Shown: one piece after another, positions 1 to 64,000 of the stretch
How the letters are laid out: the number at the start of each line of letters is the position of its first letter
How positions within the stretch are numbered: position 1 is the stretch's first letter
IMG/VR virus record: IMGVR_UViG_3300034117_002447
Span: 124,001 to 188,000 of that record
Reading direction: 5' to 3' (one strand)
DNA: 64,000 nucleotides
Position numbers and translations under genes: made by a program
The notes under the pieces: model-generated
Database searches by the model: none
What the model saw: only the letters and a program-made list of their open reading frames with translations
Told to the model about the DNA's origin: nothing

Positions 1-206
1 TTCTCGAACTCTTCGTTCTTCTCAAAATGTTTTATCATAGTCCATATTGCTTGAGTCTTATCTTCAACTGGACTCTTATCATGTATTACATCTTTAAATT
101 CTCCAGTCAAGGCTTCGTACAAGCGATTCATAAAGGCCGAGTAATCCGTCTGTCTTAGATGGATGAGGTCCAATAGAATCTTTGTATAATTATTTAAGTC
201 TGACAT
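1..206 (-). CDS. Small hypothetical protein with UVR-like EE[FY]EK(C) motif (runs off window start)
   Basis: Manual translation from ATG at 206: MSDLNNYTKILLDLIHL...KHFEKNEEFEK, no stop before position 1; preceded by a TAGTATAAT box at 236-244. Confidence 0.7.
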   Translation of the reverse strand, partial: MSDLNNYTKILLDLIHLRQTDYSAFMNRLYEALTGEFKDVIHDKSPVEDKTQAIWTMIKHFEKNEEFE

Positions 207-295
207 AACCTTTTTATTTATTTTGGCTATATCTATTATACTAAAAAAGGGGTCAAAGATTCTCGCCTTGACCCCTTTAGTTAAAAGATGGATTA

Positions 296-556
296 TTATT
301 GTTCAGTTAAACACTCTTTGCATAGACTCGAGAACTCGTTAATACTCTGTGTAAAGTACGGTCCGTCGAATCCGTTTCGCTTGGCAATGATTGCGTTCCA
401 AAGCGGTTCGGATTCCGTATGGTAATTGACATCTTCAAAAGAATCGTGCAATTTTTCCAAGTCTTCTAGAGAAGTATCCACTGTTACTTCCGAGCCAGCC
501 TTTAGCATTCCGTCGTAGTCGAAGTTGTGCGACCATTTGTTTCCTAATTTATACAT
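296..556 (-). CDS. Hypothetical protein
   Basis: 86-aa ORF co-oriented with neighbours, followed by a hairpin at about 247-275. Confidence 0.65.
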   Translation of the reverse strand: MYKLGNKWSHNFDYDGMLKAGSEVTVDTSLEDLEKLHDSFEDVNYHTESEPLWNAIIAKRNGFDGPYFTQSINEFSSLCKECLTEQ

Positions 557-574
557 GGTTTTAGATTTTAAATA

Positions 575-790
575 TTAGTTACTGTTTTTCTTGGCATTTT
601 CCAGACAGGCTTGGAACTCTTCTTCGGTTAAGAAGTCTGAATCTTCTATAACCAGCTTCTTTAAGGTTGCTGCCTGGATCTCTTTTACTAGGGAGTCCTT
701 ATCTACCTTACCTTTAAATAGATCTCCTTCTGCAAAGAGTATATCTACCGCCATCTCGGCCATGGTACTTGCGTGTTCCATTGTTAGCAT
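575..790 (-). CDS. Hypothetical protein
   Basis: 71-aa acidic ORF; start overlaps the end of the sigma gene. Confidence 0.6.
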   Translation of the reverse strand: MLTMEHASTMAEMAVDILFAEGDLFKGKVDKDSLVKEIQAATLKKLVIEDSDFLTEEEFQACLENAKKNSN

Positions 791-1512
791 GATACTACCT
801 CCTTTCTCATTTGCGCTCTAGCAACTTTAAGAGAACGATTTACTTCTGATGGAGTCTTACCAATTAACTCTGCAATTTCTTTTGTTGATAATCCATCGCC
901 AACCAATCCATAAAATAACTCTACGATTTGGCGATCGCTTGCTTTTAATTTGCCAAGTAATCGGGCAAGAATCATGTCTCTCTCTTGGTTCTCGAATGGA
1001 TCAGCGAAATCGGTCTTAAGAATCAAGTCGCCGATTGTTGTTGCACTGTCCTCGTCCCCGACTGGTTTGTCAATCGCAACGTTAGTAAGATTGATTTCTT
1101 CGCCTTTCATTTTACGTTTGTAAAGATCGTATTCCTGATTTACTGGAATTCTAACGGTTCTTCCCAAGTCGCAAAGAGCAAGGTTAAGACGCTTGCGAAT
1201 CCAGAACTGAGCGTAAGTAATAAACTTAACATCTTTGTCTGACGTAAACTTGCGAGCGGCTTCGATTAGACCAGCGTTTCCTTCTTGGATGAGGTCATCG
1301 ATTGGCAGACCCATACCAATAAACTTGTTGGCTAAGGTTACAACGAACTTAAGGTTCGCGGTGACTAGGGAGTTAAGCGCTTCGTCATCTCCTAACTGGA
1401 TTCTGTCAGCTAACGCTCCTTCTTCGCATTTACTTAACGGTCTAGCCAATCCGTCCAGGCTTTTAAAGTATTGGGGTAGTCCCGCACTTGTTTCGAATCT
1501 TGTATTTTTCAT
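784..1512 (-). CDS. RNA polymerase sigma-70 family factor (RpoD/RpoH-like, no region 1.1)
   Basis: ANLKFVVTLANKF, DDLIQEGNAGLIEAARKF, KFITYAQFWIR, RTVRIP, region 4 HTH LSTKEIAELIG; start moved to ATG 1512 downstream of early promoter. Confidence 0.92.
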   Translation of the reverse strand: MKNTRFETSAGLPQYFKSLDGLARPLSKCEEGALADRIQLGDDEALNSLVTANLKFVVTLANKFIGMGLPIDDLIQEGNAGLIEAARKFTSDKDVKFITYAQFWIRKRLNLALCDLGRTVRIPVNQEYDLYKRKMKGEEINLTNVAIDKPVGDEDSATTIGDLILKTDFADPFENQERDMILARLLGKLKASDRQIVELFYGLVGDGLSTKEIAELIGKTPSEVNRSLKVARAQMRKEVVSC

Positions 1513-1612
1513 GGTTTGATTTTTTAATTGATTAATATGATACAAATATAAAAAGAATAATTGATATAAAAAAATATTTTATGACTTATTTTTAAAAAGT
1601 TTTACTAGGGAG

Positions 1613-2053
1613 TTAAGCAGCTACTTCCTCTTGGCTGTTTCGGACGAACGCTTTGTCTGCCCAAGTCTTAGCGTTACACAGTCTGTAATTAGTTTGACTG
1701 TATAGATTACTATTAGACCAGTCCTGATTGATATCGCCTACCTCCATTTCAAGAAACATTGCAGTATCCATTAGGATTATCGTGTTACCTTTGCGGGCGA
1801 AGACAGTTAACCATGTATTAAAGCCTTCCGCTCTGAACTCGATGGTTTGTAAAGCTCCCTTCTTGAATCCGCGGAAAACATCCATTGCTGTCTTCCAGCT
1901 TGCGCCGCTAGACCATTTAGACTGGATTCCATGGTCGTTTACTACCGTCATGAATCCGGCCTGAACTTTAACGATTGCGCGGTATTCGCCTGCTTGACCT
2001 GTTATAAAGTCTACTTGGCCGATTCTTTCTGAGTTAATGATTTGATTTTTCAT
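1613..2053 (-). CDS. Hypothetical early protein
   Basis: 146-aa ORF downstream of promoter 2085. Confidence 0.8.
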   Translation of the reverse strand: MKNQIINSERIGQVDFITGQAGEYRAIVKVQAGFMTVVNDHGIQSKWSSGASWKTAMDVFRGFKKGALQTIEFRAEGFNTWLTVFARKGNTIILMDTAMFLEMEVGDINQDWSNSNLYSQTNYRLCNAKTWADKAFVRNSQEEVAA

Positions 2054-2148
2054 GTTGGTTTGATTTAAGAGTTAATTGATATAGCAAATATAAAAAGAAT
2101 AATTGACACTAAAAAATTTATTATGACTTATTTTACTAGGGAGTCCGA

Positions 2149-2630
2149 CTATGCGGTAGGCAGGAATCCGAATTGGGATAGAACTCTTAGACCCAAAAGT
2201 TCCAGGTCCGTAAGTCGATTGAAAACATTCCGGTCCAATCCAAAACCAGACTCGATACTTCCGGGTGGGTTAACTTGCGGCCGCACTTGCAACAGGCACC
2301 AGCATGCTGGATTTCTGTGTTGCGTAGGCTAGCTGGATTCGATAGCACTCTCACCAACCAGTCCGTGATTTGGATTTCTCTATCCGAAATATTCGCTGCT
2401 CGCTTGAAGCGACGAGTATCCGAGAAGAAGGCTCCAACGTAGCGGTAGCCGATTTCGCCGTCGCCCAATAGAGCAAGACTCATGAAGTAACAGTTGCTTA
2501 GCTGGCCAGTTGTACGGTCCTTGCGGCGTTTCATCTTGATTTTTATCCATTGGCCTGTAGTTGGATTAGTAATAGTCAACTGTGCTTTTCCAGCAAGGGC
2601 AGCGATAGCGAAGTGATTAGGATTTATCAT
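2149..2630 (-). pseudogene. DUF6011-like Zn-finger protein with frameshifted C-terminus
   Basis: CCKCGRKLTHPE, then the motif SIESGFG..PEC appears in other frames; one A missing at 2259-2260, TTGGA tandem duplication at 2234-2243; alternative frame stops at TAG 2149-2151. Confidence 0.6.
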
Positions 2631-2839
2631 ATTGGTAATAATTAATTGATTAAGTAAATATAACAAGAACTTTTGACAATAAAAAATTTTTGGCTAATTA
2701 TTTTCAGAAAAGTTATTAACAATCTAAAAAGTTTATTGTAGGTCGGAGTATACCCTCTGCGCTTGTTAGGCGAACCGTTTAATTATAAAGCTAATATAAG
2801 CAGAATACTTGACAGTAAAAAACTTTTTGTGAATTATTT

Positions 2840-3076
2840 TTAAACTCGTTGGATGGATGGATCGACAACTCTCCACGGTCTCGAGGGATCGATCACGGAT
2901 ATAATGTTAGGAATCAAATTATTCTCTATCCATCGGGAAAATGTTTGACCACCGAACTGCATGTCTCGATTTAAGCTCTCATGAAGCTCCATTGGAATAT
3001 CAACACTTGCGGAAATTCTACCGGTTTGAGATCGTGAATCCGTGTATTCAACTGTAAATGTTATGTTAGACGCCAT
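2840..3076 (-). CDS. Hypothetical early protein
   Basis: 78-aa ORF with ATG. Confidence 0.7.
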   Translation of the reverse strand: MASNITFTVEYTDSRSQTGRISASVDIPMELHESLNRDMQFGGQTFSRWIENNLIPNIISVIDPSRPWRVVDPSIQRV

Positions 3077-3103
3077 AGTTTCTAGATTTTAAAAGATTAA
3101 TAA

Positions 3104-3226
3104 TTATCCGCAGTATACTGATTTACCGCAGTCTCTGCATTTTACGAGCTTCATTCCTGAAGCATGACGAACCGCAACGTAGGTATTTACGTGTTGGCAA
3201 GCTGGTTTCTGTTCTTGATTTTTCAT
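3104..3226 (-). CDS. Small Cys/His Zn-ribbon-like protein (40 aa)
   Basis: MKNQEQKPACQHVN...KCRDCGKSVYCG; ATG 3226 just downstream of promoter 3231. Confidence 0.65.
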   Translation of the reverse strand: MKNQEQKPACQHVNTYVAVRHASGMKLVKCRDCGKSVYCG

Positions 3227-3535
3227 AATACAAATATAACTAAAAAAGCCGAGACTAAAAAATCCCGGCTCATTTATTTTTAAAATAATTTTAGGCTTCG
3301 TCGCCGATGAGGTCCCATGCGGTTTCGCCGGTTCCGCGGCCGTCGCAGGTAATTTCATAGTTTGGGTCCATGCCGCTCGAGAGCACGTCGTCCAGTAATT
3401 CGGAGATTGAGCGAAATTCTTTGGTGTAGTAATTACATTTTAAACTGTACATATTTTCTTGTTTTAATTGGTTAATACAAATATAACAAAAAAAGCCGAG
3501 ACTAAAAAATCTCGGCTCATTTATTTTCAAAAAAG
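3227..3535 (-). repeat. Two near-identical ~60-bp direct repeats (3227-3290, 3474-3535), each a terminator hairpin fused to an early promoter
   Basis: aatacaaatataac(t/a)aaaaaagccgagactaaaaaatc(c/t)cggctcatttatttt present twice. Confidence 0.9.
3291..3452 (-). CDS. Hypothetical early protein (53 aa)
   Basis: MYSLKCNYYTKEFRSISELLDDV...; ATG 3452 downstream of promoter 3478. Confidence 0.75.
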   Translation of the reverse strand: MYSLKCNYYTKEFRSISELLDDVLSSGMDPNYEITCDGRGTGETAWDLIGDEA

Positions 3536-3537
3536 TT

Positions 3538-3915
3538 TTATCCAAAGATAATGTCTTCGTAAAATACGGTTTGAATAATTACGTCCGCCGTTTCCGCATC
3601 GTCGTTTTCTTCAACCATTTGCAACAAGAATCTCAATGGAGTTTTATCCACTCGAGCATGGACATCAGCTAACGTAATCGTTCGCGTATATTCTCCTTCG
3701 CATTCTTCGTCTACCATAGTTAGACCTTTTCCGTCTCGTAAAATCTGTAACAAGACATCTTCGTAACAAGGAGATTCCAATTTCTTGCGCGCTTCTTCGT
3801 AATCCGCCTTCTCGAAAGTAAGATCTAATCCATAGCCTGACATATAGCCTAGCCCGTTGCAAAGAGCAGTATGAAAAAATTCTTCTGCTTCTTTTTGATT
3901 TAATTTAATTTCCAT
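3538..3915 (-). CDS. Hypothetical early protein
   Basis: MEIKLNQKEAEEFFHTALCNGLGY...ADVIIQTVFYEDIIFG; ATG 3915 downstream of promoter 3958. Confidence 0.8.
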   Translation of the reverse strand: MEIKLNQKEAEEFFHTALCNGLGYMSGYGLDLTFEKADYEEARKKLESPCYEDVLLQILRDGKGLTMVDEECEGEYTRTITLADVHARVDKTPLRFLLQMVEENDDAETADVIIQTVFYEDIIFG

Positions 3916-4020
3916 TTCTTTTTTGGTTTTAAAGTTAATTAATATTATTATACAGTACAAATATAAAAAGAATACTTGACACTAAAAAATTTATTTTTAA
4001 ATATTTTCTCTTTAACCCAC

Positions 4021-4044
4021 AAAGGAATCTTATCTTAAGATTCC
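4021..4044 (-). terminator. Intrinsic terminator after the tRNA-like RNA
   Basis: GGAATCTTA-AGA-TAAGATTCC-TTT on the minus strand. Confidence 0.65.
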
Positions 4045-4079
4045 AATGAGGTATCAATCAACCAAACCAATAGTTGTTG

Positions 4080-4187
4080 TGGAGAGATCCGGATTCGAAC
4101 CGGATGGACGAACTCAAGCAACTGTTTGACGTACAGCGTTTCGTCCTCACTTTTGTCAAATACCTCGTTCCAACGAGGATTCTCTCC
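4080..4187 (-). ncRNA. Atypical tRNA-like RNA (108 nt) with a 57-nt non-canonical centre; no encoded CCA
   Basis: Acceptor GGAGAGA/TCTCTCC + A73; D-arm CCTC-GTTGGAAC-GAGG; T-arm TCCGG-TTCGAAT-CCGGA; no canonical YU-NNN-R anticodon loop. Confidence 0.75.
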
Positions 4188-4192
4188 TTGTC

Positions 4193-4471
4193 TTAGTTAA
4201 GACTTATTCCAAGACCAGCAAGCATTGAGCTTAACGAGTCTTCTTCTTTCTTCTGCACCGGCTCGTTTGCTCGAGCAGAATATTCTTTAATCATAGATTC
4301 CAAAAGCTGAATTCCTTCTTCCGTTTCTACTGCACCAATTGCTGCGAGTAGAGTCTTGCCGATTACCAATAATTCAGGTTCTTGTTTTTTTAGACCGCCG
4401 ATAATCAAGCTCTGTGCTAGATCGGTTAAATCCAATAAGATCTTTGTTTTATCTGAGCTTATATTTTGCAT
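4193..4471 (-). CDS. Hypothetical protein
   Basis: 92-aa ORF; TAGTATAAT box at 4504-4512. Confidence 0.75.
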   Translation of the reverse strand: MQNISSDKTKILLDLTDLAQSLIIGGLKKQEPELLVIGKTLLAAIGAVETEEGIQLLESMIKEYSARANEPVQKKEEDSLSSMLAGLGISLN

Positions 4472-4562
4472 GGTCTGTTTCTCCTTCCGTTTGTTATATA
4501 ATTATTATACTAAAAAGCCGGACCCATTGGACCCGGCTTCTAGAGAAAGAGATTCGGATAGC

Positions 4563-4733
4563 TTAGTATCCGTTTAATCTTTTGTTTTCCGCATAGACGC
4601 TGGTCCAAAACTCGTTGAATCCTAATTTCTCGTCCGGCTCGACTGTGCGCGCAACGCGTAGAGTTCCGTACGTTAAATCAATTGTTTCTCCTTGTGGTTC
4701 TCCAAAGAATAATTTAGCTAAGAATTTTTGCAT
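4563..4733 (-). CDS. Hypothetical early protein (56 aa, not in ORF track)
   Basis: MQKFLAKLFFGEPQGETIDLTYGTL...RLNGY*; downstream of promoter 4760. Confidence 0.7.
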   Translation of the reverse strand: MQKFLAKLFFGEPQGETIDLTYGTLRVARTVEPDEKLGFNEFWTSVYAENKRLNGY

Positions 4734-4817
4734 GGTTTCTGGTTTTAGTTGTTATAATACAAATATAATAATAATCTTTGATACTAGAAAATATTTTATC
4801 CTAGAGTTATTAACAAT

Positions 4818-5765
4818 TTACCAACCGCTGCCAAACGGGGTATATGCAATGGCTGACTCTCGGAAATTAGGATTAAAATATCTTAACTTATCTTTTTGAT
4901 TCTTCTTTAATAATTTAAAAGATAATTTAATCCGTTGTCTAACCGTCTCGACACTGCAATCGAATTCTTCCGCTATTGTCTTTATTGGAGTCGGTTGGTA
5001 TCCATCGAGACCGTAATGCTTTACTATAAACAAGCGATTATCTCCTTTCAAGGTTTTGAGCATTGCTTCAACCACAGACTCTTTCTCGAGACCAAGCAGA
5101 TCTGAATCAGTTGATATACTTGAAGCAAGGCTGTCTATAAATTCTTCGTTCGAGTCCGGGTCTATCTTTTGATTAAGACTCTTTTCCCAACTTGTTGCGG
5201 TTAAGACCTCAGCTATTCTAGACGCAGTTACCTTGGTATCTGACATTGCTGGATCCGCCGCTACGATATCTGCTATTTCTTCAAACGTTGCGCTACGCTC
5301 GGTCTTGTGCTCAACCTGCTCCGCCGCTTTTAGAGCCCGAGTTACAATTAGTTGGGCAGAGTTTGGAACACGAACCGTCTTGACATTATGTTGAAGACAA
5401 TCTAGTATTGCTTGTTTAATCCAAAAAACCGCGTATGATATAAACTTAAACCCACGGTCCGGCTCGAACCTGTGAACCGCCTTGACCAGACCAAGATTAC
5501 CTTCAGAAACCAGATCTTCCAGTGTTAGGCTGGTCTTGTTGACTAGGCTTGAATACTGTTTGGCAACCGTAATTACAAAAAGCAGATTCGCTTTTATAAT
5601 CCGCTGTTCCGCGGTCGGGTCTCCAGCTTTAAACCGCCTAAACAATGCTATCTCTTCCTCGCTCGAGAGAACCGGAGTCCGGCGGATTTCCTGCAAATAC
5701 CGGTTAAAGCTTTCGCGGTTATCAGCAACTGTTCTAACTATATTCTTTGAATCTATCTTCTTCAT
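4818..5765 (-). CDS. RNA polymerase sigma factor, Bacteroidetes RpoD-like
   Basis: YLQEIRRTPVLSSEEE, KANLLFVITVAKQY, DLVSEGNLGLVKAVHRFEPDRGFKFISYAVFWIKQAI, region 4 IAEEFDCSVETVRQ. Confidence 0.95.
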   Translation of the reverse strand: MKKIDSKNIVRTVADNRESFNRYLQEIRRTPVLSSEEEIALFRRFKAGDPTAEQRIIKANLLFVITVAKQYSSLVNKTSLTLEDLVSEGNLGLVKAVHRFEPDRGFKFISYAVFWIKQAILDCLQHNVKTVRVPNSAQLIVTRALKAAEQVEHKTERSATFEEIADIVAADPAMSDTKVTASRIAEVLTATSWEKSLNQKIDPDSNEEFIDSLASSISTDSDLLGLEKESVVEAMLKTLKGDNRLFIVKHYGLDGYQPTPIKTIAEEFDCSVETVRQRIKLSFKLLKKNQKDKLRYFNPNFRESAIAYTPFGSGW

Positions 5766-5833
5766 AAAGTATATCTTACCAAAAAAAGAAAGGGCCGATC
5801 TCTCGGCCCAGTACATCAGTTCTTCAGTAATGG

Positions 5834-6010
5834 TTAATCTTCTTCGAATCCAGTAAATGGAAGTAACTCTAACTCTGCTGCTACTAACGTGGCTCTTGCT
5901 TCTGAACCGGTTAGGTAATCGTTAATAATGAAATCGAGTATCGCTGATTCTTGAATTCCTTGTGCTCTAAGATTTTCAAGGCTGGCTACTGCTTTTTGTC
6001 TGTCTGTCAT
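5834..6010 (-). CDS. Hypothetical protein (58 aa, not in ORF track)
   Basis: MTDRQKAVASLENLRAQGI...FTGFEED*. Confidence 0.65.
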   Translation of the reverse strand: MTDRQKAVASLENLRAQGIQESAILDFIINDYLTGSEARATLVAAELELLPFTGFEED

Positions 6011-6028
6011 GTCGCTAGATTTTACGGG

Positions 6029-6169
6029 TTAAAATTCAAAACTTGCAGTTCCGTGTACGTTTCCAGTTAAGACATTAAATGCTGCGTATCCAATTCCTAC
6101 TACGACCATTGCCATTAGCGTGAACGCCCATACCATCATAACTCCTTCTAAGATAATTCCCTTTTTCAT
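6029..6169 (-). CDS. Small membrane protein (46 aa, not in ORF track)
   Basis: MKKGIILEGVMMVWAFTLMAMVVVGIGYAAFNVL...; downstream of promoter 6204. Confidence 0.65.
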   Translation of the reverse strand: MKKGIILEGVMMVWAFTLMAMVVVGIGYAAFNVLTGNVHGTASFEF

Positions 6170-6270
6170 AATGTTTTGTTTTTAATTGGTTTGATTTATA
6201 AAGTAAATATAACAAGAACTTTTGAGACTAAAAAACTTTTTGTGATTTATTTTTCAGAAGTTATTAACAA

Positions 6271-6498
6271 TTACCAAGAGTCTTCTTCATCTTCATCATG
6301 GTCCGAAAGGGATACATCCCAATCTCCGTATCTGTCTCTAAACGCAATACCTCCGTGGATCTTCGGACCCACCTCGCCTATCCAATCTTGAATACTTAGG
6401 TTATCTTCATTGTGGTTTTTTAGATTCCACTGGGCTAGATCCTGTCTTACAAGTCTCCACCAGTCCTGCTTGTCTTTTGCGATTACTTCATTGCCCAT
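6271..6498 (-). CDS. Hypothetical early protein, acidic C-terminus
   Basis: 75-aa ORF downstream of promoter 6526. Confidence 0.75.
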   Translation of the reverse strand: MGNEVIAKDKQDWWRLVRQDLAQWNLKNHNEDNLSIQDWIGEVGPKIHGGIAFRDRYGDWDVSLSDHDEDEEDSW

Positions 6499-6657
6499 AG
6501 TACTGTAGTTTAATTGGTTATACTGTAAATATAATACTAATCTTTGAGACCCAAAAACTTTTTGTGAATTATTTTCAGTAGAGTTATTAACCGGTAATAT
6601 ATAAAAGTATAACCGTTGTTGAAACGTCTAGCTCAAATTTAAAAAATAATAAAAACA

Positions 6658-7269
6658 ATGAGTATAGACAAAAAGACCCAAAGATTACAAGAGTTAACTA
6701 GCATCGCGCCAACCGTCTCAATCAGACTAGACATGGAATGGTTAGCCTCAACTGAAAACACGGCAGACTTCCTGATTAGATTAACAAATACCAATACGAC
6801 AACCGTTAAATTTAACGCGTTGATTATTCGAGGAGTTCATTCCCCAAAGATAACAACTGGAACTATAACATGGAAAGCACTGAATAATAATATTGACCGG
6901 TCCTGGTTGGGCTGGCCTAGAGTAACTGCTAACTTGCCCTATATTTCAGGCCAGCGAAAGTTAAATTTCTCTTCCGCAACTAATATCTTTACCAACGAGA
7001 CCGCGCCCACCATACCGGCTGGAGCTGGAGTAGAGGTTGGAATTTTTAGGATTTCAACCTCAACCGCATGGAACCCAAACTCTAATTTTGGTTTTACTTG
7101 GGAAATGACTACCGGCGGAGTGATTGCTTATCTGGTTCCGGCCAAGCCGTCTTCGACTTCAGCGCTAGCGATTGGCATTATGCACTACGGTCCAATAACA
7201 TCTAATACATTGGGTAAATGCTTAACTGTGCAGGCTTCAAGCGAGCAGACCCTAAATAAAAAACCCTGA
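6658..7269 (+). CDS. T/N/S-rich predicted beta-sandwich protein
   Basis: 203-aa ORF, the only credible plus-strand gene in the early region; A-rich leader; hairpin 7260-7290 after the stop. Confidence 0.7.
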   Translation: MSIDKKTQRLQELTSIAPTVSIRLDMEWLASTENTADFLIRLTNTNTTTVKFNALIIRGVHSPKITTGTITWKALNNNIDRSWLGWPRVTANLPYISGQRKLNFSSATNIFTNETAPTIPAGAGVEVGIFRISTSTAWNPNSNFGFTWEMTTGGVIAYLVPAKPSSTSALAIGIMHYGPITSNTLGKCLTVQASSEQTLNKKP

Positions 7270-7313
7270 ATCTAAAAAATCCAGGGTCTATTATTTTTTA
7301 AAAAGATTTACTC

Positions 7314-7532
7314 TTATTTCTTAGACTCTAACTTGGTCTTTGGAAAAATAAGATGGGCAAGGAATACTAGACCCCAAGCCTGCACTGCGCTAATTGGTTT
7401 AGCACCAAAAATTTCGGGTACCAACCAGTTCCACAACCATTTTACTGGAAAAGCAACAACGATAGAAGCCAGCAAGCCAATCGCTAGAGCTCCAAGTATA
7501 GTTGCAATCTGTTCTGTTCTTTTTGAATTCAT
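7314..7532 (-). CDS. Small two-TM membrane protein
   Basis: Hydrophobic ILGALAIGLLASIVVAFPVKWLWNWL and AWGLVFLAHLIF. Confidence 0.7.
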   Translation of the reverse strand: MNSKRTEQIATILGALAIGLLASIVVAFPVKWLWNWLVPEIFGAKPISAVQAWGLVFLAHLIFPKTKLESKK

Positions 7533-7569
7533 AATCCTATGGGTTATTTTTGTTTAATAATATTATATC

Positions 7570-7767
7570 TTACTCTCTCCATAGCCAAGGTTCCCTGGCT
7601 CTAGAGCGTAACAGCTCTTTGCAACGTCTATGCAGAAGTCCGCGTTCTACATTTATCTTCTTGTCCAGGAGTCTGGCCTGTATTCCGGTCCAGTCAATTA
7701 GACCCGGCCCGTTAAGCTCGAGAATTATCTCTTGGTCTATAACATCCGGTCGGTTAGCATTGTACAT
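7570..7767 (-). CDS. Hypothetical protein
   Basis: 65-aa ORF overlapping upstream gene end. Confidence 0.5.
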   Translation of the reverse strand: MYNANRPDVIDQEIILELNGPGLIDWTGIQARLLDKKINVERGLLHRRCKELLRSRAREPWLWRE

Positions 7768-8065
7768 ATTCAGATTCGGTTTTTTTAGGTTCTATTCCAA
7801 GCTCTACCAGCCTGGCCGTTATTTCATGCGCCCATTCAAACTCCTCTAAGCCTATTGCCTCGGTTCTTGCGAGGACCAGGGCTTCCACGATTCTGGACTC
7901 TAAATACTCTTCTAACTCCTCGGACCAAGGATCGTCCTGGGCGATTGACGCCCGGACCTCTGCTTCCAATCCGCGTATTGCCCATTGGATACGGTGCCAG
8001 TCCCGGCCGCTGCGGTCTAGAATTCTTAGGAATTCCGCAACTAAATACTCTGTAACTTGACTCAT
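7754..8065 (-). CDS. Hypothetical protein
   Basis: MSQVTEYLVAEFLRIL...; amphipathic helical; GTGTATAAG box upstream. Confidence 0.6.
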   Translation of the reverse strand: MSQVTEYLVAEFLRILDRSGRDWHRIQWAIRGLEAEVRASIAQDDPWSEELEEYLESRIVEALVLARTEAIGLEEFEWAHEITARLVELGIEPKKTESEYVQC

Positions 8066-8141
8066 CTCTAATCTGTAATTATATTTCTTATACACAGCGG
8101 TAGACCAAAGTTCTAAGCTCTAGAGCAGAAAGACGGGTAGT

Positions 8142-8200
8142 TGCTAATTTTCGGCGGGGCTTAACAACTTTCGGCGGGGTCTAACAACTTTTGGCCGGGC
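8142..8200. repeat. Three imperfect tandem 20-bp repeats (taacaactttcggcgggg-like)
   Basis: gctaattttcggcggggc / ttaacaactttcggcggggt / ctaacaacttttggccgggc. Confidence 0.8.
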
Positions 8201-8326
8201 GGAATAACGACTAGCCTGCTCTAGACCCGGCCAGCTGGATCCGAACTAGCTAAGATCTGCCGGAGTCCGGACCAGATCAGTAGCCGGACCGGTCCAGTAC
8301 CGGCTGAATAGTACCGGCCAGGACAG

Positions 8327-8460
8327 CCCCCAGGAGCCGGCCAGGGTCACCGGCCAGGTGACTCCAGGAGCAGTACCCAGGTGACTCCAGGAGTGGTACC
8401 GGGCAGCTGAATAAGTGCTCCAGGAGTGACCTTGCTGACATAAAAAAAGTACTCCAGGAG
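8327..8460. repeat. Cluster of CTCCAGGAG quasi-palindromic repeats
   Basis: CTCCAGGAG at 8362, 8385, 8418, 8452; CCCCAGGAG at 8328; CCAGGTGACTCCAGGAG twice. Confidence 0.85.
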
Positions 8461-8683
8461 GCGGTGTGCTGCACTTTACTTTCTTCTGATTTCTCCACGG
8501 CCTGGGAATAGCGCTCTGGCCAATGCAGCCGATTTCCGTCGAGGTCCTTGGTATCTGCGGATTCCCGGTCTAAACTACCCGAGGAAACCTCGTCTACCTA
8601 ATAGCTTTTTAGAAATTCTCCCCGAGCTAGACTCTCTGCCTGGAGCAAATTCTCCCCCGGGTAGGGGCTGTATAAATAACCAC

Positions 8684-9115
8684 ATGCAGAATTATATTAC
8701 CGATTTCAATGGATTTGCGCTAACTGAGTCGGCTCAGAATTACACCGATCAGATGGAACTCCATAGGCTGGGGATTCCCATTCCTGGGTTTCGTGTGCTG
8801 ATAGTCCGGGTAGACTGGGAAAAGATTGGTCGAAAGGATTTTTCCGGTAATCTAGAAACCTTTATGAAGTGTTGGTTCATGGAGGCCTATCCGGCTCCCA
8901 ATGCTGACGGTGAGGACTCTTGGTACGAGTATCCACCGGCTGAACTTATTCGCATGGTCAAGGCCGACGAGCCTGGAGATGTTGAGTTTGTTGACGGGTT
9001 TATCATGAATCTAGCTAAAGAACACGATGTAGATCTTATTTGGGAATTGGGAGACAAGACCTGGCGGGAAGTACCCAGCGGGCGATCTGTACCCCGACTG
9101 GATCTCTTAAGATAA
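8684..9115 (+). CDS. Acidic late protein with capsid-targeting-like N-terminus
   Basis: MQNYITDFNGFALTES; TATAAATA at 8671. Confidence 0.75.
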   Translation: MQNYITDFNGFALTESAQNYTDQMELHRLGIPIPGFRVLIVRVDWEKIGRKDFSGNLETFMKCWFMEAYPAPNADGEDSWYEYPPAELIRMVKADEPGDVEFVDGFIMNLAKEHDVDLIWELGDKTWREVPSGRSVPRLDLLR

Positions 9116-9117
9116 CC

Positions 9118-9210
9118 TTAACCTCTACGTTCTATCCTCTTCAATCCGGAGTAGACTATAATAGCTAGGAACCACAGGGTAACCCCCAGCCACACATATA
9201 CCGTTTTCAT
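9118..9210 (-). CDS. 30-aa single-TM peptide (not in ORF track)
   Basis: MKTVYVWLGVTLWFLAIIVYSGLKRIERRG*; follows hairpin 9231-9260. Confidence 0.5.
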   Translation of the reverse strand: MKTVYVWLGVTLWFLAIIVYSGLKRIERRG

Positions 9211-9283
9211 GAAGTTATCTATATACCCCAAAAAGGGATCCCTTCTGAGGATCCCCTTTCTTTGTTTTGGGCTAAGTGTTGTG

Positions 9284-9664
9284 TTATGCAGTTACCTTAC
9301 GGCCACGTACAGTATTGTATAGGGCATTCATAACTCGCATGTCTGACTTACGGCCAGTTACGACAGCGCTTACCAATTTAGAGTCTACCCCTAATTTCGT
9401 AGCTACCATTGAGTTATCTCCACGACGTTTGCGAGCAGAGATTACCTCTAACTTTTGAGCTGGAGTTAACTTTGCGTAACTCATACCTTTACGGCCAGCA
9501 TTACGACCCGTTGAAACGGTAGCTGTTACGGTTACCGCTGAAACAGTAGACCCAGTAGATTTTTTAGACTTCGCAGTTTTTGCGGTCTTTGTTGTTGAAG
9601 GAGTTGCGGCCTTTACCGCTGGTGCAGATACCTTGGTAGCTGCGGTTGCTTTTGATTTTCTCAT
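9284..9664 (-). CDS. Histone-H1-like basic protein with C-terminal HTH-like domain
   Basis: K/A/T/S-rich N-half (KSKATAATKVSAPAVKAATPSTTKTAKTAKSKK), then SMVATKLGVDSKLVSAVVTG. Confidence 0.7.
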   Translation of the reverse strand: MRKSKATAATKVSAPAVKAATPSTTKTAKTAKSKKSTGSTVSAVTVTATVSTGRNAGRKGMSYAKLTPAQKLEVISARKRRGDNSMVATKLGVDSKLVSAVVTGRKSDMRVMNALYNTVRGRKVTA

Positions 9665-9929
9665 GTTAAACAAATTATTTTTGATTTAAGGTTAAGGTAC
9701 CAAAGAATCCCGGCAATTGGTCGCCCGGCCTGAAAAAGATTGGGCGTGCCTGCACCGCCGCAAAAACCCCCTAGGCGGGGCCGCGACGTGGAGACCTCTG
9801 TGAAGCTGCGGAAGACCCGTGACTATTATGTACCGGTGAGACGGTCGCCTAATCAGTCGGAAAGCTGTTCAGGTAATAAAAAAATGGGAACCTGCTCAAG
9901 ATAAATAACTTAAAATATTTTAGTATACT

Positions 9930-11183
9930 ATGAACTTAATTAAAGGCTATAGCCAATGGTTAAACGAAAACCTAAACGCTATAAACGAAAACTGGTCAAT
10001 CGATTCAGTTACTCTCAGTACTGATGACTTTAGCATTGACGAGGCAAAATACGATCAGTACATCGCAAGTCAAGCTGGAGCACAATTTAGACTATTCACG
10101 CAAGAGGTTGCAAAGTCTAACATCCAAAACATTAAAAAGAAAGAGGCTCATCAAGAAATTTTGGGAAGCCTTGCTAAACACGGCCAAACGGCTAAAAAAG
10201 GTTTCTTGGGAATCTTTGGCGGTAAGAGCCTAGACGAAGTAGTTACCGCTACTCTTGATAGTTTGATTGCAGGTCAATCAAAAATTGCCTACAGCAAAAC
10301 AACGGTGGACTACAATCCTGGAGCTGACGGTACAGGTAGAATCATGACTCAGGGTCGAATTGGGATTAATTCACTGGAAATTGATACTGATCCACGTTGG
10401 AGTAAAGCAACCTCTAGTACAGGTATGTTGTTGGGATTTGTTAACGCATATAACCAAAATGCATTTGAAATGGGTCAAGGTCAATTCATCTTGAGCCAAA
10501 GAATGGGAGAAGACGGTTACCTAGATATTACAACTACTCCAGTAGTAGACGCTGACAATCTATATTTGTACACTCAACAATTACTTGGCGACCTTGCTGC
10601 AGGTAAGGATCTTAAAGTAGACGTTGCTCAAACTGGAGGTTCCGATGCAGTTACTGGCAAATTCGCTGCAGAATTCGCAGCTGGTTCTGACCAAGTTACT
10701 CCAGCTATTCAAGCTGAGGTTGCAAAAGCAGTAGAGTTATGTTTAGCTAAATTCCCAGCAGGATCACGCCCTGATAAATTTACTTTAACTTCTGGTGCAA
10801 GTACTGAATGGAACGGTAAACAAATGCCTAAGGCTGACGGAACTGGTGCAGTAACTCCAAAGGATGATGCAACTAAAAATCAAGATCTTGCTTACCGTCG
10901 TGGTGTTGCTTTCATGAATGCTCTTAACTCTGGACTTAAAGCAAAAGGACATCCAGGTTTTGATGCATACGAAGTTGCATGGTCAATCGGTGCAAGTGGT
11001 CAACCTGCAAATGCAGCTGACCGTTTCGTTGACCTAAACATTGAAAAAAATGCAGTTAAGCCTAAAGCTGTAGAAACTACTAAGACTACTGCTGTTTCAA
11101 CTGGAAATGCAACTACTAACGTTAGAGGAAAAGCTCAATTCTTTGAATTGAAACTTACTTTAACTGCAGCAGCCGCTAAATAA
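9930..11183 (+). CDS. Late protein, capsid-targeting-like N-terminus, C-terminal OmpA-like domain
   Basis: MNLIKGYSQWLNEN; FAAGSDQVT...SGASTE...NQDLAYRRGVAF resembles the OmpA_C N..LS..RA motif. Confidence 0.7.
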   Translation: MNLIKGYSQWLNENLNAINENWSIDSVTLSTDDFSIDEAKYDQYIASQAGAQFRLFTQEVAKSNIQNIKKKEAHQEILGSLAKHGQTAKKGFLGIFGGKSLDEVVTATLDSLIAGQSKIAYSKTTVDYNPGADGTGRIMTQGRIGINSLEIDTDPRWSKATSSTGMLLGFVNAYNQNAFEMGQGQFILSQRMGEDGYLDITTTPVVDADNLYLYTQQLLGDLAAGKDLKVDVAQTGGSDAVTGKFAAEFAAGSDQVTPAIQAEVAKAVELCLAKFPAGSRPDKFTLTSGASTEWNGKQMPKADGTGAVTPKDDATKNQDLAYRRGVAFMNALNSGLKAKGHPGFDAYEVAWSIGASGQPANAADRFVDLNIEKNAVKPKAVETTKTTAVSTGNATTNVRGKAQFFELKLTLTAAAAK

Positions 11184-11203
11184 TAAGTTTAAACTTAATA
11201 CAC

Positions 11204-11236
11204 AAAGGGACCGATAGAAATATCAGTCCCTTTTTT
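11204..11236. terminator. Bidirectional intrinsic terminator
   Basis: aaagggaccgata-gaaa-tatcagtcccttttt between convergent genes. Confidence 0.85.
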
Positions 11237-11254
11237 ATTTGATTAGTGTTTTAC

Positions 11255-11758
11255 TTAATACTTTTTATCTAGTGCATGGTAAGATGCAGTTACTCTAAAT
11301 GAGTCTTTGCCAAATTCCATAACTGTGGTAATCGTTGACTCAGCTGCAAATTTACTTGCAATTCTAAAATTATGATTAGGCGAATCGATCCAAGCCTGTA
11401 CCACAATTTTTGCGATTTCCTGCAATACCTCATCAGTTAAAGCATTCACACTGTATTTTTTAGAAACAGTTGTCCCACTAGTCTTATACATGTAGATACA
11501 CTCAGTATTATATCCAACAAAAGTACTGTCTCCACGGGTATGATCAATTTCAGGTCTACCTGCATTAAGATTAGTTAACTGATAACTTCTTTTACGTAAA
11601 GCACCATTATTGAATTTGGTTACTGGTGAACCACCCAAGCCCAAACGGTACACGTTAATTTCTTGCCAGATCAAAGAGTCTAATCTACTAGATCTAACTT
11701 GTTGCGCTTGGGCAGAGATTGAGATTAGGATTGCGAATAGGATTGCTAATTTTTTCAT
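11255..11758 (-). CDS. Secreted CAP/SCP-domain protein
   Basis: Signal peptide MKKLAILFAILISISAQA; IWQEINVYR, AWIDSPNH. Confidence 0.75.
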   Translation of the reverse strand: MKKLAILFAILISISAQAQQVRSSRLDSLIWQEINVYRLGLGGSPVTKFNNGALRKRSYQLTNLNAGRPEIDHTRGDSTFVGYNTECIYMYKTSGTTVSKKYSVNALTDEVLQEIAKIVVQAWIDSPNHNFRIASKFAAESTITTVMEFGKDSFRVTASYHALDKKY

Positions 11759-11843
11759 GGCTTGTTTATTACTTGGTTATATAGTTATTATACCTAAAAA
11801 CTCGAATAAATAACCTAGTACAAAATAAAAATAGACATAGTTA

Positions 11844-13463
11844 ATGAAACATTCAATTATTAAAGGCTACTCTAGCTGGTTAAACGAAAACTTGTTAATC
11901 GCAGAAGCTGAAGGAACTGATATTGGTGCTCTTTACAAAGCTGGCGATCGTGCAGGTTTAGTAAATGCAGCAATGGCAGCAGACTCTGCTGAAATAAAAG
12001 CTCACCCAGCTTACGAATCTGTAATGCAATGGTGGAAAAACGGAGAGGGCGACCTCAACTTATTCAAATCGCTTCTTAAAAAGAGTTCATCTGCTAAAAC
12101 TGACAGATTACGTTCCCTAAAATCGATATATTACTGGACAGGCGGCGGTACGGTTAAGGGTGCAGCTCCTAGAGCAGATATGTTTTATAAAGTAGCAGAT
12201 TCAATTATTGCAAACGGTGCAAAGGCTGGGGTAACTCCAGAAAAGCTAGCTCAACTTAAACAAGCGGTTGACTTATTAAAGACTGCAAAGACTGAAGGTT
12301 TCGAATTAAGAACATCAGCTCTATTCGGTTCAATTATACCAGGTGCTCTAACTGATGGAGTATTCGATACTGGCGGTAAAAAAATTGATGTGATTGCTGA
12401 ACTAGCCAAGCCTCAGGTCATGGATACTCTTAAGAAAGCACTAACTGCTTACCGATTAAATACTAATGCAAGCAAGGAATTAATGGTAGATCCTTTAACT
12501 TCTGCTAAATTCCTGATTGCACAGAGAACCAATAAAGCAACAGTCAGTCAATACTGGATAGCCTCAATGTCGTTAAGCGATACTGAAAAGAAGTCTATGC
12601 TAGATAACTTTAAAGCAAAAGCTGAAGCGTATGCTGCTCGTAAAAAGGATCCTAATGTAACTTTCGATAAAGCAATTTTAGTTGCTACGAATTTATACAT
12701 TGCACCAAAGAACGAAAAAATTACAGTTGTCGCTGGAACACCAGCTGCACCAGCTGCCCCAGTTGTTCAGGCTTTTTCATATCCTGAAAGTGCAAACGGT
12801 AACGCTAAGAGCCCAGCTTTCCAAAAGGGTTTACAGTTATTTCCAGATGATGGAGTGACTATTCAACCTACTGCTCAAGCTGAATTAGCCGCAACTGTTA
12901 AATCTGCAGTAGATGCAGTTAAAGCAGCCGGCGGTACAATTACAGCTGTTTCAACTTGGGGTTATGCAAGTACTTCACAAGTAGGAACGACTTACAAGTC
13001 AGCTGATAAAACCTCAAAGAAGGAAAATAACGTTGCGTTAGCAAACGATAGACTTGCGTCTATTAATAGCGCGCTAGCTGCCGCTCTTACTGAAAACGGA
13101 ATAACTATTGCACCAACCGTTGATGCTAAAAATTTAGCTGAACCGAATAGAGGTCCTGACTGGACTGATAAAGATAAAACTGATGCTAAGTGGGGTAAAC
13201 CTGGAGCAAGAACTCCAGAGTACCAAGCAACTTACGGACCATGGAGATATGCAGTTGCGTTCTTCCAGTTAACGTATACAATCACATCAACCGAACCTAC
13301 TCCAGTTAAGTCAACTGCAACTCCTAGTGGAGAATGGAACTCAGTAATTACATGGTCTGATGAATCATTCCAAATTGAGTTACCTAGAATTCAATTCGGA
13401 ACCGCTTTACCTAAAGTACCAATGTATAAAGGTGGAAGCTCTACTGCATGCCCGATATTTTAA
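11844..13463 (+). CDS. Late protein, capsid-targeting-like N-terminus, C-terminal OmpA-like domain
   Basis: MKHSIIKGYSSWLNEN; FPDDGVTI...GYASTSQV...NNVALANDRLASI. Confidence 0.7.
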   Translation: MKHSIIKGYSSWLNENLLIAEAEGTDIGALYKAGDRAGLVNAAMAADSAEIKAHPAYESVMQWWKNGEGDLNLFKSLLKKSSSAKTDRLRSLKSIYYWTGGGTVKGAAPRADMFYKVADSIIANGAKAGVTPEKLAQLKQAVDLLKTAKTEGFELRTSALFGSIIPGALTDGVFDTGGKKIDVIAELAKPQVMDTLKKALTAYRLNTNASKELMVDPLTSAKFLIAQRTNKATVSQYWIASMSLSDTEKKSMLDNFKAKAEAYAARKKDPNVTFDKAILVATNLYIAPKNEKITVVAGTPAAPAAPVVQAFSYPESANGNAKSPAFQKGLQLFPDDGVTIQPTAQAELAATVKSAVDAVKAAGGTITAVSTWGYASTSQVGTTYKSADKTSKKENNVALANDRLASINSALAAALTENGITIAPTVDAKNLAEPNRGPDWTDKDKTDAKWGKPGARTPEYQATYGPWRYAVAFFQLTYTITSTEPTPVKSTATPSGEWNSVITWSDESFQIELPRIQFGTALPKVPMYKGGSSTACPIF

Positions 13464-13479
13464 TACTAATTTACACCAG

Positions 13480-13508
13480 AAAAAAGCCGAACCTAGTTCG
13501 GCTTTTTT
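13480..13508. terminator. Bidirectional intrinsic terminator
   Basis: aaaaaagccgaac-cta-gttcggctttttt. Confidence 0.88.
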
Positions 13509-13509
13509 G

Positions 13510-14055
13510 TTATAGCTTAACCGCAAACAGACAGTTTGCGTATGCTGAGAATCGGTTCTTTTGAGTATCATAGCCGCCGTTTATATCGAATGCTGCTACT
13601 GTTACTTTTGGGTCGAGCAGCGCTGCATTATGACTAGCTGATTTAACCCATTCGTTGAATATTATAATAACGGTTGATTTATCAACGTTAACCGATTTTA
13701 GTGAGTTATAATTACTGCTGATTTTATAATGAGCACCGACATTTTCTCTGAAACTATATCGTGAAAAGTGTTTCTTCCAGTCCTGATCAAATTTTTCAAT
13801 TCGGGTAAGAGGGCCGGTGTAGTAAATTCCATCTGGAGTTAATGGATATTCGTAGTGCTCCAATGTGTCAGCACGTATCATCCAATTGACATGAAGAGTT
13901 ACAGCAGAGTCGAGAGTAGCTGAGTATTCTACTGGACTAAGCCCGTGACTTGCTCTGTGAGCATTCACCAATTCTAAAAAGATTTTATTTTCAGAATCTT
14001 GAGCAGTTGCGCTAATCGCAAAACTAAAAAGTATGATATGTATTAGCTTTTTCAT
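13510..14055 (-). CDS. Secreted CAP/SCP-domain protein
   Basis: Signal peptide; LELVNAHRASHGL, LEH, ENVG, EWVKSASHNAALLDP. Confidence 0.85.
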   Translation of the reverse strand: MKKLIHIILFSFAISATAQDSENKIFLELVNAHRASHGLSPVEYSATLDSAVTLHVNWMIRADTLEHYEYPLTPDGIYYTGPLTRIEKFDQDWKKHFSRYSFRENVGAHYKISSNYNSLKSVNVDKSTVIIIFNEWVKSASHNAALLDPKVTVAAFDINGGYDTQKNRFSAYANCLFAVKL

Positions 14056-14118
14056 ATAGTTATTATACTTAAAATCCGGATAAATAACCTAGTAAAAAAT
14101 AAAAATAAAAATACACGT

Positions 14119-15081
14119 ATGAGTAAAGTTAGAATATTATCAATAGACGGTGGTGGATTAAGAGGAATCGTTCCATTACTTATCCTTAAAGAAATTGAAA
14201 ATCAGCAAGGTAAAAAAATACACGAATTATTTGATGTCATAGTAGGTACCTCAACTGGCGGTATTATTGCATGCGGATTAACTTGTACGAAAGACGGAGT
14301 TAATCCTTATTTAACAATCGACCAGCTAATAGAACTTTACACAACTAAAGGTAATGTTATTTTCCCTTATAGTAAAAATATATTAGCTAAAGTAATTAGA
14401 GGAGTTAATTCAGTATTTAATCCTAAATTCTCTCCAAAAGGTTTAGACGGTTTATTGGAAAATTATTTTGGTGATATGATGATATCGCAATCACTAAAGC
14501 CTATCATCGTTAGTTCGTATGACCTAAAGAACAATGAAGTTATTATGTTTAAAACTAGAACTGCTAAATGGTCTAAAGAACGATTTGATGTTAGATTAAA
14601 AGATGTTTGTCGGGCTACGTCAGCCGCGCCGACCTACTTACCGTCATACGAAATGGTGTTTGATGGCAAAGACCGGATCTTAGTGGATGGTGGTGTTTAC
14701 ATTAACAATCCAGCAATGGCAGCAGTTGCTGAAGTTCTTAAAACAAGACCGGGTATTAAGATAGAAGATATTGAATGCTTATCGTTAGGCACCGGAAATC
14801 ATTCAGAATCGTTAGGTATTAAAACTGAAAGTTGGGGTATAGCTAATTGGGCACAACCTATAACAACAGTTATGATGCAAGCCTCTTCTAAATCAGTTGT
14901 TTACGAATGTCAACAAATATTAGAAAAGTATTTAAGAGTTCAATTAGAGATTGATGATGAAAAGAAAAGCGACATGTCAGATTCAAGACCGGCTACTACT
15001 CAATACATTGTTGATAAAGTAAATAAAGATATTATTAGTAATAAAAAAACAATGACTAATATTAAAAATTTCCTTAAATAA
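14119..15081 (+). CDS. Patatin-like phospholipase
   Basis: ILSIDGGGLRG, GTSTGG (GxSxG), SAAPTY, DGG. Confidence 0.95.
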   Translation: MSKVRILSIDGGGLRGIVPLLILKEIENQQGKKIHELFDVIVGTSTGGIIACGLTCTKDGVNPYLTIDQLIELYTTKGNVIFPYSKNILAKVIRGVNSVFNPKFSPKGLDGLLENYFGDMMISQSLKPIIVSSYDLKNNEVIMFKTRTAKWSKERFDVRLKDVCRATSAAPTYLPSYEMVFDGKDRILVDGGVYINNPAMAAVAEVLKTRPGIKIEDIECLSLGTGNHSESLGIKTESWGIANWAQPITTVMMQASSKSVVYECQQILEKYLRVQLEIDDEKKSDMSDSRPATTQYIVDKVNKDIISNKKTMTNIKNFLK

Positions 15082-15086
15082 AGAAT

Positions 15087-15740
15087 ATGAAAACCGTTAA
15101 ATTATTCATAGTATCACTAATTTTATTAATTACGGCTACTGGCTTTGTTCCAGAGCCAACTACTGTTAAATTAGAACACAAAGGCTATACTGCTTATTAT
15201 AGTAAGCAGTTACACTATTCTCTTAAGGTTGAATGGTGGGACACAAAAGCCCGTCTTGAATGTCCAGGCTCAAAGGTTGCACGCAAGGACAGATTCGCGC
15301 CAGATCCATTACTTCCAGCTGAAACTGATCTTATGGAAGATTATGTAGGTTCAGGAACCGATAGAGGTCACATGTGCCCGGCTGCAGATAACCAGTGCAG
15401 CCCAGTTCTACAAGAAGAGTGCTTCTACTTTTCAAACATGGCTCCTCAATACCATTCCTTAAATGCTGGAGACTGGAAAAGATTAGAGGTCCGAACCAGA
15501 GAACTTGCTAGCCAATACGATTCAGTTATGGTATGGTGCGGTTCAGTCGGAGCAGCCAAGAAAATTGGAACGACGTCAGTGCCGACTAAATGTTGGAAAG
15601 TTATTTTTATTAAGAGGACAAAAACGTTTGAGGCTTATATTTTTAATAATACACCCGACAAACCGGTGGGTCTTGATAAATGGAAGGTTAAACCAGCTGA
15701 TGTAGAGAAATTGACAGGATATAGGTTCAAGGTTAAGTAA
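15087..15740 (+). CDS. DNA/RNA non-specific endonuclease (NucA/EndA-like) with signal peptide
   Basis: DRGHMCP, SNMAPQ...NAGDWKRLE, VPTKCWKV. Confidence 0.93.
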   Translation: MKTVKLFIVSLILLITATGFVPEPTTVKLEHKGYTAYYSKQLHYSLKVEWWDTKARLECPGSKVARKDRFAPDPLLPAETDLMEDYVGSGTDRGHMCPAADNQCSPVLQEECFYFSNMAPQYHSLNAGDWKRLEVRTRELASQYDSVMVWCGSVGAAKKIGTTSVPTKCWKVIFIKRTKTFEAYIFNNTPDKPVGLDKWKVKPADVEKLTGYRFKVK

Positions 15741-15785
15741 TAATGAAACTGTGTTTGGATAAATAATAAAAAAACCAGATTACAA

Positions 15786-16382
15786 ATGGCAGACATCGCA
15801 CAACAATTTGCTGGATTACCAATTGAAGACCTTATTGTGTCTCCGATTGTAGGTATGGCAAAAGGGCAAGCAAAATTAAACGATGTAACGTGGAAATATA
15901 TTTCTGAAGTTGCATTCGTAACAGACAAAGACGGCAAAACTCAAGCTCGTTCTTTGGATGTAGAAATGAACCGAGTTGTTACTGACGGTACAACCGGCGA
16001 ACAAACAGTTCAAACTTTATACTCAAAGGTTCCTATGTTACCTTTAGTTCCACTTCCTTCATTAGCTATCACATCAGCTGATATTGAATTCTCAATGGAA
16101 GTAAAAACTTCTGAAGTAGACAAATCAAGCACTGATACTGAATCTTCAATTCAAGCTTCTGCTTCTGGCGGATTCTGGGGAATGAAGTACTCGGTGAGCA
16201 TGGCTGGTAAAGTTGCGACTCACAAAGAGAACACACGTAGCACAGATAACTCTGCAAAGTACAATGTAAAAGTACACGCTGAGCAATTACCTGCAACTGA
16301 AGGTATGTTAAAGCTTTCTGACTATTTGACTCAAATGTTAGAGCCAACTTTAATTCCTCTTACGGCTGATCCAAACAAGTAA
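15786..16382 (+). CDS. DUF2589-family protein
   Basis: FAGLPIEDLIVSP...Q.KL; VPMLPLVPLPSLAI..ADIEFSMEV; AKYNVKVHAEQLPATEGM. Confidence 0.8.
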   Translation: MADIAQQFAGLPIEDLIVSPIVGMAKGQAKLNDVTWKYISEVAFVTDKDGKTQARSLDVEMNRVVTDGTTGEQTVQTLYSKVPMLPLVPLPSLAITSADIEFSMEVKTSEVDKSSTDTESSIQASASGGFWGMKYSVSMAGKVATHKENTRSTDNSAKYNVKVHAEQLPATEGMLKLSDYLTQMLEPTLIPLTADPNK

Positions 16383-16407
16383 TCAGTAATCGGACAATAA
16401 ACCCCTA

Positions 16408-16436
16408 AGGAGACCAGTTTATCTGGTCTCTTTTTT
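16408..16436 (+). terminator. Intrinsic terminator between the DUF2589 genes
   Basis: gagaccag-tttat-ctggtctc-tttttt. Confidence 0.8.
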
Positions 16437-16489
16437 GTTTAAACCGATTCAGCTTGAGTAGTATAATTATTAATACAAATCGCACAACT

Positions 16490-17203
16490 ATGGCTAAAAT
16501 TAATCTAGAAGAATTACTCGGCGGTCTACAAGAAGCAGCGTTAATCGTTCTCGGTATTCAGGAAAGACAACACATTAATACTATTTCAAAGTACTTTACA
16601 CCGGAAGGCGAACCTCTGACTAAAACATTTTTGCTCGGAGACAAGACCTTGGAAATTCCTCTCTATATCTTAGCTGACCATTCGTCAATGGGACTAGAAG
16701 AACTGGAAATAGACTTTGATATCAGATTACTTGCATCAGACGATAAGACACCATCCAGTCTTAAAGAGAATATTTTACCGATTTTTAAGAAGATTGAGGA
16801 TCAAACTATTCGTGGAGTTCAAGAGGCTCTAGTTAAATTAGGAGAGCCATATAAGACTCTACTTGGGAAAACCGGCGCCAAGAAGAATGGAGTTGACGGA
16901 GTTATTGGCCCAAAATGTAGAGAAGCCCTAATGCGTTACCAATTAAAAAACAGGATTCCGCAGACTGGTGAAGCAGACGACGAGACTTGCAAACTGCTTG
17001 GAGTCTCAACTGCGTCTGACTACACGCATACTGTAACCAATATTTCAGTTGACAGTAATGCACCAAACTCTGATAGCAAAGCTGGCATGGCAACCGTGAA
17101 AGTTAAATTCAAAAAGGACGAAAAACCTGAAGCCGTTTCCAGACTGGTTGAGATGTTAATTCAAAAATTAGATGATGTAGGTCATACTGACAAAACCTCT
17201 TAA
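16490..17203 (+). CDS. DUF2589-like partner protein with inserted peptidoglycan-binding domain
   Basis: LEELLGGLQEA..., IPLYILADHSSMGLEELEIDF; insert VQEAL...GVDGVIGPKCREALMRYQ...TGEAD; ends ATVKVKFK...PEAVSRL. Confidence 0.7.
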   Translation: MAKINLEELLGGLQEAALIVLGIQERQHINTISKYFTPEGEPLTKTFLLGDKTLEIPLYILADHSSMGLEELEIDFDIRLLASDDKTPSSLKENILPIFKKIEDQTIRGVQEALVKLGEPYKTLLGKTGAKKNGVDGVIGPKCREALMRYQLKNRIPQTGEADDETCKLLGVSTASDYTHTVTNISVDSNAPNSDSKAGMATVKVKFKKDEKPEAVSRLVEMLIQKLDDVGHTDKTS

Positions 17204-17204
17204 T

Positions 17205-17408
17205 ATGGCATTACCTTGTCCAGCATGTAGAACTCCATTAGGTATCGACCTACAATTCATAATGCAACATCCTGTATCGGTTTGCCCGAACTGTCAAGTT
17301 ATATTAGACTTCACAGTAAACGATGAGATCAAGGGCAAGTTTAACGCAGCAATGGCCGAGATCGAAGATATTAAGAAGCGGTACAAGAGCATTGCAAAAT
17401 TCGGCTAA
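17205..17408 (+). CDS. Small Zn-finger (CPxC...CPxC) coiled-coil protein
   Basis: CPACR...CPNCQ then amphipathic helix; starts 1 nt after upstream stop. Confidence 0.8.
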   Translation: MALPCPACRTPLGIDLQFIMQHPVSVCPNCQVILDFTVNDEIKGKFNAAMAEIEDIKKRYKSIAKFG

Positions 17409-17487
17409 TATTTGGTTACTGTAACCAGTACAGTCACTCACTAGATCACACTGGCCACACCCAAACCTTTCCCATAATATTCTAATC

Positions 17488-17535
17488 ACATAAAAAAATC
17501 CGAGATCGGTAGCGACACTTTTCTCGGATTTTGTG
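17488..17535. terminator. Terminator-like long hairpin with 16-nt loop between convergent genes
   Basis: aaaatccgaga-tcggtagcgacacttt-tctcggatttt. Confidence 0.7.
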
Positions 17536-17569
17536 TTACTTGCGTAACTTTACGGTCCTAAGTCCGTTA

Positions 17570-17758
17570 TTAGTGTTGATAATCGTCTTCGTAATCTTCT
17601 TCGTCTTCTTCTGCTTCACAATGTTCTTTACAATCAGAGCAAATATCGCCCATCATAATAGGAGCACCGCAACAGTTTGAAGTCTCACCAGAGAAAGCAT
17701 CACTTGGATCCCAGCTCTCGTTTACGAATTTCGTAAAACTGTTAACTAAATTTTTCAT
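17570..17758 (-). CDS. Small Cys-rich acidic protein, capsid-targeting-like N-terminus
   Basis: MKNLVNSFTKFVNES; SNCCGAP...ICSDCKEHC. Confidence 0.8.
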   Translation of the reverse strand: MKNLVNSFTKFVNESWDPSDAFSGETSNCCGAPIMMGDICSDCKEHCEAEEDEEDYEDDYQH

Positions 17759-17778
17759 GTTACCAGAGTTGATATTTT

Positions 17779-18240
17779 TTAAGGTTCGTACTCTTCAGAG
17801 GTCTCATCATCTGCTAACCCTAAGGCTTCAGAATTAAAGTTGTCCCAAGCTTTAATAGAGTCTTTCATTGTCTTATTAAGTTCAACTAATTCGCTCTTTA
17901 ATGTCTCGACCTTTGTTTTATCAGCCTCTTCGACTGGACTCTTACGAATCTCATTAGGAATTTCTAAAAATTCTTCTTGTTTCTTTTTAAAGGCTTTAAT
18001 TGCATCTCTTCTAGCTGTGTCTAGTTCTTGATACTTTTCAATTTCTGATTCGGCTGTGTCGTCTTCAACCGGAGCCTCTGCTGGAATCCCGGCATCAACT
18101 GGAGTCTCAGCTGGAACTTCTGCAACCGGTTCCGCTGGAACTTCTGCTGGAGCTTCAACTGGAGCGTCTGGTGTTACCGGCGTATCAACTGCCTCTAGTT
18201 TCTCAGATTCATCAAGCCATTGTTGATATTTATGAATCAT
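17779..18240 (-). CDS. Pro/Ala/Glu-rich coiled-coil late protein, capsid-targeting-like N-terminus
   Basis: MIHKYQQWLDES; PAE repeats; late box at 18258. Confidence 0.8.
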   Translation of the reverse strand: MIHKYQQWLDESEKLEAVDTPVTPDAPVEAPAEVPAEPVAEVPAETPVDAGIPAEAPVEDDTAESEIEKYQELDTARRDAIKAFKKKQEEFLEIPNEIRKSPVEEADKTKVETLKSELVELNKTMKDSIKAWDNFNSEALGLADDETSEEYEP

Positions 18241-18291
18241 TACTTATGATTTTCTTGTTATTTATCTGCGCTTGGGATAAATAAACCTGTA

Positions 18292-19089
18292 ATGAAACTT
18301 TTATCAACATATAGCGATTGGTTAAATGAAAATCATAATCCAAGACCCCTAAGGAAGTTAACGGAACTTGATATTAACAGAAAATTCGGACGTAATCCAC
18401 AAACTGGAGATAAGTACGAAACTGAGCTATTTCCAATGTTTAGAAGACTAAAACCTCGAATTGAGGCTCTGTCTAAAAAACCTAGCCTTGAAGAATGGTT
18501 CGCAATGATGCAGAATTCAGATAATCAATTTTACTCAATGGTTCAGGCAGATACACTTGCCCAGCCAGACGTCAGAGAATTATGGAGAGACTTAACTGGT
18601 CAACGTGCTTCAAAAATGAAGAAGTATAACTTATCTGAAAGCGCAGAGGATGCGGTTTGGAAAAGCGAAATTGATCCCGAATGGACAGTCATTGTTCTTT
18701 TCTCGGACGATGAGCTCTATGCAAAAGTTGCAAAAATATTTGATAGCTTAGGAATTGCTTTCGCTGATATGGTTTCAAAAACAATATTCGTCGATGGACA
18801 GGAAGTTGAGTCTCAGAATCTAGGAGACGACCATCTGTTGGCAATCGAAGCACATGAAATTTCGCATTCACTACTAAATCACGGAGGCTCTGACCGAGGA
18901 ATGGCAGCTTACGACGAGAGACAGGAGAGAGAAGCTGACTGGTTAGCTATCCGAATCCTAGAGAATTTAGGATACGGTGAAGCTTCTGCAATTTTAGAGA
19001 AACGATATAACGAATACTATGACGAGCAATCGTCAGAACTTGAGAACACAGACACACTTGAAGTGGCACTTCAAGATTACGTCAACTAA
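18292..19089 (+). CDS. Late protein with C-terminal HExxH zinc-metallopeptidase-like domain
   Basis: MKLLSTYSDWLNEN; AHEISH...EREADWLAIRIL. Confidence 0.75.
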   Translation: MKLLSTYSDWLNENHNPRPLRKLTELDINRKFGRNPQTGDKYETELFPMFRRLKPRIEALSKKPSLEEWFAMMQNSDNQFYSMVQADTLAQPDVRELWRDLTGQRASKMKKYNLSESAEDAVWKSEIDPEWTVIVLFSDDELYAKVAKIFDSLGIAFADMVSKTIFVDGQEVESQNLGDDHLLAIEAHEISHSLLNHGGSDRGMAAYDERQEREADWLAIRILENLGYGEASAILEKRYNEYYDEQSSELENTDTLEVALQDYVN

Positions 19090-19096
19090 AAAAATC

Positions 19097-19405
19097 ATGG
19101 CTAATATGAAAATTCAAAATCTCGGAGACATTAAGAAGTTTTCATTCGGTGAAATGACATCAAACGACAGCGGTAAAACATCTGGAACATCAAGCGCTGG
19201 ACTTTACATCATTTTTATTGGAGGAATCTGTTTTTTTCTAGGTTGCATTGACAAAATGTTTATAGACAAGTCTATTGACATTATTAATCAATCAGTAATG
19301 TTCACTACAATTGGAGCAGCTCTACTTGGAGTTAAGAACATAGTTAATGGGAAAAAGGTTAAGGCTAAAGAAGAACCTACTTCACCTGAACCTTTAAATT
19401 CTTAA
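19097..19405 (+). CDS. Two-TM membrane protein (possible holin)
   Basis: AGLYIIFIGGICFFLGCI and VMFTTIGAALLGV, charged C-terminus. Confidence 0.65.
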   Translation: MANMKIQNLGDIKKFSFGEMTSNDSGKTSGTSSAGLYIIFIGGICFFLGCIDKMFIDKSIDIINQSVMFTTIGAALLGVKNIVNGKKVKAKEEPTSPEPLNS

Positions 19406-19408
19406 TTT

Positions 19409-19438
19409 AAAAAGCAATCGCCCCAATGGGGCGATTGT
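19409..19438. terminator. Intrinsic terminator between convergent genes
   Basis: gcaatcgcccc-aat-ggggcgattgt. Confidence 0.8.
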
Positions 19439-19447
19439 TGTGTGAAG

Positions 19448-19636
19448 TCATTTGATATGACCAGTAATCTCTTTGTAATACGCCCATAACTCTTGGCACT
19501 TTTCGTATTCTTCCTTGCTTTCCAAGTACTTAATTATATCTAGGACTTCATTCCAGTAGGCGGATGTGATTCCTTTTTTATCGACATCTTTATACTTTCT
19601 AGTCCATTCTCTCTCGTTTGCTATATCGATTGCCAT
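19448..19636 (-). CDS. Small protein with UVR-like EEYEKC motif
   Basis: IKYLESKEEYEKCQEL. Confidence 0.65.
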   Translation of the reverse strand: MAIDIANEREWTRKYKDVDKKGITSAYWNEVLDIIKYLESKEEYEKCQELWAYYKEITGHIK

Positions 19637-20594
19637 GACTGTACCCGAATTTTTGGCGAGGCTGTACCTCTATAGTATATTTAACCTTGGATCCAAGTAA
19701 TTCAGTAATGCATTCAACGAAATCCGCTGTGTGTAGACTTAGAACAGAGTCGTAATGGTCATCCCGATAACCTCCAAAAAGAGCACATGAAACCGGTAGA
19801 GGTTTTCCCAATAATTCGTCCATTTCTTTTACCCATCTCCAAAAAAGAGTAGAGCAAGCAACCCAATAATCAGTTTCGCATTGGCTTCCTAAGTTGTCAT
19901 CTGCATGAGAATCCGCTCCGTGACACCAAACAACATAGCCAATTTTACCGGCAAGGATCGCCGCCTTTGTTCGTTCCAACCAAATTGCCAAATCTTCTAA
20001 GTATCGATCATCATGGCCTATTGGATTAATATTGAAATCTCTAGGAACTGCCTTATTTAAGTCTTTGCAAAAAGTTCGGCTGTCCTCAATTGAATTTCCG
20101 AAATGACCGTCAAGATCAAAGTACGCTCCGCTTAATCCAAACTCTTCGTATATTTTAAGTGATGCAATTACCTGTCCACTAAACGTACAGAAACCGCTGC
20201 CTCCGCTTGGGCGAGCATGGTGAAATCCACTGGTTGGGCTGAAGCTTACTTGATCTGGATTTACGATTGAATTTCTGATCGCTGAGTACAACGAAGAGTT
20301 TGTGTATCTTATTGATTCAGCGAATTGAGGTGACCAAGACAATCCATTAGAACAGTATCGACCCCTTCCTTTGAAAAAGTCTTTCACGTAACTTTTTTCA
20401 TGGGCAATTCTGAAATCAGCATTCGAATATGGATTAAACTCTGAAGTAATTTCAAAATTATCAATTAGTCCGTGCATTTCAAGGTATTCCAATAAAAGCT
20501 TAGGCTTTAATGGAGACTTGCTGTAATTTGAAGTTTTATCGTTTTGTAAAACCTGCTTTGGATTATAAAACGTCTTTATTTTAGTAGATCGCAT
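19599..20594 (-). CDS. Zn-dependent histone deacetylase family (HDAC/AcuC-like) protein
   Basis: GFHHA, GSGFC, DLDGHFGN, GADSHADD, GGY. Confidence 0.93.
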   Translation of the reverse strand: MRSTKIKTFYNPKQVLQNDKTSNYSKSPLKPKLLLEYLEMHGLIDNFEITSEFNPYSNADFRIAHEKSYVKDFFKGRGRYCSNGLSWSPQFAESIRYTNSSLYSAIRNSIVNPDQVSFSPTSGFHHARPSGGSGFCTFSGQVIASLKIYEEFGLSGAYFDLDGHFGNSIEDSRTFCKDLNKAVPRDFNINPIGHDDRYLEDLAIWLERTKAAILAGKIGYVVWCHGADSHADDNLGSQCETDYWVACSTLFWRWVKEMDELLGKPLPVSCALFGGYRDDHYDSVLSLHTADFVECITELLGSKVKYTIEVQPRQKFGYSHGNRYSKRERMD

Positions 20595-20678
20595 AATTAG
20601 GTCTTTTGTTAAATATAATATACCAAAAAAGCCCGATTAATATCAGGCTTTCTGTATTCTACCAATAGACTTCGTGAA

Positions 20679-21389
20679 TTAGCTTCGAATATTCTTATTT
20701 TTAAAAAAATCGTCCAAGTCTTCCATGTGCTCGAATAGTTCAGTTGAACTAAGTGGAGGTAAATTATCCAGGTCAGATTTTGGAAAAACGCCAGTAACAA
20801 ATGAATAAGTGGTTAACTCATTCGCTAGGGTTCTGATAAAATCAAAAAGGCTCCAGCTCGTAATTCCACCGAACTGCGATTCCATAGATTCGTCAACGTA
20901 CTCAAGAAGATCATCGATGACCAGAGGCTTGTCTAATAGCTGGGTGATTGATATTTCGTGGATGCTGATGAATTCATCTTCATCAGAGCCTTCATCGCCA
21001 GATTCATCTAGTGCCATCAGAGTAGGATACGCGTCAAGTTCAGCATCTTCCTCGTCGAGTGGCTTAACTTGGCCGACCCACAACATACAAATTAAACCAA
21101 CCTCTTCAATTGAGTCTTCACGGTCCGCTCCAAATAATGAATCTAGTAGACCCTCAAATGAAACTGTTTTTAGATAATTAATAAAAACAAAATTAATTTG
21201 TTCAGCGTAAGGTTTTAATAGAGTAAGTACCTCCCGAATGGTTACACCTTCCTCAACGAATACTTCGTACGGTAAGTACCAAGTAATAGGTAATTCAGAT
21301 TTGGAAATATCTCGGTCTTGCCAGTCTTCTGCCGTTTCATCCCAGAAGGAGACTTGAATGGATTTCTTATGGAATGTGATCTTTTGCAT
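20679..21389 (-). CDS. Very acidic hypothetical protein
   Basis: 236-aa ORF; ATAGATAA variant box upstream. Confidence 0.8.
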   Translation of the reverse strand: MQKITFHKKSIQVSFWDETAEDWQDRDISKSELPITWYLPYEVFVEEGVTIREVLTLLKPYAEQINFVFINYLKTVSFEGLLDSLFGADREDSIEEVGLICMLWVGQVKPLDEEDAELDAYPTLMALDESGDEGSDEDEFISIHEISITQLLDKPLVIDDLLEYVDESMESQFGGITSWSLFDFIRTLANELTTYSFVTGVFPKSDLDNLPPLSSTELFEHMEDLDDFFKNKNIRS

Positions 21390-21471
21390 AATTTCGTTTT
21401 GTTTATCTATTTTACTACATTAGTACCACCGGATTCATGAATAAATAACTCAAAGAAATTTTTATTACATT

Positions 21472-23442
21472 ATGATAAATTCCTTAAGAGACATAGTTAA
21501 CGAGTCCGCTTTTAATCAAGACGGCCTGGTTGGCGAAATGGGAGTTAAACGACCAGAGAGACTTGCTCAAAGTCACATGGGTAGAGTTAGACAATCAACA
21601 ATTGACAGAAATCAACAATTAGCAAACAGGCCAGAGACCCGATCGTTTGCGGAAATTTCAGTAGATCTAGTTAGAGCCCTTAAGGGAGTTCGACGATTGG
21701 ATATTACAATGGAAAAACCTTCAAACTCCAGAGATTATTACCCTAAATTTCCACAACCTATCGTTGACTTAATGGCTGAACTTAAAAATGTTGACGCTAG
21801 CCGATTCGCTAATGAATTCGGAAGATGGAGAGACGTTTACCCAGGAGACGATAATGCAATTCACTTTCGTACTGAAGGACCTTCGGATTTTCAACGAAGC
21901 CACTTTCCAAATGGAGGTATTCCAAGCGGATTAAGAGGAGCTGGTTTGGGTTATAAAATGTACCGAACTCTATTAAAATACGCAGACTATATTTCGTCTA
22001 ATCCATCTGGTACTACTGAGAAGGATAAAGCATGGGGATCAATGTTGACTTACAAATCCAACCCAGATGGCTCTCCATCAGAAGATGATGCTCACGCAAT
22101 TATCGGCGCAGGCAACTGGATGGCAATGGATAAATCCATGTCAACCGCTGCAAAAATTGATGTGGCTAACAGATTTATTGAAAGAGTAATTGGTAGAGAT
22201 AAAACAAAGCCTGATCGTTTTGATATGGACGATGAATTACTTGCAATTTTACCCGATGAATCACTAGTTCTATTAAATAGAGATTATCTTAATTCATTAG
22301 TTACGGATAATCGATTAACACCTGAAAGAGTTCAGGCTATCTTGGCTGCACGAACTGAGGCTCAACGAAGAGAAGAAGAACAAAGAGAACGTGAAAGAGT
22401 TGAAGCAGCTGAACGTAGAACTCGTGAAGAGGCAGCAACTCGTCAAAGACTAGCTGACCGAATTACACAATACGGAGCAGATCCTGATGCTGAATGGAAC
22501 GTTGGAGACTTTATCGTAGTTAAGAGCTACTTATACGATGCATCATATTCGTCTCTACCAATTCGACGAGTTATTTTAGATAGAAATGGTTCGTATGTCG
22601 CTGCCTCAATTTCTAATGCTATACAGATTGACAATGGTAACCTTGAGCCAGGAAATGCTGGAGATACTAGAACGACTACCGATAAATCACAATGGATTAA
22701 AGTAATCCCAGAAGCAATTCCGGATCTTAGTCGTGTTAATTTATCAACAGTTGAACAAGAGTACATGAGATCATTCATTGATCCTGAGGAAATTGAAAGA
22801 CGTCGAGAAACTGAAAGACAGGCTGCTATTACTAGAAGAGAAGCTGAACGTACTCAAAATGCAGAACGAGCTACTCGACCTGGAGTATTTGCGGAAATGC
22901 CACAGAGCGGATCTGATCTTAAACGTCGAGTTGAAGCACGTGGACTCTTACCGGAACTTGACTTATTGAAAAAGATTAGAACCGGCGACTTTGCTAAGTT
23001 CATTGTACTAGGTCCTCAAGAGAGAGAAGCGTTTAGATCATCTTTTGGTATCCCAGTTTATGTAGCATTCAGTAGAGCAGGAAGATCAATTCGTCCAGTA
23101 GATTCAGTTGACGACCTATTGAACCGCACTGGTTACGATGCTAAATTAATAAACGTTGTAACTGGCCATATTATCGAAAGACCATTTGCTGGTCTTGGAC
23201 TGATGGCATACGAATTGGAAACAGTAACTGAGGAAGATAAATTAAGAGCTAGAGCAGGAGACCGTTACTATATCGCTAATCACATGAATAATTGGGGAAT
23301 CTTTGCTAGTTGCGATTACACTACCCGAAATACAGCAAATCAGCCATTTATCTACTTAAATACATTCGGTGGAGCTACTCGACCTACACCAGTTAGATTA
23401 GATCTTTTACGTAAAGTATCAGGTCAGCCTATTGAATTGTAA
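21472..23442 (+). CDS. Large late protein with GNAT-like acetyltransferase domain and coiled coils
   Basis: MINSLRDIVNES; IPSGLRGAGLGYKMYRTLL...ISS...T.E..KAW (acetyl-CoA-binding RGxGxG-like motif); R/E-rich helices. Confidence 0.65.
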   Translation: MINSLRDIVNESAFNQDGLVGEMGVKRPERLAQSHMGRVRQSTIDRNQQLANRPETRSFAEISVDLVRALKGVRRLDITMEKPSNSRDYYPKFPQPIVDLMAELKNVDASRFANEFGRWRDVYPGDDNAIHFRTEGPSDFQRSHFPNGGIPSGLRGAGLGYKMYRTLLKYADYISSNPSGTTEKDKAWGSMLTYKSNPDGSPSEDDAHAIIGAGNWMAMDKSMSTAAKIDVANRFIERVIGRDKTKPDRFDMDDELLAILPDESLVLLNRDYLNSLVTDNRLTPERVQAILAARTEAQRREEEQRERERVEAAERRTREEAATRQRLADRITQYGADPDAEWNVGDFIVVKSYLYDASYSSLPIRRVILDRNGSYVAASISNAIQIDNGNLEPGNAGDTRTTTDKSQWIKVIPEAIPDLSRVNLSTVEQEYMRSFIDPEEIERRRETERQAAITRREAERTQNAERATRPGVFAEMPQSGSDLKRRVEARGLLPELDLLKKIRTGDFAKFIVLGPQEREAFRSSFGIPVYVAFSRAGRSIRPVDSVDDLLNRTGYDAKLINVVTGHIIERPFAGLGLMAYELETVTEEDKLRARAGDRYYIANHMNNWGIFASCDYTTRNTANQPFIYLNTFGGATRPTPVRLDLLRKVSGQPIEL

Positions 23443-24184
23443 TAGGAGGATTCTTTTTATAAAAGTCAGCTAATCTTTCTCTGAATTTATAATAGTACTC
23501 ACGCATTTCGACCTGGTCCATTCTAAAGTACTGGGGTTGAAGGTGCATTTCGTTTGAGATCCAAATTCGGCAAGTAACAGCTTTGATCTGCATTCTATCC
23601 CAAACGGCAACTGAATACGCAGCGACCTGATGCTTGTAATCCTCAATCCATTTCTCTTCCTTGGGTTTACGCGCTGTTTTAAAATCAACTATTGCAACGT
23701 CATTAGTTATTAACTCAGAAACATTATCGACTGTGCCAGCATAACCGCCGTCTCTTGGAGTCCATAGAAATCTTTCTTGTGCAATTACTCTCTTTATTTC
23801 ATCGAATGAGTTTGACTTAACGAAGTTGTAGAATAACATTCCACCCACAATTTTGGCTCTACTGTCAAACTCGTCAATTTCATCGTCTAACCTAGATAGC
23901 AAAAGACACTCTTCTAATCGATCCTTGGGTTTCATAGACGCGGGCAAACTTAAATAGAGTTCACACAACCTGTGCATGACCGTTCCGCGATTGGCGGCAT
24001 CTCGACCTATTCGATCAGCTGCCTCATGTCCTACCCGGTTTCGCCAAGCATCAAGACCTGTCTTATCGGAGGTTTCTCCAAGAACTGAAGTGACGCTTGG
24101 GAATGTGCCAATTATCCCAGATGAGTCAGATACTTCGTAATACCTAAATCCGTTTAACTCTACTCTCTTTATTTTCTCACTCAT
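23429..24184 (-). CDS. PD-(D/E)xK exonuclease (Cas4-like, T4-like phage type)
   Basis: FPSVTSVL, RGTVMH, AGTVD, IVDFKT, QVAAY. Confidence 0.88.
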   Translation of the reverse strand: MSEKIKRVELNGFRYYEVSDSSGIIGTFPSVTSVLGETSDKTGLDAWRNRVGHEAADRIGRDAANRGTVMHRLCELYLSLPASMKPKDRLEECLLLSRLDDEIDEFDSRAKIVGGMLFYNFVKSNSFDEIKRVIAQERFLWTPRDGGYAGTVDNVSELITNDVAIVDFKTARKPKEEKWIEDYKHQVAAYSVAVWDRMQIKAVTCRIWISNEMHLQPQYFRMDQVEMREYYYKFRERLADFYKKNPPITIQ

Positions 24185-24235
24185 TAAGGATAAATAATTT
24201 AGTATCTATTACAAAATAAACAGGTAAAGTTTAAC

Positions 24236-24601
24236 ATGATTCATAATTTTAATCAATTCACAGAAAAAACAAATGAGGGTTTTTGGGACTGGCTTACCGG
24301 CAAGAAGGAAGAGACCTCTGCTCAGAAAAAAGAAGACGGCACACTCCTAGACGATAAGGTCGAAGCGTTCTATGCTACATTGGAGGATTTTGCAAATTCT
24401 GGAAAATCAGTAGCTGTCCAAAACGGCGGAACCTATACCTATTCTAAATTAGTAGAAGACATTCAAGCAGCGCTAGAGTTCTTAGGTTACGAATTACCTG
24501 AACACGGAGTTGATGGTTATTTTGGACCAGAAACAGCAATAGCTATTCAGAAATTCAATGAGGATACTACAAAAATCAGCACTTCAGATAATGGAAAATA
24601 A
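24236..24601 (+). CDS. Peptidoglycan-binding-domain protein, capsid-targeting-like N-terminus
   Basis: MIHNFNQFTEKTNE; IQAALEFLGY...GVDGYFGPETAIAIQKF. Confidence 0.85.
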   Translation: MIHNFNQFTEKTNEGFWDWLTGKKEETSAQKKEDGTLLDDKVEAFYATLEDFANSGKSVAVQNGGTYTYSKLVEDIQAALEFLGYELPEHGVDGYFGPETAIAIQKFNEDTTKISTSDNGK

Positions 24602-25844
24602 GATATTAAATTTCAAACAGTTTTTAACTGAAGCCGCAAATGGCCGACTTGATACTACTGGATTAGAACCTATCGCTGGTGCAGGACAACCGACTAAAGG
24701 TCATAAATTAAATTCAATTGCAGCGAAAGCATACGAAGAAATGAGAGCTGCTGCCGAAGCAGACGGAATAACTTGGGGAATTACTGACTCGTACAGAGAT
24801 TACGATTCGCAAGTTGATGTCGCTGCACGTAAAGGTCTCTATAAAAATGGAGGACTTGCGGCAGTTCCTGGAACTTCCAATCACGGATGGGGAAGCGCTC
24901 TTGACTTAGACCTTAGTGCTGAAGCTCTTCAGTGGTTGAAGGACAATGCTGCAACTTATGGATTCACAAATATTCCAAGAGAGTCTTGGCATTGGGAACA
25001 CAAAGGCAGCGTTGAATTTGCAAAGACTGGTAAAGAGGGAGCCGGTCGAACTACTGACTCTGTTTTAATTGATGCAAATCTTATTAACCGACTAATCACA
25101 GCCCTTAAAGATAAAAACTTTTCACAAGCTGATCTAGATAAACACACAACTCTTACCCCAGGAAAAGGGCAGAATTTTAAATCTACCTCAAAATTCCCTG
25201 AAGAAAATATGGATGCCTTACTAAAGGCGATGGATCAAAACGGAATAACTAATGAATTTGCTAGAAAGGCAGTACTTGGAGTTATTTCAAAAGAGTCTCC
25301 TAATTTAACTAGTGAAATTTCTTATTTCGGTACCCCTATTTCAAGAATACGTGAGGTATTTCCAAGCAAATTATCCCAATACACCGATGAACAAATTGAG
25401 GGTTGGAGGACCCAAGGCCAAGAATTATTCGATAGCCTATTTTGGGAAGCAGTATACGGTGGAAAATACGGAAACGTTTCTCCAGGAGACGGAGCTAAGT
25501 ATAGAGGCCGTGGATTTAATGGAATAACGTTTAAAGGAAATTACGAAAATCTTCAAAGAATATACGACCAAATGGGAGCTAAACTTGGAAAAGTTAATAT
25601 TGTTGAGAATCCTGAAGAATTGGAAAAACCTGAAGTTGCAGCAGAATTCGCAGTAATTTATTTCATTGATTCGTTTGATCGCAAAGGAAAAGATCCAAAT
25701 GCATATACTGACTTAGACAGTGCAGTACAAGACTACGTTCAGGCAAATGCCGGATGGGGCTCTTCATTGGGATCAACTGTCGGTAGAGAAGCTATAGCGA
25801 AAGCAAGCGCCTTCGCTAAGAGCCTAGATGCAGAAGTTGCTTAA
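24591..25844 (+). CDS. Bifunctional cell-wall hydrolase: M15B D,D-peptidase plus GH19-like glycoside hydrolase
   Basis: MENKILNFKQFLTE; DSYR, PGTSNHGWGSALD, ESWHW; YRGRGFNGITFKGNY. Confidence 0.88.
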   Translation: MENKILNFKQFLTEAANGRLDTTGLEPIAGAGQPTKGHKLNSIAAKAYEEMRAAAEADGITWGITDSYRDYDSQVDVAARKGLYKNGGLAAVPGTSNHGWGSALDLDLSAEALQWLKDNAATYGFTNIPRESWHWEHKGSVEFAKTGKEGAGRTTDSVLIDANLINRLITALKDKNFSQADLDKHTTLTPGKGQNFKSTSKFPEENMDALLKAMDQNGITNEFARKAVLGVISKESPNLTSEISYFGTPISRIREVFPSKLSQYTDEQIEGWRTQGQELFDSLFWEAVYGGKYGNVSPGDGAKYRGRGFNGITFKGNYENLQRIYDQMGAKLGKVNIVENPEELEKPEVAAEFAVIYFIDSFDRKGKDPNAYTDLDSAVQDYVQANAGWGSSLGSTVGREAIAKASAFAKSLDAEVA

Positions 25845-26200
25845 TTTAAGCGGTAATTCTTAAAGTGAGTTGGAATACTTATCGTTTCATCATACCATTC
25901 GAATGAGTCAAGGTTAACCTCTTTCATTGATTCAAGCAGAGCATCATACTCCATTCCAGTTTCGTAATAGTTTGCAACGAACCATGCAACTCTCTCTTCG
26001 TATGTAGCTTCGCGATTCGCTTGATCGTCTAAATAGAATTCACGATTAGGATCGCCGTTCTCAGCGTTATCTCTCCCAAGAGCAGACTTAACCCAGTTAG
26101 CTAATTGTTCATCCGCACACGTTGCAACGGTTCCTTCTTGACTAATTGATCCAGTATCTGGGTCAATGTCTCTAAATTTTACTAGTATCATAGATTCCAT
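25841..26200 (-). CDS. Hypothetical protein
   Basis: 119-aa ORF. Confidence 0.7.
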   Translation of the reverse strand: MESMILVKFRDIDPDTGSISQEGTVATCADEQLANWVKSALGRDNAENGDPNREFYLDDQANREATYEERVAWFVANYYETGMEYDALLESMKEVNLDSFEWYDETISIPTHFKNYRLN

Positions 26201-26319
26201 TTGTTTTTAATTTTAATAAAGTACTGATCCTGCTTACGACCGTTTACGAAAAACCAGCCAATGTACAAATCCCAAAACTGTTCAAGTCTTTTGATCCTGG
26301 ATAAAGTTTCAGTTTTCAT
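26188..26319 (-). CDS. Small hypothetical protein (43 aa, not in ORF track)
   Basis: MKTETLSRIKRLEQFWDLYIGWFFVNGRKQ...; fills the gap between thyA and the next gene with coupled ends. Confidence 0.6.
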   Translation of the reverse strand: MKTETLSRIKRLEQFWDLYIGWFFVNGRKQDQYFIKIKNKWNL

Positions 26320-26320
26320 G

Positions 26321-27487
26321 TTAGTTACTTAGTGGTGCTTTAATTGATGGGTGTGATTGATAATCGACTAATTCAAAATCATCAATTAACCAATGTTCTG
26401 GCGTGAATGATGGTTCGTTTTTAAAATGCAATTTGATATTGCACTTAGGTAACTCAAATGGTTCTCTTGTACGGTACGGAATTTTATAAGCATCGTAGTA
26501 CTCAGACATACCTCCACCGAATGGCATCAGTTCATTAACTGCTTTGTTATATAAACGCAAGCTCATAGCATCCTTTAACATGGTCTCCCTTTCTTCTGGT
26601 GTATACTTTCTACCAATTTGTTCCTTTGCTTGTTCAATGTGGTTCAAATATAAATGAGTATCTCCTAAGTTTCCAATCAATTCATCAGGAATCATATTAA
26701 CTTCTTTTGCAATGATTTCTAGAAGAAGTCCGTAACTTGCAATATTGAACGGAAGGCCTAAGAATGTATCTACTGAACGTTGATTCCACATAAGGGAGAT
26801 TGCTCTGGTTGGAACATTCCATTGATTGATTTCAGAATGGGATAAGGTATCCGGCCCACCTCCATTATAGATTTGATTAAACATTTCTTGACTGACTAAG
26901 GATCTTCTTTCTTCTAAACTTAATTCTCTTGTATAACATTGAAATCCATAATGACAAGGTGGAAGTGTCATTTGGTCTAATTCACCTACATTCCATGCAT
27001 TTACCATTAATCGTCTTGAGTCTGGATTTGTTTTAAGGTCGTTGATTAGGTTTTGGATTTGGTCTACTCCTCCATCAAATATAGCGCCCCAATTTCTCCA
27101 TTGTCTACCATAAATTGGACCTAATTCACCCCAGGTCTTTGCTCTTAACGAATCATTTTTTATTGTATCAATAAACTCCATTATTGATAATGTATGGTCT
27201 GCTGTACTTTTGTATTTCTTATAAGCATCACCATCCCAAATATGACAATTATTGTCAACCAAATACTTAATATTTGTATCACCACGCAAGAACCACAATA
27301 ATTCAGTTACAATTGTTTTGAATGGCATCTTCTTAGTTGTAAGTAAAGGAAACCCTTCACTCATTTTATGACGGATCTGTCTACCGAATACTGAAATTGT
27401 TCCAGTACCGGTTCGGTCACTCTTCTCCACTCCATAATCTAAAATCGATTGAAGAAGATCGGTGTATTGTTTATCGAGTCGGTTCAT
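26321..27487 (-). CDS. thyA: Thymidylate synthase
   Basis: DRTGTGT, FPLLTTKK, ELLWFL, LPPCH, QRSVDTFLGLPFN, DTHLY; two in-frame insertions. Confidence 0.97.
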   Translation of the reverse strand: MNRLDKQYTDLLQSILDYGVEKSDRTGTGTISVFGRQIRHKMSEGFPLLTTKKMPFKTIVTELLWFLRGDTNIKYLVDNNCHIWDGDAYKKYKSTADHTLSIMEFIDTIKNDSLRAKTWGELGPIYGRQWRNWGAIFDGGVDQIQNLINDLKTNPDSRRLMVNAWNVGELDQMTLPPCHYGFQCYTRELSLEERRSLVSQEMFNQIYNGGGPDTLSHSEINQWNVPTRAISLMWNQRSVDTFLGLPFNIASYGLLLEIIAKEVNMIPDELIGNLGDTHLYLNHIEQAKEQIGRKYTPEERETMLKDAMSLRLYNKAVNELMPFGGGMSEYYDAYKIPYRTREPFELPKCNIKLHFKNEPSFTPEHWLIDDFELVDYQSHPSIKAPLSN

Positions 27488-27620
27488 TGATAATTTCTCT
27501 TAATCTTTTAATTTCTGCAATTACATCATCGCCTAATTCAATTTTAGACATTATTGTTAGGTCTGCAACTTGGTCCATCAATACCTCGATTAGTGCATCC
27601 TTTGCTTGATCTGGTGTCAT
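27471..27620 (-). CDS. Small hypothetical protein (49 aa, not in ORF track)
   Basis: MTPDQAKDALIEVLMDQVADL...; overlaps thyA start. Confidence 0.6.
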   Translation of the reverse strand: MTPDQAKDALIEVLMDQVADLTIMSKIELGDDVIAEIKRLREIINEPTR

Positions 27621-27640
27621 ACTTTTTCTATTTTTTAGGT

Positions 27641-27874
27641 TTATAATAAATCGTCCAATCCATTGGACTCTTGGTTTAATTCTTCAATTCGAGTATCTAC
27701 GTAACTCTTTAATTCGCTAGCCGCTTTTAAGTAAGCCTCTCTAAGTTCATGGAATTTAGGATCCTTTACCTCTTCGAAACTTGAATAGTGCTCAAAGCAA
27801 TAGTGCATACCTTCAGCTCTCATTCGGTAGCTAACGTTTTCAAATTGTTCTATTTGAGTATCTAAGTCTGCCAT
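27641..27874 (-). CDS. Hypothetical protein
   Basis: 77-aa ORF. Confidence 0.75.
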   Translation of the reverse strand: MADLDTQIEQFENVSYRMRAEGMHYCFEHYSSFEEVKDPKFHELREAYLKAASELKSYVDTRIEELNQESNGLDDLL

Positions 27875-27882
27875 AATTATAA

Positions 27883-28596
27883 TTATTTGTACCAGCCAGT
27901 AAAGCTGATTCTTTTATTTTTGCAACCTTGAGCAATTTCAGTAACGAAATGCGGAGCTCCACTAGCTGCATTTCCAAATACATTAAACATAACCAAGTTA
28001 TTAAATTTAGGAACCACTATTGCATCCGCGTTTTTCCAATCCCAATCCATTCTAACAAAAAGTCCACCGTTCCACGGTTTCCAATTTTTGGAAAGGTGAT
28101 ACACAAACGCAATTCGGCCATTTACTCCATCAGTATGAGGTCCATTGTAATGGCCTTCCTCATAGCAATTCATAAACGTGTAATTAGGATCAAGCGTAAT
28201 TCCAGAATATCCAGTAATGTACTCAAGAGCTTCAATGAATTCAGCTGATTTAAAAACTTCCAAGTTATAATGATGATCTTCTGTTCTTCTATACGTGTAG
28301 GAGAATTGGTTTTGATCATTTAATTCCCTAATGTATGCTAATCTTTCTGGAATGGAAGGATCTCCAGGCTTGCATCTATAAATTGGATAGGCTGCTGACA
28401 AGTTATATTGGTCTGGATAAATTGCCAAATCCCAATAATCAGCAGGCTTATTAAAGTAATATTGTTGAATTTGCTCAGCATCAGCATCCACCAAAAAATC
28501 CTCAAAAGAAATGAAGTTTTTTTCGATCCATTGCTGACGTATCTTTTCTACATTAAAAAGGTTTATTGCCATTGCTATAAGTTTATTTCTCGCCAA
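27883..28596 (-). CDS. 2OG-Fe(II) oxygenase (prolyl-4-hydroxylase-like)
   Basis: PHTD...AFVYHL...W...GG...PKFNNLVMF...PHFV...RISFTGW. Confidence 0.9.
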   Translation of the reverse strand: MARNKLIAMAINLFNVEKIRQQWIEKNFISFEDFLVDADAEQIQQYYFNKPADYWDLAIYPDQYNLSAAYPIYRCKPGDPSIPERLAYIRELNDQNQFSYTYRRTEDHHYNLEVFKSAEFIEALEYITGYSGITLDPNYTFMNCYEEGHYNGPHTDGVNGRIAFVYHLSKNWKPWNGGLFVRMDWDWKNADAIVVPKFNNLVMFNVFGNAASGAPHFVTEIAQGCKNKRISFTGWYK

Positions 28597-28934
28597 GGAG
28601 TTTCATTATTCCAAAATTCAAAAGTATCTCCGTCCTGTGGATTAACGTTTCTGGATTGAGGGCTAATCTCCTTCATTATCCGTTGAGCCGCGATTAACTC
28701 TTTTTGAAATTTAGAGTCCTTCCAGGCTGCATCTAATTTGGCAATTTCAGGATCCTCAAAATTATAGGTTAAACCTGCTTCTTCTACTATAATCCAATTA
28801 GCTGAATCAATTACAAACCACGTATTTCCCATTGTAATTCCATACAGGAATAGCGTACGAGACTCTTCAAGTTCCCTGTGTTGTTTTATTAGATGACTAA
28901 ATACCTCATTTCCGAGGTCGATAATATCTTTCAT
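28575..28934 (-). CDS. Hypothetical protein
   Basis: 119-aa ORF; TAGTATAAT box at 28941. Confidence 0.7.
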   Translation of the reverse strand: MKDIIDLGNEVFSHLIKQHRELEESRTLFLYGITMGNTWFVIDSANWIIVEEAGLTYNFEDPEIAKLDAAWKDSKFQKELIAAQRIMKEISPQSRNVNPQDGDTFEFWNNETPWREINL

Positions 28935-28946
28935 GCTACTATTATA

Positions 28947-29753
28947 CTATAATTGTAGACTTGGAACCCAATGAGTGGTTCTTCCGTCTAAGGTTTCTTC
29001 CCTAACCACCAGATTGCCCAATAGATCGGTCTTTTGTGCATACACTTCAAAGTCAAAGGTAAATCCACCTGACTCACCAGTTACCTGTCGATAATTTCGG
29101 ATACTGGCGCCGCCTTGTGTATAGGAAGATCGCATGATTAATTTTCCCCAATTCCATAATCCACAAATATCTTCCTGAGTTAGGTCGCTGACCAGTCGAT
29201 ATGGGGATATTCTGCACCGGTAAAGCATTTCACATTTGATATAGTTACCGACCCCGGCAAATAGCGACTGGTCCATTAAAGCTTCAGCTACAGTTTTCTT
29301 CTGAGCCTTAGGTAACTCAACTTTTCTAACAAAATCGTACATGCTTGAGGTCTGATCGTTTAGCATATCAAGCCCCAAGCCGGCCAGTTTTTTTGCAAGA
29401 TCTGAAGTTTGCATGAACTTTAGTGTACCGAATCTGCGTTGATCAACGAAATATAACGAAGTGCCATCATCGAAGCCTATACGGAAATGGCTGTGTGGTC
29501 TCAAGTCAGTTGACCAGAACCCGCTCATTCCCAGTGTTATCCAGAGGCAGGTCTCGTCACTTAATTCAAGCCAAATGAATTTGCCTTTAACTCCACCGCC
29601 CACTACTCTGGTGGGTAAACTGGGGCTAACGACTAGGTCCGGTGCTCTCTTTAGGAAGCGGCCGCCTAATACTTCAAATTGAGTAACCGTCTTTCCTTTG
29701 GAAAATTCGGCAATTCCTTCGTACACTCTTCTACATTCAGGTCCTTCTGGCAT
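28947..29753 (-). CDS. mutM: Fpg/Nei-family DNA glycosylase/AP lyase
   Basis: N-terminal MPEGPE, KGKF, LGMSG, DQRRFG, H2TH LMDQSLFAGVGNYIKCE, GRTTHWVP..Q. Confidence 0.93.
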   Translation of the reverse strand: MPEGPECRRVYEGIAEFSKGKTVTQFEVLGGRFLKRAPDLVVSPSLPTRVVGGGVKGKFIWLELSDETCLWITLGMSGFWSTDLRPHSHFRIGFDDGTSLYFVDQRRFGTLKFMQTSDLAKKLAGLGLDMLNDQTSSMYDFVRKVELPKAQKKTVAEALMDQSLFAGVGNYIKCEMLYRCRISPYRLVSDLTQEDICGLWNWGKLIMRSSYTQGGASIRNYRQVTGESGGFTFDFEVYAQKTDLLGNLVVREETLDGRTTHWVPSLQL

Positions 29754-29790
29754 GGATAAATAAATTTATTAAAATTATACCAAAAACATA

Positions 29791-30267
29791 ATGAAACGAT
29801 ACGTTGCACTATTTGAAAGTTTCGAAGAAAGCTTTGACGATTTTCACCAAAAAGCGGATATGAAGTCAGACCGATTCTATCACGAAACGGCTAGAGAATT
29901 AATTGAATTGGCGAATCAATACAGCTCAGCAGGCATTGATATTGACCCTTACTCTGAAAAATACGGCACTGCTACCCGATTAACAGACCTTGAGAATGAC
30001 TTAATTGTTATGATTAATGACGAAATGGGAGAGGCAATTGCTGAAGAATTCGCAGATGAAGCTGATACTCTATTGGCTCAGTATGCAGAAGGTTCTGATC
30101 TTAACGAAAAGAAGAAGACCAAGAAAATGAATGGCGATAAAGTATTCAAGAAGGACAAAGAGGTAAAGGATAATAAAATTATGCAAGCCAATCCTGTAAA
30201 ATCTAGTTTTGAGTCTCCTGGTAAAAGGTTATCGATGAGATCTAATCAAGCAGCTGCTAAACAGTAA
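29791..30267 (+). CDS. Late protein, capsid-targeting-like N-terminus, basic C-terminal tail
   Basis: MKRYVALFESFEES; late box at 29756. Confidence 0.8.
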   Translation: MKRYVALFESFEESFDDFHQKADMKSDRFYHETARELIELANQYSSAGIDIDPYSEKYGTATRLTDLENDLIVMINDEMGEAIAEEFADEADTLLAQYAEGSDLNEKKKTKKMNGDKVFKKDKEVKDNKIMQANPVKSSFESPGKRLSMRSNQAAAKQ

Positions 30268-30312
30268 ACCTAATCCAGATTCTCAGTATAACACTCTATA
30301 AATTTATAAATT

Positions 30313-30510
30313 ATGTATTACTTAGCAAAATTAAGATTCGAGTCGGAAGACGACAACGGCAAAACAAAAAAGATTCGTGAACAGTACTTAGTTGAGGCAA
30401 GCTCAGTAGGAGAAGCTGAACAGAAATTACTTGACAGATTTGGAGAAGGAATTTCCCCATGTCAGTTAGAGGCAGTTCAGGAATCAAGAATATTGGGACT
30501 TATTGAATAA
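30313..30510 (+). CDS. DUF4494-like protein
   Basis: YLAKLRFE...NGKTKKIREQYLVEASSVGEAE. Confidence 0.75.
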   Translation: MYYLAKLRFESEDDNGKTKKIREQYLVEASSVGEAEQKLLDRFGEGISPCQLEAVQESRILGLIE

Positions 30511-30529
30511 GTTTACAGATATTAAAAAG

Positions 30530-30557
30530 AAAAAAGGGAGCACTTGCTCCCTTTTTT
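30530..30557. terminator. Bidirectional intrinsic terminator
   Basis: aaaaagggagca-ct-tgctccctttttt. Confidence 0.8.
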
Positions 30558-30813
30558 ATTGTGGTTTAGTTTGTAACAAGTCAACTATTTTTGCCTGATC
30601 TTCTGGCGTTACCAGGATATTATCAAAGTGTCCATACCTGGACCGGTAGCCAAATGCATACCTTAAGCCTGCCCATAATCTCCGAAAGAAGCCTGGAGTT
30701 GGACATAGGTGGACCTCCAACCAAACCTCTTGATCAGTGGTGTCCTTGATTAGGATAAACTGGTGTTCTGGACAGTGACAGTCACAAATAACTACGTGTT
30801 TTTCTAAATTCAT
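30556..30813 (-). CDS. Hypothetical protein
   Basis: CDCHCPEHQ...EVHL...FFRRLWAGLRYAFG. Confidence 0.75.
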   Translation of the reverse strand: MNLEKHVVICDCHCPEHQFILIKDTTDQEVWLEVHLCPTPGFFRRLWAGLRYAFGYRSRYGHFDNILVTPEDQAKIVDLLQTKPQ

Positions 30814-31097
30814 CTCTTTACTTTTATTTTTTGAATTATTGCCATTTTACCGACTGGCGACCATCTGGCCTCCTCCTCGTATTGAAATTTCCCAGTATCC
30901 CAAAGAAATACTTGACCGTTTCGGTTCATTACAGTTAGGGCTGCACGCTCTGGCAGATTTGGGAATGAGATGCCCTGCTCAAATAGTGCAAGTTTATAGG
31001 CTGACCGGAATGTGCTTGAAACTCCGCTATGTACTTCAGTTTCACCAACTCTTAGTGTTACTAAACAGACATCATTAGCTCTTAACGGACTCGCCAT
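30810..31097 (-). CDS. Hypothetical protein
   Basis: 95-aa ORF coupled to neighbours. Confidence 0.6.
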   Translation of the reverse strand: MASPLRANDVCLVTLRVGETEVHSGVSSTFRSAYKLALFEQGISFPNLPERAALTVMNRNGQVFLWDTGKFQYEEEARWSPVGKMAIIQKIKVKR

Positions 31098-31314
31098 TGA
31101 AATAGGTTGGAAATTTTTTACGCAAGCTCTGCATCACAGTTGCATCATCTTTACCTAAGGTCACCTCTTCATAGATGTGATCTAGTATATCTATGCTGAC
31201 TGGATTTCCGATCACTGCATCTATTTTTCTGGAGATAAAAGCCTTTGGCCCTTTCTTCTTTACTAGATCAGCAACCACTTCTGGTTCTGGAATAAAATAT
31301 TTATTAAAGCTCAT
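31075..31314 (-). CDS. Hypothetical protein
   Basis: 79-aa ORF; TAGTATAAT box at 31321. Confidence 0.7.
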   Translation of the reverse strand: MSFNKYFIPEPEVVADLVKKKGPKAFISRKIDAVIGNPVSIDILDHIYEEVTLGKDDATVMQSLRKKFPTYFNGESVKS

Positions 31315-31405
31315 GCTATTATTATACTACAGTAGAGAATAAAAGGTTACATCGAAGACTTGCTAAACTTTCGCAAATAAATAAATTCAAATAATTTTAT
31401 ACACT

Positions 31406-32548
31406 ATGACACCAAATCCAGTATGTTATAATCGCCTTAGCCAATCACCGGCAGCGATTCATATAGGAACCGTTTCTTTGGGACTTACTCCTAAGGATTA
31501 CCGAGCGGACACTGCTCGAAAATGGAGAGCGGGTATTTCTCCAAACACAAATATAGTTCTGTATTCAGATACTTTTAGTAGAGGAATAGACACCGAAGAT
31601 AATGCAGTACCGCGTATCTGGTGGATCGATGGAACTGGAACCTACACTGACAAAATCGCCGAATTAGTAAGTAGACTACCTGACCGAAGTGCAAATAATT
31701 ATGCACTGATGAGTTACACAGAGACACTTGCCTGGTTAAAGGCCAGCGGCAAATATGCACTAATTAACTGTGATTACCCAGAATATACGTTCGCAGAGTC
31801 ACTGACTGGTTGTCAAACGGTTGCGAATATTGAATCAGGTTACTTGGGAAGCTATTACGGCGGAGGAGACACTGAAATGTTTAACTTAGCAAATCCCACA
31901 ACATCCGTTGGATTTGGAACACACGCTCCAGCTGCATTCAAAGTTAAAGATTTTAATTTAATTAGCGCGACTGGAGTCACCCCAAATGGTAACGGCCTTG
32001 GCTCGGAGGGCGGATTTGTATTAGGAGGAGCAGGCGGTCTTGTACAGACCACAGCAACGGCTGCAAGCGTTTACTCGAATGGCTTTGTATTTGAGGGAGT
32101 ATTTGGAGAACTTGTACCTGACAAAACACTTTTTGAATTATATGACACTGTCGCAAATAAAGCAATTTACCAAGTTCGAACAGCTGATTCAGGTATTCAG
32201 GTGTTGAATATCAGTGGATCGATTTGTTATCAAGTCGACTATGACTTGGCTCTAACTCAACCGTCCACGTACATTACCTTCGCTCATAAAGCTGGAGAAA
32301 CTCCGATCATTCGAGCGAACGGCGGAGAGAGCCGCAATTTATCAGTAATTACGCCTATTACCTGGACAAACACTACTAAATGGGTAGTTGGATCACATTT
32401 AAATGCTGGAACATATAGTGAGCAAGTACAGACCGTTAAGTCTTTTAAAATACACTTAGCTAATGATTCAGCTGCTGGCCATAGGGATTTACAGCAACTT
32501 TTACATTCCGCTAATTATCCAATTGTAAGTAGTCTGTATACAGTTTAA
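31406..32548 (+). CDS. Putative virion fibre/structural protein
   Basis: Late box at 31377; N-terminal about 120 aa resembles ORF 62761; beta-rich G/T/S C-terminus. Confidence 0.6.
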   Translation: MTPNPVCYNRLSQSPAAIHIGTVSLGLTPKDYRADTARKWRAGISPNTNIVLYSDTFSRGIDTEDNAVPRIWWIDGTGTYTDKIAELVSRLPDRSANNYALMSYTETLAWLKASGKYALINCDYPEYTFAESLTGCQTVANIESGYLGSYYGGGDTEMFNLANPTTSVGFGTHAPAAFKVKDFNLISATGVTPNGNGLGSEGGFVLGGAGGLVQTTATAASVYSNGFVFEGVFGELVPDKTLFELYDTVANKAIYQVRTADSGIQVLNISGSICYQVDYDLALTQPSTYITFAHKAGETPIIRANGGESRNLSVITPITWTNTTKWVVGSHLNAGTYSEQVQTVKSFKIHLANDSAAGHRDLQQLLHSANYPIVSSLYTV

Positions 32549-32566
32549 TCGGTTAATATAACTAAC

Positions 32567-32595
32567 AAAAAAGGACTCTTAAAGAGTCCTTTTTT
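32567..32595. terminator. Bidirectional intrinsic terminator
   Basis: aaaaaaggactc-ttaaa-gagtcctttttt. Confidence 0.85.
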
Positions 32596-32836
32596 GTTTA
32601 ACAAGTTTTTTATATCGCCAACGAAAGTAGAAAGAGCAGCCAAAGAATAGTGCCGCTATGCAGTACAAAACGAAGTTGGCTCTCCATAAACTGCCAGTTA
32701 CCTGCATTAGCCAATACTGTACGATATCGAAACCGAACGGATTGAAGAACAGTGCGATCATCATGCACCATGTTGCCAGGTTGGCCATTAAGGTTTGTCT
32801 CCAAGTTTTGACTCTCACTGTCCATAGGGTTATCAT
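32579..32836 (-). CDS. Small membrane protein
   Basis: MIALFFNPFGFDIVQYWL...FVLYCIAALFFGCSFYF; two hydrophobic segments. Confidence 0.65.
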   Translation of the reverse strand: MITLWTVRVKTWRQTLMANLATWCMMIALFFNPFGFDIVQYWLMQVTGSLWRANFVLYCIAALFFGCSFYFRWRYKKLVKQKRTL

Positions 32837-32894
32837 TTTTCAAAGAGTCAGTGATTGACTCTAGGAAATTAAAAGTAAATTTCAAGATTATTTA

Positions 32895-33155
32895 TTACCA
32901 CTTAGGTTGCTCGCCTATTTGATCTAGCGCGCAGTGAAATCCTACCAGTCGAGTCTTTGCTTCAAGAAAACAGCCGCATATTCCACATTGGGATAGGGTC
33001 TCTCCAAAATGAGGACACTGTTTGCAAATGGACATTCGGTGATTCTTTAGATCTTCACTAACAAACACTTTATCGATGATTCGGCTAAGTACCGTAGGTT
33101 TTGGAGTTGCTGGCGTTGAACCGCATCCGCAGTCTTCAGTAGTTTGATCAGTCAT
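32895..33155 (-). CDS. Cys-rich protein (DUF6171-like)
   Basis: RMSICKQCPHF...QCGICGCFLEAKT...C...KW. Confidence 0.75.
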   Translation of the reverse strand: MTDQTTEDCGCGSTPATPKPTVLSRIIDKVFVSEDLKNHRMSICKQCPHFGETLSQCGICGCFLEAKTRLVGFHCALDQIGEQPKW

Positions 33156-34130
33156 TTAGTCTGCTATTTTTTCAAAGTATCTTTTATCATCGAACTCCAA
33201 GTAGTTTTCAAGAAGACTCACAGAAGAGTCACGATACTTAAGTACGGCTAGGTCTTTTGCCTTGGCCTCTATCTCAATATCGAAACTGCGATTATAAGTA
33301 TTTATCTGTTCGTAAACGTAATCAGCATGGGATCTGGCAATAACTGACGGATCTTCAAATGTTTTTTTACTACTAGAGTAATGAGTGAGCGGAGTCACGC
33401 GTCCCCAGGTAGTGGCAGCTAGGGCGAGTGCAGCTTCCTCAGTAAGATCGCTGGTGTTAAAACGGTGATGATGGAAATCAAATGTAATTGGCGTGCCAAT
33501 ATTCGTATAGACTAATTGAAAAAGATCGAGTACCGAGTACTGTGTAGCCTTATCGTCGTTTTCGACAACAAGCCTGGCCTTAGTATTTTCGTGGAGACGT
33601 TGAAAATTCTGACAGAATCGTTGAGCAGCGGACTCCTTATCGCCATAGGTCCCACCGACATGAATGTTAATTGGATAATTATGGTCAATTGGCAAGCCCA
33701 TTAAGGTCATAATTTGCGCATGCTGGTCCAGATCCTTGACTGTTTTTGTGACAACCGCTGGATTGGGAGATGGCAGAACATCGAACTGGCCTGGATGCAT
33801 TGAGATTCGCATGCCGTTTGCAATTACAAACTTGCCGATTGCCTGCATGTCTGGCAAGATTTCCATAAAGTTTGGAAGCTGAGTAATTTCGTACTCTGAC
33901 ATCCATGGAAAAATATCGCTTGACATTCGATATACGTAAATGCCATTAGCTAAATTCCATTGTAGAATTTTTAGAACATCTTTTATATTTTGATGCGCAA
34001 GCTCAGCACAATATGAAACGCCCTTTTCTTGAAAGGTTTTACGGATCATACCTCGATTGGCTGTAATTTTTTGGTCGGCTAGAGACAAGTTAATGCAACA
34101 GTAACCCAAACGGACGTTAGTATCTTTCAT
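33156..34130 (-). CDS. uvsE: UV damage endonuclease (UvdE)
   Basis: LGYCCIN, YRMSSDIFP, RISMHPGQF, NIHVGG, LVVENDD, FDFHHH, HYSS, HAD, EAKAKD. Confidence 0.95.
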   Translation of the reverse strand: MKDTNVRLGYCCINLSLADQKITANRGMIRKTFQEKGVSYCAELAHQNIKDVLKILQWNLANGIYVYRMSSDIFPWMSEYEITQLPNFMEILPDMQAIGKFVIANGMRISMHPGQFDVLPSPNPAVVTKTVKDLDQHAQIMTLMGLPIDHNYPINIHVGGTYGDKESAAQRFCQNFQRLHENTKARLVVENDDKATQYSVLDLFQLVYTNIGTPITFDFHHHRFNTSDLTEEAALALAATTWGRVTPLTHYSSSKKTFEDPSVIARSHADYVYEQINTYNRSFDIEIEAKAKDLAVLKYRDSSVSLLENYLEFDDKRYFEKIAD

Positions 34131-34142
34131 GTAGTTATTATA

Positions 34143-34415
34143 CTACAAAATTGTATTGGCTAGTTGAACCGATAACCAAATTCCTAAATATGACCCGGCT
34201 ACTGAGCCAGTAACATAACCAAACCATTGGTGTAGTGAATCTTCGCTCTTTGCAATTTTTCGGATTACGAAAAAATTTAGTGAAGCTATTGTAAAATCAC
34301 TAACTGCTGCTAAGTGATATTGAGTTTCAGCAACTGCTCTAAAATTTATGCATAAAATTCCATACAGTACAAGCTGAATTGCAAATAATAATAAACATTC
34401 TTTTAATTTTGTCAT
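34143..34415 (-). CDS. Small multi-TM membrane protein
   Basis: Three hydrophobic segments; GSVAGSYLGIWL. Confidence 0.75.
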   Translation of the reverse strand: MTKLKECLLLFAIQLVLYGILCINFRAVAETQYHLAAVSDFTIASLNFFVIRKIAKSEDSLHQWFGYVTGSVAGSYLGIWLSVQLANTIL

Positions 34416-34421
34416 AGACAA

Positions 34422-35012
34422 TTAGTTATATAAAAAGTTACGAATTAATAGTTTAATATTTTTGAATATTAAAGATTTCCTAGAATTAAGAGATTTGGTA
34501 AAAGAAACTGACCAGTTTGAAGCATTATTTGCCTCAATTGACTTACTGTCAAATTTGTAACCAATCATAAAGCCTACATCAAATAACGATTCCACTAATT
34601 GTATAATTTGATTCACTAAGTCTGAGTCAGTTTTTTGCGAATCAAAGTCAGCAGCGGATGGAGCCAGTAATTTAAGTGCTGATTTTTTAAGTGTACCAAT
34701 TGACTTTAATTGATTTTGTATTTCCATATAAATGAAAGTATATGCCTCAATTACCAGTTTATCAGCAGTTCCTGGCGAATTTAATAGAGCAGCTTGGACC
34801 ATTGCTGGAGTTTTACCAACTAGCCAGGTACTAAATTTATCAATTACCTGGTATACGTTAACAATCTTATTTGCTTTATCTAACTCAGTTTTATAAGTAC
34901 TTTTAAATTCAGAAATACTCTTAAGTTGATTAGCTGTACACTCATTAATTGAACTAGTTAAAATAGCTGGACTAAGTGCTTCATTTGTAAAAGTTTTAAA
35001 GGTCTTAATCAT
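34422..35012 (-). CDS. Hypothetical protein, capsid-targeting-like N-terminus
   Basis: MIKTFKTFTNEA; ATAGATAA variant box upstream. Confidence 0.75.
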   Translation of the reverse strand: MIKTFKTFTNEALSPAILTSSINECTANQLKSISEFKSTYKTELDKANKIVNVYQVIDKFSTWLVGKTPAMVQAALLNSPGTADKLVIEAYTFIYMEIQNQLKSIGTLKKSALKLLAPSAADFDSQKTDSDLVNQIIQLVESLFDVGFMIGYKFDSKSIEANNASNWSVSFTKSLNSRKSLIFKNIKLLIRNFLYN

Positions 35013-35048
35013 AACACGTAATATTTTTATAATGTTATCTATTTCAGC

Positions 35049-35675
35049 CTAATTAATATTAACAAAGTTATAATTACTAGTTACAGTTCGGATGACTCTA
35101 ACTACATCTAATGCATCTTGCAGAGCATCATGGGTTACTTCTCCAGATAATTGGCATCGATCCATGCACGTCTGTAAATTAGGTAAGCTCTCGTCAGTTT
35201 TCCAATTCATTAACAGAATGGCTGGATCCAAGATTCTCTGTCTAATCTGCACGTTTGAACTCCAGTTTGGAAGTTTCTGCAGAAATACTTTGTCAAAACT
35301 TGCAAAGTTCTTACCTGCTGCATTAATTTTTACGCAACCAGTCGCCTCAGCTGGGATACCATTTGAAGCTAGCCACATTTGAAATGAGTGGGCTACTAGT
35401 CCAACCGGTAAAATGTTATGATACTTTCGGTATGCGAGACGTTCGTCCTTTGTTAGATTCTCTAAACCGCCAAGAATTTTTAGAATCCAAGAGTTTAGAG
35501 ATAGGGCAAATGGACTTCCTACATACGTAGTGTGTTCCACAATACACTGAAATTTAGGTAGTTCTTCCAATGAGGCTGGATTTAGGGTGTCCTCAATGAC
35601 AGCTCCAATCTGTAAAATTTGACAGGTCTCTGGATCAAGACCCGTCGTTTCAATATCAATCGATACGTATTTCAT
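35049..35675 (-). CDS. DEDDh 3'-5' exonuclease
   Basis: SIDIETTGLD, GKNFASFD, HDALQDA. Confidence 0.9.
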   Translation of the reverse strand: MKYVSIDIETTGLDPETCQILQIGAVIEDTLNPASLEELPKFQCIVEHTTYVGSPFALSLNSWILKILGGLENLTKDERLAYRKYHNILPVGLVAHSFQMWLASNGIPAEATGCVKINAAGKNFASFDKVFLQKLPNWSSNVQIRQRILDPAILLMNWKTDESLPNLQTCMDRCQLSGEVTHDALQDALDVVRVIRTVTSNYNFVNIN

Positions 35676-35677
35676 AA

Positions 35678-36106
35678 TTAAAAGTCGAATGGTAAATCGT
35701 CATCAGTCAAAGTAGACTGAGTCGATGTTGATTTTTTTGGTGCAGAGGTCTCAATTCCAAGGCTACGGAAGATTTCGTCATCGTCCTCATCATTAAAATC
35801 AGAAGCAGGTTTACTTACGTTAGCTCTCTGCTGTCCGTTGATTCGGTAAGCCTCAAGGCTATTAAAGTATTTTGTCTGACCTGACTTGTCTGTCCAGTCT
35901 CGGCCTTTTACATCAAACGCAACTGAGACAGTATCTCCGATTCCATAAGAATCAATCATGTCACATTTGTCCTGTACAAGTCCAAATACAATTTTTTGCG
36001 GGTACTTATCTCCCGATTCAATTACAAATTCTCTCTTACGAAAGCCTTTATTGAAAGTCTGTGCTGGGAAAATCTCAATGATTATTCCGTTTAGTTCAAA
36101 TGCCAT
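35678..36106 (-). CDS. DUF3127 OB-fold protein, probable single-stranded DNA-binding protein
   Basis: FRKREFVIE..DKYPQKIVF..VQDKC...GREW-like GRDW..YFNSLEAYRI; acidic tail DDDLPFDF. Confidence 0.85.
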   Translation of the reverse strand: MAFELNGIIIEIFPAQTFNKGFRKREFVIESGDKYPQKIVFGLVQDKCDMIDSYGIGDTVSVAFDVKGRDWTDKSGQTKYFNSLEAYRINGQQRANVSKPASDFNDEDDDEIFRSLGIETSAPKKSTSTQSTLTDDDLPFDF

Positions 36107-36107
36107 A

Positions 36108-36587
36108 TTAGAAATCGTGGTTAGTTATTTTTATATCATAATTTGTGAAGCCTTCAAAATCTTTACGATCGGCCTCTAATCGTCTGTCTACTGAATCACC
36201 GGGCATGTCTCGGTCCATCATACGTTGACGCCTAACATCCTCAGCAATATCAAAGAATATTACCAATGACTCTTTACGCGCATCATCAGACAGGTGAGCT
36301 AAGCCACTAGGTGTCATGATGAATACGTCATCCTCATCGAATTGGTCACGAGTAGTTCCGTAAATCCAGCCATTAAACTCAACGTATTCATAGAACTCGT
36401 CATTTTTAATTAGATCAGCTGCCTGTTCTGGACTTAAGAAGAAGTAATCTCTTCCTTCAACTTCCCCTTCGCGTGGAGGGCGTGTTGTGTAACTTACTGC
36501 GTACCTAAAACCTCTATCTTCGAATTTTTTACGAAGAAAATCTTTTCCGCTTGCGGCTCTGCCGACTACAATTATTCGTTTGCTCAT
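36108..36587 (-). CDS. gmk: Guanylate kinase-like protein
   Basis: GRAASGKD, SYTTRPPREGEVEGRDYFF, YGT. Confidence 0.9.
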   Translation of the reverse strand: MSKRIIVVGRAASGKDFLRKKFEDRGFRYAVSYTTRPPREGEVEGRDYFFLSPEQAADLIKNDEFYEYVEFNGWIYGTTRDQFDEDDVFIMTPSGLAHLSDDARKESLVIFFDIAEDVRRQRMMDRDMPGDSVDRRLEADRKDFEGFTNYDIKITNHDF

Positions 36588-36594
36588 ATATAAA

Positions 36595-37884
36595 TTAAAA
36601 TTCTCTCTTTTGACCGTGGATTGCTTTGAATACTGGAAATCTTAGGGAATGAGCTCCGTGTTGATCAGTAGTTTCTTCAAAGAATTGAACGGTAATTGTT
36701 TTACCTAAAATTTCATTTGGGTTTTTGTGATAGTATCTTCGCTGTTCAATATTAAAACCTGAACCCACTCTAACTGTATTGCCTTTATGCTCTACGATTA
36801 CTGCTTTCAACATGACCTCCTCAACCTCTTTTCCCATGTCAATGATACGATTTACGTCAGATTCAAGATCAATTACGACGTATTCTGCATCGTGCATCTT
36901 TTTAACTTTAAGCAGATTCTTTGAGCGTTTGCCTTCGTAACCAATATCCTTACGCATCATTACTCCTTCGTAACCCATTTCAGTTGCATCAGCTACAATC
37001 TTTTCAAATTCGTCAACCGATTTTATTTGAAATTGTGGAAGTGGTTCTGCATAGGTTAAGTCAGTTACGATTGCATTTAAGATAATTAATCGAGCTGAAA
37101 GAGAAACTTCCCCTGCTTGATTATTAAATTCAGCCATTTCTAAGAAGTCAAATACGTAATACTTTGGAGTCTGAATCGTATGGTTCTTTCTGCCGATCTC
37201 CTTGATAATTCCTTGGAAATCTTCAAGTCCACCTTCTTTCATAACGCAAACTTCTCCGTCCAATACTTTGTTTCTGAGACCAAGTTTCTTAATGTCCTCT
37301 GCTAAAACTGAAAGAGTTAAGAATTCATTGCCCGCTCGTGAATAAAATTTAGGTTCTCCGTGTTCGTCAATTATTGTAATACACCGAACTCCATCAAGCT
37401 TACGACTTGCCCACCATTCTCCAGATTCGAAATTTACCTTCTTTTCATTTCCGTCAAACTTCTCAGCGAGAGCGACATCAAAAGTAGGAACCGTTCCGGG
37501 CATTACTGAGTTAATTAAAGTAGCCGTAGCTCTAGTCTTTAAGTTACGATCTATCACATCATAGATCACATCTGCGAACTCCTGATTCTTGGCAATAAAA
37601 CCATTAACTACCTGTATAGCATTATGGCCAGTGACACGACGTTCATTCAGATCGTCAAGTAATTGAAACAAGTTATCGTAACTATCGACAGTAAGATCTT
37701 GACGCTTTTTCAAGTTATCTGAGGTAACGTAGTACTGCTTAAACGGAGAGTATACGTATTCAAATAACTTACGCAAGGTCGAGGTATCATACTTTTTAAG
37801 TATCTCCTTTTTATCGTTGGTTGAAGAAGTAGCCTTCATTTCTTCAATGAACTCGGCAACCTGTTTAAAATCTGATGTTTTCAT
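36595..37884 (-). CDS. ATP-dependent DNA ligase
   Basis: KLDGVR, LDGE, YEGVM, KRS.NLLKVK, VGSGF; start moved to ATG 37884. Confidence 0.95.
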   Translation of the reverse strand: MKTSDFKQVAEFIEEMKATSSTNDKKEILKKYDTSTLRKLFEYVYSPFKQYYVTSDNLKKRQDLTVDSYDNLFQLLDDLNERRVTGHNAIQVVNGFIAKNQEFADVIYDVIDRNLKTRATATLINSVMPGTVPTFDVALAEKFDGNEKKVNFESGEWWASRKLDGVRCITIIDEHGEPKFYSRAGNEFLTLSVLAEDIKKLGLRNKVLDGEVCVMKEGGLEDFQGIIKEIGRKNHTIQTPKYYVFDFLEMAEFNNQAGEVSLSARLIILNAIVTDLTYAEPLPQFQIKSVDEFEKIVADATEMGYEGVMMRKDIGYEGKRSKNLLKVKKMHDAEYVVIDLESDVNRIIDMGKEVEEVMLKAVIVEHKGNTVRVGSGFNIEQRRYYHKNPNEILGKTITVQFFEETTDQHGAHSLRFPVFKAIHGQKREF

Positions 37885-37947
37885 ATTGATTATTATACTA
37901 AACAAAAAAAGCCGCTGTCGCGGCTTTTTCATAAAATTTATAAATTA

Positions 37948-38514
37948 TTAGCTAGGGTTTACAACCTCTTCGTTAGCCAAGTTATCAAGTTCGTCTTGTT
38001 TCGCCATTCCAACTTTGATAGTTTGGATAATACGATCAAGCTCTTTCATTTCCATTACTGAAGTGTTAAGAGCTACTGCGATACGAAATACACGTTGTGC
38101 TGATTCAAGGCTAGATCCTTCGAACTTGTTAAGTAGAATTGCTGCAGCTTCTAGGGCAGATGCCTGAATTTGAACTGCTCCACTCGATTCAGTGTTTTCG
38201 TCCTGTTCCTGCTCCAATCGCGCAATTGCAGAAGAGAATCCCAAGAAACAATTCATTACCATGAATGCTTCATTAGGGCCAGTGAAAGTAAATTTACCTC
38301 CATTGCATGCATTTTTGATCCATTTAAGATCAGCTAATTCTAATTTAACTGGGAAGTATCCAGTACGACGATTGATAAGCATGTCAAGTTCTGACATTTC
38401 TTGTACAGGCTCTTCGCCGCCTTCTTGTGTTGGTTCCATTTCTGGAGAAGTTTCTTCGACCATTACAGTTTCTTCAACTAATAAGTCGGTTGCTAGTTCT
38501 TGTGAGTTTTCCAT
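37948..38514 (-). CDS. Acidic hypothetical protein
   Basis: 188-aa ORF. Confidence 0.8.
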   Translation of the reverse strand: MENSQELATDLLVEETVMVEETSPEMEPTQEGGEEPVQEMSELDMLINRRTGYFPVKLELADLKWIKNACNGGKFTFTGPNEAFMVMNCFLGFSSAIARLEQEQDENTESSGAVQIQASALEAAAILLNKFEGSSLESAQRVFRIAVALNTSVMEMKELDRIIQTIKVGMAKQDELDNLANEEVVNPS

Positions 38515-38567
38515 TTGAATAAAGATATTGTTTAGATTATTATTCTACTAGGAAACTTGAACTAGTT

Positions 38568-39038
38568 TTAGGAAAGTCTGTCTAAAATTATAAGTTGGGC
38601 TCGCGAAACTTTTGAGTAAGCCTCTTTGATATCGATGAATCCGGCCCAGTCAATCTCTTCTGCCTGAAGTTGGCTCTTTGGAATAGTTAATGACTCCAGC
38701 TCAATCTCAGATAGATCCTCAATTCGGAAAACGAAATAGTGTAGTGCATTCTTGTACTTGCCGTCTTTATCGTAAACTTCAACTGTCTGCACGGGCAATT
38801 CTAATTTATCTGGAGAAAGATAGATTCCTGTCTCTTCGCTAAGTTCTCGTAGAGCAGCATTCATTAGGTCTTCGCCAGCTTCGACCTTGCCCTTTGGAAT
38901 TCCCATGATTGGTCTAACCCAACTTCCATTAGTTGGATGAACTAGTAAAATTTTTTGATTGTATAATATTGCTACACCGGCCGTATCGTGGCCAGCTGAT
39001 GACTCAGCTAAGAATTCAGAGAATGCTTTAATCTTCAT
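38568..39038 (-). CDS. NUDIX hydrolase with capsid-targeting-like N-terminus
   Basis: MKIKAFSEFLAES; Nudix box GKVEAGEDLMNAALRELSEETGI. Confidence 0.92.
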   Translation of the reverse strand: MKIKAFSEFLAESSAGHDTAGVAILYNQKILLVHPTNGSWVRPIMGIPKGKVEAGEDLMNAALRELSEETGIYLSPDKLELPVQTVEVYDKDGKYKNALHYFVFRIEDLSEIELESLTIPKSQLQAEEIDWAGFIDIKEAYSKVSRAQLIILDRLS

Positions 39039-39045
39039 TTAGTTA

Positions 39046-40044
39046 TTATACTAAAGCTGCCTTTATTGCTGCGATACTCTCAGTATACGTGACCGTATCG
39101 AATCTGTATGCTGTGTAAAAACCGGACCAAAGCGTGAGACCTCTTATTCCAACTGTCCAGGCCGCAAATTTTTCAGGCCATTTTTGGGTAGTACCCATAA
39201 TCTCGTCGATTTCCCCAGCAATACCTGTTAAAAAACCGCCAGATTTACCGGACGCTGTCCACATCTTGGCAAGTTGATCAGCGGAGAATTTTGGTGAAAT
39301 TAGCATGTACAAACCGTGCATAGCTGCACTATCAGCAAATGATGTAACTGTCTCATTTAGCTTAAGATCAACTGCGTCCATGATCATCTTAATATCAGCA
39401 TCTGACTCAACTGAGCCGGCTTTCTTGTATTTTGAGGTAATTGTGGTTACTTGTGTAGGTAAATCTCCACCGGTCAGCTTAATCCAATTGTCTGCGATAT
39501 TACCGTCACCTAGTAAAAAGCTGGCATTTGCTGCTTTTTCGATTCCTGCGAAGGAGCCGCCTAATGCTTTAACCTTATTGGTTTGAGCAGTAACCCATTT
39601 AATATGATCAGGAGTCCATGCCTTTCCGAATTTTTGAATCGATATTGTGATTAATGCAGCAATAAATTCATACATTTTACCCTTTGGGTCATATTCGGCA
39701 ATCTTATTAATGTCAATAGATGAGCCGGAAACTGGAGACGACGAGGTTGCCGCTGCTAGCTTAAGACTTCCTTTTACTGGCTTTAAGTCTGTTCCGATTT
39801 GATAAGCGACGTTAATCATGTCTTTTCCGTTATCGTGTTTAACCATGAACGTATAGTTACCAGCTGCCTTCTTTGATTCAACTTCATCCATGAATTGGTT
39901 CCATTGGTTTGCATAAGGTCCTCCATTTTGACCAGATAATAGTTTAGTTAAACCGTCAGCTGTTTGCATATCAGCGGCCTCATTGACCAGTAAGTAGCCA
40001 TGAGACTTTTTCTCTAAAATAAGCGCGTAATTTGAAATATTCAT
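39046..40044 (-). CDS. Hypothetical late protein
   Basis: 332 aa; N-terminus ...YLLVNEAAD. Confidence 0.8.
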   Translation of the reverse strand: MNISNYALILEKKSHGYLLVNEAADMQTADGLTKLLSGQNGGPYANQWNQFMDEVESKKAAGNYTFMVKHDNGKDMINVAYQIGTDLKPVKGSLKLAAATSSSPVSGSSIDINKIAEYDPKGKMYEFIAALITISIQKFGKAWTPDHIKWVTAQTNKVKALGGSFAGIEKAANASFLLGDGNIADNWIKLTGGDLPTQVTTITSKYKKAGSVESDADIKMIMDAVDLKLNETVTSFADSAAMHGLYMLISPKFSADQLAKMWTASGKSGGFLTGIAGEIDEIMGTTQKWPEKFAAWTVGIRGLTLWSGFYTAYRFDTVTYTESIAAIKAALV

Positions 40045-40068
40045 TTGTTGTAGTATATTTATTTTTTA

Positions 40069-41073
40069 TTAAAATGGACTAGGCCTTTGAACTTTACGGT
40101 CGACTGGCTTTTCTACTTTCTTATTAGCTGCATCGATTTGAGCTTGAGTTAAGTTCACAAAGGCTGCATCTAATTTAGCAGAAATCTCTGCATTAATTGA
40201 GTCAACTGGAGTACCGTTATTTACAAGTTTTCCAATTGCATTAGCTGTACCGCTTCCATATTTACCGTCTGCTCCGAATTTACCAAGAGCCGTTGCTGCG
40301 TCTCCGCCTAGTGTCTTGATCTTCTTCTGTAGATCTTGAACCTTTTGATTAAATCCTGGGGCTTTCTTAAGATCAACGAAGGTAGTTGAGTTCGATTGAG
40401 AGCCTTGTGGCGAGTCGACCGTTTGTGTAGAAGTAGTAGGTGAAACTGTCGTTGTATCAGTAGTCGTAGGTTTATCAGTAGCTGATTGGCCTTCGCTTTT
40501 CATGTAAGACGGATAAACTTTATCGATTTCAATAAGCTTGCCCGATTTATCCCTTGCTGGTACTGGCTGCGCCAACTTAATATCAATTAATTTTTCTTGA
40601 TGCCATACAGCTAACGGAATCTTTGAACCTGAAACGGTCGCGGTTGCGATTGGTTCAGCTTTAGTTACATCATAGAATACGTCGGCTGCAGGTTTGTCAA
40701 CTCCAGCAGATTCGCCTGTGTGTTGTCTTCTATACGTAACAAAGGCAATTTCAGCTTTAGCTACCTCTTTTCCAACTAAATTCGTCTTGTTCATAACTCC
40801 ACTGTACACAATACCAAGGGTCATGCTCGCAGGAGTTCCTTCAAATTTAGTAGTAGTCCACCAATTTTTAAAATCGCCGTTCATTACTAAACTGTCGATA
40901 ATCGACTGAATTGGTGTTGCATTGCTGATTGAATCAGCAGATCCACTCTTTAGTACAACTTTCCATCTAGCAAGTTCGCCGGCTTCTGGTGAAATCTTAG
41001 TTATGTTTGCTTTATCGACTGCTTCAGTTAACGAAGTTGCTCTAAAGCTTTCAAATGTTTTAACAAAGGTCAT
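40069..41073 (-). CDS. Late protein with C-terminal peptidoglycan-binding-like domain
   Basis: MTFVKTFESF...LTEA; VQDLQKKI...GADGKYGSGTANAI. Confidence 0.75.
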   Translation of the reverse strand: MTFVKTFESFRATSLTEAVDKANITKISPEAGELARWKVVLKSGSADSISNATPIQSIIDSLVMNGDFKNWWTTTKFEGTPASMTLGIVYSGVMNKTNLVGKEVAKAEIAFVTYRRQHTGESAGVDKPAADVFYDVTKAEPIATATVSGSKIPLAVWHQEKLIDIKLAQPVPARDKSGKLIEIDKVYPSYMKSEGQSATDKPTTTDTTTVSPTTSTQTVDSPQGSQSNSTTFVDLKKAPGFNQKVQDLQKKIKTLGGDAATALGKFGADGKYGSGTANAIGKLVNNGTPVDSINAEISAKLDAAFVNLTQAQIDAANKKVEKPVDRKVQRPSPF

Positions 41074-41094
41074 TTGTTTCTGTTATTATTTTAA

Positions 41095-43365
41095 TTATTT
41101 ATTTCCGAATGAAAGGCCTTTAACTGAGAAGAGCCCTTCGTTTACTGGAGGTAACTTAATTTCAGGTTCTTCGCCCGATTGAATAAGTTTCAAGGCTTCT
41201 GCTTTTATACCAGCAGCCTCTTCCGGTCGGATTTTTCCCATACGAACCATCTCTTGAATGGTGCTGTCTAACCGAGACTTATCGACTAGATTTACATTAA
41301 TTACTCCAGATTCAGGATCGTAAACATCTGCGAAATAGGCTTGGACGACAGGCTCATTATAGTCAAGAGCATGTTGAACATCAATTGATGTATCTAATCC
41401 TAGTGAAGCTAGTACCTGTTTTGAGTAGTCTGTGCTCTTCTTTTGGAATTCAGCTGCTTGTGCAGGATCTTCTCCCATGTTAGCAGTTCCTCCTAAATTT
41501 GCAGTACTTCCTGGAAAATCTGCAACGAATGAGCCGGTTGTTGCTTGAACAGCCGCCGCCTGTAATCCGCAATCTACCTTTGCGACAGTCCTTTGTGGGT
41601 TTGAACTTTCTTCTGCTTCTTCCAATGCAGATATTCCTGTTCTAACTAACGATGAAGTTGCGCCAAGAGCTACATCTCCTGCTTTATTTGCGCCGGCTTG
41701 GATAATACATTCAAGTGATCCGTATTTTTGCCAAACTAATCTAGCTACCAGGTTAAGAACTCGCTTGAAAGGTACGGCTCTCATTCCAATAGCGCCGCCT
41801 TTCTTTGTGAGAATTTCAAGAGTCTTAACGCTACCATTAAATTTAGCAACTCCCTCGATGAATGCTTCCGGCTTAGCAACAAACGGTGCAAATGCTCTAA
41901 TTTCAGATTTAGATAAGTTCTTAGCTATTGCTGGATTAGTTAAGAACACTTCAAAGAATTTCTTAACTTCTTGAGGGTTTCCTCCTCTAGCTAATCTAAT
42001 TAAGTGATCTCCACCTGGTCTCCAGCCGGCTGCACCTAACAGTTTAACTGCCTCAGGATCTTTCATTATCCTATCAACTGACAGTTTAGCTTGTCCAATT
42101 AATTCATTTTCCATTTTTGCAGCGATCGCAATGTCTTTCTGCTTGGAAGATAATTGGCTAATTGAATCCATGAATTTCGTATTTGAAGTAACTGTCTGCT
42201 TTAGATCACTTAAGTAACCTCCTCTAGCTCTAATGTACTTATCTGCTTGAGTTGCATCAAAGTCTTTAAGTGCTGCACTGATATCTGCTCCGACTTCAGA
42301 TGAAGTTTTTCCAGCTTTAAGAGCTTGATCTTGAGCACCTAGGGCAACTTCTTTACGAGCAGCTTTAGCCAAGTCATCCGCACTTTGAGCAATTTCTTTT
42401 CCTACTCCAGGCTTTGTAAGAATTTGAGTAGCTGTATCGAAATTTCTACCAATCATCGAGACGTTCACTACAATAGAGTCTACTAATTTTGAAATTTTAA
42501 ATCCAAATTTTCCAGCCATACCAAAGGTTGCAAGATTAATCGCAGTATCCATAAACCCGGCGATCATTCTAACTACTGAGACTGCGGTGTTTAGGAAAAA
42601 CTTAGCAAGTCCTTTAAATAAGCTAATCACATTGTCTAATAAACTCTTTCCGCCGATTCGGATAATTCCATCTTTTAGTGCAATTACTCCTTTTTCTAGA
42701 GCAACAACGTCCTTCCCAGATCTAAATATGAGAGGTAGAATTTTTTCCAATAACGGCATTGCTGGTTTTAGTACTATCTTCAATACATCAGAGGCTTGAG
42801 TAATATCAATTGCTGAAAGAAGGCTTAATACCATTGAGACGTACTCCCCTTTATACAATGAAATTAGAGCAGATAGAACGTTTGCAACAATATCAATAGG
42901 AAAACCTACCCATGTGAATGGCACAAGTCCAATAATATCCAGCACAAGACGTAAGATATTAAGACCCATTTCTACTGGATCCGGATCACTTACTAGGCTA
43001 GCTAAGAAGTCTCCAATAGACCCTAATAGACCCTCGTTAAGAGTTTCAATTGTTTCTAAATAAGATTCATTGATTCTTAATTCAATCGTATCATATCCAG
43101 CTCGAGCTAAAAAATCTTCCTTTCGAATAATATCTTGAATATCTTCAAAATTCTCAAATAAGTATACTTGGTGAGCAAAAACTTCTGATTCAGAATGTTT
43201 TCTTTTGATTGTAACTGGCGTTGCCAAAATACTAAAATCAACTTTATCTAGAGCCTCAAAAAAGGCAGCAGGTATTTGATTAAAGTATTGGGTCAGCTTA
43301 TCAGTAGAGTTTCCTGAAGTCGATAACGATTCAAAAAACTGTTGGGACGAAACTACGTATGACAT
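41095..43365 (-). CDS. Large late protein with pre-toxin-TG-like hydrophobic segment
   Basis: LDIIGLVP...DIVANVLSALISLYKGEYVSMVLSL; several LNE/FE motifs near the N-terminus; late box at 43388. Confidence 0.7.
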   Translation of the reverse strand: MSYVVSSQQFFESLSTSGNSTDKLTQYFNQIPAAFFEALDKVDFSILATPVTIKRKHSESEVFAHQVYLFENFEDIQDIIRKEDFLARAGYDTIELRINESYLETIETLNEGLLGSIGDFLASLVSDPDPVEMGLNILRLVLDIIGLVPFTWVGFPIDIVANVLSALISLYKGEYVSMVLSLLSAIDITQASDVLKIVLKPAMPLLEKILPLIFRSGKDVVALEKGVIALKDGIIRIGGKSLLDNVISLFKGLAKFFLNTAVSVVRMIAGFMDTAINLATFGMAGKFGFKISKLVDSIVVNVSMIGRNFDTATQILTKPGVGKEIAQSADDLAKAARKEVALGAQDQALKAGKTSSEVGADISAALKDFDATQADKYIRARGGYLSDLKQTVTSNTKFMDSISQLSSKQKDIAIAAKMENELIGQAKLSVDRIMKDPEAVKLLGAAGWRPGGDHLIRLARGGNPQEVKKFFEVFLTNPAIAKNLSKSEIRAFAPFVAKPEAFIEGVAKFNGSVKTLEILTKKGGAIGMRAVPFKRVLNLVARLVWQKYGSLECIIQAGANKAGDVALGATSSLVRTGISALEEAEESSNPQRTVAKVDCGLQAAAVQATTGSFVADFPGSTANLGGTANMGEDPAQAAEFQKKSTDYSKQVLASLGLDTSIDVQHALDYNEPVVQAYFADVYDPESGVINVNLVDKSRLDSTIQEMVRMGKIRPEEAAGIKAEALKLIQSGEEPEIKLPPVNEGLFSVKGLSFGNK

Positions 43366-43410
43366 TTATAAAAATAGTAATTTCTTATTATTTATTCGTG
43401 GGCCCTGATG

Positions 43411-44469
43411 CTAAAGCGCCTTTGCGATTTCTCGAAGTATTTTAAAATAGTCACCCGATGAGCACTCGGAAAGGAACTTGCAAATCTCAAAGAAGTCATC
43501 TACTGTTTCAAATGTCATTGCTGAATGGTGGCCTTTCATATATGAAACTGGAATTACTCCAAAAATAATGGATTCGTACACTCTAGCTGGAGTAAAACCT
43601 GCCTGTAAATAAAGATCTTTACTTACATTAATTGATACGAGCGAGTTAGTGAATGAATTCCAAATCGCTTCACGATTCTGTCTAGGAATCAAGTACGCTC
43701 GATCTAATGAATTGATCCAATTAGTTAAGTCCTCAGTTTCTTTAGCCGATACAGTTAATTGAAAAGTATCACCGTTGAACATTTTCACATTTTCCACCTG
43801 AGTAATAATATCATTTATTATTGGGTTTTTTGTGTGACCTTCTTTATAATTATCAAATGACAGATTTCCGTAATATAGTAAGCTGTTAACAGTCGGCTTT
43901 ATTGAGTTCTCATGCACAGACAAACACGAATCTAAGAATTTTGATCCTATTCCTGGAATAGTTACTGAGACAATTTCTCTAGTTATCCCAAGATTCTCAA
44001 TCGTTTCTAAGAATTCCGGACTTAGAGATAAGTCAGTATCTAAAATAACGATGTCAGATGGAGCGTATCCGCAAGCCAATGCATGTTTTATAAATGTCTC
44101 AAATCTCTGAGCATCCTTTAACTTCTTTTGGAGAGTTGAAAGATTTCTGAATCTAGCCTTTAAGAAAATTTTATCGTATTCTTTATTTGACATATTCAGA
44201 AGAACATCCTCATAGCCAATTCGATACTCCTTGATTAAGTGTTGAGTAAAACCCTCAAACACCTGTCCAAGTATTCCGTCTGGATATATCGGCCTAACGG
44301 CAAATGCACGTTCTGTGTCCATGTAATTATAGAAATCGAAATTCTCGTTTCCGTATTTTTCAGAGATTGCATCAAGTAATCCAATTTGATAAAAAGTATG
44401 GCCTGGGATATTTTCTTCAAAAATTCCTAGTTCGCCAAAGTAGCAGTATAATGATTTTGTCTTTTCCAT
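43411..44469 (-). CDS. GT-B fold glycosyltransferase-like protein (T4 beta-glucosyltransferase-like)
   Basis: LLYYGN..., NSLVSINVSKDLY...FTPARVYESIIFGVIPV resembles the GT-B C-terminal R(V/I)(Y/W)E motif. Confidence 0.6.
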   Translation of the reverse strand: MEKTKSLYCYFGELGIFEENIPGHTFYQIGLLDAISEKYGNENFDFYNYMDTERAFAVRPIYPDGILGQVFEGFTQHLIKEYRIGYEDVLLNMSNKEYDKIFLKARFRNLSTLQKKLKDAQRFETFIKHALACGYAPSDIVILDTDLSLSPEFLETIENLGITREIVSVTIPGIGSKFLDSCLSVHENSIKPTVNSLLYYGNLSFDNYKEGHTKNPIINDIITQVENVKMFNGDTFQLTVSAKETEDLTNWINSLDRAYLIPRQNREAIWNSFTNSLVSINVSKDLYLQAGFTPARVYESIIFGVIPVSYMKGHHSAMTFETVDDFFEICKFLSECSSGDYFKILREIAKAL

Positions 44470-44846
44470 TCTAAGTATTTTACTAGAACTCCATCATTGG
44501 GTTCTATGTCAAGTCTATTATTGTAAAAAATATCCCATGAGTCTGCTGCATACTGCCCAATTCCATGAAGTTCTCGAGGATGATCCCACTCTTTTGTAAT
44601 CCACTCAGTACTAAACTTAATTAATGATCGTGACCTGCGATTATAAAAACCAAGAGGCCGAATTACTTCGGCCAATTGAATAGGATCAGCGTTTGATAAC
44701 TCAGCCGCGTCTCGATATGTGTTAAATAGTTCTTCTCTTATTCGGTCTACCTGTTTTCTACGAGTACAATTCAATAGAATACAGCAGACTTGCGACTTCC
44801 ACGGGTCATCATGATAAATTTCCTGTAAAAGTTCGTATGGGCTCAT
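44427..44846 (-). CDS. MBD4-like HhH-GPD DNA glycosylase
   Basis: DPWK..VCCILLN.T, IRPLGFYNRR, LHGIGQYAADSW.IF. Confidence 0.88.
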   Translation of the reverse strand: MSPYELLQEIYHDDPWKSQVCCILLNCTRRKQVDRIREELFNTYRDAAELSNADPIQLAEVIRPLGFYNRRSRSLIKFSTEWITKEWDHPRELHGIGQYAADSWDIFYNNRLDIEPNDGVLVKYLEWKRQNHYTATLAN

Positions 44847-45658
44847 TAACGTCCTTTAAATCCTGCGAAGTGAGTAATAAAGTGTTTGCCGTTTATTGTT
44901 TTAGGGTTAACGAAGAGTTCTCCAAAGTTAGCTCTAAAAATATCTAGGATCTCTGTAAATTTCGCTGAGCGATTTTCCAATAACCAGCTGTAGTGAAAAT
45001 GGTATTCAACTATGAATAACCTGATTTGATCTAAACTTTCTTGATTTAAAGCTTTAATCATATCGTATTCAAGACCTTCAATATCCATCTTGATCGCAGT
45101 GATACCCTTTTCTTTGATTATAGTGTTAATATTCTCAGCAGGTACGGTGGTGACCTGACGACCTCTAATGTGATGGACGCTATGCTTACCTGAATCTTGT
45201 GATAAGTAGAATTCAACTTCAGTTGAATCGTCCGCGACAATTGCTTTTTCGATAATTTCACAACGATCTTCAACACTATTCATTTGAAGGTTTTGTTCTA
45301 GGAACTCCACGTTATTATGGAAAGGTTCGTATGAGTATACTTTCTTTACTTTTGGAAATTGCGTTAGTAAACGAGTTGCAAATATGCCAATGTGGCCGCC
45401 TGCATCCAACCAAACGTCTTCGTGGTCCAAGTCTTCTAAGAGCATAGGGCCGCCGTTTTGTGCATAATGCGGTATGAACAGAGGTTTGAAGTATTCTCCA
45501 CCAGTAGGTTTAGTAGAGATATTCTGAGACACGTTAAATTTAATCTCTTCAGAAGATCTAACTAAGAATTGATAATCGTGATATTTGGTCTTCTTTTCGA
45601 AAACCTGAAGGGTGCCATTTTCGCGAGCCTCTTCAATTGAGCATAATACGTCAGCCAT
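44846..45658 (-). CDS. FkbM-family SAM-dependent methyltransferase
   Basis: LDAGGHIGIF, SYEPFHNN, IKMDIEGLE, IVEYH. Confidence 0.9.
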   Translation of the reverse strand: MADVLCSIEEARENGTLQVFEKKTKYHDYQFLVRSSEEIKFNVSQNISTKPTGGEYFKPLFIPHYAQNGGPMLLEDLDHEDVWLDAGGHIGIFATRLLTQFPKVKKVYSYEPFHNNVEFLEQNLQMNSVEDRCEIIEKAIVADDSTEVEFYLSQDSGKHSVHHIRGRQVTTVPAENINTIIKEKGITAIKMDIEGLEYDMIKALNQESLDQIRLFIVEYHFHYSWLLENRSAKFTEILDIFRANFGELFVNPKTINGKHFITHFAGFKGR

Positions 45659-45693
45659 TTGTAAGTTTCTTTTAGTAATTATACTACAGATAC

Positions 45694-45957
45694 TTACTTT
45701 TGGTCTACGGCAACGTCCTTTGTTTTAATTGAGAGTTCGTCTGGATTCTTTGGATCAGGTCCTGAAGCTTGATAATCGGTAAATTTACCAGTATCGAGTT
45801 TATCAATCTCATCAGGTTTTACTGATTTATATTGATTGTCTGCTCCCATTACTTTATAGGTTTGACCTACTGGATCGATTCCAACAATTGTAGCACTTTG
45901 CCCAGACTTTAACATGACCTTTTGGCCAGTTACGTACTTAGCTGCGGTCGCGGACAC
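45694..45957 (-). CDS. KOW/SH3-like ORF with GTG start only; probably a -1 frameshift extension of the upstream gene
   Basis: GQKVMLKSGQSATIVGIDP..QTYKV; frame is open back to the A9 run at 45987-45995. Confidence 0.6.
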   Translation of the reverse strand: MSATAAKYVTGQKVMLKSGQSATIVGIDPVGQTYKVMGADNQYKSVKPDEIDKLDTGKFTDYQASGPDPKNPDELSIKTKDVAVDQK

Positions 45958-45980
45958 TATAGTAATGTCCTCAGACTCAG

Positions 45981-47519
45981 TTAGGCTTTTTTTTTGGACT
46001 GGTCTACTAAAATGTATTGATTCTTAAGAGCATTAACGTTCTTCTCGATTGACATCTTAAGTTCATTAAGTTTCTCACGATAGTCTGCCGTAAGAGATGT
46101 ATCAGTTAAGGCCTCTTGAATTTGAGAGATTGAAGTTTCTAATTTAGCAAGATTTTGCTCAATCGTAACTTTTTCAGCATCAAGTGATTTAAGGTTGGCT
46201 TCTCTTTCCTCCAATTGAATAGAGTACATTTCGCTAACATCGTATTTGAAGTTTTCCATAACATAATTATGGAAAGTTAAACCTTTCATTTTCTTAAGAA
46301 TTCTAGTCTCAGCTAATTTCTCGAATACGTAAATATCTTCTCCGAAATTTAAAACGATCGATTCTTTACCAAGTCTTTCATTAACGATTGTTTTTCCAAA
46401 CTCTAAATTAACGATTAGGTCTAAGTTTTTGAAGATTTTAGTAAGAGCATTACGAGTATCAATGGTCTCCATTAATACGATTTCTGAAAATTTAACTGAA
46501 TCGATATTATCAATTACTGAACCATTGATTTTTAGGTTCAATGAGCCGTTTTCGTTAATTCCAAAAGCAACTGTTAAATTTCTACTAGCTGATACTAATT
46601 CTGTGCTCTTCTCTTTGAAGTTTAGGGCACTGAAGGCTTCGCAAGTTTCAAAGAAATCTGGAAAGTCTTTTGCATCGTCTGCTGATACTTGAGTAGGATC
46701 CGCATCTTCCGATACTTTGATAAATTTATTATCTACAAAGATTAGTGCTGAGTTTTCGCTAACTTTATAAAAAGGAGCAATAATAGGTTTTACGAATGCA
46801 TCGCCGTTACCAATACCTAAATTAAACGAACCAGTTTCTTTAGATTCTAGCATGCTAATTTTATTAATCAATTGGTTAACTACTGGCAAATTAGAATGAG
46901 AACGTAATTTCATTTTTAATGAATCAGCTGTCTGTACATTTTCCAATAGAGCTTGTTCCAATAGAGAACATGCATCTTTATAAAGAACTGCACCAGTTAC
47001 TCTCATTTCGAAAATTGAATTTAAGATTTCAAGTTTAATACGATTCTCATTAACGTAAGTTGATAATGATTCTAAAACTTCAGAAACAGTCGTATCGTAG
47101 TTAAACTTAGATAGACCTTCAAAGAAGAAATGGATTGCTCTAAATTCAGGCATAGATTTAACAGCTTCCTCTAGTCTAGCAACTGTATGCTTAACTACTG
47201 GATCTTTGTAAATTTGTGCCTCTTTGATAGCTTGAATCTTGATAGAAAGACCTGCTTCTTTAGCCATGTTTTGAAGACGGCTTGTTGGTTTTTCTGCCAT
47301 TTTTTTGAATTTAGCTACCACTTCTTTAATATTCTCGTTTACCAATTCAGTAGCGAATTGATCTAGTGTATTTAGAGAGTTTTCTAAAATCTGATCATTT
47401 GCAACCCCCAACATTAGTGAGTTGTTAATTGATTCTAATACTACTTTAGCAGCAATGCTAGAATTTACGCTCGAATTATTTTTGAGCTCGTTAGTTAGTT
47501 CTTGTATGAGACCGTTCAT
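45981..47519 (-). CDS. Late structural/assembly protein with C-terminal coiled coil
   Basis: 512 aa, late box at 47540, ends in SKKKA at an A9 run. Confidence 0.8.
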   Translation of the reverse strand: MNGLIQELTNELKNNSSVNSSIAAKVVLESINNSLMLGVANDQILENSLNTLDQFATELVNENIKEVVAKFKKMAEKPTSRLQNMAKEAGLSIKIQAIKEAQIYKDPVVKHTVARLEEAVKSMPEFRAIHFFFEGLSKFNYDTTVSEVLESLSTYVNENRIKLEILNSIFEMRVTGAVLYKDACSLLEQALLENVQTADSLKMKLRSHSNLPVVNQLINKISMLESKETGSFNLGIGNGDAFVKPIIAPFYKVSENSALIFVDNKFIKVSEDADPTQVSADDAKDFPDFFETCEAFSALNFKEKSTELVSASRNLTVAFGINENGSLNLKINGSVIDNIDSVKFSEIVLMETIDTRNALTKIFKNLDLIVNLEFGKTIVNERLGKESIVLNFGEDIYVFEKLAETRILKKMKGLTFHNYVMENFKYDVSEMYSIQLEEREANLKSLDAEKVTIEQNLAKLETSISQIQEALTDTSLTADYREKLNELKMSIEKNVNALKNQYILVDQSKKKA

Positions 47520-47614
47520 TGAAACGCTTGTCTTTTTTATTATTTATCCGTTTTTGATAAGTTTATTTATCTGCTATCGTCTATATTATTTATAGGATAG
47601 CCTAATTACTTACG

Positions 47615-49555
47615 TTATGTTGCATTCCTAAATCCAGCCATCGGGTTGATTGATTTAGAGGTTTCGTCAACCCTTGAGTATCTTACGCTCTTTGAACTAA
47701 CTATCTTGGTTTTAAGTTTTTCATTCTCGGTCGTAAGATCCGCAATTGACTTGTTTAAAGTTGCAATTGTTTCATACGGGTCATTTAGTAGTGCATTTTT
47801 AGCAGCATCATTTGCTCTTAAAATTGCGCCGTAGTCAGAAGAAGCCATCCATTTTCCTGTGTATAATAAAGTTTCGCTTCCGTCTACTCCAATTAATGAA
47901 ATAAACATTAGCGAGTCAGTCGATTCAAGAATCTGTTTCGCTTGATCCTTAGGTATACGAAAGGCCAGTTTTCCACTAGCTGGTTCCGAGACAGCCGGAT
48001 CACTTAGTGAATTATATGTATACTTCGAGTCTTTACCGAAGTTAAGGGTGAAAGTTGAAGTGGGATTCAAATTAGCTGGAGTCTGCTCGCTAGGTTTAGC
48101 TGGGTTAGCCTCATACACTGAAAACTTAATGTAATTGTCAGTTGGGTCAATTGGTAAAACCATGTCGCCTTGTCCAAAAATTACTTCAGACGTTCCGTTA
48201 GTAGCTTTTAGTAGAGCGTTCTTTTGGCTGATTCGAATATTTGCCTGTTTATAAAAAGTCGGAACTGCTACGTTAACTGGTTTGTCTACATACACAATTG
48301 ATGCAGTTGGCGTAGCTGTTGTTGGTATTTTTTTACCAGTAAATAAGTTACTTATCTCTAAATTCTTTTGAACAATTTTATTATAAACTTTCATAGATTG
48401 AGGCTTATCTGCCAGTTCCAATTTAGCTAAGTGCTTTCCATACTTATTTGGATTAAACAGAGACATTGACCCGGTTCTGATTACTTGATCTCCGGTCTTT
48501 TTGTTAAGTAACCGTACGATATAGTCGATTGACATTGAAACTGCAAAACCTGCATCCTTTAGAATTGGTCTGTATGATAATGGAACATCAAAATTGTCTT
48601 CTTGATAGACTAGAAAATTTCCAGAAGGAGTTATAATACTTCCAACCTGTTCGTATACTTGTAAGTTATGAATTAAGATCCAGTCATTATCTACGCCTTT
48701 TGCATTAAGAGTAGATATTAAGTCTTCTGGGAATGCGCCGTTCCATGTTGCAAAGAATTCAATATAGTCTCCATCTATTGCTTCTTGAATAACTGCTCCT
48801 AAACTATCAAATTCATTTACTTGCGCAACTGAACCTTCGTAATAATTAACAACGCGGTAGGCTTCATACTGCTCGCCGTTATCTGCAAATAGGTCTTCAT
48901 ATTCAGCTTCACTTAAAGATACGGTGATTGGTGAGTTTTTAATAAAACCAGTACCGTTCGTAATCGCATGTTCAAAGGAAGCTGACCCGAATTGCGTAAA
49001 GTCTTCATCTAGATACGAACATGCTGGGACTTTAATATCAATGTACTTATCGTAAATTGTATTTGCTAAGAAAAGCGGTTTATTGTTGAAGGTTAAAAGG
49101 TCTTGTGCAGTAACTGAAGTCACTAAAATATTAACTAGCTGGATCTGCTTTAAGTCATTTAATTTTTGGCGAGCTCCTAATATAATATTTTCAACTTCTG
49201 TAAAATTGAACCCTGATGCAAAATGGAATCGCATAGTGTCCATGACTAGAGCATTACTATAGCTATTAGATAATTCAGTTTCACTTATTGCTGGATCGTA
49301 TGCAGTATAAATTGGAATATCAGTTAAGTCAACTCTAATCAGCTTAGATCCTCCAACCGGTACTACACTTAATCCTCTTGAGTTTTTAGTCGTTGCTGCA
49401 TAGGCATCAGTATTGTAAATCTGAAACAGATCAACATGAGCATTTTCGAGAAAATAATAGTTCGTATTAATTATCTCTGGTGCAGGATCGCCCGCTGGAG
49501 TCAACATGTACTCCAATATACAATAGTCAGATAGAGTTACAAACCTTGATGTCAT
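47615..49555 (-). CDS. Large putative virion structural protein
   Basis: 646-aa ORF in late operon. Confidence 0.75.
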   Translation of the reverse strand: MTSRFVTLSDYCILEYMLTPAGDPAPEIINTNYYFLENAHVDLFQIYNTDAYAATTKNSRGLSVVPVGGSKLIRVDLTDIPIYTAYDPAISETELSNSYSNALVMDTMRFHFASGFNFTEVENIILGARQKLNDLKQIQLVNILVTSVTAQDLLTFNNKPLFLANTIYDKYIDIKVPACSYLDEDFTQFGSASFEHAITNGTGFIKNSPITVSLSEAEYEDLFADNGEQYEAYRVVNYYEGSVAQVNEFDSLGAVIQEAIDGDYIEFFATWNGAFPEDLISTLNAKGVDNDWILIHNLQVYEQVGSIITPSGNFLVYQEDNFDVPLSYRPILKDAGFAVSMSIDYIVRLLNKKTGDQVIRTGSMSLFNPNKYGKHLAKLELADKPQSMKVYNKIVQKNLEISNLFTGKKIPTTATPTASIVYVDKPVNVAVPTFYKQANIRISQKNALLKATNGTSEVIFGQGDMVLPIDPTDNYIKFSVYEANPAKPSEQTPANLNPTSTFTLNFGKDSKYTYNSLSDPAVSEPASGKLAFRIPKDQAKQILESTDSLMFISLIGVDGSETLLYTGKWMASSDYGAILRANDAAKNALLNDPYETIATLNKSIADLTTENEKLKTKIVSSKSVRYSRVDETSKSINPMAGFRNAT

Positions 49556-49565
49556 GCGTATTTAA

Positions 49566-50195
49566 TTATTTCTTTAATTTAATTTTCCAGTAGATTCCTC
49601 CTTGGATTGAAACTGCTCCGCTTCCAGCATAACCGACTCCGACACTATAAATCTTGTCGGTTTTGGTTTTTAATAATAGAGAAGGGCCTGCAAAATTAAC
49701 GATATTTACCTTGTCAAATCCTCCAACTACTCCAATGTAAACTTGGTTTTTAGGAAGTTCCTTAACGATTATTTGTTCCTTGATCGTTGTTTTATTTACT
49801 TGAGCGGTCCAAAGTCTACCGAGAAGAGAATTCTCAGAGATTGTATCATTTACTACAATGTATCCTAGTGAATCGGCTAATTTTAGAGTATCGATGTAAA
49901 CGTGCTTTGCATAAAAATCCTTAAGTATAGCGAGTGTGTCTACATCAATTGGCACTACTTGATACACTGGGACTTCATGGTAAATATCTTTACCCTTTCG
50001 GTATACAATAGTATCATGAGGTACAATTACCGTATCAATTGTGTGTTTTAATACTTCGTATTTCTTACCATCAATATTGATGATTTCTCCGGGGTTTTTT
50101 CCTGAACCGTCACACGATCTCATTAAGACTATTATAATCACTAATGCGATAAGCAATAGAGTTTTAATGTCTAGTTTAAGAAGGGATTTAAACAT
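49566..50195 (-). CDS. Membrane-anchored protein (possibly spanin-like)
   Basis: N-terminal TM LLLIALVIIIVLMRSC, DT-rich stalk, beta-rich C-terminus. Confidence 0.65.
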   Translation of the reverse strand: MFKSLLKLDIKTLLLIALVIIIVLMRSCDGSGKNPGEIINIDGKKYEVLKHTIDTVIVPHDTIVYRKGKDIYHEVPVYQVVPIDVDTLAILKDFYAKHVYIDTLKLADSLGYIVVNDTISENSLLGRLWTAQVNKTTIKEQIIVKELPKNQVYIGVVGGFDKVNIVNFAGPSLLLKTKTDKIYSVGVGYAGSGAVSIQGGIYWKIKLKK

Positions 50196-50415
50196 TTAAT
50201 TCTTGCATAATTTTGTAGTAATCAGGCTGTTCGCCTGTTTCCTTTACTATTTTATCTATTAGAGTCTTCTCCTTTTCCTTATTTGAATTTAGTGCATGCT
50301 CCAACTCAGTTTTTCTAAGCTGAAGAAGATTTGTCATTTTTTCAAGTTCAGATAAACCTGCATTGATTCGGTCGTATTCTGATATGATTTGCTTAATTTC
50401 TTTAAAGTGCTTCAT
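50188..50415 (-). CDS. Small coiled-coil protein
   Basis: 75-aa ORF coupled to neighbours. Confidence 0.75.
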   Translation of the reverse strand: MKHFKEIKQIISEYDRINAGLSELEKMTNLLQLRKTELEHALNSNKEKEKTLIDKIVKETGEQPDYYKIMQELNV

Positions 50416-50419
50416 GTTA

Positions 50420-51547
50420 TTAGTATCCTAAGGTTACTTTTATTTTTCCAGACATTAGTGCCGAGTATATTGCCTGTAAGTAATAGTCATTGTTTATGCC
50501 TGGAGCAATAGCTACTGGCTTAGAGTCAGCAGACTCAGCCTTATTCATATTTCCAGAAGTAGGACTATTAATCGTAGTTTGGTTACGTTGATCAATCTTT
50601 GCCCCTTCATTCATAACTGAGGTTGACGAGCTGGTTTGCGGCGAAATTGAAGTTACTGAGTTACTTAAGTTATTAACTGCGTCCGGTAAAGATTTAGATA
50701 AGCTAGTTACGCTTTTTTCTAACGTTTTATCTGGAGCTAGCATTTTTTTAACATTTGACGACTCAACTAATTTTGAACTTTTTACTTGAGTTAAGTTATT
50801 CGTAACCTCATCGGTTTTAGTATTAGTCGAGTCAGACTTTCCGGTAAGCGTCGAGAGTATTGAACTCTCTAATGTAGATAAATTAGAAGACTCGGCCTTT
50901 GATTTTTCAGAATTAGAGGTTACCTTCGTTAGTGAGTCTTTAGTTAATAAGTTAATTGCATCGGCATCCTTCGACCCGTTAGCTAATGATCTAAGCGATT
51001 CAATAAGAGCTGAATTGTTAACGATTGAGTTGATCGAGTCGGTCTTGCTCAAATTTTTAGTTAACGACTGTATTGACTCCATTACATTTTTACTGGAGTC
51101 TACTAATATATTAGATGAATTCACTGACGAATTTGAGGCAGCTGCTGCTAATTGACTAGGTAAAGAATTAGAAATTGACGTATTATTAACAGTAGTTGTA
51201 TTAGCTGGAGCTAATTGTAATTGGCTTTTCTCAATCTCAGCAGTTGTGACTTTTCCAGAAGTAGCGTCAGTTGGTTTTACAAGTACCTCAATAGGCTTAA
51301 GTTCAATAACTACTGGTTTATCTAAATCTACTGGGTTTAAGTCAACTCCATCAACTGTGGGCGAAGGAGTTTCAATTGGAACTGATCTAACTGAAGTAGT
51401 CGCTTGAGTATTTACATTCTTTAAGAGTTCACCTTCGAGTATCGCGTCGCCAGTTGGAGCTTTTTTACTGAAAACTCTATCTAATGCAGCAAGAAGAACT
51501 GACTCTTGATCAGTTTCAAAGGCAGAAGAGTTTTCTAGGTTAGTCAT
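50420..51547 (-). CDS. S/T/N-rich low-complexity late protein
   Basis: 375 aa; late box at 51564. Confidence 0.8.
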   Translation of the reverse strand: MTNLENSSAFETDQESVLLAALDRVFSKKAPTGDAILEGELLKNVNTQATTSVRSVPIETPSPTVDGVDLNPVDLDKPVVIELKPIEVLVKPTDATSGKVTTAEIEKSQLQLAPANTTTVNNTSISNSLPSQLAAAASNSSVNSSNILVDSSKNVMESIQSLTKNLSKTDSINSIVNNSALIESLRSLANGSKDADAINLLTKDSLTKVTSNSEKSKAESSNLSTLESSILSTLTGKSDSTNTKTDEVTNNLTQVKSSKLVESSNVKKMLAPDKTLEKSVTSLSKSLPDAVNNLSNSVTSISPQTSSSTSVMNEGAKIDQRNQTTINSPTSGNMNKAESADSKPVAIAPGINNDYYLQAIYSALMSGKIKVTLGY

Positions 51548-51595
51548 TGTGTAATCTTTTTAGTTATTTATTAAAAAAAGAAGGACTTGAGTCGA

Positions 51596-51766
51596 TTAGT
51601 CCTCAAGTCCTGTTTGAATTTCAAATGTTTCTTGAACAGATTCTCCAGACTCGTCTACTAGAAATTTAACGTAACTTAAATACTCATAGAACGGTAGAGT
51701 GTACAGTTCGGTTATCGATTGATTCAGCTTCACGGCCAAGAGACGGTTTGTCTCAAATAAGTTCAT
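51596..51766 (-). CDS. Small baseplate-hub assembly protein (T4 gp51-like position and motif)
   Basis: MNLFETNRLLAVKLNQSITELYTLPFYEY; overlaps end of upstream hub protein. Confidence 0.55.
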   Translation of the reverse strand: MNLFETNRLLAVKLNQSITELYTLPFYEYLSYVKFLVDESGESVQETFEIQTGLED

Positions 51767-52781
51767 TAAGTCTACCTGAAATAAGGAAAAGATCTTTGAT
51801 CGTGAAGCTGTCTGACGAAAAAATTGAACTGGATAATTTTGACCCACATTTAGGACAAATTGTTCCGATTGAATTATCTCGTGAAGCTTGCATCATTTCT
51901 GAGAACTTTGTAATAAATGTAAATTTATTTAGGTTCCAGGAAAATGATTCAGATTGAATAGATGAATATTGTTCCTGTCCAAACTTTGACCAGTCTTGAA
52001 TAAGGTATGGTGCAATTTTAATAAAAGATTTATCAATTTGGCGACCAGTTAATTTAGACTCAGCTATTCGTTTACGAAGTCTTTCAATTACACCGAGAGT
52101 CGGCATGTACAGGTAAAACGTCTCATTTAACTTCTGGGAAACTACTTCAAAGCATCGATATTCGTCAGAATACCAAACCTCAACTTCTTCAGGAAGATCG
52201 AATAGTTGTAACATGTTGCTTCTGACCTTAACGTCATCGCTCCAAGCACCGTCTTCTGAGCAAGTTTGAGTACACGCAATTTTAGTAAATAGCTCATTTT
52301 GTCCTTCTGGAAAAGTTATTTCGTGAATTACAAAGATGATGTACAATCGGTCGACTTCTGAAATATCTCTCCAAGTTAACCAGGATTGTCCGCCGTTTAC
52401 TTTAAAACGTGTACATTTCTCAATTATAAAATTTAGTTTGTCGTCTATGTCTAAGACATCGCTATCGTCGATAGTCGACCAGTGTCGAATCTCAGAAACA
52501 GTCGCTGCTCTAACCGTTAACTCAGAGCCTTTAGCGTAGAATAGTCCACGTGACGGTAAATTTTCTAATGGAATGTTTTTCCAAAAGTTATCATTTGCGC
52601 CAGAAATGGTCGATTGAATTGGTCCGGCTGAGATAGCTTGGCCTAAACTAGTGACTGGTTTTTCAGATTCAATTGATTTATTGGAGTTATTAGAGTTCTT
52701 GCCGTATTTAGCGTCCTCAGATTCAAGGAATGCTTGAACTTCATCCTCTTGATTAAGCGGACGGTCTTGTTCGTTGCCCAT
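51753..52781 (-). CDS. Baseplate hub/tail assembly protein (T4 gp26-like)
   Basis: LPSRG.FY...VRAATVSE...D..LN.I...C; DRLYIIF..HEITF; C-terminal CPKCG. Confidence 0.6.
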   Translation of the reverse strand: MGNEQDRPLNQEDEVQAFLESEDAKYGKNSNNSNKSIESEKPVTSLGQAISAGPIQSTISGANDNFWKNIPLENLPSRGLFYAKGSELTVRAATVSEIRHWSTIDDSDVLDIDDKLNFIIEKCTRFKVNGGQSWLTWRDISEVDRLYIIFVIHEITFPEGQNELFTKIACTQTCSEDGAWSDDVKVRSNMLQLFDLPEEVEVWYSDEYRCFEVVSQKLNETFYLYMPTLGVIERLRKRIAESKLTGRQIDKSFIKIAPYLIQDWSKFGQEQYSSIQSESFSWNLNKFTFITKFSEMMQASRDNSIGTICPKCGSKLSSSIFSSDSFTIKDLFLISGRLNELI

Positions 52782-52801
52782 AAATAAACAGTTTTTTAGA
52801 A

Positions 52802-53254
52802 TTATATCACGAAATCTAGGAAGGTTTTCGCAAGATACGATTTAGACTCATTAAGTCTATTTAAAGTTTCAGGATAAACTTCAATTACTTCCATTGTTTT
52901 TGGATCCCTAATGAAAGCTCTGATGGTTTTGTGCTTTTTATCAATTTTGAAAGCTTCAAACTTTCCGATAATATTTTCAGGTTCATGTTTCTTGTTTTTA
53001 AAAGTAGAGTTAACCTTAACTCCAGTTAATCTAGAACCCTTTTTGAATGCTTGATTTAAAGCCTTAACATCTTGGACAAAGTCGTCTACTTCAACCTGTT
53101 GAGGTCTAGACAAATCGGATAACGGTAAAATACTAATTGCAATACCGTTTGAGAAACCGCTTCTTGATGCAACAAAATTAAAATCGCCCTTCCCATAAAA
53201 AGGAAGACCTCTCATTGCTTGCTGTCTCTGACCGAATGTTAAGATTGGCGTCAT
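52802..53254 (-). CDS. Hypothetical late protein
   Basis: 150-aa ORF. Confidence 0.8.
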   Translation of the reverse strand: MTPILTFGQRQQAMRGLPFYGKGDFNFVASRSGFSNGIAISILPLSDLSRPQQVEVDDFVQDVKALNQAFKKGSRLTGVKVNSTFKNKKHEPENIIGKFEAFKIDKKHKTIRAFIRDPKTMEVIEVYPETLNRLNESKSYLAKTFLDFVI

Positions 53255-53583
53255 TATCTACTAAATGTTGTTGGTATACCTAATAGAACCATGTCAGCAG
53301 ATACTGTTAATTTAGAAAGAGTTGCATAGAAAGTTTCTCCTGGGAGAATTCGTACGTCTACGCCAGATCCTCCAATTCCTTGGTCAACGGTCCATACCGT
53401 AACAGTTTGTGCAGTAGTTTGAGGATTGTGAACTCCGAACCATGTATCAGTAAAGTAACCTACTCCAGTAGTTGCATCGGACGCAGTATCTCTAGTACTT
53501 TGAGTAGTAAAGACCGGCGTGTAATTTGTACTGTTATTAGCGGTTCCGTGTTTTTTTACAAGTTTTGCAACAATATTGTTCAT
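53254..53583 (-). CDS. Hypothetical beta-rich late protein
   Basis: 109-aa ORF, coupled stop/start. Confidence 0.8.
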   Translation of the reverse strand: MNNIVAKLVKKHGTANNSTNYTPVFTTQSTRDTASDATTGVGYFTDTWFGVHNPQTTAQTVTVWTVDQGIGGSGVDVRILPGETFYATLSKLTVSADMVLLGIPTTFSR

Positions 53584-53598
53584 TTCATTTTAGTATTT

Positions 53599-54297
53599 TT
53601 AGCAAGCACAATTGTTTGGATCAGTGTTGCTTTTTACATATACTACCAAGCCTTTAACCTTAATACTAAAGTCTAGATTTGGATTATGTATCTCTATCTT
53701 ATTTATCAGCTTAGTTGCGTTAAGAGTCTCAGGATTACTGAACTGTGAAAAGAACTGTGAAATTGGATATGAAATAGACGAACCTGTGTAGTCCGTAATA
53801 ATTATATCGCAAGATAGAGCGGCTGGCACAATGGCCTCACCGTTTTTATCAAGACTCGGATAGTCGATGTACAAGATACAGCCACGTGCGTAATTTCTGT
53901 CATTCTGTAGTAGATAATACGCTGGGCTTGAAGAAGTTCCTGCTGGAATTGCTGTAAAGTATTCTAATGGATTTGATACAGCTGGATAATTAGTGGGAGT
54001 AGTTACGTTTGCTTGGTAAGTTGGAATTATTGAATCTAGTGAATTATCATAGATCACTAAAGTTTCGCCAGGGTTTCCTCCACATACTTCAAAATCAATA
54101 GATTGACTTCCGTCTACTGGATATAGAAATTTCTCTAAATCACAAAAACTTGCTTCAGATTTTCCATTGTTAAAAATCTTAAAACAACGATCTAGTAATT
54201 TTAAAACCTTTTTAGTAGGATCGCCCGCGCATAGATTAGCAAATGAATTGTTAAATCTTTGGGCAATCGGATCGTCTTGAAATTTAATGTATGACAT
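53599..54297 (-). CDS. Hypothetical structural protein
   Basis: 232-aa ORF. Confidence 0.8.
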   Translation of the reverse strand: MSYIKFQDDPIAQRFNNSFANLCAGDPTKKVLKLLDRCFKIFNNGKSEASFCDLEKFLYPVDGSQSIDFEVCGGNPGETLVIYDNSLDSIIPTYQANVTTPTNYPAVSNPLEYFTAIPAGTSSSPAYYLLQNDRNYARGCILYIDYPSLDKNGEAIVPAALSCDIIITDYTGSSISYPISQFFSQFSNPETLNATKLINKIEIHNPNLDFSIKVKGLVVYVKSNTDPNNCAC

Positions 54298-54312
54298 TCA
54301 TGGTTGACTTTT

Positions 54313-55089
54313 TTAAATAACGTCGCTAAATAATATTCCACTTTTGTGTGAAGTAAGGCCTCTGGCTATTTTATCATCGATTGACATTTGTATATCTTTA
54401 TTATCTACCTGTGTTTCAGTTGGAATTTCTTCAATTTGACTTGGAGAAATCTCTACTTCATCCGTGATCACGTCTTCTTCAATTACAACCGGTTCGGTTT
54501 CGTATACTTCTTGCTCGCTAGCAGGAAAAGTCTCAATTTTTTCCAAATCCTCAAACAGATCATCCGATGGTATCTCAATTGCTTGAGTAACAGCGTCAGT
54601 AATTTGTGGATTTACAGGATCACCTACTATATCATTTACGGTATCATTTACGGTATCAGCCGGTTTAATGTAGTCAACTAGTGATTTAATGAAGCCTAAT
54701 GCAACGATTGGTAGAATTGCTCCACTAACAATTGAAAGTACTCGTTTTTGGTATATCAATTCTTCTTCAACTAGGCCAAATAATTCAATCCATCCTTGAA
54801 AATCCTTAAGGTGAACGTATGTGTAATAGGTATTTCCCATTGCCTGCATTGCAGTTAATAGAATAAAAAGAGCCCAAACAATTCCCTTATTCATCTTATC
54901 TAATGTGATAATTGATGCAAGAGAAGCTGCTGCTCCTACCTCAAATGCGATTGCTAGGCTAATTGCTAACCATGGTGGGTTAGACATACTAAAGAAATCA
55001 ATAACGTGGATTGTTGAAATTACTGATACTAATAAGTATAGAGTAACAAACGTCCCAATAATAAAGATTTTTGTTGCTTTGCTTGACAT
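54313..55089 (-). CDS. Multi-TM membrane protein with acidic C-terminal tail
   Basis: Four hydrophobic helices (LAIAFEVGAAASL, etc.); 12-bp tandem duplication near 54630-54660. Confidence 0.8.
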   Translation of the reverse strand: MSSKATKIFIIGTFVTLYLLVSVISTIHVIDFFSMSNPPWLAISLAIAFEVGAAASLASIITLDKMNKGIVWALFILLTAMQAMGNTYYTYVHLKDFQGWIELFGLVEEELIYQKRVLSIVSGAILPIVALGFIKSLVDYIKPADTVNDTVNDIVGDPVNPQITDAVTQAIEIPSDDLFEDLEKIETFPASEQEVYETEPVVIEEDVITDEVEISPSQIEEIPTETQVDNKDIQMSIDDKIARGLTSHKSGILFSDVI

Positions 55090-55388
55090 TACTTAGAATT
55101 TCTGATTTTTTCTATTTCTAAATCGTATTGGTTCATACGATCATCAGGTCTAACCGTTGTTCTAATAACTGAATTCCAGTCGTATAGTGTACGTTTGGAC
55201 GCTTTTAAACCTTCAACCTCAATCATTTTCTTAAGATCTGAGGTATACACTGAATCAATTCTTTGATTCATTAGCTTTTCCTGTTTTTCAACTTTTGCAA
55301 TTTTACTTGAATTATTGCACTGTTGTACCATTAGGATTAACAGTAATCCAAGTACAATTTTCTCAAAATGTAATTTAATGAATTTCAT
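55089..55388 (-). CDS. Membrane-anchored or lipoprotein-like protein
   Basis: IVLGLLLILMVQQC; late box at 55407. Confidence 0.75.
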   Translation of the reverse strand: MKFIKLHFEKIVLGLLLILMVQQCNNSSKIAKVEKQEKLMNQRIDSVYTSDLKKMIEVEGLKASKRTLYDWNSVIRTTVRPDDRMNQYDLEIEKIRNSK

Positions 55389-55414
55389 AAAAGTTATTTC
55401 TTTTAGTTATTTAT

Positions 55415-55921
55415 TTACTTTCCGTTAATAATTTGAAGAGCCGACTCTTGTATTTGGCTGATGTTATTAACTAAATAGCCAATGTAAGTTATTCCGAAAT
55501 AGGCGATTAGGGCAAACCCTAGGACTCTTAATAGATTTGAAAATTTGAATTTAGAATCGTATTTAATTAGAATTAAGAACGCGTAATACTCATCTGTTTT
55601 AATTCGAGTAGAGGACACATTAATTATTTCAACTAAATTATGATCGGCGAATCGACCCTGTATTTTAGAAACTGACTCAAATACTCGACTTTTCTCAAGA
55701 TCAGCTAGATCACCAGTCGCTAACAGAGTTTCAGGTTCAAGATTAAGAACATAATAGACACGTCTCAATAAGTCAGTTCTGGCATTCAAATCCTTAAAAA
55801 AGTTTTGAGTTTCCATCTTCTTTATCTGCTTTCTATAAAAGACATAATTATTAAGGTCCTTGATAATGTCCTTAGCCGAATTAAAGGCAATGACTGGATT
55901 TATAAAGTTTAATAGTTTCAT
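55415..55921 (-). CDS. Hypothetical protein with C-terminal TM helix
   Basis: 168 aa; VLGFALIAYFGITYIGYL. Confidence 0.8.
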   Translation of the reverse strand: MKLLNFINPVIAFNSAKDIIKDLNNYVFYRKQIKKMETQNFFKDLNARTDLLRRVYYVLNLEPETLLATGDLADLEKSRVFESVSKIQGRFADHNLVEIINVSSTRIKTDEYYAFLILIKYDSKFKFSNLLRVLGFALIAYFGITYIGYLVNNISQIQESALQIINGK

Positions 55922-55923
55922 AG

Positions 55924-56553
55924 TTAAAAGTATTCAGTTAATCGGTCTACCATTTCCGGATTTTTAGTTAAAACAGCTTCCTTTAACATTTTACGAGCTT
56001 TTCGTATTTTGGTTTTAACTGTATTTAGATTCATTGCATATTTCTCAGCAATTTCATTACCTCGCATGTGATGTAATTCCTTGTCAATTAGGATAAATTT
56101 TTCAATACAGTCAGGGAGCCCGTTTAATTCAGAAGTAGTCATGGTGTAGAGAGAGTCCATGTAAATCTCTTTTTCGAAAGTACTTACTGACTCGTCTGGT
56201 AAATTTAGAGGTTTTGCTAAATTGTCAATGCTGGTTGCGTATTGAACTTTTAACTTATGTTGGTGGAGTAGGGCTTCGTTTTTAGCGATAGTATAGATCC
56301 ACGTAGTGAACCTATAACTATCGCTGTATGAAGCAAGTCCCTTAAAGATTTTAAATAGCGTATTATGTAAAACCTCATCCGTCTCATCTGGGTCATTAAA
56401 AAACTTCCAAATGAAGTATTTTAGTTTGGGATACATTATTGAAGCTAGTCGATTTCTGTCTCTTTCCGTGTATTTGCCAGATTTAATAAGCTCCGCAAGG
56501 CTCTGCATTTCGTCATTTAGCTGCTTGTTAATTAAGTCGTACGCGCTCATCAA
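55924..56553 (-). CDS. ECF-type RNA polymerase sigma factor
   Basis: DEVLHNTLFKIF...FTTWIYTIAKNE; region 4 EIAEKYAMNLNTVKTKIRKARKML. Confidence 0.9.
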   Translation of the reverse strand: MMSAYDLINKQLNDEMQSLAELIKSGKYTERDRNRLASIMYPKLKYFIWKFFNDPDETDEVLHNTLFKIFKGLASYSDSYRFTTWIYTIAKNEALLHQHKLKVQYATSIDNLAKPLNLPDESVSTFEKEIYMDSLYTMTTSELNGLPDCIEKFILIDKELHHMRGNEIAEKYAMNLNTVKTKIRKARKMLKEAVLTKNPEMVDRLTEYF

Positions 56554-56562
56554 GTATTTTAG

Positions 56563-57276
56563 TTAAAAGTGTTTGGGATTATTTGCTTTCCATTTCTCGT
56601 ATCGATCCGTGATCTGTATTAAAATCTTATTTCGGACAATATCCTCATCTCTAAATTGGTGAATAGCCAATCCATTAATCCCATTTAATAGAGAAATAAA
56701 CTCCGGTAAAGCTACTTTACTCTTTGCGATGTCATATTGGCTAACATCGCCACAAATTAATACTTTTGAATCTTTACCCATTCGAGTAATGAAAAGCATA
56801 AGTTGTTTGAAATCAGCATTTTGTGCCTCATCCAATATCATTAAACAATTATCGAAGGTTGCTCCTCTCATATAGGCAAGAGGTCTAAATTCAATAACTC
56901 CCATGGCTTCAAGCCATCCCACATTATTCGGATCATTTAGTAATTTTACCAAATTTGATCGATAACTTTCCATAAATGGATCAATTTTATCCTTTATTTC
57001 GCCAGGTAAAAACCCAAGCTTCTCGCCGGACTCTTGAATCGGTTTTGAAAGAATAATCTTTTTAATTTTTCCGCCCATGTAAAGCTTTAGTGCGGCTAGG
57101 CAAGCAGTAAACGTTTTACTGGTACCAGCTGGGCCGTAGCAAAACGTAATGTCATTCGAAATAATCTTGTCTAGATACTCTCCTTGCGAATTTTTTAAAC
57201 TGATTTGACGTAAGTCTTTTTCATTTAACTCAATTTTTGTTATTTGCGGTTTTTTCCTAACTTGTCTTTCTGCCAT
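56563..57276 (-). CDS. phoH: PhoH-like ATPase
   Basis: GPAGTSKT, LGFLPG, PLAYMRGATF, ILDEAQN, GDVSQ.D, DIVRN. Confidence 0.95.
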   Translation of the reverse strand: MAERQVRKKPQITKIELNEKDLRQISLKNSQGEYLDKIISNDITFCYGPAGTSKTFTACLAALKLYMGGKIKKIILSKPIQESGEKLGFLPGEIKDKIDPFMESYRSNLVKLLNDPNNVGWLEAMGVIEFRPLAYMRGATFDNCLMILDEAQNADFKQLMLFITRMGKDSKVLICGDVSQYDIAKSKVALPEFISLLNGINGLAIHQFRDEDIVRNKILIQITDRYEKWKANNPKHF

Positions 57277-57568
57277 TTGATTTTGTTTTTTTATTTGGAG
57301 ACTGAATCTTGGCCAATAGAGTTTGACACTTTGAGCAAGACTCGTAGTCTTCAATCTGTTTGTAAAAATTTAGTGCTTTAGTTAAGCAGTCTGGCCAATC
57401 TTTTTCTTGGGCAATTACATCGACCTTTTCGTCGATGATAGTTAACTCTCGAATAAAGATTTTAGGTAGTTTACTTTCGTGAGCTTCTTGAATATGAGAA
57501 ACTACTATATCGAATATTTGTTTCTTGTTTCCTTCGTAATCGAAGTTGATTAGCATGTCGTATCTCAT
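57257..57568 (-). CDS. Small protein with C-terminal UVR-like EDYESC motif
   Basis: ALNFYKQIEDYESCSKCQTL. Confidence 0.7.
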   Translation of the reverse strand: MRYDMLINFDYEGNKKQIFDIVVSHIQEAHESKLPKIFIRELTIIDEKVDVIAQEKDWPDCLTKALNFYKQIEDYESCSKCQTLLAKIQSPNKKTKSNGRKTS

Positions 57569-59523
57569 CCGCCATTATTGTTATTTCCGTAAAACTGAGA
57601 GAGTAAATTACGGTATTGGTCAACCGTATTTTCATCAAACCGTTTAGTTGCTCCAGGTTTTTTTATTGCTGGAGTTGCATTTAATTCTCTAAGAGCCCCA
57701 TAATCATATCCGTTTGAGGAACTAATATAGGTTTCTCCAAGAAAATCGGCGTACACTTTTTCCAAGTAGTCTTTAGGTAATCTGTCAAGTTCTTCATTAA
57801 CGAGTTCCCAGAAATTCGGAGATTCAAAGAATGCTGCAGTTGAAACGCATGTCATTGCCAAGTCGTCATTGCCGTTTTGGCTTCTATATGTTCCATTTGA
57901 AGATTTTCCAAATGCACCAAGTTCATGAACTGTTTTAAATTCGTTAGGAAGAATTTTATTAACTGCGGCTAGGTACTTGAAACGTTCGCAATATTTTGAT
58001 TTATTCGTCTCAGTCATCTTTAAACCGGGTTTCCAGTTAGTTGAAGAGATTGTATGTTTTGAATGTATTAATTGGCCGGGCCAAAAAAGTTCGTTCTGCT
58101 GTATTTTGTCCATTACATAATCCCCTTTATGGTCTAACTCAATTAAGAGTCTGACTTTTTCAGGATTAAACAAGGAGTACGTTAAGTATTCCAGAACATT
58201 AGTGAATTCATTAATATCCTTTTTATTTGATCTGAACGAGGCTACTTGAACCAGTCCAAAAAAGTCGCCTTCATTTTTAATAAAGTCCTTAACTTGGTCA
58301 AGCATTCGATACGGTAGAGCAGTCAATTTAAAAATATTAATAACTGAGTAATCACGACCTACGCCAGACGCGGTATCGACTGAGAATATGTACATATTAC
58401 CGTCATTGCGGATATCATCAGGGGTTAACTTGCTAAAGTTAGGATGAACTGAGAAGCCATCTAATAGATTCATATTGTCTGGAGCTTGCGCCCATTCTGG
58501 GGTGACGTATGTCGTCCTGAACGTAAATATCTTTCTAAGATCCTTGGAAGGCAGTAATAGTTTATCCGAAGAGAAGAATTGCAGCCCGTATTCCTGATTA
58601 AAATCTTCTTCTGATCCTAGGTTGGCAATAGTCATCTGCTTCCATGCGTCGTCTCTGCCTGGAACTTGCCACCAGTCAACTCGTAGCGGAACGTAAGTAT
58701 TATCCCCATTCAGTGCATCCATGTAGATTTCGTAGAAACGGTTCATTCCATTCGGAGTGGATGTTATAATAATCTTGGAATTTGAGGAGGCTGAGATCGT
58801 CGGATAGATTGCTCGATAGAAGAAGTCCAAGTAAGATGGATTAATATGGGCGAACTCATCAATGTACAGTACGTGAATTGTAAAACCAATACCTGTATTT
58901 TTCGTAGTTGTTCTACCGATCAAACGACAGCCGTTGTCGAACTTAAGTGACATTACGTTATTTGAAATACATCCAGGTTTTAGAAAGAACGGTAAGTTTT
59001 CAAGTACCGATTTAATTTTATCTAATACCTCTTTAGTAGTTGATGCAATATTCGCTACAGCTAATACGTTTTTATCAGTATGAAAAATTAGGTACCATGC
59101 AATAAATACACCCGACATTACAGTCTTACCGATCTGGCGACTTGCCATTAGGCAGTTAAAGCGATTATTCTTAAATGATTTAATAATCTCTTCCTGATAA
59201 TCCCTTAGTGTAATTTGTTGAATTCCGTCTTCCGTCATTACTTGGGCGTATTTGGAAGCGAAATAAACTGGATCAGCTTTACACTTCTTTAATTCCTCAA
59301 GCTCTTCGGGTGTGTATTCAAAAACAATATTAGCTTTTTTCCAAACTGGATCATTGTCCTTAAAAGGAGAGTTTCGGATTGTCTTAATATCAATTACCCC
59401 ATTTTCAAAATCATCGAGTAATTGTTGTATCTTAACGGTTGTCCAAATTGCGCTATTCTCTTGATCGAGATTGGACAATTTCATTTGGGTTCTACCGCCG
59501 CTGTTTGCTATAAAATCTTTCAT
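57565..59523 (-). CDS. terL: Terminase large subunit (T4 gp17-like)
   Basis: LRDYQ, ASRQIGKT, LYIDEFAH, ITSTPNG, VDTASGVGRDYS, DDLAMT. Confidence 0.96.
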   Translation of the reverse strand: MKDFIANSGGRTQMKLSNLDQENSAIWTTVKIQQLLDDFENGVIDIKTIRNSPFKDNDPVWKKANIVFEYTPEELEELKKCKADPVYFASKYAQVMTEDGIQQITLRDYQEEIIKSFKNNRFNCLMASRQIGKTVMSGVFIAWYLIFHTDKNVLAVANIASTTKEVLDKIKSVLENLPFFLKPGCISNNVMSLKFDNGCRLIGRTTTKNTGIGFTIHVLYIDEFAHINPSYLDFFYRAIYPTISASSNSKIIITSTPNGMNRFYEIYMDALNGDNTYVPLRVDWWQVPGRDDAWKQMTIANLGSEEDFNQEYGLQFFSSDKLLLPSKDLRKIFTFRTTYVTPEWAQAPDNMNLLDGFSVHPNFSKLTPDDIRNDGNMYIFSVDTASGVGRDYSVINIFKLTALPYRMLDQVKDFIKNEGDFFGLVQVASFRSNKKDINEFTNVLEYLTYSLFNPEKVRLLIELDHKGDYVMDKIQQNELFWPGQLIHSKHTISSTNWKPGLKMTETNKSKYCERFKYLAAVNKILPNEFKTVHELGAFGKSSNGTYRSQNGNDDLAMTCVSTAAFFESPNFWELVNEELDRLPKDYLEKVYADFLGETYISSSNGYDYGALRELNATPAIKKPGATKRFDENTVDQYRNLLSQFYGNNNNGG

Positions 59524-60263
59524 ATTAACGAATTGACGTCTCCAGAAAAGTCTTCACCATCTTCTTCCTCGATGATTACGTTAGATAATCCTCTTTCCAG
59601 CATGACTTCTGTTTTTTTCGATGGATGAGTTAGGTGTCGAGAATCTGAATCGTCATCTTCTATCTCAATTGCGTCAATTTCTTTAATTAAATTTTTTGTA
59701 CCTGCGGTTATGTAATAGTCAGATGTGCTGGTAGGAAGGGCTCGACTGGTAGTTCCACCGCCGGATTCTCTCTGTTCAACATCTTGATTTACTTTCTTAT
59801 ACGTATCCTCTAGGAATAGCATGTAATTTGCTTGAGTTTTTACAACTGAGGTTAACTTGTCCTGTAATTGCCCAAACACCTCAAACAGTCTAGGGTGAGT
59901 GTTTCCTTGATTAATTTCTTCAGCAATTTTTTCAATTGCCATTCTGATAGTTTTTAACTGAAAGAAGATATTTTGAATACTTGAATTGTCTAGGATCTGT
60001 TTCTGCTTTACGTATTCATGTTTCTCAAGTACGCCAAGATCGACGTAGAACTTAAGCATTGAATTTGTGATATTCTTTGCCTGCTTTTCAAATTCAGAAT
60101 TCATTTCAATAAAGTCTAATGGAGGAGCTGCTGCGATTTCCGCAAGCTGATCGTCTATATTATCTTCATCGTGATTTGGTCCACCTGAATAGGTGCTCAA
60201 TAGAGACTCAAGCTCTCCCTTGATTTGAGCCTTCTTTTCTTTGGAGAATACTGGTCCAGCCAT
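59520..60263 (-). CDS. terS: Probable terminase small subunit
   Basis: HPRLFEVFGQL resembles the T4-like gp16 PRAYEV motif; directly upstream of terL. Confidence 0.6.
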   Translation of the reverse strand: MAGPVFSKEKKAQIKGELESLLSTYSGGPNHDEDNIDDQLAEIAAAPPLDFIEMNSEFEKQAKNITNSMLKFYVDLGVLEKHEYVKQKQILDNSSIQNIFFQLKTIRMAIEKIAEEINQGNTHPRLFEVFGQLQDKLTSVVKTQANYMLFLEDTYKKVNQDVEQRESGGGTTSRALPTSTSDYYITAGTKNLIKEIDAIEIEDDDSDSRHLTHPSKKTEVMLERGLSNVIIEEEDGEDFSGDVNSLI

Positions 60264-60266
60264 ACA

Positions 60267-60512
60267 TTAGTTTAGTCGATTTTCATTCTTATCTAGCGCT
60301 GGATTAGCGAAGATCTTGATTTGCTTAACTGCCTCAATATGCTCATACATATAAGCTTCTAAATAGGCAATGAACTCATCTAAGACTGGATTTGCTCCAA
60401 ACATTTGATTCGAAAGGACTCGCTTCATTAGGGCATCTTTGTATTTGTAACCTAGATGAAGACGTTGGTCTTTTCTATTATACACTGTTTGGTATAGAGA
60501 GTTTCTTATCAT
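60267..60512 (-). CDS. Hypothetical late protein
   Basis: 81-aa ORF coupled to baseplate gene. Confidence 0.75.
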   Translation of the reverse strand: MIRNSLYQTVYNRKDQRLHLGYKYKDALMKRVLSNQMFGANPVLDEFIAYLEAYMYEHIEAVKQIKIFANPALDKNENRLN

Positions 60513-62203
60513 AGTATGCCAGTATTTTTACGAACTACTTGTGCTTTAATTTGAATATTTAATGCACCTAATCCAGTATCGGAAAGGCCTTCAGCGTATG
60601 AGTTTCCTTGGCTGTCTTTCCAACCTCCTCGTAATACTGGGAATTCGTCTAGCCCAATAACAATATCGTTAAAGTCGTCAAGTCCAATAATCGAAGTAGA
60701 AGACGGGTTGGTTATTTTATCAAGCTCGTTAAGTTCACTTACGACATTAACGTTAACTGAGTCAACTCCATTAATTGCTTCAATTACTGAAATAAGATCA
60801 CTCTTTGGTACACGGTCATGTCTTTTTAATTTAATAAAGTAGTTACCGATGGCGTCCGCTATATCAGACTTAACAATGTCAGTAGAAACATCGTCAAACA
60901 TAATGATACTTACGTTTAGTGCGTACCTACTTATCTTAGGATCAAGTATTTTTAGATCAGACGAAATCATTTTTGTACCTGATTTTTCAATGTACTTCAT
61001 TAACTCATTTTTCTGGAATGTTGTTAACTTAAAGTTACTTAACGGTAAGTTAAAGTAGTCAGTTCCATTATTAAACATTTGAGATACGTCTGGCACTAGG
61101 AATAAGTTAATCATTCTGGAATCTAGAATATTACCGTTTGCGTCCTGATCAAGGAATACTTTTATGGTTGAGAACATTTGCATCTTCTGCAAAAGAACTT
61201 CATAGTTATCAATATTTACTAGGGCAAAATTCTTTGAGGCTTTTGGCGCAATTAGTCTAGTTAAGTTAGGATCCTCCGGGTCAACTCCAAAATTTGGAGG
61301 ACTTACTGTTACGATTGAAAAATAGTCATTCATTAAGATTTCTTCCCCAATTGGAGAGAATCCAGTATCAGTAAAAGTAAATTGTACTTGTCTTGGGTCG
61401 TCTACTTTTACGTTTCCGAAAGCGCCGTCCGTATTTAAGTATTCAACGACGATAGTTGATCCAGTATTAGGAATCTTTCCAAATGAGCCGTTTCCAAAAT
61501 AGATGTCTAATCCATTTGTAATACCGGTTTTAGCAAGAAAGCATTTTCCGCCTCTTGGCATATCCAAAAGAGACTCGTATTTTTGCCATTTTTCACCATT
61601 TATATAAACGTTTACCATGAAATTATCTAGGTAAAAATTGTTAGGAGCTCCCATTTGATAACTCTCAAAAGGAATTCCCTTTGCCGTAAATGTTTGTGAT
61701 TCGATTTGACCTTGTCTAATACTAAAAATAGCAGGAGTTTCTGTTCCAGTCAAGGCAAGTCTAACCTCTTCTTGCGTTAACTCAATTGCGTAAGTTAAGC
61801 CGTTATTTGCACAGGTGATTCTAAATAAATTATTGATTACGACCTTTGAGGCAGTAGGCTTTATTCCAGTTTTTCTGATTACTCTAATTTGACCAGTTGC
61901 ACCGACTGCTCTGCTTGGATTGTGTCCAGCTAGGGTAGCTAGTGAATAGATTGATGAAACTCTACTTGCCTCATTGATATTTAGCTCTGTGATTGAATCT
62001 TCAATGTAATAAAAGATAAGTTGACTCAAGTTCTCAACTACGATCAATAACTGACCGAATGGAGAAGCCGCGGTGAATACTGAGCGACTCTGTTTAAAAG
62101 TAGTTTGTAAGAACTGGATACTCTCACTAAGAATATCGCGAACTCGTATGCGAAGACTGGTGAACAGCCTGAGGTTTGTATTTTGATTAGTAAGACCTGC
62201 CAT
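60509..62203 (-). CDS. Baseplate wedge subunit (T4 gp6-like)
   Basis: SIYSLATLAGHNPSRA, IYFGNGSFGKIP..G..IVVEYL.TDG..GN, APK. Confidence 0.85.
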   Translation of the reverse strand: MAGLTNQNTNLRLFTSLRIRVRDILSESIQFLQTTFKQSRSVFTAASPFGQLLIVVENLSQLIFYYIEDSITELNINEASRVSSIYSLATLAGHNPSRAVGATGQIRVIRKTGIKPTASKVVINNLFRITCANNGLTYAIELTQEEVRLALTGTETPAIFSIRQGQIESQTFTAKGIPFESYQMGAPNNFYLDNFMVNVYINGEKWQKYESLLDMPRGGKCFLAKTGITNGLDIYFGNGSFGKIPNTGSTIVVEYLNTDGAFGNVKVDDPRQVQFTFTDTGFSPIGEEILMNDYFSIVTVSPPNFGVDPEDPNLTRLIAPKASKNFALVNIDNYEVLLQKMQMFSTIKVFLDQDANGNILDSRMINLFLVPDVSQMFNNGTDYFNLPLSNFKLTTFQKNELMKYIEKSGTKMISSDLKILDPKISRYALNVSIIMFDDVSTDIVKSDIADAIGNYFIKLKRHDRVPKSDLISVIEAINGVDSVNVNVVSELNELDKITNPSSTSIIGLDDFNDIVIGLDEFPVLRGGWKDSQGNSYAEGLSDTGLGALNIQIKAQVVRKNTGIL

Positions 62204-62299
62204 TTAAAGTGTGACTTCTTTTAGGTTATTTATCAGTTGAGTAAAACGTTTATGAAGGGAAGCCTTTTGATAAATAAAGGAGTATAATAACATTATTAT

Positions 62300-62666
62300 G
62301 GGGATGACCGGATTTGACAGGAATTATCGGTTACACCTGCACGCCGAGGAAGATGCTAAGACTCGTTAAAATGTATTAAAACTATAAGTGGCAACACTAA
62401 TTTCTGGAGTCTAGTTAACGAAAGCGTTAACGCTCCTGTTACTGAAGAGCTTTTAGCTGCATAAGTGACCAAGCGGCAACTGCTTGACTAACCCAAAGTT
62501 GCAAAACCAGCATGGCGTAACGGCCAAGTCGAACCGTTACCGACTTTAGCTTTAAGTCGTTAAAGAATAAGATATTTGGTCCAGTTAGAAAATGGGACTA
62601 AGCGTGTAAACGAAGGTCTAATTAGAGGTTTTTTGGACGAGGGTTCGAATCCCTCCATCTCCACCA
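62300..62666 (+). ncRNA. ssrA: tmRNA; predicted tag (A)GNTNFWSLVNESVNAPVTEELLAA* at 62390-62464
   Basis: 5' GGGGATG / 3' CATCTCC-A-CCA with G3.U70; GATTTGAC; T-arm GAGGG-TTCGAAT-CCCTC; GCACGC/GCGTGT pairing; tag ends LAA. Confidence 0.95.
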
Positions 62667-62672
62667 CTTCGT

Positions 62673-62702
62673 AAAAGCCAGTCTCTAGGGATTGGCTTTT
62701 TT
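62673..62702 (+). terminator. Intrinsic terminator after tmRNA
   Basis: aaaagccagtc-tctagg-gattggctttttt. Confidence 0.85.
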
Positions 62703-62760
62703 GGTAATGGTAGAATTGAATAATGTCTGATAAATAATTAGAAATTCAGTTTTACAATAA

Positions 62761-64000
62761 ATGGCAAATGGAGTAAAGTATTCTACTGGCTCAACCCCAG
62801 CAGGTTGCCTTAGAAAGGGCAATATGTTACTCGCGGTCGGGCAGCAAGATTACGGGACGTCCTTTTATTCGGGAGTTAATCCACCGGCTGGCGGATACAC
62901 GATTTACGTTAATAAGGCAACTTCTGGTCCAAGCATACACTGCCCTCGAACTGATGCTGAACTGATTAGATTAACTAATCAAATCGCTGGAGCAAATTAC
63001 ACAACAACAAGTCAGTGCTTTAGCTATTTAGCCTCGCAATCGGATAAGATAATAGTCGATTTAGCGTATCCTGATATTGCGACCTCTGGTTTACTTTTAA
63101 AGTTAGACTCAAGTTTTACAGCGTCATATCCTAAAACTGGAACTACTTGGTATGACATAAGCGGAAATAGTTCAAATGGAGTAATTTATAATGGCCCAAT
63201 ATGGAATTCGAATGGGTATTTTGAATTTGATGGGATCGATGACTATGTTGATACAAATAAAACTTTTCAATTTACTAGAGACAGTCAATTTTCAGTTTGT
63301 GGATTTATAAACATTAGAGATCATAAATCTAGAGCAAGCGCTGCTGCTGGTATTATAGGAAAGGGCCATTGGTACTCTAATAGTTGGGATGTTTGGTTAA
63401 GTAACGATAATCGAATTTACTTTGAAACTAATGGAAATAGTAATCCAAATAACGTTCATTTCCTATATAGTGATCCGTTAACAATAGACCGCTGGTATTT
63501 CTTCACCGCTATATATGAAAATGGTAGGAAACTTCTCTATCTCAACCACTCTCAATATGAAAACTTTGATGGAGGAGTCGGTGATTTCACGAACAATAAT
63601 TCTGTATTAATTTCTAGGCGATATGATGACGTATATAGAAGCTTAATGGGATACGGGGCTAACTACTCAATATACGATAGGCAACTAGAGGAAACTGAAG
63701 TATTTCAAAACTATTACGGTGGAAATATTGCGCTAGACGGATTAGTCTTATCCGTAGATGGTGCAAATATTGTTTCTTATCCCGGAACCGGTTCTACTTG
63801 GTACGATATGACTCAAAGTGAGTACTCTGTTACTAATTGCAATATACAAAAGAGTAAAAATAACTACTATTCCTTATGGAGTAATGGAAATGACGCTGAT
63901 GTTGCATCTTCCCCAATTCTAAACAATGACTATCATTCGGTAGAACTTCTGCTAATGTTTAAAGGCTCAGCGACCTATCCAAACGGATACACTGGCAGTT
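62761..64000 (+). CDS. LamG/ConA-like domain fibre protein (runs off window end; absent from ORF track)
   Basis: ATG 62761, open to end; YPKTGTTWYDISGN, FEFDGIDDYV, WYFFTAIY, repeated SYPGTGSTWYD; late box at 62730. Confidence 0.85.
   Translation, partial: MANGVKYSTGSTPAGCLRKGNMLLAVGQQDYGTSFYSGVNPPAGGYTIYVNKATSGPSIHCPRTDAELIRLTNQIAGANYTTTSQCFSYLASQSDKIIVDLAYPDIATSGLLLKLDSSFTASYPKTGTTWYDISGNSSNGVIYNGPIWNSNGYFEFDGIDDYVDTNKTFQFTRDSQFSVCGFINIRDHKSRASAAAGIIGKGHWYSNSWDVWLSNDNRIYFETNGNSNPNNVHFLYSDPLTIDRWYFFTAIYENGRKLLYLNHSQYENFDGGVGDFTNNNSVLISRRYDDVYRSLMGYGANYSIYDRQLEETEVFQNYYGGNIALDGLVLSVDGANIVSYPGTGSTWYDMTQSEYSVTNCNIQKSKNNYYSLWSNGNDADVASSPILNNDYHSVELLLMFKGSATYPNGYTGS

What the first reader, a model, noticed from the sequence alone, without database searches (positions are those of the whole stretch)
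19599..23442. Writer/eraser pair: HDAC-family deacetylase beside a putatively packaged GNAT-like acetyltransferase
Seen: a full Zn-HDAC motif set in 19599-20594, and one gene away a divergent late protein with a cargo-type N-terminus and an RGAGLG GNAT-like motif. Inference: an injected acetyltransferase modifies host targets and the phage deacetylase later reverses this or protects phage proteins. A Lys-rich H1-like protein (9284) is a possible substrate. Polyamine deacetylation is an alternative role.
Basis: inference. Interest (0 to 1): 0.6.

Follow-up and report, generated by a model that had tools for sequence, protein, structure and literature searches.

The report
Phage deacylase beside packaged GNAT-like protein
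A 271-kb lake phage encodes an intact zinc deacylase of the histone-deacetylase family one gene away from a late, probably capsid-packaged protein with a very divergent acetyltransferase-like domain; both genes are real, but whether they work as a pair is still unproven.

Summary
Both observations hold. ORF 19599-20594(-) is an HDAC-family enzyme (Pfam 58 bits). Its His-His dyad, Zn ligands and catalytic Tyr are invariant in 38 relatives. Its closest solved relatives are class IV (HDAC11-like) fatty-acyl deacylases, not polyamine deacetylases.

ORF 21472-23442(+) matches no Pfam, PHROG or NCBIfam model. Its N-domain model (pLDDT 85.5) finds almost only GNAT-superfamily folds in four structure libraries. 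Scores are weak, with one significant hit (E 5.8e-4). The conserved R-x-x-G-x-G loop sits just before the helix at 159-171, where GNATs bind CoA.

The "cargo" N-terminus is real. A T4-like capsid-targeting leader occurs on 14 of 326 ORFs (0.3-0.4 expected). The genome encodes T4-type prohead protease and capsid protein, and the gene has a late-promoter-like ATAAATAA. The deacylase has neither leader nor late motif.

The pairing is only partly supported. Adjacency is inherited in one clade. It recurs once, in tandem, in a distant phage where only the GNAT-like domain is shared. However, 9 of 15 deacylase-bearing records outside that clade lack the domain, four of them at least 92% complete.

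Verdict: two real enzymes and a likely injected acyltransferase-like effector. A writer/eraser link is plausible (about 0.3) but unproven.

The parts
19599..20594 (-). HDAC-family Zn deacylase gene, 331 aa. Catalytic residues: H125/H126 (nt 20222-20217), D160/D162/H164 (nt 20117-20103), D228 (nt 19913-19911), Y276 (nt 19769-19767).
   Evidence: Pfam PF00850 at 58.1 bits. PDB alignments to 9gkv and 9gz5. Residues invariant in 38 relatives. 1088 homologs, mostly on phage-like contigs.
20617..20649 (-). Element just upstream of the deacylase: an 8-bp hairpin (20649-20630) running into a T-run (20630-20625), then TGGTATATT (20625-20617), which resembles an extended -10 box.
   Evidence: Sequence read. 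Promoter-like site 20646-20617 with TG extension listed. The T-run plus TGGTAT block is conserved in 8 diverged clade members. The promoter role is inferred. The terminator scan did not list the hairpin.
19448..19636 (-). Small conserved ORF (62 aa) overlapping the deacylase 3' end by 38 nt. It is followed by a strong terminator-like hairpin at 19437-19415.
   Evidence: tblastn identity of 49-78% in 21 of the 25 related loci. Terminator-like site with 10 pairs, 7 of them G-C. Function unknown.
20679..21389 (-). Acidic 236-aa protein between the two genes. It is divergent from the 656-aa gene and next to it in all 25 related loci.
   Evidence: No Pfam, PHROG or NCBIfam match. Absent from the L070 arrangement.
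21441..21448 (+). ATAAATAA, a late-promoter-like motif 31 nt upstream of the 656-aa gene's ATG.
   Evidence: There are 78 sites in the genome, and 58 genes have one 8-70 nt upstream. These include the baseplate wedge gene and most leader-bearing genes. Resemblance to the T4 late promoter TATAAATA is from established knowledge.
21472..23442 (+). 656-aa multidomain protein (p656), a putative capsid-packaged, ejected effector.
   Evidence: 115 full-length homologs of about 650 aa, all on metagenomic phage contigs. Syntenic in 25 IMG/VR loci.
21472..21537 (+). Leader or propeptide, residues 1-22. It has a capsid-targeting-like motif with candidate cleavage sites after E11 (VNE|S) or E22 (VGE|M).
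   Evidence: E11, S12, E22, M23 and G24 are at least 90% conserved. Residues 1-22 have pLDDT below 50. Leader statistics. T4 CTS properties from PMC9026906.
21691..22137 (+). GNAT-superfamily-like core, residues 74-222. It includes the invariant R142-S-H144 strand and motif A, R155-G-A-G-L-G160 (nt 21934-21951).
   Evidence: Model pLDDT 85.5. Structure searches. Conservation.
22489..22776 (+). Middle small beta-barrel (SH3/Tudor-like), residues about 340-435, flanked by Arg/Glu-rich helices (about 294-332 and 438-466).
   Evidence: Model pLDDT 88.5. Only weak matches, Z up to 4.3, to Tudor, MBT, PWWP, Mfd-RID and CarD-type barrels.
22990..23430 (+). C-terminal double beta-barrel, residues about 507-653.
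   Evidence: Weak matches to tandem-Tudor and SAWADEE domains: Z 4.2-4.5 with 110-115 residues aligned. Foldseek E-values are 0.04 or worse.

Best explanation
These are two real phage enzymes with different schedules.

p656 (21472-23442):
- It is transcribed late.
- Its short N-terminal leader takes it into the prohead core, where a T4 gp21-type protease removes the leader after a conserved Glu.
- The mature protein is ejected with the DNA into the next host.
- There, its divergent GNAT-superfamily domain most likely transfers an acyl group from an acyl-CoA to an amino group of a host target, probably a protein.
- The SH3/Tudor-like barrels, held apart by charged helices, provide target binding.

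The HDAC-family enzyme (19599-20594):
- It is not packaged.
- It is made inside the infected cell from its own sigma-70-like promoter.
- It hydrolyses an N-acyl amide. By similarity this is an acyl-lysine, possibly with a chain longer than acetyl.

Shown: gene integrity, catalytic residues, fold ranking, leader statistics, motif positions, synteny.

Inferred: packaging, cleavage, timing, acyl transfer, substrates.

Whether the deacylase removes the very mark that p656 writes is open. I put that at about 0.3.
For: Deacylase:
- Pfam 58 bits and invariant catalytic set.
- The family profile scores class IV structures at 53-54 bits, against 38 for HDAC8 and about 30 for class II.

p656 fold:
- At least 45 of the top 50 VIA-align rows are GNAT-superfamily entries. 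They reach Z 3.9-4.9 with about 100 residues aligned over 74-222.
- The Foldseek PDB top list is nearly all GNATs, best E 0.028.
- In the ESM Atlas, GNAT clusters follow the protein's own family.
- BFVD gives a phage 'NAT_SF domain' protein at E 5.8e-4 and TM 0.60 by target.
- Motif A lies immediately before helix 159-171.
- The only stretch hhalign pairs with canonical phage GNATs is motif A.

Cargo:
- Leader enrichment of 14 against about 0.4 expected.
- Peptidase_S77 at 38 bits and Gp23 capsid protein at 139 bits are in the genome.
- The leader has the spacing of the T4 CTS, whose residues 4 and 7 target and residues 8 and 10 direct processing (PMC9026906).
- Other leader-bearing genes encode a lysozyme, a NUDIX hydrolase, a HAD-like hydrolase (weak, below Pfam cut-off), a VanY peptidase and a weakly M78-like protein (below Pfam cut-off).

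Timing:
- ATAAATAA lies 31 nt upstream of p656, and also upstream of the baseplate gene.
- It is absent upstream of the deacylase, which has a conserved TGGTATATT instead.

Precedent:
- Injected GNATs were predicted in polyvalent proteins (PMC5512222).
- One remote member of this domain family carries ART-PolyVal.
Against: - No sequence profile links p656 to GNATs. This covers Pfam on 59 and 116 members, the family profile against PDB sequences, and hhalign (probability 0.9%).
- All PDB structural matches are below the Z of about 8 that the tool calls meaningful.
- No GNAT-type general base or acid has been identified.
- Packaging, cleavage and timing rest on motifs only. No isolate, virion proteome or RNA run exists.
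- The window's own leader misses the strict pattern.
- The broad domain family is not enriched for the leader: 8 of 114, which is about the background rate.
Confidence: 0.55

Rival explanations
1. Writer/eraser pair. The injected GNAT-like domain acylates host or phage targets, and the phage deacylase, made after genome entry, removes the same mark. This would limit the effector's action in time or protect phage proteins and the producing cell.
For: - The two genes are one gene apart in 20 of 25 related loci.
- In a distant phage (L070, HDAC 49% identical) the deacylase is followed 25 nt later, on the same strand, by a 425-aa protein. That protein shares only the GNAT-like domain with p656: 25% identity over 131-262.
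- In the HDAC tree, L070 lies far from the clade that has the divergent layout.
- No other neighbour of the deacylase recurs across lineages, apart from a ~1270-aa protein near it in 4 loci.
- The different promoter types fit sequential action.
Against: - The deacylase occurs without any relative of the domain in 9 of 15 records outside the clade. These include genomes of 482, 391, 246 and 95 kb that are at least 92% complete, and 636-735-kb megaphages.
- In three clade members the deacylase has moved 10-20 kb away.
- In two other lineages that hold both genes they are not adjacent.
- Class IV relatives are long-chain deacylases, or inactive on peptides.
- There are only two independent juxtapositions, and the tree is a quick, midpoint-rooted one.
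Confidence: 0.3
2. The deacylase works alone on host chemistry. It may strip acyl-lysine marks from host or phage proteins, for example marks installed by host acyltransferases as regulation or defence. Alternatively it may hydrolyse a non-peptide N-acyl compound.
For: - There are 1088 homologs of at least 55% identity among the best 120, on many unrelated phage contigs.
- Gene neighbourhoods vary.
- The enzyme is present in genomes that lack the GNAT-like domain.
- Class IV clade A enzymes have no peptide activity and are thought to use non-peptide substrates (PMC13325672).
Against: - No substrate clue in the sequence or the neighbourhood.
- The L070 tandem arrangement argues for some link with the GNAT-like domain.
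Confidence: 0.35
3. The deacylase is an acetylpolyamine amidohydrolase. It would free spermidine or putrescine for packaging a 271-kb genome or for translation.
For: - HDAC-fold polyamine deacetylases exist, and viral ones are active in giant viruses (PMC9992855).
- JGI labels relatives only generically as 'AcuC-like'.
Against: - The family profile finds no chain named as an acetylpolyamine amidohydrolase at E <= 1e-5, while class IV, class I and class II chains score.
- That survey found viral APAH homologs only in Imitervirales.
- No other polyamine gene was noticed nearby.
Confidence: 0.1
4. The p656 N-domain is a GNAT-like fold that no longer transfers acyl groups. Under this view p656 is a structural or DNA/protein-binding internal head protein, or a scaffold for other cargo.
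For: - No sequence-level GNAT signal.
- Shortened beta2-beta4 strands in the model.
- Two Arg/Glu-rich helices and three small barrels suggest a binding and spacer architecture.
- T4 internal proteins are mostly non-enzymatic.
Against: - The R-x-x-G-x-G/A loop and the R142-x-H144 strand are invariant or nearly so, even in 22-25% identical standalone homologs.
- That pattern is typical of a ligand-binding or catalytic site.
Confidence: 0.25

Closest known systems
Class IV Zn-dependent deacylases (HDAC11-like, bacterial cluster 5): VcHdaH (PDB 9gkv/9gky), liHDAC11/B (9gz5/9rjd), chrHDAC11-1/A (9rje)
   Same: Same size class (305-319 aa against 331). Alignable over residues about 40-290. Same His-His dyad, Asp-His-Asp Zn site and GGY tyrosine. 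These are the best profile scores among solved structures.
   Different: Only about 25% identity. The phage family is a separate, large, mostly viral group. Activity and acyl-chain preference are unknown. Placement in a tree with reference HDACs was not done.
GNAT superfamily (Acyl-CoA N-acyltransferases), e.g. RimI/RimL-type protein acetyltransferases, NatD, phage Mu Mom
   Same: Same order of secondary-structure elements over residues 74-222. R-x-x-G-x-G loop before the alpha3-equivalent helix. GNATs dominate four independent structure searches.
   Different: No Pfam or profile match. Short central strands. An extra N-terminal helical part (35-72) and a helical tail (225-300). Different conserved residues (R142, H144, K162, Y164, W188). 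The domain family of 382 cluster representatives has no Pfam, PHROG or NCBIfam match among the members scanned.
T4 internal proteins and Alt (capsid-targeted, gp21-processed, ejected proteins)
   Same: Short N-terminal leader with an aromatic residue, a hydrophobic residue three positions on, and an h-x-E cleavage motif. T4-type protease and capsid protein in the genome. Diverse enzymes share only the leader.
   Different: The leader is 11-14 residues rather than 10. There are far more leader-bearing genes (14 strict, about 30 loose). The cargo includes large multidomain enzymes. Nothing has been verified by proteomics.
Polyvalent proteins with GNAT and ART domains (Iyer et al. 2017, PMC5512222)
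   Same: Multidomain phage proteins predicted to be packaged and injected, carrying protein-modifying domains. One remote member of this domain family has an ART-PolyVal domain.
   Different: The two GNAT families described there are RimI-like and recognisable by sequence. p656 has one enzyme-like domain plus binding modules, and uses a T4-type leader rather than MuF or portal-linked delivery.
Phage GNAT Rac of phiKMV-like phages (acetylates the RNA polymerase alpha subunit)
   Same: A phage acetyltransferase aimed at a host protein for takeover, cited in PMC7824862.
   Different: As far as I know, Rac is an early gene product, not virion cargo. No relationship beyond the superfamily.

Membership tests
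Zn-dependent HDAC / acetoin-utilisation / APAH superfamily (Pfam PF00850) | Profile match above the curated cut-off | tested here: met
   58.1 bits against 27.9. All of the best 120 homologs carry PF00850.
Zn-dependent HDAC / acetoin-utilisation / APAH superfamily (Pfam PF00850) | Catalytic His-His dyad, Asp-His-Asp zinc ligands, and transition-state Tyr in a GGY motif | tested here: met
   H125, H126, D162, H164, D228 and Y276 align to the VcHdaH residues. They are invariant in 38 relatives.
Zn-dependent HDAC / acetoin-utilisation / APAH superfamily (Pfam PF00850) | Zn-dependent amide hydrolysis | not testable with these tools
   Needs purified enzyme.
Class IV HDAC (HDAC11-like, cluster 5) | Closer to class IV than to class I, class II or APAH sequences | tested here: met
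   The family profile scores 9gz5 at 54.5 bits and 9gkv at 53.4 bits. HDAC8 reaches at most 37.8 bits and class II about 30. No tree with reference sequences was built.
Class IV HDAC (HDAC11-like, cluster 5) | Preference for medium or long acyl chains (foot pocket) | not tested
   The deacylase was not modelled. The property is known for VcHdaH and clade B enzymes.
Acetylpolyamine amidohydrolase (APAH) | Sequence affinity to characterised APAHs | tested here: not met
   None of the 59 chains with E <= 1e-5 is named as an acetylpolyamine amidohydrolase.
GNAT superfamily | GNAT fold (beta1-alpha1-alpha2-beta2-4-alpha3-beta5-alpha4-beta6) | tested here: inconclusive
   The element order fits. At least 45 of 50 best PDB representatives are GNATs, but Z is only 3.9-4.9. 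There is one significant hit to a phage NAT_SF protein, E 5.8e-4. Atlas GNAT clusters give TM 0.39-0.50 by target.
GNAT superfamily | Motif A, Q/R-x-x-G-x-G/A, in the beta4-alpha3 loop | tested here: met
   R155-G-A-G158-L-G160 lies directly before helix 159-171. It is conserved in 59 homologs. The L070 homolog has R-G-T-G-L-A.
GNAT superfamily | Detectable sequence homology to GNAT profiles | tested here: not met
   No Acetyltransf family at E <= 0.1 in 59 members, at E <= 0.01 in 116 remote members, or at E <= 10 for the isolated domain. PF00583 is absent from the genome. hhalign probability is 0.9%.
GNAT superfamily | Acyl-CoA binding and acyl transfer | not testable with these tools
   Needs biochemistry.
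T4-type capsid-targeted cargo | N-terminal targeting and processing leader shared by unrelated proteins | tested here: met
   14 of 326 ORFs against about 0.4 expected. 70 of 115 p656 relatives match.
T4-type capsid-targeted cargo | T4-type prohead protease and capsid protein in the same genome | tested here: met
   PF03420 at 38.4 bits. PF07068 at 139 bits.
T4-type capsid-targeted cargo | Presence in virions and cleavage of the leader | not testable with these tools
   No isolate exists. The phage is known only from lake metagenomes.

The most novel reading that the evidence does not exclude
A jumbo phage runs a timed, reversible acylation cycle on its host. A capsid-delivered acyltransferase effector of a previously unrecognised GNAT-like family marks host targets at the moment of DNA entry. 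A phage-encoded class-IV-type deacylase, made from the incoming genome, then erases the mark. This would be a phage counterpart of the effector/metaeffector pairs of intracellular bacteria. The Tudor/CarD-like barrels may aim the writer at the transcription machinery.
Probability: 0.2. Interest if true: 0.8.

Novelty: new variant of a known kind. Interest (0 to 1): 0.5.

Why it matters
- HDAC-family enzymes are barely mentioned in phage biology. A comparative survey of 224 jumbo phages does not list them, yet this subfamily has more than 1000 relatives on phage-like contigs.
- The GNAT-like domain defines a family of 382 cluster representatives for which no Pfam model was found. It sits in varied phage proteins.
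- The leader system marks about 15-30 proteins of one phage as probable injected cargo. That gives a ready list of host-takeover candidates.
- If the two enzymes act on one mark, this would be the first writer/eraser acylation cycle described for a phage.
- If they do not, the deacylase still points to an unexplored use of deacylation during infection.

Tried and rejected
Nearest named phage:
- megablast and tblastn with p656 against 50,697 phage records found nothing.

Sequence routes to a GNAT assignment, all negative or not significant:
- Pfam on the protein, on 59 homologs, on the isolated domain, and on 116 remote relatives.
- PHROGs and NCBIfam.
- The family profile against PDB sequences.
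- PF00583 against the whole genome.
- hhalign against four canonical phage GNATs, one of which was mis-extracted as a 49-aa ORF.
- The ESM Atlas feature search gave only leads below 0.9.

C-terminal half:
- Neither VIA-align nor Foldseek gave more than generic SH3/Tudor-like barrels. The idea of a CarD/Mfd-like RNA-polymerase-binding module stays speculative.

Promoters and terminators:
- The generic scan found no more sites than in shuffled sequence. Only the conserved motifs were used.
- TGGTATA[AT]T is not a large promoter class. It precedes 5 genes.

Other:
- I looked for a recurrent deacylase neighbour other than the GNAT-like domain. The only other one was a ~1270-aa protein near it in 4 loci.
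- I looked for the member that carries ART-PolyVal among the ten longest relatives and did not find it.
- RNA evidence: all 24 runs that hold the region are DNA lake metagenomes, so no reads were laid.
- Complex prediction was not used, because no claim here requires the proteins to bind each other.
- The careful tree search did not finish. A quick IQ-TREE tree was used instead.

Full report
**Context.** The window is the minus strand of positions 193352-257351 of a 270,962-bp virus record with direct terminal repeats, so this is a complete jumbo phage. The genome encodes a T4-type major capsid protein (PF07068, 139 bits). It also has a T4 gp21-type prohead protease domain (PF03420, 38.4 bits, inside a 674-aa open frame). 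The window itself holds a large terminase, a baseplate wedge protein and a DNA ligase. The region is found nearly identical in at least 24 lake or freshwater DNA metagenomes dated 2016-2024, and in no RNA run. No record in the phage isolate collection resembles it at the DNA level.

**The deacylase.** ORF 19599-20594(-) encodes 331 aa.
- It matches Pfam Hist_deacetyl at 58.1 bits, against a cut-off of 27.9.
- It aligns to the solved Vibrio cholerae enzyme VcHdaH (9gkv) over residues 64-288.
- In 38 relatives the residues that define the catalytic machinery are invariant. These are H125-H126, D160, D162, H164, D228 (GADSH) and Y276 (FGGY).

A profile of the family scores class IV structures best: liHDAC11/B (9gz5) at 54.5 bits and VcHdaH at 53.4 bits. 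HDAC8 reaches 38 bits and class II about 30. No chain named as an acetylpolyamine amidohydrolase reaches E <= 1e-5.

VcHdaH is a lysine de-decanoylase (PMC11532494). Class IV clade B enzymes are long-chain deacylases, while clade A enzymes show no peptide activity (PMC13325672). "Deacetylase" may therefore be too narrow a name.

The family is large. It has 1088 hits, and the best 120 are at least 55% identical, mostly on phage-like contigs. It extends to 636-735-kb megaphages at 48-55% identity.

**The 656-aa protein.** No Pfam, PHROG or NCBIfam model matches it. It has 115 full-length homologs of about 650 aa. One source labels one of them "RimI-like".

I folded residues 1-300 with a 59-sequence alignment and obtained pLDDT 85.5. 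Residues 1-22 are disordered. The structure searches gave:
- Foldseek against the PDB: nothing at E <= 1e-3, but the list is almost entirely GNATs, with NatD best at E 0.028.
- VIA-align against 48,161 representatives: at least 45 of the top 50 are GNAT-superfamily entries. About 100 residues align over 74-222, with Z only 3.9-4.9.
- ESM Atlas: GNAT clusters come directly after the protein's own family.
- BFVD: a phage protein annotated "NAT_SF domain" at E 5.8e-4 and TM 0.60 by target.

The conserved R155-G-A-G-L-G160 is an exact Q/R-x-x-G-x-G/A motif. It lies immediately before helix 159-171, where GNATs bind the CoA pyrophosphate.

Against this, every sequence-level test failed. hhalign paired only the motif-A stretch, at 0.9% probability. 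I therefore call it a GNAT-superfamily-like domain (about 0.75-0.8 for the fold). Catalysis is unproven (about 0.5).

A domain profile finds 382 cluster representatives of 115-1011 aa. These include standalone proteins of 265-289 aa, and one member fused to an ART-PolyVal domain. It is a mobile phage module, and no Pfam model matched any of the members scanned.

The C-terminal half was modelled at pLDDT 88.5. It consists of a small beta-barrel and a double barrel, separated by Arg/Glu-rich helices. Only weak Tudor, SH3 and KOW-type matches were found.

**Cargo and timing.** Many ORFs of this genome begin with a variant of M-K-x-h-K-x-F-x-x-F-h-N-E followed by S, N, G or A.
- A strict pattern hits 14 of 326 ORFs within the first 25 residues. 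About 0.4 are expected from interior positions and 0.32 from shuffled N-termini.
- The spacing is aromatic, hydrophobic at +3, aliphatic at +4 and Glu at +6. This matches the T4 capsid targeting sequence, in which residues 4 and 7 target and residues 8 and 10 direct gp21 processing (PMC9026906; PMC10229621).
- Leader-bearing genes encode a lysozyme, a NUDIX hydrolase, a HAD-like hydrolase (weak, below Pfam cut-off), a weakly nucleotidyltransferase-like protein (below Pfam cut-off), a weakly M78-like protein (below Pfam cut-off), a peptidoglycan-binding protein and (from an internal Met at 24591) a VanY peptidase.
- The family consensus of p656 fits the pattern. 70 of 115 relatives match a loose form, against 0 of 118 deacylase relatives.

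A motif ATAAATAA, close to the T4 late promoter TATAAATA, lies 8-70 nt upstream of 58 genes. These include the baseplate wedge gene, most cargo genes, and p656 at -31.

The deacylase lacks this motif. It is preceded instead by a hairpin with a T-run and by TGGTATATT, an extended -10-like box. The T-run plus TGGTAT block is conserved in 8 diverged relatives.

Timing is thus inferred as p656 late and packaged, and the deacylase made by host-type transcription after entry.

**Are they a pair?** The evidence points both ways.
- In 25 IMG/VR loci with a p656 homolog, the block p153 / M78-like / small ORF / deacylase / acidic protein / p656 / exonuclease / PG-binding / VanY is conserved. The deacylase occupies its slot in 20 of them.
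- In three of the other five the deacylase lies 10-20 kb away. Two are small fragments.
- In the HDAC tree these loci form one clade (SH-aLRT 95), so this co-occurrence is inheritance.
- Of 47 deacylase loci, 28 have the GNAT-like domain within 10 kb. 27 of them show the same layout.
- The exception, L070, is informative. Its deacylase is 49% identical and sits far from the clade in the tree. It is followed after 25 nt, on the same strand, by a 425-aa protein. That protein shares only the GNAT-like domain with p656: 25% identity over 131-262, with motif R-G-T-G-L-A.
- No other neighbour recurs, apart from a ~1270-aa protein near the deacylase in 4 loci.
- Against a pair: 9 of 15 deacylase-bearing records outside the clade have no relative of the domain. 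These include genomes of 482, 391, 246 and 95 kb that are at least 92% complete. In two lineages that hold both genes they are not adjacent.

I estimate about 0.3 that the two enzymes act on the same mark.

- The Lys-rich protein at 9284-9673 is real but unclassified, and nothing links it to either enzyme.
- The polyamine alternative is possible but not favoured.

**Comparison with what is known.**
- Injected GNATs were predicted computationally in polyvalent proteins (PMC5512222).
- Phage GNATs that modify host RNA polymerase are known (Rac, cited in PMC7824862).
- HDAC-family genes are not discussed in that jumbo-phage survey.
- Viral HDAC-fold polyamine deacetylases were reported only from giant viruses.
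- What is new here is the combination, the divergent domain family and the extensive leader system. None of these is a new kind of mechanism.

**Limits.**
- No genetic code other than table 11 was used.
- No complex prediction was run.

Noticed in passing
Whole genome (G000). In the window: 9930-11183(+), 11844-13463(+), 17570-17758(-), 17779-18240(-), 18292-19089(+), 24236-24601(+), 24591-25844(+), 34422-35012(-), 38568-39038(-): A family of T4-CTS-like N-terminal leaders (MK..K.F..F.NE|S/N/G/A) sits on 14 ORFs by a strict pattern and about 30 by eye. One begins MQHIKLFEQFIAE. Window 9.9-25.8 kb is a 'cargo island'. The cargo includes a lysozyme, a NUDIX hydrolase, a weak HAD-like match (below cut-off), a VanY peptidase and a weakly M78-like protein (below cut-off).
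   Followed up: partly
Genome-wide. Examples: window 21441-21448(+), and 30 nt upstream of 60509-62203(-): ATAAATAA lies 8-70 nt upstream of 58 of 326 ORFs, including the baseplate wedge gene and most leader-bearing genes. It is probably the late promoter, resembling T4 TATAAATA.
   Followed up: partly
window 14119-15081(+), 15087-15740(+), 11255-11758(-), 13510-14055(-): A patatin-like phospholipase (89 bits), a non-specific DNA/RNA endonuclease with what looks by eye like a signal-peptide-type N-terminus (125 bits), and two proteins with similar hydrophobic N-termini, one with a CAP domain, lie inside the cargo island. This is an unusual set for a phage.
   Followed up: no
window 15786-16382(+) and 16454-17203(+): Two adjacent DUF2589 proteins. 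The second has a peptidoglycan-binding domain inserted.
   Followed up: no
window 9284-9673(-), inside the 8-10 kb stretch where GC rises to 0.48: A 129-aa protein with a Lys/Ala/Thr-rich N-terminal tail and a TTG start. It has no family match.
   Followed up: partly
L098:1387-1875 (record G020, 246 kb, deacylase-bearing, no p656-type domain): A canonical GNAT (PF00583, 30.5 bits) carries a leader of the same type (...KSFKQFINE|S). Packaged GNATs may therefore recur in deacylase-bearing jumbo phages. This is a single case without a control set.
   Followed up: partly
L083:1186-2055(+) and L088:1198-1995(-) (record G009, 288 kb): Two standalone homologs of 265-289 aa of the GNAT-like domain. 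Both start MK..K.FEAF, and neither is next to that phage's deacylase.
   Followed up: partly
G000:C1:100030-100365, in a 674-aa open frame: The gp21-type protease domain sits in a much longer open frame than I recall for T4 gp21. It may be fused to scaffold-like sequence.
   Followed up: no
window 19448-19636(-): A conserved 62-aa ORF overlaps the deacylase stop region by 38 nt. A strong terminator-like hairpin follows at 19437-19415. It probably belongs to the deacylase transcription unit.
   Followed up: partly
Deacylase homologs P0177-P0213: Many relatives are 360-446 aa long, against 331 here. The family therefore carries variable extensions, which were not examined.
   Followed up: no

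What the first reader, a model, noticed from the sequence alone, without database searches (positions are those of the whole stretch)
43411..45686. Coupled FkbM methyltransferase - MBD4 glycosylase - GT-B glycosyltransferase operon: candidate DNA hypermodification
Seen: three overlapping ORFs under one TAGTATAAT box (45678). Known: T4 BGT-fold enzymes glycosylate 5hmC, MBD4 excises T/U/5hmU from G mismatches left by deamination of modified C, and FkbM enzymes O-methylate sugars or small acceptors. Inference: the phage may install a methylated sugar on a DNA base with a dedicated repair glycosylase, or use the glycosylase as an editing step. No hydroxymethylase is visible in the window, and thyA keeps the dUMP-specifying Asn (GLPFN). 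A capsid-protein glycan is an alternative target.
Basis: partly seen in the sequence, partly recalled or inferred. Interest (0 to 1): 0.7.

Follow-up and report, generated by a model that had tools for sequence, protein, structure and literature searches.

The report
Phage DNA sugar-tagging gene trio
A 271-kb freshwater-type jumbo phage carries a promoter-led trio of genes (a methyltransferase, a DNA-repair glycosylase and a glycosyltransferase of a new family) that, with a hydroxymethyl-cytosine synthase found elsewhere in its genome, most likely puts a sugar, perhaps a methylated one, on its own DNA.

Summary
Three minus-strand ORFs overlap by 1 nt and 43 nt. They lie behind a TAGTATAAT box that is a recurrent promoter motif of this phage.

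- **Identities.** ORF1 is an FkbM-family methyltransferase. ORF2 is a stand-alone MBD4-type HhH-GPD glycosylase domain. ORF3 has no Pfam or PHROG hit but folds (pLDDT 92.5) as a GT-B glycosyltransferase. Its family is small: 52 representatives among 1.84 billion proteins.
- **The missing hydroxymethylase exists.** About 105 kb away, outside the window, a second thymidylate-synthase paralogue carries the 5hm-dCMP-synthase signature. It overlaps a dCMP deaminase gene.
- **Distant family members point to DNA.** Homologues at about 25% identity lie inside nucleotide and DNA clusters. The order there is dUTPase_2, thymidylate-kinase-like, UDG-superfamily glycosylase, GT, then hydroxymethylase-type synthase or DNA polymerase.
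- **Conclusion on the GT.** It is most probably a DNA 5hmC glycosyltransferase.
- **Open points.** The FkbM acceptor is inferred only; a methylated DNA sugar would be new. The glycosylase is optional: its presence changes at least 9 times on the GT tree, and it also occurs in plain repair contexts.
- **Rival.** The same genome has a collagen/GT4-FkbM cluster that looks like protein glycosylation, so a non-DNA target is not excluded.

The parts
45678..45707 (-). Promoter-like site. The -10 box TAGTATAAT is at 45678-45686, with a -35-like TAGACC 18 nt upstream.
   Evidence: Found by the consensus scan. The motif occurs 9 times in the window against 0.92 expected and 21 times in the genome. Most copies face a nearby gene, including the genes for DNA ligase, NUDIX and an endonuclease.
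44846..45658 (-). FkbM-family SAM-dependent methyltransferase, 270 aa.
   Evidence: PF05050 at 2.2e-13, TIGR01444 at 4.7e-21 and phrog_8156 at 1.7e-18. The AF2 model has pLDDT 93 and a class I methyltransferase fold; FkbM 2py6 scores Z 12.5, no better than TYW2 or Trm5. Invariant residues include D85, G87 and G91.
44427..44846 (-). Stand-alone MBD4-type HhH-GPD DNA glycosylase domain, 139 aa, with no methyl-CpG-binding domain.
   Evidence: MBD4 glycosylase domain 4ew4 matches at 4e-29 over residues 2-136; PF00730 at 1.9e-8. The equivalents of catalytic Asp560 (D102) and essential Gln449 (Q8) are kept. Tyr540 is Trp and Arg468 is Cys.
43411..44469 (-). GT-B fold glycosyltransferase of a small, unnamed phage family, 352 aa. 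It is the candidate DNA 5hmC glycosyltransferase.
   Evidence: No Pfam, PHROG, NCBIfam or PDB sequence hit. The family has 52 representatives. The AF2 model has pLDDT 92.5. It shows a GT-B fold, with T4 BGT at Foldseek E 4.5e-6 and Z 15.4 and T4 AGT at Z 14.6. The gene context of distant members points to DNA metabolism.
26321..27487 (-). Context only: a bona fide thymidylate synthase (GLPFN, dUMP-type) with large inserts.
   Evidence: NF002496 scores 331 bits against a cut-off of 325; alignment. It contrasts with the second paralogue outside the window, at G000:C1:107604-108494.

Best explanation
The phage runs a T4-like, pre-replicative cytosine hypermodification pathway, and this operon is its post-replicative decoration step.

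**Proposed steps**
1. Outside the window, a thymidylate-synthase paralogue with a dCMP-hydroxymethylase signature makes 5hm-dCMP. A MazG/dUTPase_2-type NTP pyrophosphohydrolase next to the DNA polymerase is a candidate for keeping dCTP out, which is inference.
2. 5hmC is polymerised into phage DNA.
3. The 352-aa GT-B enzyme (43411-44469) transfers a sugar from a nucleotide-sugar to the 5-hydroxymethyl group in DNA. This is inferred from genomic context at family level.
4. The FkbM methyltransferase, made just before it on the same transcript, O-methylates that sugar. This is inferred from adjacency and from the GT-FkbM theme elsewhere in the genome.
5. The MBD4-type glycosylase between them is an accessory base-excision enzyme for uracil-type bases (U, T, 5hmU) that arise from deaminated C or 5hmC. 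It is useful but dispensable.

**Shown:** gene identities, folds, overlaps, the promoter motif, synteny, the active-site signatures and the neighbourhoods.

**Inferred:** the acceptor and the sugar of the GT, the acceptor of FkbM, and the substrate of the glycosylase.
For: 1. **A 5hmC source exists.** The genome holds two TS-family genes.
   - The second, G000:C1:107604-108494, scores far below every ThyA equivalog cut-off (62 against 327 bits).
   - Its best solved relatives are MilA CMP hydroxymethylase (9e-18) and T4 dCMP hydroxymethylase (1.2e-13), ahead of true synthases at about 1e-10.
   - It has Cys146 kept, Leu143 to Asp, Asp169 kept and Asn177 to Asp. PMC13326640 gives this as the 5hm-dCMP-synthase pattern, as opposed to the methyl or 5-hydroxy patterns.
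   - It overlaps a dCMP deaminase gene and lies beside SbcCD-like and DnaB-like genes.
   - It is conserved at 52-72% identity in four near-complete relatives.
   - An NTP pyrophosphohydrolase (phrog_173, 3.9e-17) lies next to DNA polymerase B.
2. **GT family context.** In five distinct distant loci (L127, L128, L129/L034, L133, L134) the GT homologue is overlapped at its start by a UDG-superfamily gene. It is followed directly by a TS gene with the same hydroxymethylase signature, or by a DNA polymerase. dUTPase_2, a thymidylate-kinase-like/HAD-like gene and dCMP deaminase lie close by. Three shorter contigs agree in part: L035 and L036 have a UDG-superfamily gene 0.2-0.6 kb upstream, L035 has dUTPase_2 downstream, and L033 and L036 have DNA polymerase B downstream.
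3. **Fold.** It is GT-B. The Foldseek E-value to T4 BGT is 4.5e-6. Experimentally validated phage GT-B DNA glycosyltransferases fall in the same range, 1e-5 to 1e-7 (bioRxiv 10.1101/2023.12.21.572611). That paper also finds GT-B pathways mostly tied to ThyS-type enzymes.
4. **No other DNA-GT candidate found.** No T4 BGT Pfam match, and no TET/JBP or C5 DNA methyltransferase route.
5. **Promoter class.** The operon's promoter motif also precedes the DNA ligase, NUDIX and endonuclease genes.
6. **Linkage.** FkbM-GT adjacency holds in 54 of 58 distinct loci down to 38% GT identity. A GT4-FkbM fusion elsewhere in the genome shows that this phage does pair sugar transfer with FkbM domains.
Against: - There is no chemical evidence; everything rests on sequence, fold and neighbourhood.
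- The fold does not single out DNA enzymes. TarM, BshA, tetrahydrobiopterin glucosyltransferase and WaaG score as high as or higher than T4 BGT.
- In this phage the GT is about 105 kb from the hydroxymethylase. It is flanked by large proteins of unknown function.
- The protein is acidic (pI 5.1).
- No dNMP kinase was identified in the genome. PF02223 finds nothing, and there is only a weak P-loop candidate at C1:78486-79094.
- All jumbo-clade loci share broad synteny, so FkbM-GT linkage there could be inherited gene order rather than functional coupling.
- The only other FkbM domain in the genome sits in what looks like a collagen-protein glycosylation cluster.
- The glycosylase family also occurs without any GT.
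Confidence: 0.55

Rival explanations
1. The FkbM-GT pair builds a methylated glycan on something other than DNA, such as a virion protein (possibly one of the unknown large neighbours), a host envelope component or a small molecule. On this reading the glycosylase is merely a neighbouring repair gene.
For: - FkbM enzymes are classically O-methyltransferases of sugars and secondary metabolites (established knowledge of the family).
- The same genome has a cluster of a collagen-repeat protein, a 2OG-Fe(II) oxygenase, a GT4-FkbM fusion, a methyltransferase and a methyltransferase-GT9 fusion. It looks like protein hydroxylation and glycosylation.
- Top structural matches include wall teichoic acid, LPS and thiol-glycoside enzymes.
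- The flanking genes p646, p512, p756, p334 and p332 have no DNA-metabolism signature.
- GT352 is acidic.
Against: - Distant members of this GT family are embedded between a UDG-like glycosylase and a hydroxymethylase-type TS or a DNA polymerase, not among structural or glycan genes.
- A 5hmC-type synthase in the genome otherwise has no partner GT.
- A DNA glycosylase gene is translationally overlapped with the GT.
- The promoter class is shared with the ligase, NUDIX and endonuclease genes.
Confidence: 0.25
2. The glycosylase and the GT form a functional pair. The logic would be restriction-modification-like or quality control: the glycosylase attacks DNA lacking the proper decoration or carrying deaminated bases (host, competitor-phage or mis-made phage DNA), while the GT protects correctly made phage DNA.
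For: - Two unrelated glycosylase superfamilies occupy the slot immediately upstream of, and overlapping, this GT family. They are UDG-like in the distant clade and MBD4-like HhH-GPD in the jumbo clade.
- Both keep uracil-type recognition residues. These are Gln449-equivalent Q8 in 111 of 111 sequences and the FTN and HPS motifs.
- Host defence glycosylases that target glucosyl-5hmC show that glycosylases are used in this arms race (PMC11078745, listed).
Against: - The glycosylase is absent from this slot in 27 of 58 distinct loci. Its state changes at least 9 times on the GT tree, and it is not found elsewhere in five relatives' records, all incomplete at 29-84%.
- The family also occurs with UvdE and MazG in cyanophage-like contigs and alone elsewhere.
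- 10 of 111 family members lack the catalytic Asp.
- In the distant clade the whole block is DNA metabolism, so UDG adjacency may reflect only a conserved replication module.
Confidence: 0.1
3. FkbM270 does not act on the sugar. It would methylate another acceptor (the 5-hydroxymethyl oxygen itself, a nucleobase, a protein or a metabolite), and the GT acts on DNA independently.
For: - The structural neighbours of FkbM270 are generic class I methyltransferases. The top matches are the nucleic-acid enzymes TYW2 and Trm5, level with FkbM 2py6, and there are weak Pfam hits to TRM5-TYW2.
- Four of 58 distinct loci have the GT without FkbM.
Against: - Adjacency is kept down to 38% GT identity, and FkbM state changes only 3 times on the tree.
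- A GT4-FkbM fusion occurs in the same genome.
- To my knowledge no FkbM-family member is known to act on nucleic-acid bases.
Confidence: 0.1

Closest known systems
T-even phage 5hmC pathway: gp42 dCMP hydroxymethylase, gp56 dCTPase and the alpha- and beta-glucosyltransferases
   Same: - A TS-family enzyme with an Asp at the base-specifying position and an acidic residue at the Leu143 position.
- dCMP deaminase and a separate ThyA.
- An NTP pyrophosphohydrolase.
- A GT-B enzyme of about 350 aa. By Foldseek it is as similar to T4 BGT as validated phage DNA GT-B enzymes are.
   Different: - No sequence relationship to BGT or AGT; PF09198 does not match.
- The GT belongs to its own small family.
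- The GT is 105 kb from the hydroxymethylase.
- An FkbM methyltransferase and an MBD4-type glycosylase are co-transcribed with it. T4 has neither.
- No gp1-type kinase was recognised.
Phage GT-B DNA glycosyltransferases of ThyS- or TET-associated clusters (Pyle et al., Cell Rep 2024; bioRxiv 10.1101/2023.12.21.572611), and the 5hoC arabinosylation clusters of RB69/DLP3 (PMC13326640)
   Same: - A GT-B fold with only fold-level likeness to T4 BGT.
- Association with a thymidylate-synthase homologue, dCMP deaminase and DNA polymerase.
- Nucleotide kinase and HAD-type genes nearby in the distant members.
   Different: - The TS signature here keeps Asp169, so it is the 5hmC type, not the 5hoC type.
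- Those papers do not mention FkbM, O-methylated sugars or a partner glycosylase.
- Sequence relationship to their GTs could not be tested, because I had no references to their sequences.
Mammalian MBD4 glycosylase domain (PDB 4ew4, 4e9e and others)
   Same: - Full-length alignment at E 4e-29.
- The catalytic Asp, the essential Gln, the HhH Gly-rich hairpin and the Leu506 equivalent are kept.
   Different: - No methyl-CpG-binding domain.
- Tyr540 is Trp in 108 of 111 phage homologues.
- The wedge Arg468 is Cys, Arg or Gln, and a conserved Arg (110 of 111) sits three positions later.
- Tyr562 is mostly Trp.
- 10 of 111 homologues lack the catalytic Asp.
Sugar O-methylation by FkbM-family enzymes in glycan pathways, and collagen glycosylation in giant viruses
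   Same: - FkbM domains paired with glycosyltransferases.
- The same genome has a collagen, oxygenase and GT4-FkbM cluster.
   Different: Here a stand-alone FkbM gene sits with a DNA glycosylase and a GT whose family context is DNA metabolism.

Membership tests
FkbM methyltransferase family (PF05050 / TIGR01444) | The profile match is above the curated cut-off. | tested here: met
   PF05050 scores 51.1 bits against a cut-off of 22.7. TIGR01444 scores 75.7 bits against 37.7.
FkbM methyltransferase family (PF05050 / TIGR01444) | Class I SAM-binding Rossmann fold with a Gly-rich motif I. | tested here: met
   The AF2 model has pLDDT 93. FkbM 2py6 scores Z 12.5 and many class I methyltransferases score Z 11-12.7. 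D85, G87 and G91 are invariant.
FkbM methyltransferase family (PF05050 / TIGR01444) | O-methylation of a hydroxyl group on a sugar or secondary metabolite. | not testable with these tools
   The acceptor cannot be read from sequence or fold.
MBD4 (HhH-GPD mismatch glycosylase) | Homology to the MBD4 glycosylase domain over its whole length. | tested here: met
   4ew4 at E 4e-29; query residues 2-136 align with chain residues 9-144.
MBD4 (HhH-GPD mismatch glycosylase) | The catalytic Asp560 and the essential Gln449. | tested here: met
   D102 and Q8 align to them. Q8 is kept in 111 of 111 homologues and D102 in 101 of 111.
MBD4 (HhH-GPD mismatch glycosylase) | Pocket Tyr540 and wedge Arg468. 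| tested here: not met
   W82 replaces Tyr540 and C27 replaces Arg468. R30 is conserved instead.
MBD4 (HhH-GPD mismatch glycosylase) | An N-terminal methyl-CpG-binding domain. | tested here: not met
   The protein is only 139 aa and is covered entirely by the glycosylase domain.
GT-B fold glycosyltransferases | Two Rossmann-like domains, with nucleotide-sugar binding residues in the C-terminal domain. | tested here: met
   The AF2 model has pLDDT 92.5, with alternating strands and helices in two halves. Foldseek probability is 1.0 to many GT-B enzymes and VIA Z is 15-17. R263, K284, R296 and E299 are invariant in the C-terminal half.
T4 beta-glucosyltransferase family (GT63, PF09198) | Sequence-profile membership. 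| tested here: not met
   GT352 has no significant Pfam match (only one sub-threshold hit to an unrelated family). PF09198 finds nothing in the genome. A profile of the family finds no PDB chain at E up to 10.
T4 beta-glucosyltransferase family (GT63, PF09198) | Structural likeness that stands above other GT-B enzymes. | tested here: inconclusive
   BGT scores Z 15.4 and AGT Z 14.6, but TarM, BshA and BGluT score Z 16-17. BGT has the best TM score (0.50) among the top Foldseek hits.
Phage DNA (5hmC) glycosyltransferases, as a functional class | Co-occurrence with a 5hm-pyrimidine-producing enzyme and DNA-metabolism genes. | tested here: met
   A TS paralogue with the hydroxymethylase signature is in the genome and in relatives. 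Distant GT homologues lie adjacent to such TS genes, DNA polymerases, UDG and dUTPase_2.
Phage DNA (5hmC) glycosyltransferases, as a functional class | Transfer of a sugar to 5hmC in DNA. | not testable with these tools
   This needs an enzyme assay or nucleoside mass spectrometry.
dCMP hydroxymethylase (T4 gp42 type). Applies to the paralogue outside the window. | Catalytic Cys146, Asn177 to Asp, Leu143 to Asp or Glu, and Asp169 kept (E. coli ThyA numbering; criteria from PMC13326640). | tested here: met
   The motifs are KDFVC and RSNDAVWGTPTD. The criteria were read.

The most novel reading that the evidence does not exclude
This phage lineage decorates 5-hydroxymethylcytosine in its DNA with an O-methylated sugar. 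A previously unrecognised DNA glycosyltransferase family would add the sugar, and a co-transcribed FkbM methyltransferase would add the methyl. That GT family has, in different phage lineages, independently recruited two unrelated uracil-type DNA glycosylases (UDG-like and MBD4-like) to the gene slot overlapping its start. This points to a functional glycosylase-glycosyltransferase partnership in hypermodified genomes.
Probability: 0.25. Interest if true: 0.8.

Novelty: new variant of a known kind. Interest (0 to 1): 0.62.

Why it matters
Sugar-decorated cytosines are a main way for phages to escape restriction enzymes and CRISPR, and they are in turn targets of host defence glycosylases and type IV nucleases.

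- **A new enzyme family.** The GT escapes all profile libraries yet sits in 5hmC pathways, so it would widen the search space for DNA hypermodifications in metagenomes.
- **A new kind of DNA chemistry.** I found no report of a methylated sugar on DNA; the two hypermodification papers I searched mention neither FkbM nor O-methylated sugars, and a literature search returned no paper on FkbM in DNA hypermodification. It could resist defence enzymes that recognise glucosyl-5hmC.
- **A testable idea about genome upkeep.** Two unrelated uracil-type glycosylases recur next to this GT. This suggests that heavily modified genomes need, or exploit, their own base-excision step.

Tried and rejected
- **Public phage records.** The locus DNA (blastn) and the GT protein (tblastn) found nothing in INPHARED phage records.
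- **Sequence profiles for the GT.** Nothing in Pfam, PHROGs, NCBIfam or PDB.
- **Alternative routes to 5hmC.** No TET/JBP and no C5 DNA methyltransferase in the genome.
- **Other genome searches.** No UDG-superfamily gene, no Pfam thymidylate kinase and no T4 BGT match in the genome.
- **dNMP kinase.** A P-loop ORF at C1:78486-79094 has a Tmk-like layout but no PHROG or PDB support. It is left as a weak candidate only.
- **GT352 with HhH139 complex.** The complex prediction gave 'no answer' (score 0.00). It is not evidence either way.
- **FkbM270 fold search.** Only generic class I methyltransferases, with no clue to the acceptor.
- **Flanking genes.** Protein Atlas look-ups of p646 and p756 gave nothing usable.
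- **Overall charge of the GT family.** pI ranges from 4.9 to 9.3, so it is uninformative.
- **Rejected: the TS paralogue as a 5-hydroxy-dCMP synthase.** The diagnostic Asp169-to-Asn change is absent.
- **Rejected: the glycosylase as an obligatory partner of the GT.** It is too often absent.
Full report
**1. What is there**

The window is the reverse strand of bases 193352-257351 of a 270,962-bp viral record with direct terminal repeats, rated 100% complete. It is a jumbo myovirus-like phage: it has T4-type large terminase, baseplate wedge, tail-sheath stabiliser, major head protein and prohead protease genes.

On the minus strand lie three ORFs: 44846-45658 (270 aa), 44427-44846 (139 aa) and 43411-44469 (352 aa). 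The first stop and second start share a base (TAATG). The second and third genes overlap by 43 nt. The third gene's start is backed by the N-termini of its homologues.

TAGTATAAT sits at 45678-45686, 19 nt before the first ATG. The motif occurs 9 times in the window against 0.92 expected and 21 times in the genome. Most copies point at a nearby downstream gene. About seven lie exactly 7 nt before an ATG, and several have a G[GT]AAACC-like element upstream. It precedes the DNA ligase, NUDIX and an endonuclease gene.

**2. The three proteins**

- **ORF1** is an FkbM-family methyltransferase: PF05050 at 2e-13, TIGR01444 at 4.7e-21 and phrog_8156. Its AF2 model (pLDDT 93) is a class I methyltransferase. 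The solved FkbM protein 2py6 (Z 12.5) ranks level with TYW2, Trm5 and CbiT, so the fold says nothing about the acceptor.
- **ORF2** aligns over its full length to the MBD4 glycosylase domain (4ew4, E 4e-29). JGI names its relatives 'MBD4' or 'endonuclease III'.
  - I used the residues described for human MBD4 in PMC3479182. The catalytic Asp560 and the essential Gln449 are kept (D102, Q8).
  - Tyr540 is Trp, the wedge Arg468 is Cys, and Gly471 is Arg. Across 111 phage homologues, Q8 is invariant, W82 is found in 108 of 111 and R30 in 110 of 111. Ten homologues have Ala at the catalytic Asp.
  - There is no methyl-CpG-binding domain. It is thus an MBD4-like glycosylase domain of a distinct phage subfamily, probably still reading a uracil-type base.
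- **ORF3** has no significant hit in Pfam, PHROGs, NCBIfam or PDB sequences. Only 52 cluster representatives among 1.84 billion proteins match it.
  - With an alignment of 32 members, AF2 gives pLDDT 92.5. The model is a GT-B glycosyltransferase: Foldseek probability 1.0 and VIA Z of 15-17 to TarM, BshA, BGluT, WaaG and PimA. T4 BGT scores Z 15.4 (Foldseek E 4.5e-6, TM 0.50) and T4 AGT scores Z 14.6.
  - The likeness to BGT is therefore fold-level only. It is, however, the same level reported for experimentally validated phage GT-B DNA glycosyltransferases, E 1e-5 to 1e-7.
  - Invariant residues of the family include P22, L103, K104, R106, F107, N109 and S111; also D119, D144, D146, G201, N202, R263, K284, R296 and E299. 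G23 and H24 are nearly invariant.

**3. The missing hydroxymethylase**

The whole genome, however, has a second TS-family gene at C1:107604-108494.

- It fails every ThyA equivalog cut-off (62 against 327 bits), whereas the window's thyA passes.
- Its best solved relatives are MilA CMP hydroxymethylase (9e-18) and T4 dCMP hydroxymethylase (1.2e-13).
- In E. coli numbering it has Cys146, Leu143 to Asp, Asp169 kept and Asn177 to Asp. Lee et al. (PMC13326640) give these as diagnostic residues. Asn177Asp means a dCMP substrate. An acidic residue at 143 means a hydroxymethyl rather than a methyl product. Asp169Asn would mean the 5-hydroxy product. The signature here is that of a 5hm-dCMP synthase.
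- The gene overlaps a dCMP deaminase gene and lies with SbcCD-like and DnaB-like genes.
- An NTP pyrophosphohydrolase of the MazG/dUTPase_2 kind lies next to DNA polymerase B, about 10 kb away.
- Four near-complete relatives keep the paralogue at 52-72% identity.
- No TET/JBP and no C5 DNA methyltransferase is present.

**4. What the GT family's neighbours say**

*Jumbo clade.* Eighty related viral loci were fetched. The order p646, p512, (p87), FkbM, [HhH], GT, p756 ... NUDIX, ligase is conserved down to 38% GT identity.

Among 58 distinct GT sequences, FkbM is adjacent in 54 and the glycosylase in 31. On the GT tree the glycosylase state changes at least 9 times and the FkbM state 3 times. 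Where the glycosylase is missing from the slot, it was not found elsewhere in five relatives' records, which are 29-84% complete. Two loci have the glycosylase and the GT without FkbM, and two have the GT alone. Because this clade shares broad synteny, linkage within it is weak evidence of function.

*Distant members (about 25% identity to GT352, 25-43% among themselves).* These are more telling.

- In five distinct loci (L127, L128, L129/L034, L133, L134) a UDG-superfamily gene overlaps the GT start by 4-8 nt.
- The GT is then followed at once by a TS gene with the same hydroxymethylase signature (L127, L129, L134) or by a DNA polymerase (L128, L133).
- dUTPase_2, a thymidylate-kinase-like/HAD-like gene (phrog_761 at 3e-7 and 2e-3; Pfam hits below threshold) and dCMP deaminase lie alongside.
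- Three shorter contigs agree in part. L035 and L036 have a UDG-superfamily gene 0.2-0.6 kb upstream. L035 has dUTPase_2 downstream, and L033 and L036 have DNA polymerase B downstream.

This is a compact 5hmC-type pathway cluster with the GT inside it. It is the strongest argument that the family glycosylates DNA. The UDG-like proteins carry GIAPG, FTN and HPS motifs.

**5. What speaks against, and the rival**

- The same genome has a separate cluster at C1:180353-190169, outside the window. It holds an 870-aa collagen-repeat protein, a 2OG-Fe(II) oxygenase, a 958-aa GT4-FkbM fusion, a methyltransferase and a methyltransferase-GT9 fusion. This looks like hydroxylation and glycosylation of a collagen-like fibre. 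It shows that FkbM domains in this phage can serve protein glycans.
- The immediate neighbours of the trio are large proteins of unknown function.
- GT352 is acidic.
- No dNMP kinase was securely found.
- The MBD4-like family also occurs beside UvdE and MazG in cyanophage-like contigs, and alone next to a ligase gene. It is therefore a general phage repair gene, not one tied to hypermodification.
- A complex prediction for the GT with the glycosylase returned no verdict.

**6. Most likely mechanism**

Shown:
- the gene identities, folds and overlaps;
- the promoter class;
- the TS signature;
- the family neighbourhoods.

Inferred:
- 5hm-dCMP is made pre-replicatively and incorporated into phage DNA.
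- GT352 transfers a sugar to 5hmC in DNA.
- FkbM270 methylates that sugar.
- The MBD4-like enzyme removes uracil-type bases, such as 5hmU or U from deaminated 5hmC or C.

The glycosylase is a helpful but dispensable accessory.

My estimates:
- about 0.65 that the GT acts on DNA;
- about 0.55 for the pathway as a whole;
- about 0.3 for the methylated sugar in particular.

**7. Comparison and novelty**

The kind is known: ThyS-type pre-replicative 5hmC followed by GT-B glycosylation, as in T4 and in Pyle et al. 2024, and in a related form in Lee et al. 2026.

New here:
- a GT family invisible to profile libraries;
- a co-transcribed FkbM methyltransferase; the two hypermodification papers I searched mention neither FkbM nor O-methylated sugars, and a literature search returned no paper on FkbM in DNA hypermodification;
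- recurrent placement of two unrelated uracil-type glycosylases at the GT's start.

I rate it a new variant of a known kind, with interest 0.62.

Noticed in passing
window 62300-62666 (+): A phage-encoded tmRNA gene predicted by ARAGORN. The tag peptide is GNTNFWSLVNESVNAPVTEELLAA.
   Followed up: no
outside the window: G000:C1:180353-190169 (L126:5353-15169): A cluster of a collagen-repeat protein (870 aa), a 2OG-Fe(II) oxygenase, a GT4-FkbM fusion (958 aa), a Methyltransf_24 protein and a methyltransferase-GT9 fusion (910 aa). It is probably a module that hydroxylates and glycosylates a collagen-like fibre.
   Followed up: partly
outside the window: G000:C1:107604-108494 and 107141-107635 (L031): A second thymidylate-synthase paralogue with the dCMP-hydroxymethylase signature. 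It overlaps a dCMP deaminase gene.
   Followed up: yes
window 26321-27487 (-): thyA is 388 aa with large insertions. One is about 70 residues between the catalytic Cys and the RSxD motif. It still passes the NCBIfam thymidylate synthase cut-off.
   Followed up: partly
genome-wide, for example window 28941-28949, 34137-34145 and 39045-39053 (-): About seven of the 21 TAGTATAAT boxes sit exactly 7 nt before an ATG. This suggests leaderless or near-leaderless transcripts for a class of genes that includes NUDIX, an endonuclease and probably DNA ligase, whose true start may be 47 nt inside the listed ORF.
   Followed up: partly
L122:15209-15700 (-) = G000:C1:110209-110700: A 163-aa SET-domain ORF (PF00856, 5.8e-6) lies between the SbcC-like and SbcD-like genes.
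   Followed up: no
protein family of window 44427-44846: Ten of 111 phage MBD4-like homologues carry Ala in place of the catalytic Asp. Tyr540 is Trp in 108 of 111.
   Followed up: partly
L139:4591-6399 and L140:3304-5112: In cyanophage-like contigs (peptide deformylase, HSP20, Thy1) the same MBD4-like gene follows MazG and the UV-damage endonuclease UvdE. That is a plain repair context.
   Followed up: no
L128:16413-17720 (+): A hydroxymethylase-signature TS homologue of 435 aa. Its N-terminal part carries NUMOD3 motifs, which are typical of homing endonucleases.
   Followed up: no
L123:1830-3212 (-) = G000:C1:116829-118211: The DNA polymerase B ORF is only 460 aa, covering the exonuclease domain and the start of the polymerase domain. 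The polymerase may be split between genes.
   Followed up: no
window 62761-63999 (+) and L126:16865-17845 (-): Two ORFs with Laminin_G_3 / concanavalin-like lectin domains lie near the tail genes. They are possible receptor-binding proteins.
   Followed up: no

What the first reader, a model, noticed from the sequence alone, without database searches (positions are those of the whole stretch)
45694..46000. Candidate -1 frameshift at an A9 run extends a structural protein by a KOW-like domain
Seen: the ORF ends tcc AAA AAA AAA gcc taa. The -1 frame reads SLTESEDITI straight into the ATG-less ORF 45694-45957, giving about 608 aa instead of 512. An 8-bp hairpin (GGACATTA-CTA-TAGTGTCC, 45970-45952) lies 16 nt downstream. 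The junction creates an LTES site like the putative prohead-protease motif. Known: A-AAA-AAA/G heptamers and A9 transcriptional slippage are established recoding signals. A homopolymer assembly error is an alternative.
Basis: partly seen in the sequence, partly recalled or inferred. Interest (0 to 1): 0.6.

Follow-up and report, generated by a model that had tools for sequence, protein, structure and literature searches.

The report
Conserved A9 recoding site, jumbo phage
A run of nine A's at the end of a late gene of a 271-kb freshwater jumbo phage is a deeply conserved slippage signal. It lets one locus make a 512-residue protein and a 608-residue form carrying an extra small beta-barrel domain. 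This is a solid new example of a known trick, not a new kind of mechanism.

Summary
On the minus strand, a 512-aa ORF (47519-45981) ends tcc AAA AAA AAA gcc TAA. The -1 frame stays open for 97 more codons, to 45697.

Comparative evidence for programmed recoding is strong:
- 37 related viral loci (100-49% identity) and syntenic relatives at about 31-36% identity keep an A8-A10 run, a nearby zero-frame stop, and the same domain in the -1 frame.
- The three Lys codons of the run are fixed as AAA, while all eight other invariant Lys columns mix AAA and AAG.
- The -1 peptide is under purifying selection from the first codon after the run.
- Many lineages have no start codon for the downstream ORF.
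- Distant relatives that carry the domain in frame have broken the run (AAG AAG AAG AAA).
- Natural A10 genomes (609-aa fusions) arose at least 4 times, but only as shallow twigs.

The added domain is an SH3-like barrel (Tudor/KOW class), not specifically KOW. "Structural" is unproven, but the gene carries the late-promoter-like motif shared with sheath, baseplate and endolysin genes.

Ribosomal -1 frameshifting and RNA-polymerase slippage give the same product and cannot be separated here. I favour polymerase slippage (about 0.5 against 0.33).

The parts
45981..47519 (-). ORF-A: 512-aa protein of unknown function. Predicted layout (model of the 79%-identical natural fusion P0006): helical N-domain, mixed beta domain, long coiled-coil hairpin, then ..DQSKKKA and the stop.
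   Evidence: No Pfam or PHROG family. 100 close homologues and 109 remote ones.
45987..45995 (-). A9 slippery run (AAA AAA AAA = Lys509-511). This is the recoding site. It is in phase as A_AAA_AAA, and is also a 9-nt homopolymer for RNA polymerase slippage.
45981..45983 (-). Zero-frame stop (TAA) one codon after the run. It ends the short isoform.
   Evidence: a stop sits at this position in all 37 related loci. It is kept as TGA with Leu TTG in the -1 frame in L019, and kept through Leu CTA to Ile ATA changes elsewhere.
45697..45987 (-). ORF-B: 97 codons in the -1 frame, read only after a shift in the run (S-L-T-E-S-E-D-I-T-I-V...). The stop is at 45694-45696.
   Evidence: pN/pS is 0.22 in the first 16 codons and 0.41 in the barrel.
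45976..45984 (-). L-T-E, a conserved [LI]-x-E tripeptide directly after the shift site. It is a candidate gp21-type prohead-protease cleavage motif (inferred, not shown).
   Evidence: Alignment. The genome encodes Peptidase_S77 and a Gp23 capsid protein.
45781..45939 (-). Five-stranded SH3-like small beta barrel (ORF-B residues 17-69), followed by a low-confidence acidic tail.
   Evidence: pLDDT about 89 in the core. (Z 6-7.8 to Tudor, YorP and NusG/Spt5 KOW)..
45952..45970 (-). It is present in this lineage only and is not part of the conserved signal.
45955..45957 (-). GTG with GAGG 11 nt upstream: a possible but non-conserved internal start for ORF-B.
   Evidence: This GTG is replaced by a non-start codon in 12 of the 20 lineages tabulated. 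Five lineages (L025, L028, L030, L031, L035) have no ATG/GTG/TTG at all in the first 45 codons.
47540..47571 (-). Two copies of GATAAATAA (47563-47571 and 47540-47548), 43 and 20 nt upstream of the ORF-A ATG. This is a late-promoter-like motif.

Best explanation
The A9 run is a programmed recoding signal.

**What the locus makes**
- Most expression stops one codon after the run and gives the 512-aa protein.
- A minority of molecules end up in the -1 frame inside the run and give a 608-aa isoform. This is the same protein, then a short linker containing a conserved [LI]xE motif, then a small SH3-like beta barrel with an acidic tail.

**Most likely route**
- I think the shift is most likely made by RNA polymerase stuttering on the 9-nt homopolymer, which adds one A to a fraction of the late mRNA. 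Plain translation of A10 mRNA gives the long form.
- mRNAs with one A fewer or two more hit a stop within three codons and give a near-identical short form.
- -1 ribosomal frameshifting on A_AAA_AAA (A_AAA_AAG in one clade) would give exactly the same protein and may contribute.

**Shown:** conservation of the run, the frame relation, the coding status of the -1 ORF, and the fold of the added domain.

**Inferred:** that both isoforms are made, their ratio, the level at which slippage occurs, late expression, and any cleavage at LTE.

Confidence that recoding of either kind operates is about 0.85. The figure below is for the polymerase-slippage version.
For: **Conservation across close relatives**
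- All 37 related loci keep A9. The three most distant keep A8G.
- All have a zero-frame stop one codon after the run, and a -1 ORF whose peptide is conserved from the first post-run codon.

**Nucleotide-level selection on the run**
- Lys509 and Lys510 are AAA in 24 of 24 distinct sequences. Lys511 is AAA in 21 of 24.
- All 8 other invariant Lys columns mix AAA and AAG.
- The flanking Ser and Ala codons vary synonymously.

**The -1 ORF is coding and depends on the shift**
- pN/pS is 0.22 in the first 16 -1 codons.
- There is no ATG/GTG/TTG in the first 45 codons in L025, L028, L030, L031 and L035.

**Distant syntenic relatives (about 31-36% identity)**
- L059, L060 and L068 again have an A9-A10 run with the barrel in the -1 frame. 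L063 has A8.
- In L059, L060 and L035-37 a -1 frame TAA lies immediately 5' of the run, so the shift can only occur in the run.
- Relatives that carry the domain in frame have broken the run: P0103 has AAG AAG AAG AAA and P0108 has AAA AAG AAA.

**Points favouring the polymerase**
- The selected feature is a homopolymer of 9. The Atkins et al. 2016 review (PMC5009743) gives 9 A or T as the length at which bacterial RNA polymerase slips with high efficiency in vivo, and as the signal used by Thermus thermophilus dnaX.
- The last codon is mostly AAA, not AAG. The same review reports AAG as much more ribosome-shifty in E. coli.
- No conserved 3' structure exists, and I saw no upstream SD-like element on reading the sequence.
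- Both non-productive frames stop within 3 codons of the run.
- A10 genomes are viable.
- One of three metatranscriptome contigs of 90-95% relatives carries A10.
- This is the only coding run of 9 or more in the genome.
Against: - No read-level RNA or DNA data were available. Only contigs could be laid, so slippage itself is unobserved.
- The genotype of the strain behind the A10 RNA-library contig is unknown, and RNA libraries can contain DNA.
- One clade has A_AAA_AAG, with only 8 A's. That is the classic dnaX ribosomal heptamer, and 8 A's should be less slippery for the polymerase.
- The run is in the phase required for X_XXY_YYZ in every two-ORF lineage. This is forced by the conserved KKK, so it is uninformative, but it is compatible with frameshifting.
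- The phage carries tRNA-Lys(UUU) and no tRNA-Lys(CUU), which suits ribosomal slippage.
- Most known phage recoding events are ribosomal.
Confidence: 0.5

Rival explanations
1. Programmed -1 ribosomal frameshifting. The two Lys-tRNAs slip back one base on A_AAA_AAA (A_AAA_AAG in the L035-37 clade). No mRNA heterogeneity is involved, and the product is the same 608-aa protein.
For: - The heptamer is in the correct phase in all two-ORF lineages.
- One clade uses A_AAA_AAG and L063 uses A_AAA_AAC. Both are established shifty heptamers (PMC5009743).
- The phage encodes tRNA-Lys(UUU) only.
- There are many phage precedents for C-terminal extensions made this way: T7/T3 gene 10, A2, A118, and lambda G-GT.
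Against: - There is no conserved downstream structure, and I saw no upstream SD-like stimulator on reading the sequence.
- Most lineages keep AAA rather than the shiftier AAG in the last codon.
- Under a purely ribosomal model, A10 genomes would make no short form. Yet an A10 lineage is found in at least 24 assemblies.
- A 9-nt homopolymer transcribed by a bacterial RNA polymerase is expected to slip anyway.
Confidence: 0.33
2. Heritable phase variation only. The tract flips between A9 and A10 by replication slippage, so the population is a mix of short-form and long-form genomes. No recoding occurs at the RNA or ribosome level.
For: - A10 genomes exist in nature beside near-identical A9 genomes, in at least 4-5 independent places on the tree.
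- One A10 lineage is seen in at least 24 assemblies.
Against: - All A10 forms are shallow twigs. No deep clade is A10, whereas the out-of-frame A9 state persists down to about 31% protein identity. The two-ORF state is therefore the one maintained by selection.
- A single infected cell would then make only one isoform. That gives no reason to keep ORF-B under purifying selection in A9 genomes.
- Three of the four A10 events checked rest on a single contig each.
Confidence: 0.08
3. Two separate genes. ORF-B is initiated on its own, at GTG 45957 with GAGG upstream, or by termination-reinitiation after the ORF-A stop.
For: - The window's lineage has a GTG with GAGG 11 nt upstream.
- L063 has ATG overlapping the stop (TAATG), and a few database entries start with M at the Leu position.
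- Gene callers list 73-97-aa stand-alone products.
Against: - The start codon is not conserved and is absent in several lineages.
- The 10 codons upstream of the GTG are the best-conserved part of ORF-B and are under purifying selection.
- Independent initiation does not explain nucleotide-level fixation of the A run, or its loss in in-frame fusions.
Confidence: 0.05
4. Artefact or decay. Either a homopolymer sequencing or assembly error has split a single 609-aa gene, or a recent frameshift mutation has made a pseudogene.
For: - Homopolymers are error-prone.
- In-frame 609-aa versions exist.
Against: - A9 is the consensus in 9 independent assemblies of this phage, and in most of about 89 full-length homologue clusters.
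- The same split persists across lineages whose synonymous sites are saturated.
Confidence: 0.02

Closest known systems
dnaX tau/gamma: E. coli (-1 frameshift at A_AAA_AAG) and Thermus thermophilus (RNA polymerase slippage at a run of 9)
   Same: - Two products share an N-terminal body and come from one locus through an A-rich Lys run.
- Related genes use either a 9-nt homopolymer or A_AAA_AAG, as in this family.
- Stops lie close by in the non-productive frames (PMC5009743).
   Different: - Here the standard product is the short one and recoding adds a domain. In E. coli and T. thermophilus dnaX, recoding truncates.
- There is no SD-like element or stem-loop stimulator.
- The protein family and biological role are unrelated (a phage late protein).
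Phage structural proteins extended by frameshifting (T7/T3 gene 10A/10B; Lactobacillus phage A2; Listeria phages A118, A500 and PSA; Ig-like domain additions)
   Same: - A minor C-terminally extended isoform of a late phage protein is made by recoding near the 3' end.
- Relatives carry the same extra domain in frame without recoding, as described for Ig-like domains.
   Different: - The added module is an SH3-like/Tudor/KOW-class barrel, not an Ig-like domain.
- The shift site is a 9-nt homopolymer.
- The carrier protein is not a recognised capsid or tail protein.
- The event is conserved over far greater divergence than most of those cases.
Lambda gpG/gpGT tail assembly chaperone frameshift
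   Same: - It is a conserved -1 frame extension made at a low level with no strong stimulatory structure.
- The ratio of the two forms is presumed to matter for assembly.
   Different: - The gene context and size differ: 512 aa, not next to a tape-measure gene.
- The slippery sequence differs.
- No homology was detected.
Transcriptional frameshifting at A/T runs in bacterial machines (Citrobacter rodentium tssM; Shigella type III secretion genes)
   Same: A homopolymeric run gives two length variants of a structural component by polymerase slippage (PMC4256274 in the listing; PMC5009743).
   Different: - Those runs rescue or tune bacterial genes.
- This one is in a virus, and is conserved as an out-of-frame arrangement over deep divergence.

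Membership tests
Canonical -1 programmed ribosomal frameshift cassette | Slippery heptamer X_XXY_YYZ in the zero-frame phase | tested here: met
   AAA AAA AAA (A_AAA_AAA) is in phase. L035-37 have A_AAA_AAG and L063 has A_AAA_AAC.
Canonical -1 programmed ribosomal frameshift cassette | Overlapping -1 ORF that is coding and lacks its own conserved initiation | tested here: met
Canonical -1 programmed ribosomal frameshift cassette | Conserved 3' stimulatory stem-loop or pseudoknot, or a 5' SD-like element | tested here: not met
   RNAalifold finds 0 consensus pairs in 14 homologues. The window hairpin has z = -1.0. No GGAGG-like element appears in the 30 nt 5' of the run. Stimulators are not obligatory for low-level phage frameshifts.
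Canonical -1 programmed ribosomal frameshift cassette | Trans-frame protein made from unedited mRNA | not testable with these tools
   This needs proteomics together with mRNA sequencing.
Programmed transcriptional slippage | Homopolymeric A or T run of about 9 in the transcribed strand, conserved at nucleotide level | tested here: met
   A9 is found in 34 of 37 loci and in L059 and L060, and A10 in L068. The run is 8 in L035-37 and L063.
Programmed transcriptional slippage | Heterogeneous run length in mRNA, exceeding that in DNA | tested here: inconclusive
   Only contigs could be laid. RNA-library contigs of related strains show A9 (X17, X19) and A10 (X18), and their genotypes are unknown.
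Programmed transcriptional slippage | Loss of the run where the two parts are fused in frame | tested here: met
   P0103 and P0108 use mixed AAG/AAA codons. Recent A10 fusions are the exception.
   Model pLDDT is about 89 in the core. Z is 6.5-6.8 to NusG and Spt5 KOW. Z to PHF19 Tudor is 7.8, and LBR Tudor and YorP score 7.1, so Tudor matches are as good or better.
   There is no Pfam KOW hit. Only E = 0.04 to an Spt5 KOW chain was found with the family profile. Single members hit other SH3-like families.
T4-type prohead-protease substrate | The phage encodes a gp21-type (Peptidase_S77) protease | tested here: met
   PF03420 scores 38.4 bits, above its cut-off, and PF07068 (Gp23) has E = 1.5e-41.
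T4-type prohead-protease substrate | Cleavage after Glu in a [LI]-x-E motif; the protein is located in the prohead | not testable with these tools
   The motif is conserved right after the run in most lineages. It is a common tripeptide, and neither location nor cleavage is known.

The most novel reading that the evidence does not exclude
The tract could be a two-level switch.
- Heritable A9/A10 flipping would set whether a phage lineage makes mainly the short or mainly the long form.
- Polymerase slippage would guarantee that both forms appear in every infected cell.
- The SH3-like module would be a cleavable assembly or targeting domain, removed by the gp21-type prohead protease at the conserved [LI]xE just after the shift site.

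That would make this a conserved huge-phage morphogenesis factor (with relatives in Lak megaphages) whose dosage is controlled by a homopolymer.
Probability: 0.15. Interest if true: 0.7.

Novelty: new member of a known kind. Interest (0 to 1): 0.55.

Why it matters
- It adds a very well-supported recoding event to jumbo phages, in a protein family that has no annotation at all. The event is conserved from near-identical genomes down to about 31% identity.
- The family spans freshwater jumbo phages and has remote relatives in Prevotella Lak megaphages and Tenacibaculum phages.
- Gene callers currently split it into a 512-aa protein and an orphan small ORF, or call a 609-aa fusion. Annotation of these genomes should carry a slippage feature.
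- The family offers a natural comparison of three states for studying how isoform ratios are set: out of frame with a run (A9, or A8G in one clade), recent A10 fusions, and ancient in-frame fusions without a run.
- It also gives a natural test of polymerase slippage against ribosomal frameshifting on the same signal.

Tried and rejected
**Function of ORF-A: no answer**
- Pfam and PHROGs gave nothing for ORF-A or ORF-B, nor for 50 remote homologues.
- A profile search against PDB sequences gave nothing significant.
- Foldseek against PDB gave nothing for the 609-aa model. VIA-wide returned only coiled-coil hairpin look-alikes.
- BFVD gave only uncharacterised phage proteins.
- ESM Atlas features gave no usable hit.

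**Cultured or annotated relatives: not found**
- blastn and tblastn of ORF-A against GenBank phages found no match.
- Remote homologues hit only unannotated Lak phage records. P0129 hit nothing.

**Reads**
- Only Logan contigs were served, so A9/A10 fractions could not be measured in DNA or RNA.

**Ideas dropped**
- The hairpin as a stimulator.
- TATAAATA, the T4 late consensus, as the relevant promoter. It occurs upstream of ORF-A in the window but is not conserved in homologues; GATAAATAA is.
- The second coding A8 run in the genome (C1 122922-122929). It looked like another candidate, but the next gene has its own ATG overlapping the stop.

Full report
**1. What is in the sequence**

All genes in this part of the window lie on the minus strand. 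ORF-A (47519..45981, 512 aa) ends ..cag tcc AAA AAA AAA gcc TAA. The A9 run is 45987-45995 and the stop is 45981-45983.

The -1 frame reads K K S L T E S E D I T I V S A T A A K .. and stays open for 97 codons after the run, to a stop at 45694-45696.

The only early start-like codon in the downstream frame is GTG at 45955-45957, with GAGG 11 nt upstream.

**2. Where it comes from**

The window is part of a 270,962-bp IMG/VR virus record with direct terminal repeats. It comes from freshwater and lake metagenomes.

The genome encodes the following:
- a T4-type major capsid protein (PF07068) and a gp21-type prohead protease (PF03420);
- a large terminase and a gp6-like baseplate wedge protein inside the window;
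- 26 tRNAs, including tRNA-Lys(UUU), and a tmRNA.

It is therefore a jumbo myovirus with a T4-like morphogenetic core. GenBank phages hold no DNA or protein match to ORF-A.

**3. Comparative test of the recoding hypothesis**

*Close relatives.* search for related loci returned 37 viral loci whose ORF-A is 100% to 49% identical. The pattern is uniform:
- In every locus ORF-A is exactly 512 codons.
- The run is A9 in 34 loci. It is AAA AAA AAG in the three most distant (L035-37).
- A zero-frame stop follows one codon later.
- A -1 ORF of 88-102 codons follows, and its peptide is conserved from the first post-run codon (S-[LI]-[TSN]-E-[SA]-E-[DS]-I-T-L-V..).

*The stop is maintained through different codons.* L019 has TGA with Leu TTG in the -1 frame. 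Other lineages keep TAA with Leu CTA or Ile ATA.

*The run is fixed at the nucleotide level.* Lys509 and Lys510 are AAA in 24 of 24 distinct sequences, and Lys511 is AAA in 21 of 24. All eight other invariant Lys columns of ORF-A use both AAA and AAG. Overall usage is 716 AAA to 342 AAG. The flanking Ser508 and Ala512 codons vary synonymously.

*The first 16 -1 codons are under purifying selection.* These lie upstream of any possible start. pN/pS there is 0.22, with variable columns distributed 9/4/16 over codon positions 1/2/3.

*There is often no start codon.* L025, L028, L030, L031 and L035 have no ATG, GTG or TTG anywhere in the first 45 codons of ORF-B. The window's GTG is replaced by a non-start codon in 12 of the 20 lineages tabulated.

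*Distant relatives.* A full phmmer search with a natural 609-aa fusion found 109 relatives.
- Short forms of 526-532 aa end ..KKK plus a few residues. These are 31-36% identical over the aligned stretch. L059, L060 and L063 share the flanking genes: an upstream gene of about 660-680 aa in all three, and FkbM methyltransferase and HhH-GPD downstream in L059 and L060. The L068 contig is too short to show neighbours.
- Their DNA shows tct-A9-gta agc TAA (L059), tat-A9-gaa tta gtc TAA (L060), cta-A9 (effectively A10, L068) and tct-A8-c-TAATG (L063).
- Each has the same small barrel domain in the -1 frame.
- In L059, L060 and L035-37 the -1 frame has a TAA immediately 5' of the run. The only place to change frame is therefore the run itself.

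*In-frame fusions break the run.* Relatives in which the barrel is fused in frame keep the Lys motif but break the homopolymer. P0103 has AAG AAG AAG AAA and P0108 has AAA AAG AAA. P0106 and P0129 have no Lys run at all.

A run where the frames differ, and no run where they agree, is the classical signature of a functional slippery signal.

**4. A10 genomes**

Thirteen of the 100 closest database proteins are 609 aa. Their DNA has A10 in an otherwise identical context.
- One of them, P0035, is encoded on at least 24 independently assembled contigs. A10 genomes are therefore real and viable.
- On a tree of 89 full-length sequences, the fused forms need at least 4-5 independent changes. All are shallow twigs next to near-identical 512-aa forms, and no deep clade is fused.
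- The tract therefore mutates recurrently, but the out-of-frame state is the one that persists.

**5. The run in its genome**

With a crude gene call (308 ORFs, 91% coding), the ORF-A run is the only homopolymer of 9 or more inside coding sequence. About 10 runs of 9 or more are expected from base composition. Five are seen, and four of them are intergenic.

**6. Stimulators**

RNAalifold finds no conserved pair in the 70 nt starting at the run. I saw no SD-like element in the 30 nt upstream. No terminator-like site lies between the two ORFs on the coding strand.

**7. RNA evidence**

Only assembled contigs were available.
- The DNA contig of run X1 has A9.
- Contigs from three metatranscriptome libraries belong to 90-95% identical relatives. 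Two have A9 (X17, X19) and one has A10 (X18, an extra T behind 45986).
- The genotype of those strains is unknown, and RNA libraries can contain DNA.

This is only a hint.

**8. What the protein is**

*Whole protein.* AlphaFold2 on a natural fusion (P0006, 79% identical to ORF-A; 41-sequence alignment; mean pLDDT 73) gives this layout:
- a helical N-domain (1-229);
- a mixed beta domain (241-411);
- a long coiled-coil hairpin (436-514), ending at the KKK;
- a disordered linker (513-527);
- a small barrel (534-567);
- a disordered tail.

*ORF-B alone.* The window's own sequence, folded with a 30-sequence alignment, gives a five-stranded barrel with pLDDT about 89 in the core.
- Its best structural neighbours are Tudor, YorP, NusG/Spt5 KOW, chromo and SH3 domains, at Z 6-7.8. 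Foldseek E-values are about 2e-3.
- It is therefore an SH3-like small barrel, and a specific KOW assignment is not supported.

*Function.* No family or solved structure explains ORF-A.
- BFVD finds the same fold in uncharacterised proteins of uncultured phages and of Tenacibaculum phage PTm1.
- Remote sequence relatives occur in Prevotella Lak megaphages.

**9. Timing**

Two copies of GATAAATAA lie 43 and 20 nt upstream of the ORF-A start. A copy 20-30 nt upstream is conserved in all homologues, including the 31%-identical ones.

In the genome the motif occurs 30 times. Twenty-six copies are intergenic, most of them about 16-30 nt upstream of a start. The motif precedes the following genes:
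- tail sheath;
- baseplate wedge;
- a head-closure-like protein;
- a virion-structural-like protein;
- endolysin.

This supports late expression, and so a morphogenetic or virion role. It does not prove one.

**10. The [LI]xE motif**

Directly after the run, the -1 peptide has L-T-E. Homologues have LSE, ISE, LNE, INE and LGE, and in-frame fusions have LFE, ILE and LLE.

From general knowledge of T4, not tested here, the gp21 prohead protease cuts after Glu in such motifs. This phage encodes a gp21-type protease. The tripeptide is common, and nothing shows that the protein enters the prohead, so this remains a lead.

**11. Mechanism**

Adding one A to the mRNA, or slipping the ribosome back one base, gives the identical 608-aa product. 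mRNAs with A8 or A11 stop within three codons (..KKKPN or ..KKKKPN), so every other outcome is a near-copy of the short form.

*Points favouring the polymerase:*
- Selection is for a homopolymer of 9 rather than for the shiftiest heptamer. [quoted passage not shown]
- Nine A/T is the length at which bacterial RNA polymerase slips efficiently in vivo, and it is the length used by T. thermophilus dnaX (PMC5009743).
- No stimulators are present.
- A10 genomes are viable.

*Points favouring the ribosome:*
- One clade has A_AAA_AAG, and L063 has A8C.
- The phage carries tRNA-Lys(UUU).
- Most phage precedents are ribosomal.

My estimates are as follows:

| Explanation | Probability |
|---|---|
| Recoding of some kind | about 0.85 |
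| ...mainly polymerase slippage | about 0.5 |
| ...mainly ribosomal frameshifting | about 0.33 |
| DNA-level phase variation only | 0.08 |
| Independent initiation of ORF-B | 0.05 |
| Artefact or pseudogene | 0.02 |

**12. Comparison with known systems and verdict**

The arrangement works like dnaX, where a Lys-run recoding site occurs with both mechanisms in different species. It also works like the frameshift-made C-terminal extensions of phage capsid and tail proteins.

It differs in four ways:
- the carrier protein;
- the added fold;
- the homopolymeric signal;
- the depth of conservation.

It is a new member of a known kind and is not described in the papers I could search. Interest is moderate. 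It is a clean, annotatable and experimentally tractable recoding event in an uncharacterised protein family shared by very large phages, but it is not a new principle.

Noticed in passing
window 62300-62666 (+): A phage-encoded tmRNA gene with an unusually long predicted tag peptide ending ..EELLAA. It lies between the baseplate wedge gene and the next ORF.
   Followed up: partly
genome C1 28414-54866 (outside the window): There are 26 tRNA genes in two clusters, including tRNA-Lys(UUU) but no tRNA-Lys(CUU). This could bear on decoding of the A run.
   Followed up: partly
window 47540-47571 (-) and 28 other places in the genome: GATAAATAA occurs 30 times and 26 copies are intergenic, most about 16-30 nt upstream of a start. 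It precedes the sheath, baseplate wedge, head-closure-like, virion-structural-like and endolysin genes, so it is probably the late promoter of this phage group. It is conserved upstream of ORF-A homologues down to 31% identity.
   Followed up: yes
window 45678-45687 (-); also 16458-16467 (+), 31321-31330 (-), 34137-34146 (-): GTAGTATAAT is an extended -10-like motif found 4 times against 0.18 expected. The copy right after the ORF-B stop precedes the FkbM methyltransferase gene and is conserved (as GTATAAT or TAGTATAAT) in nearly all related loci. It is likely a different, earlier promoter class.
   Followed up: partly
genome C1 about 100030-101904 (outside the window; L064, L077): The Peptidase_S77 (gp21-type) match sits inside a 612-674-aa open frame, far longer than T4 gp21. 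The protease may be fused to another, possibly scaffold-like, part. TATAAATA lies upstream of it and of the capsid gene.
   Followed up: no
whole genome: Long homopolymers are strongly avoided in coding sequence. Runs of 7 are common (51 coding), but only one coding run of 8 and one of 9 exist.
   Followed up: yes
genome C1 122922-122929 (outside the window): This is the only other coding run of 8 A's. It lies 13 nt before the end of a 369-aa gene, directly upstream of a GroES/gp31-like gene that has its own ATG overlapping the stop. It is probably incidental.
   Followed up: partly
genome C1 169245-169253 (outside the window): An A9 run starts inside the stop codon of the 627-aa late-motif gene (T-AAAAAAAAA). 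Its meaning is unknown.
   Followed up: no
Prevotella phage Lak records (e.g. MK250016.1 55524-56702): Remote homologues of ORF-A (about 23-25% identity, E down to 2e-24 for query P0166) occur in all Lak megaphage genomes, which carry no annotation. The family may be a shared huge-phage gene.
   Followed up: no
window 44846-45658 (-) and 44427-44846 (-): An FkbM-type methyltransferase gene and an HhH-GPD glycosylase-like gene follow ORF-B. This synteny holds even in the 31%-identical relatives L059 and L060.
   Followed up: no
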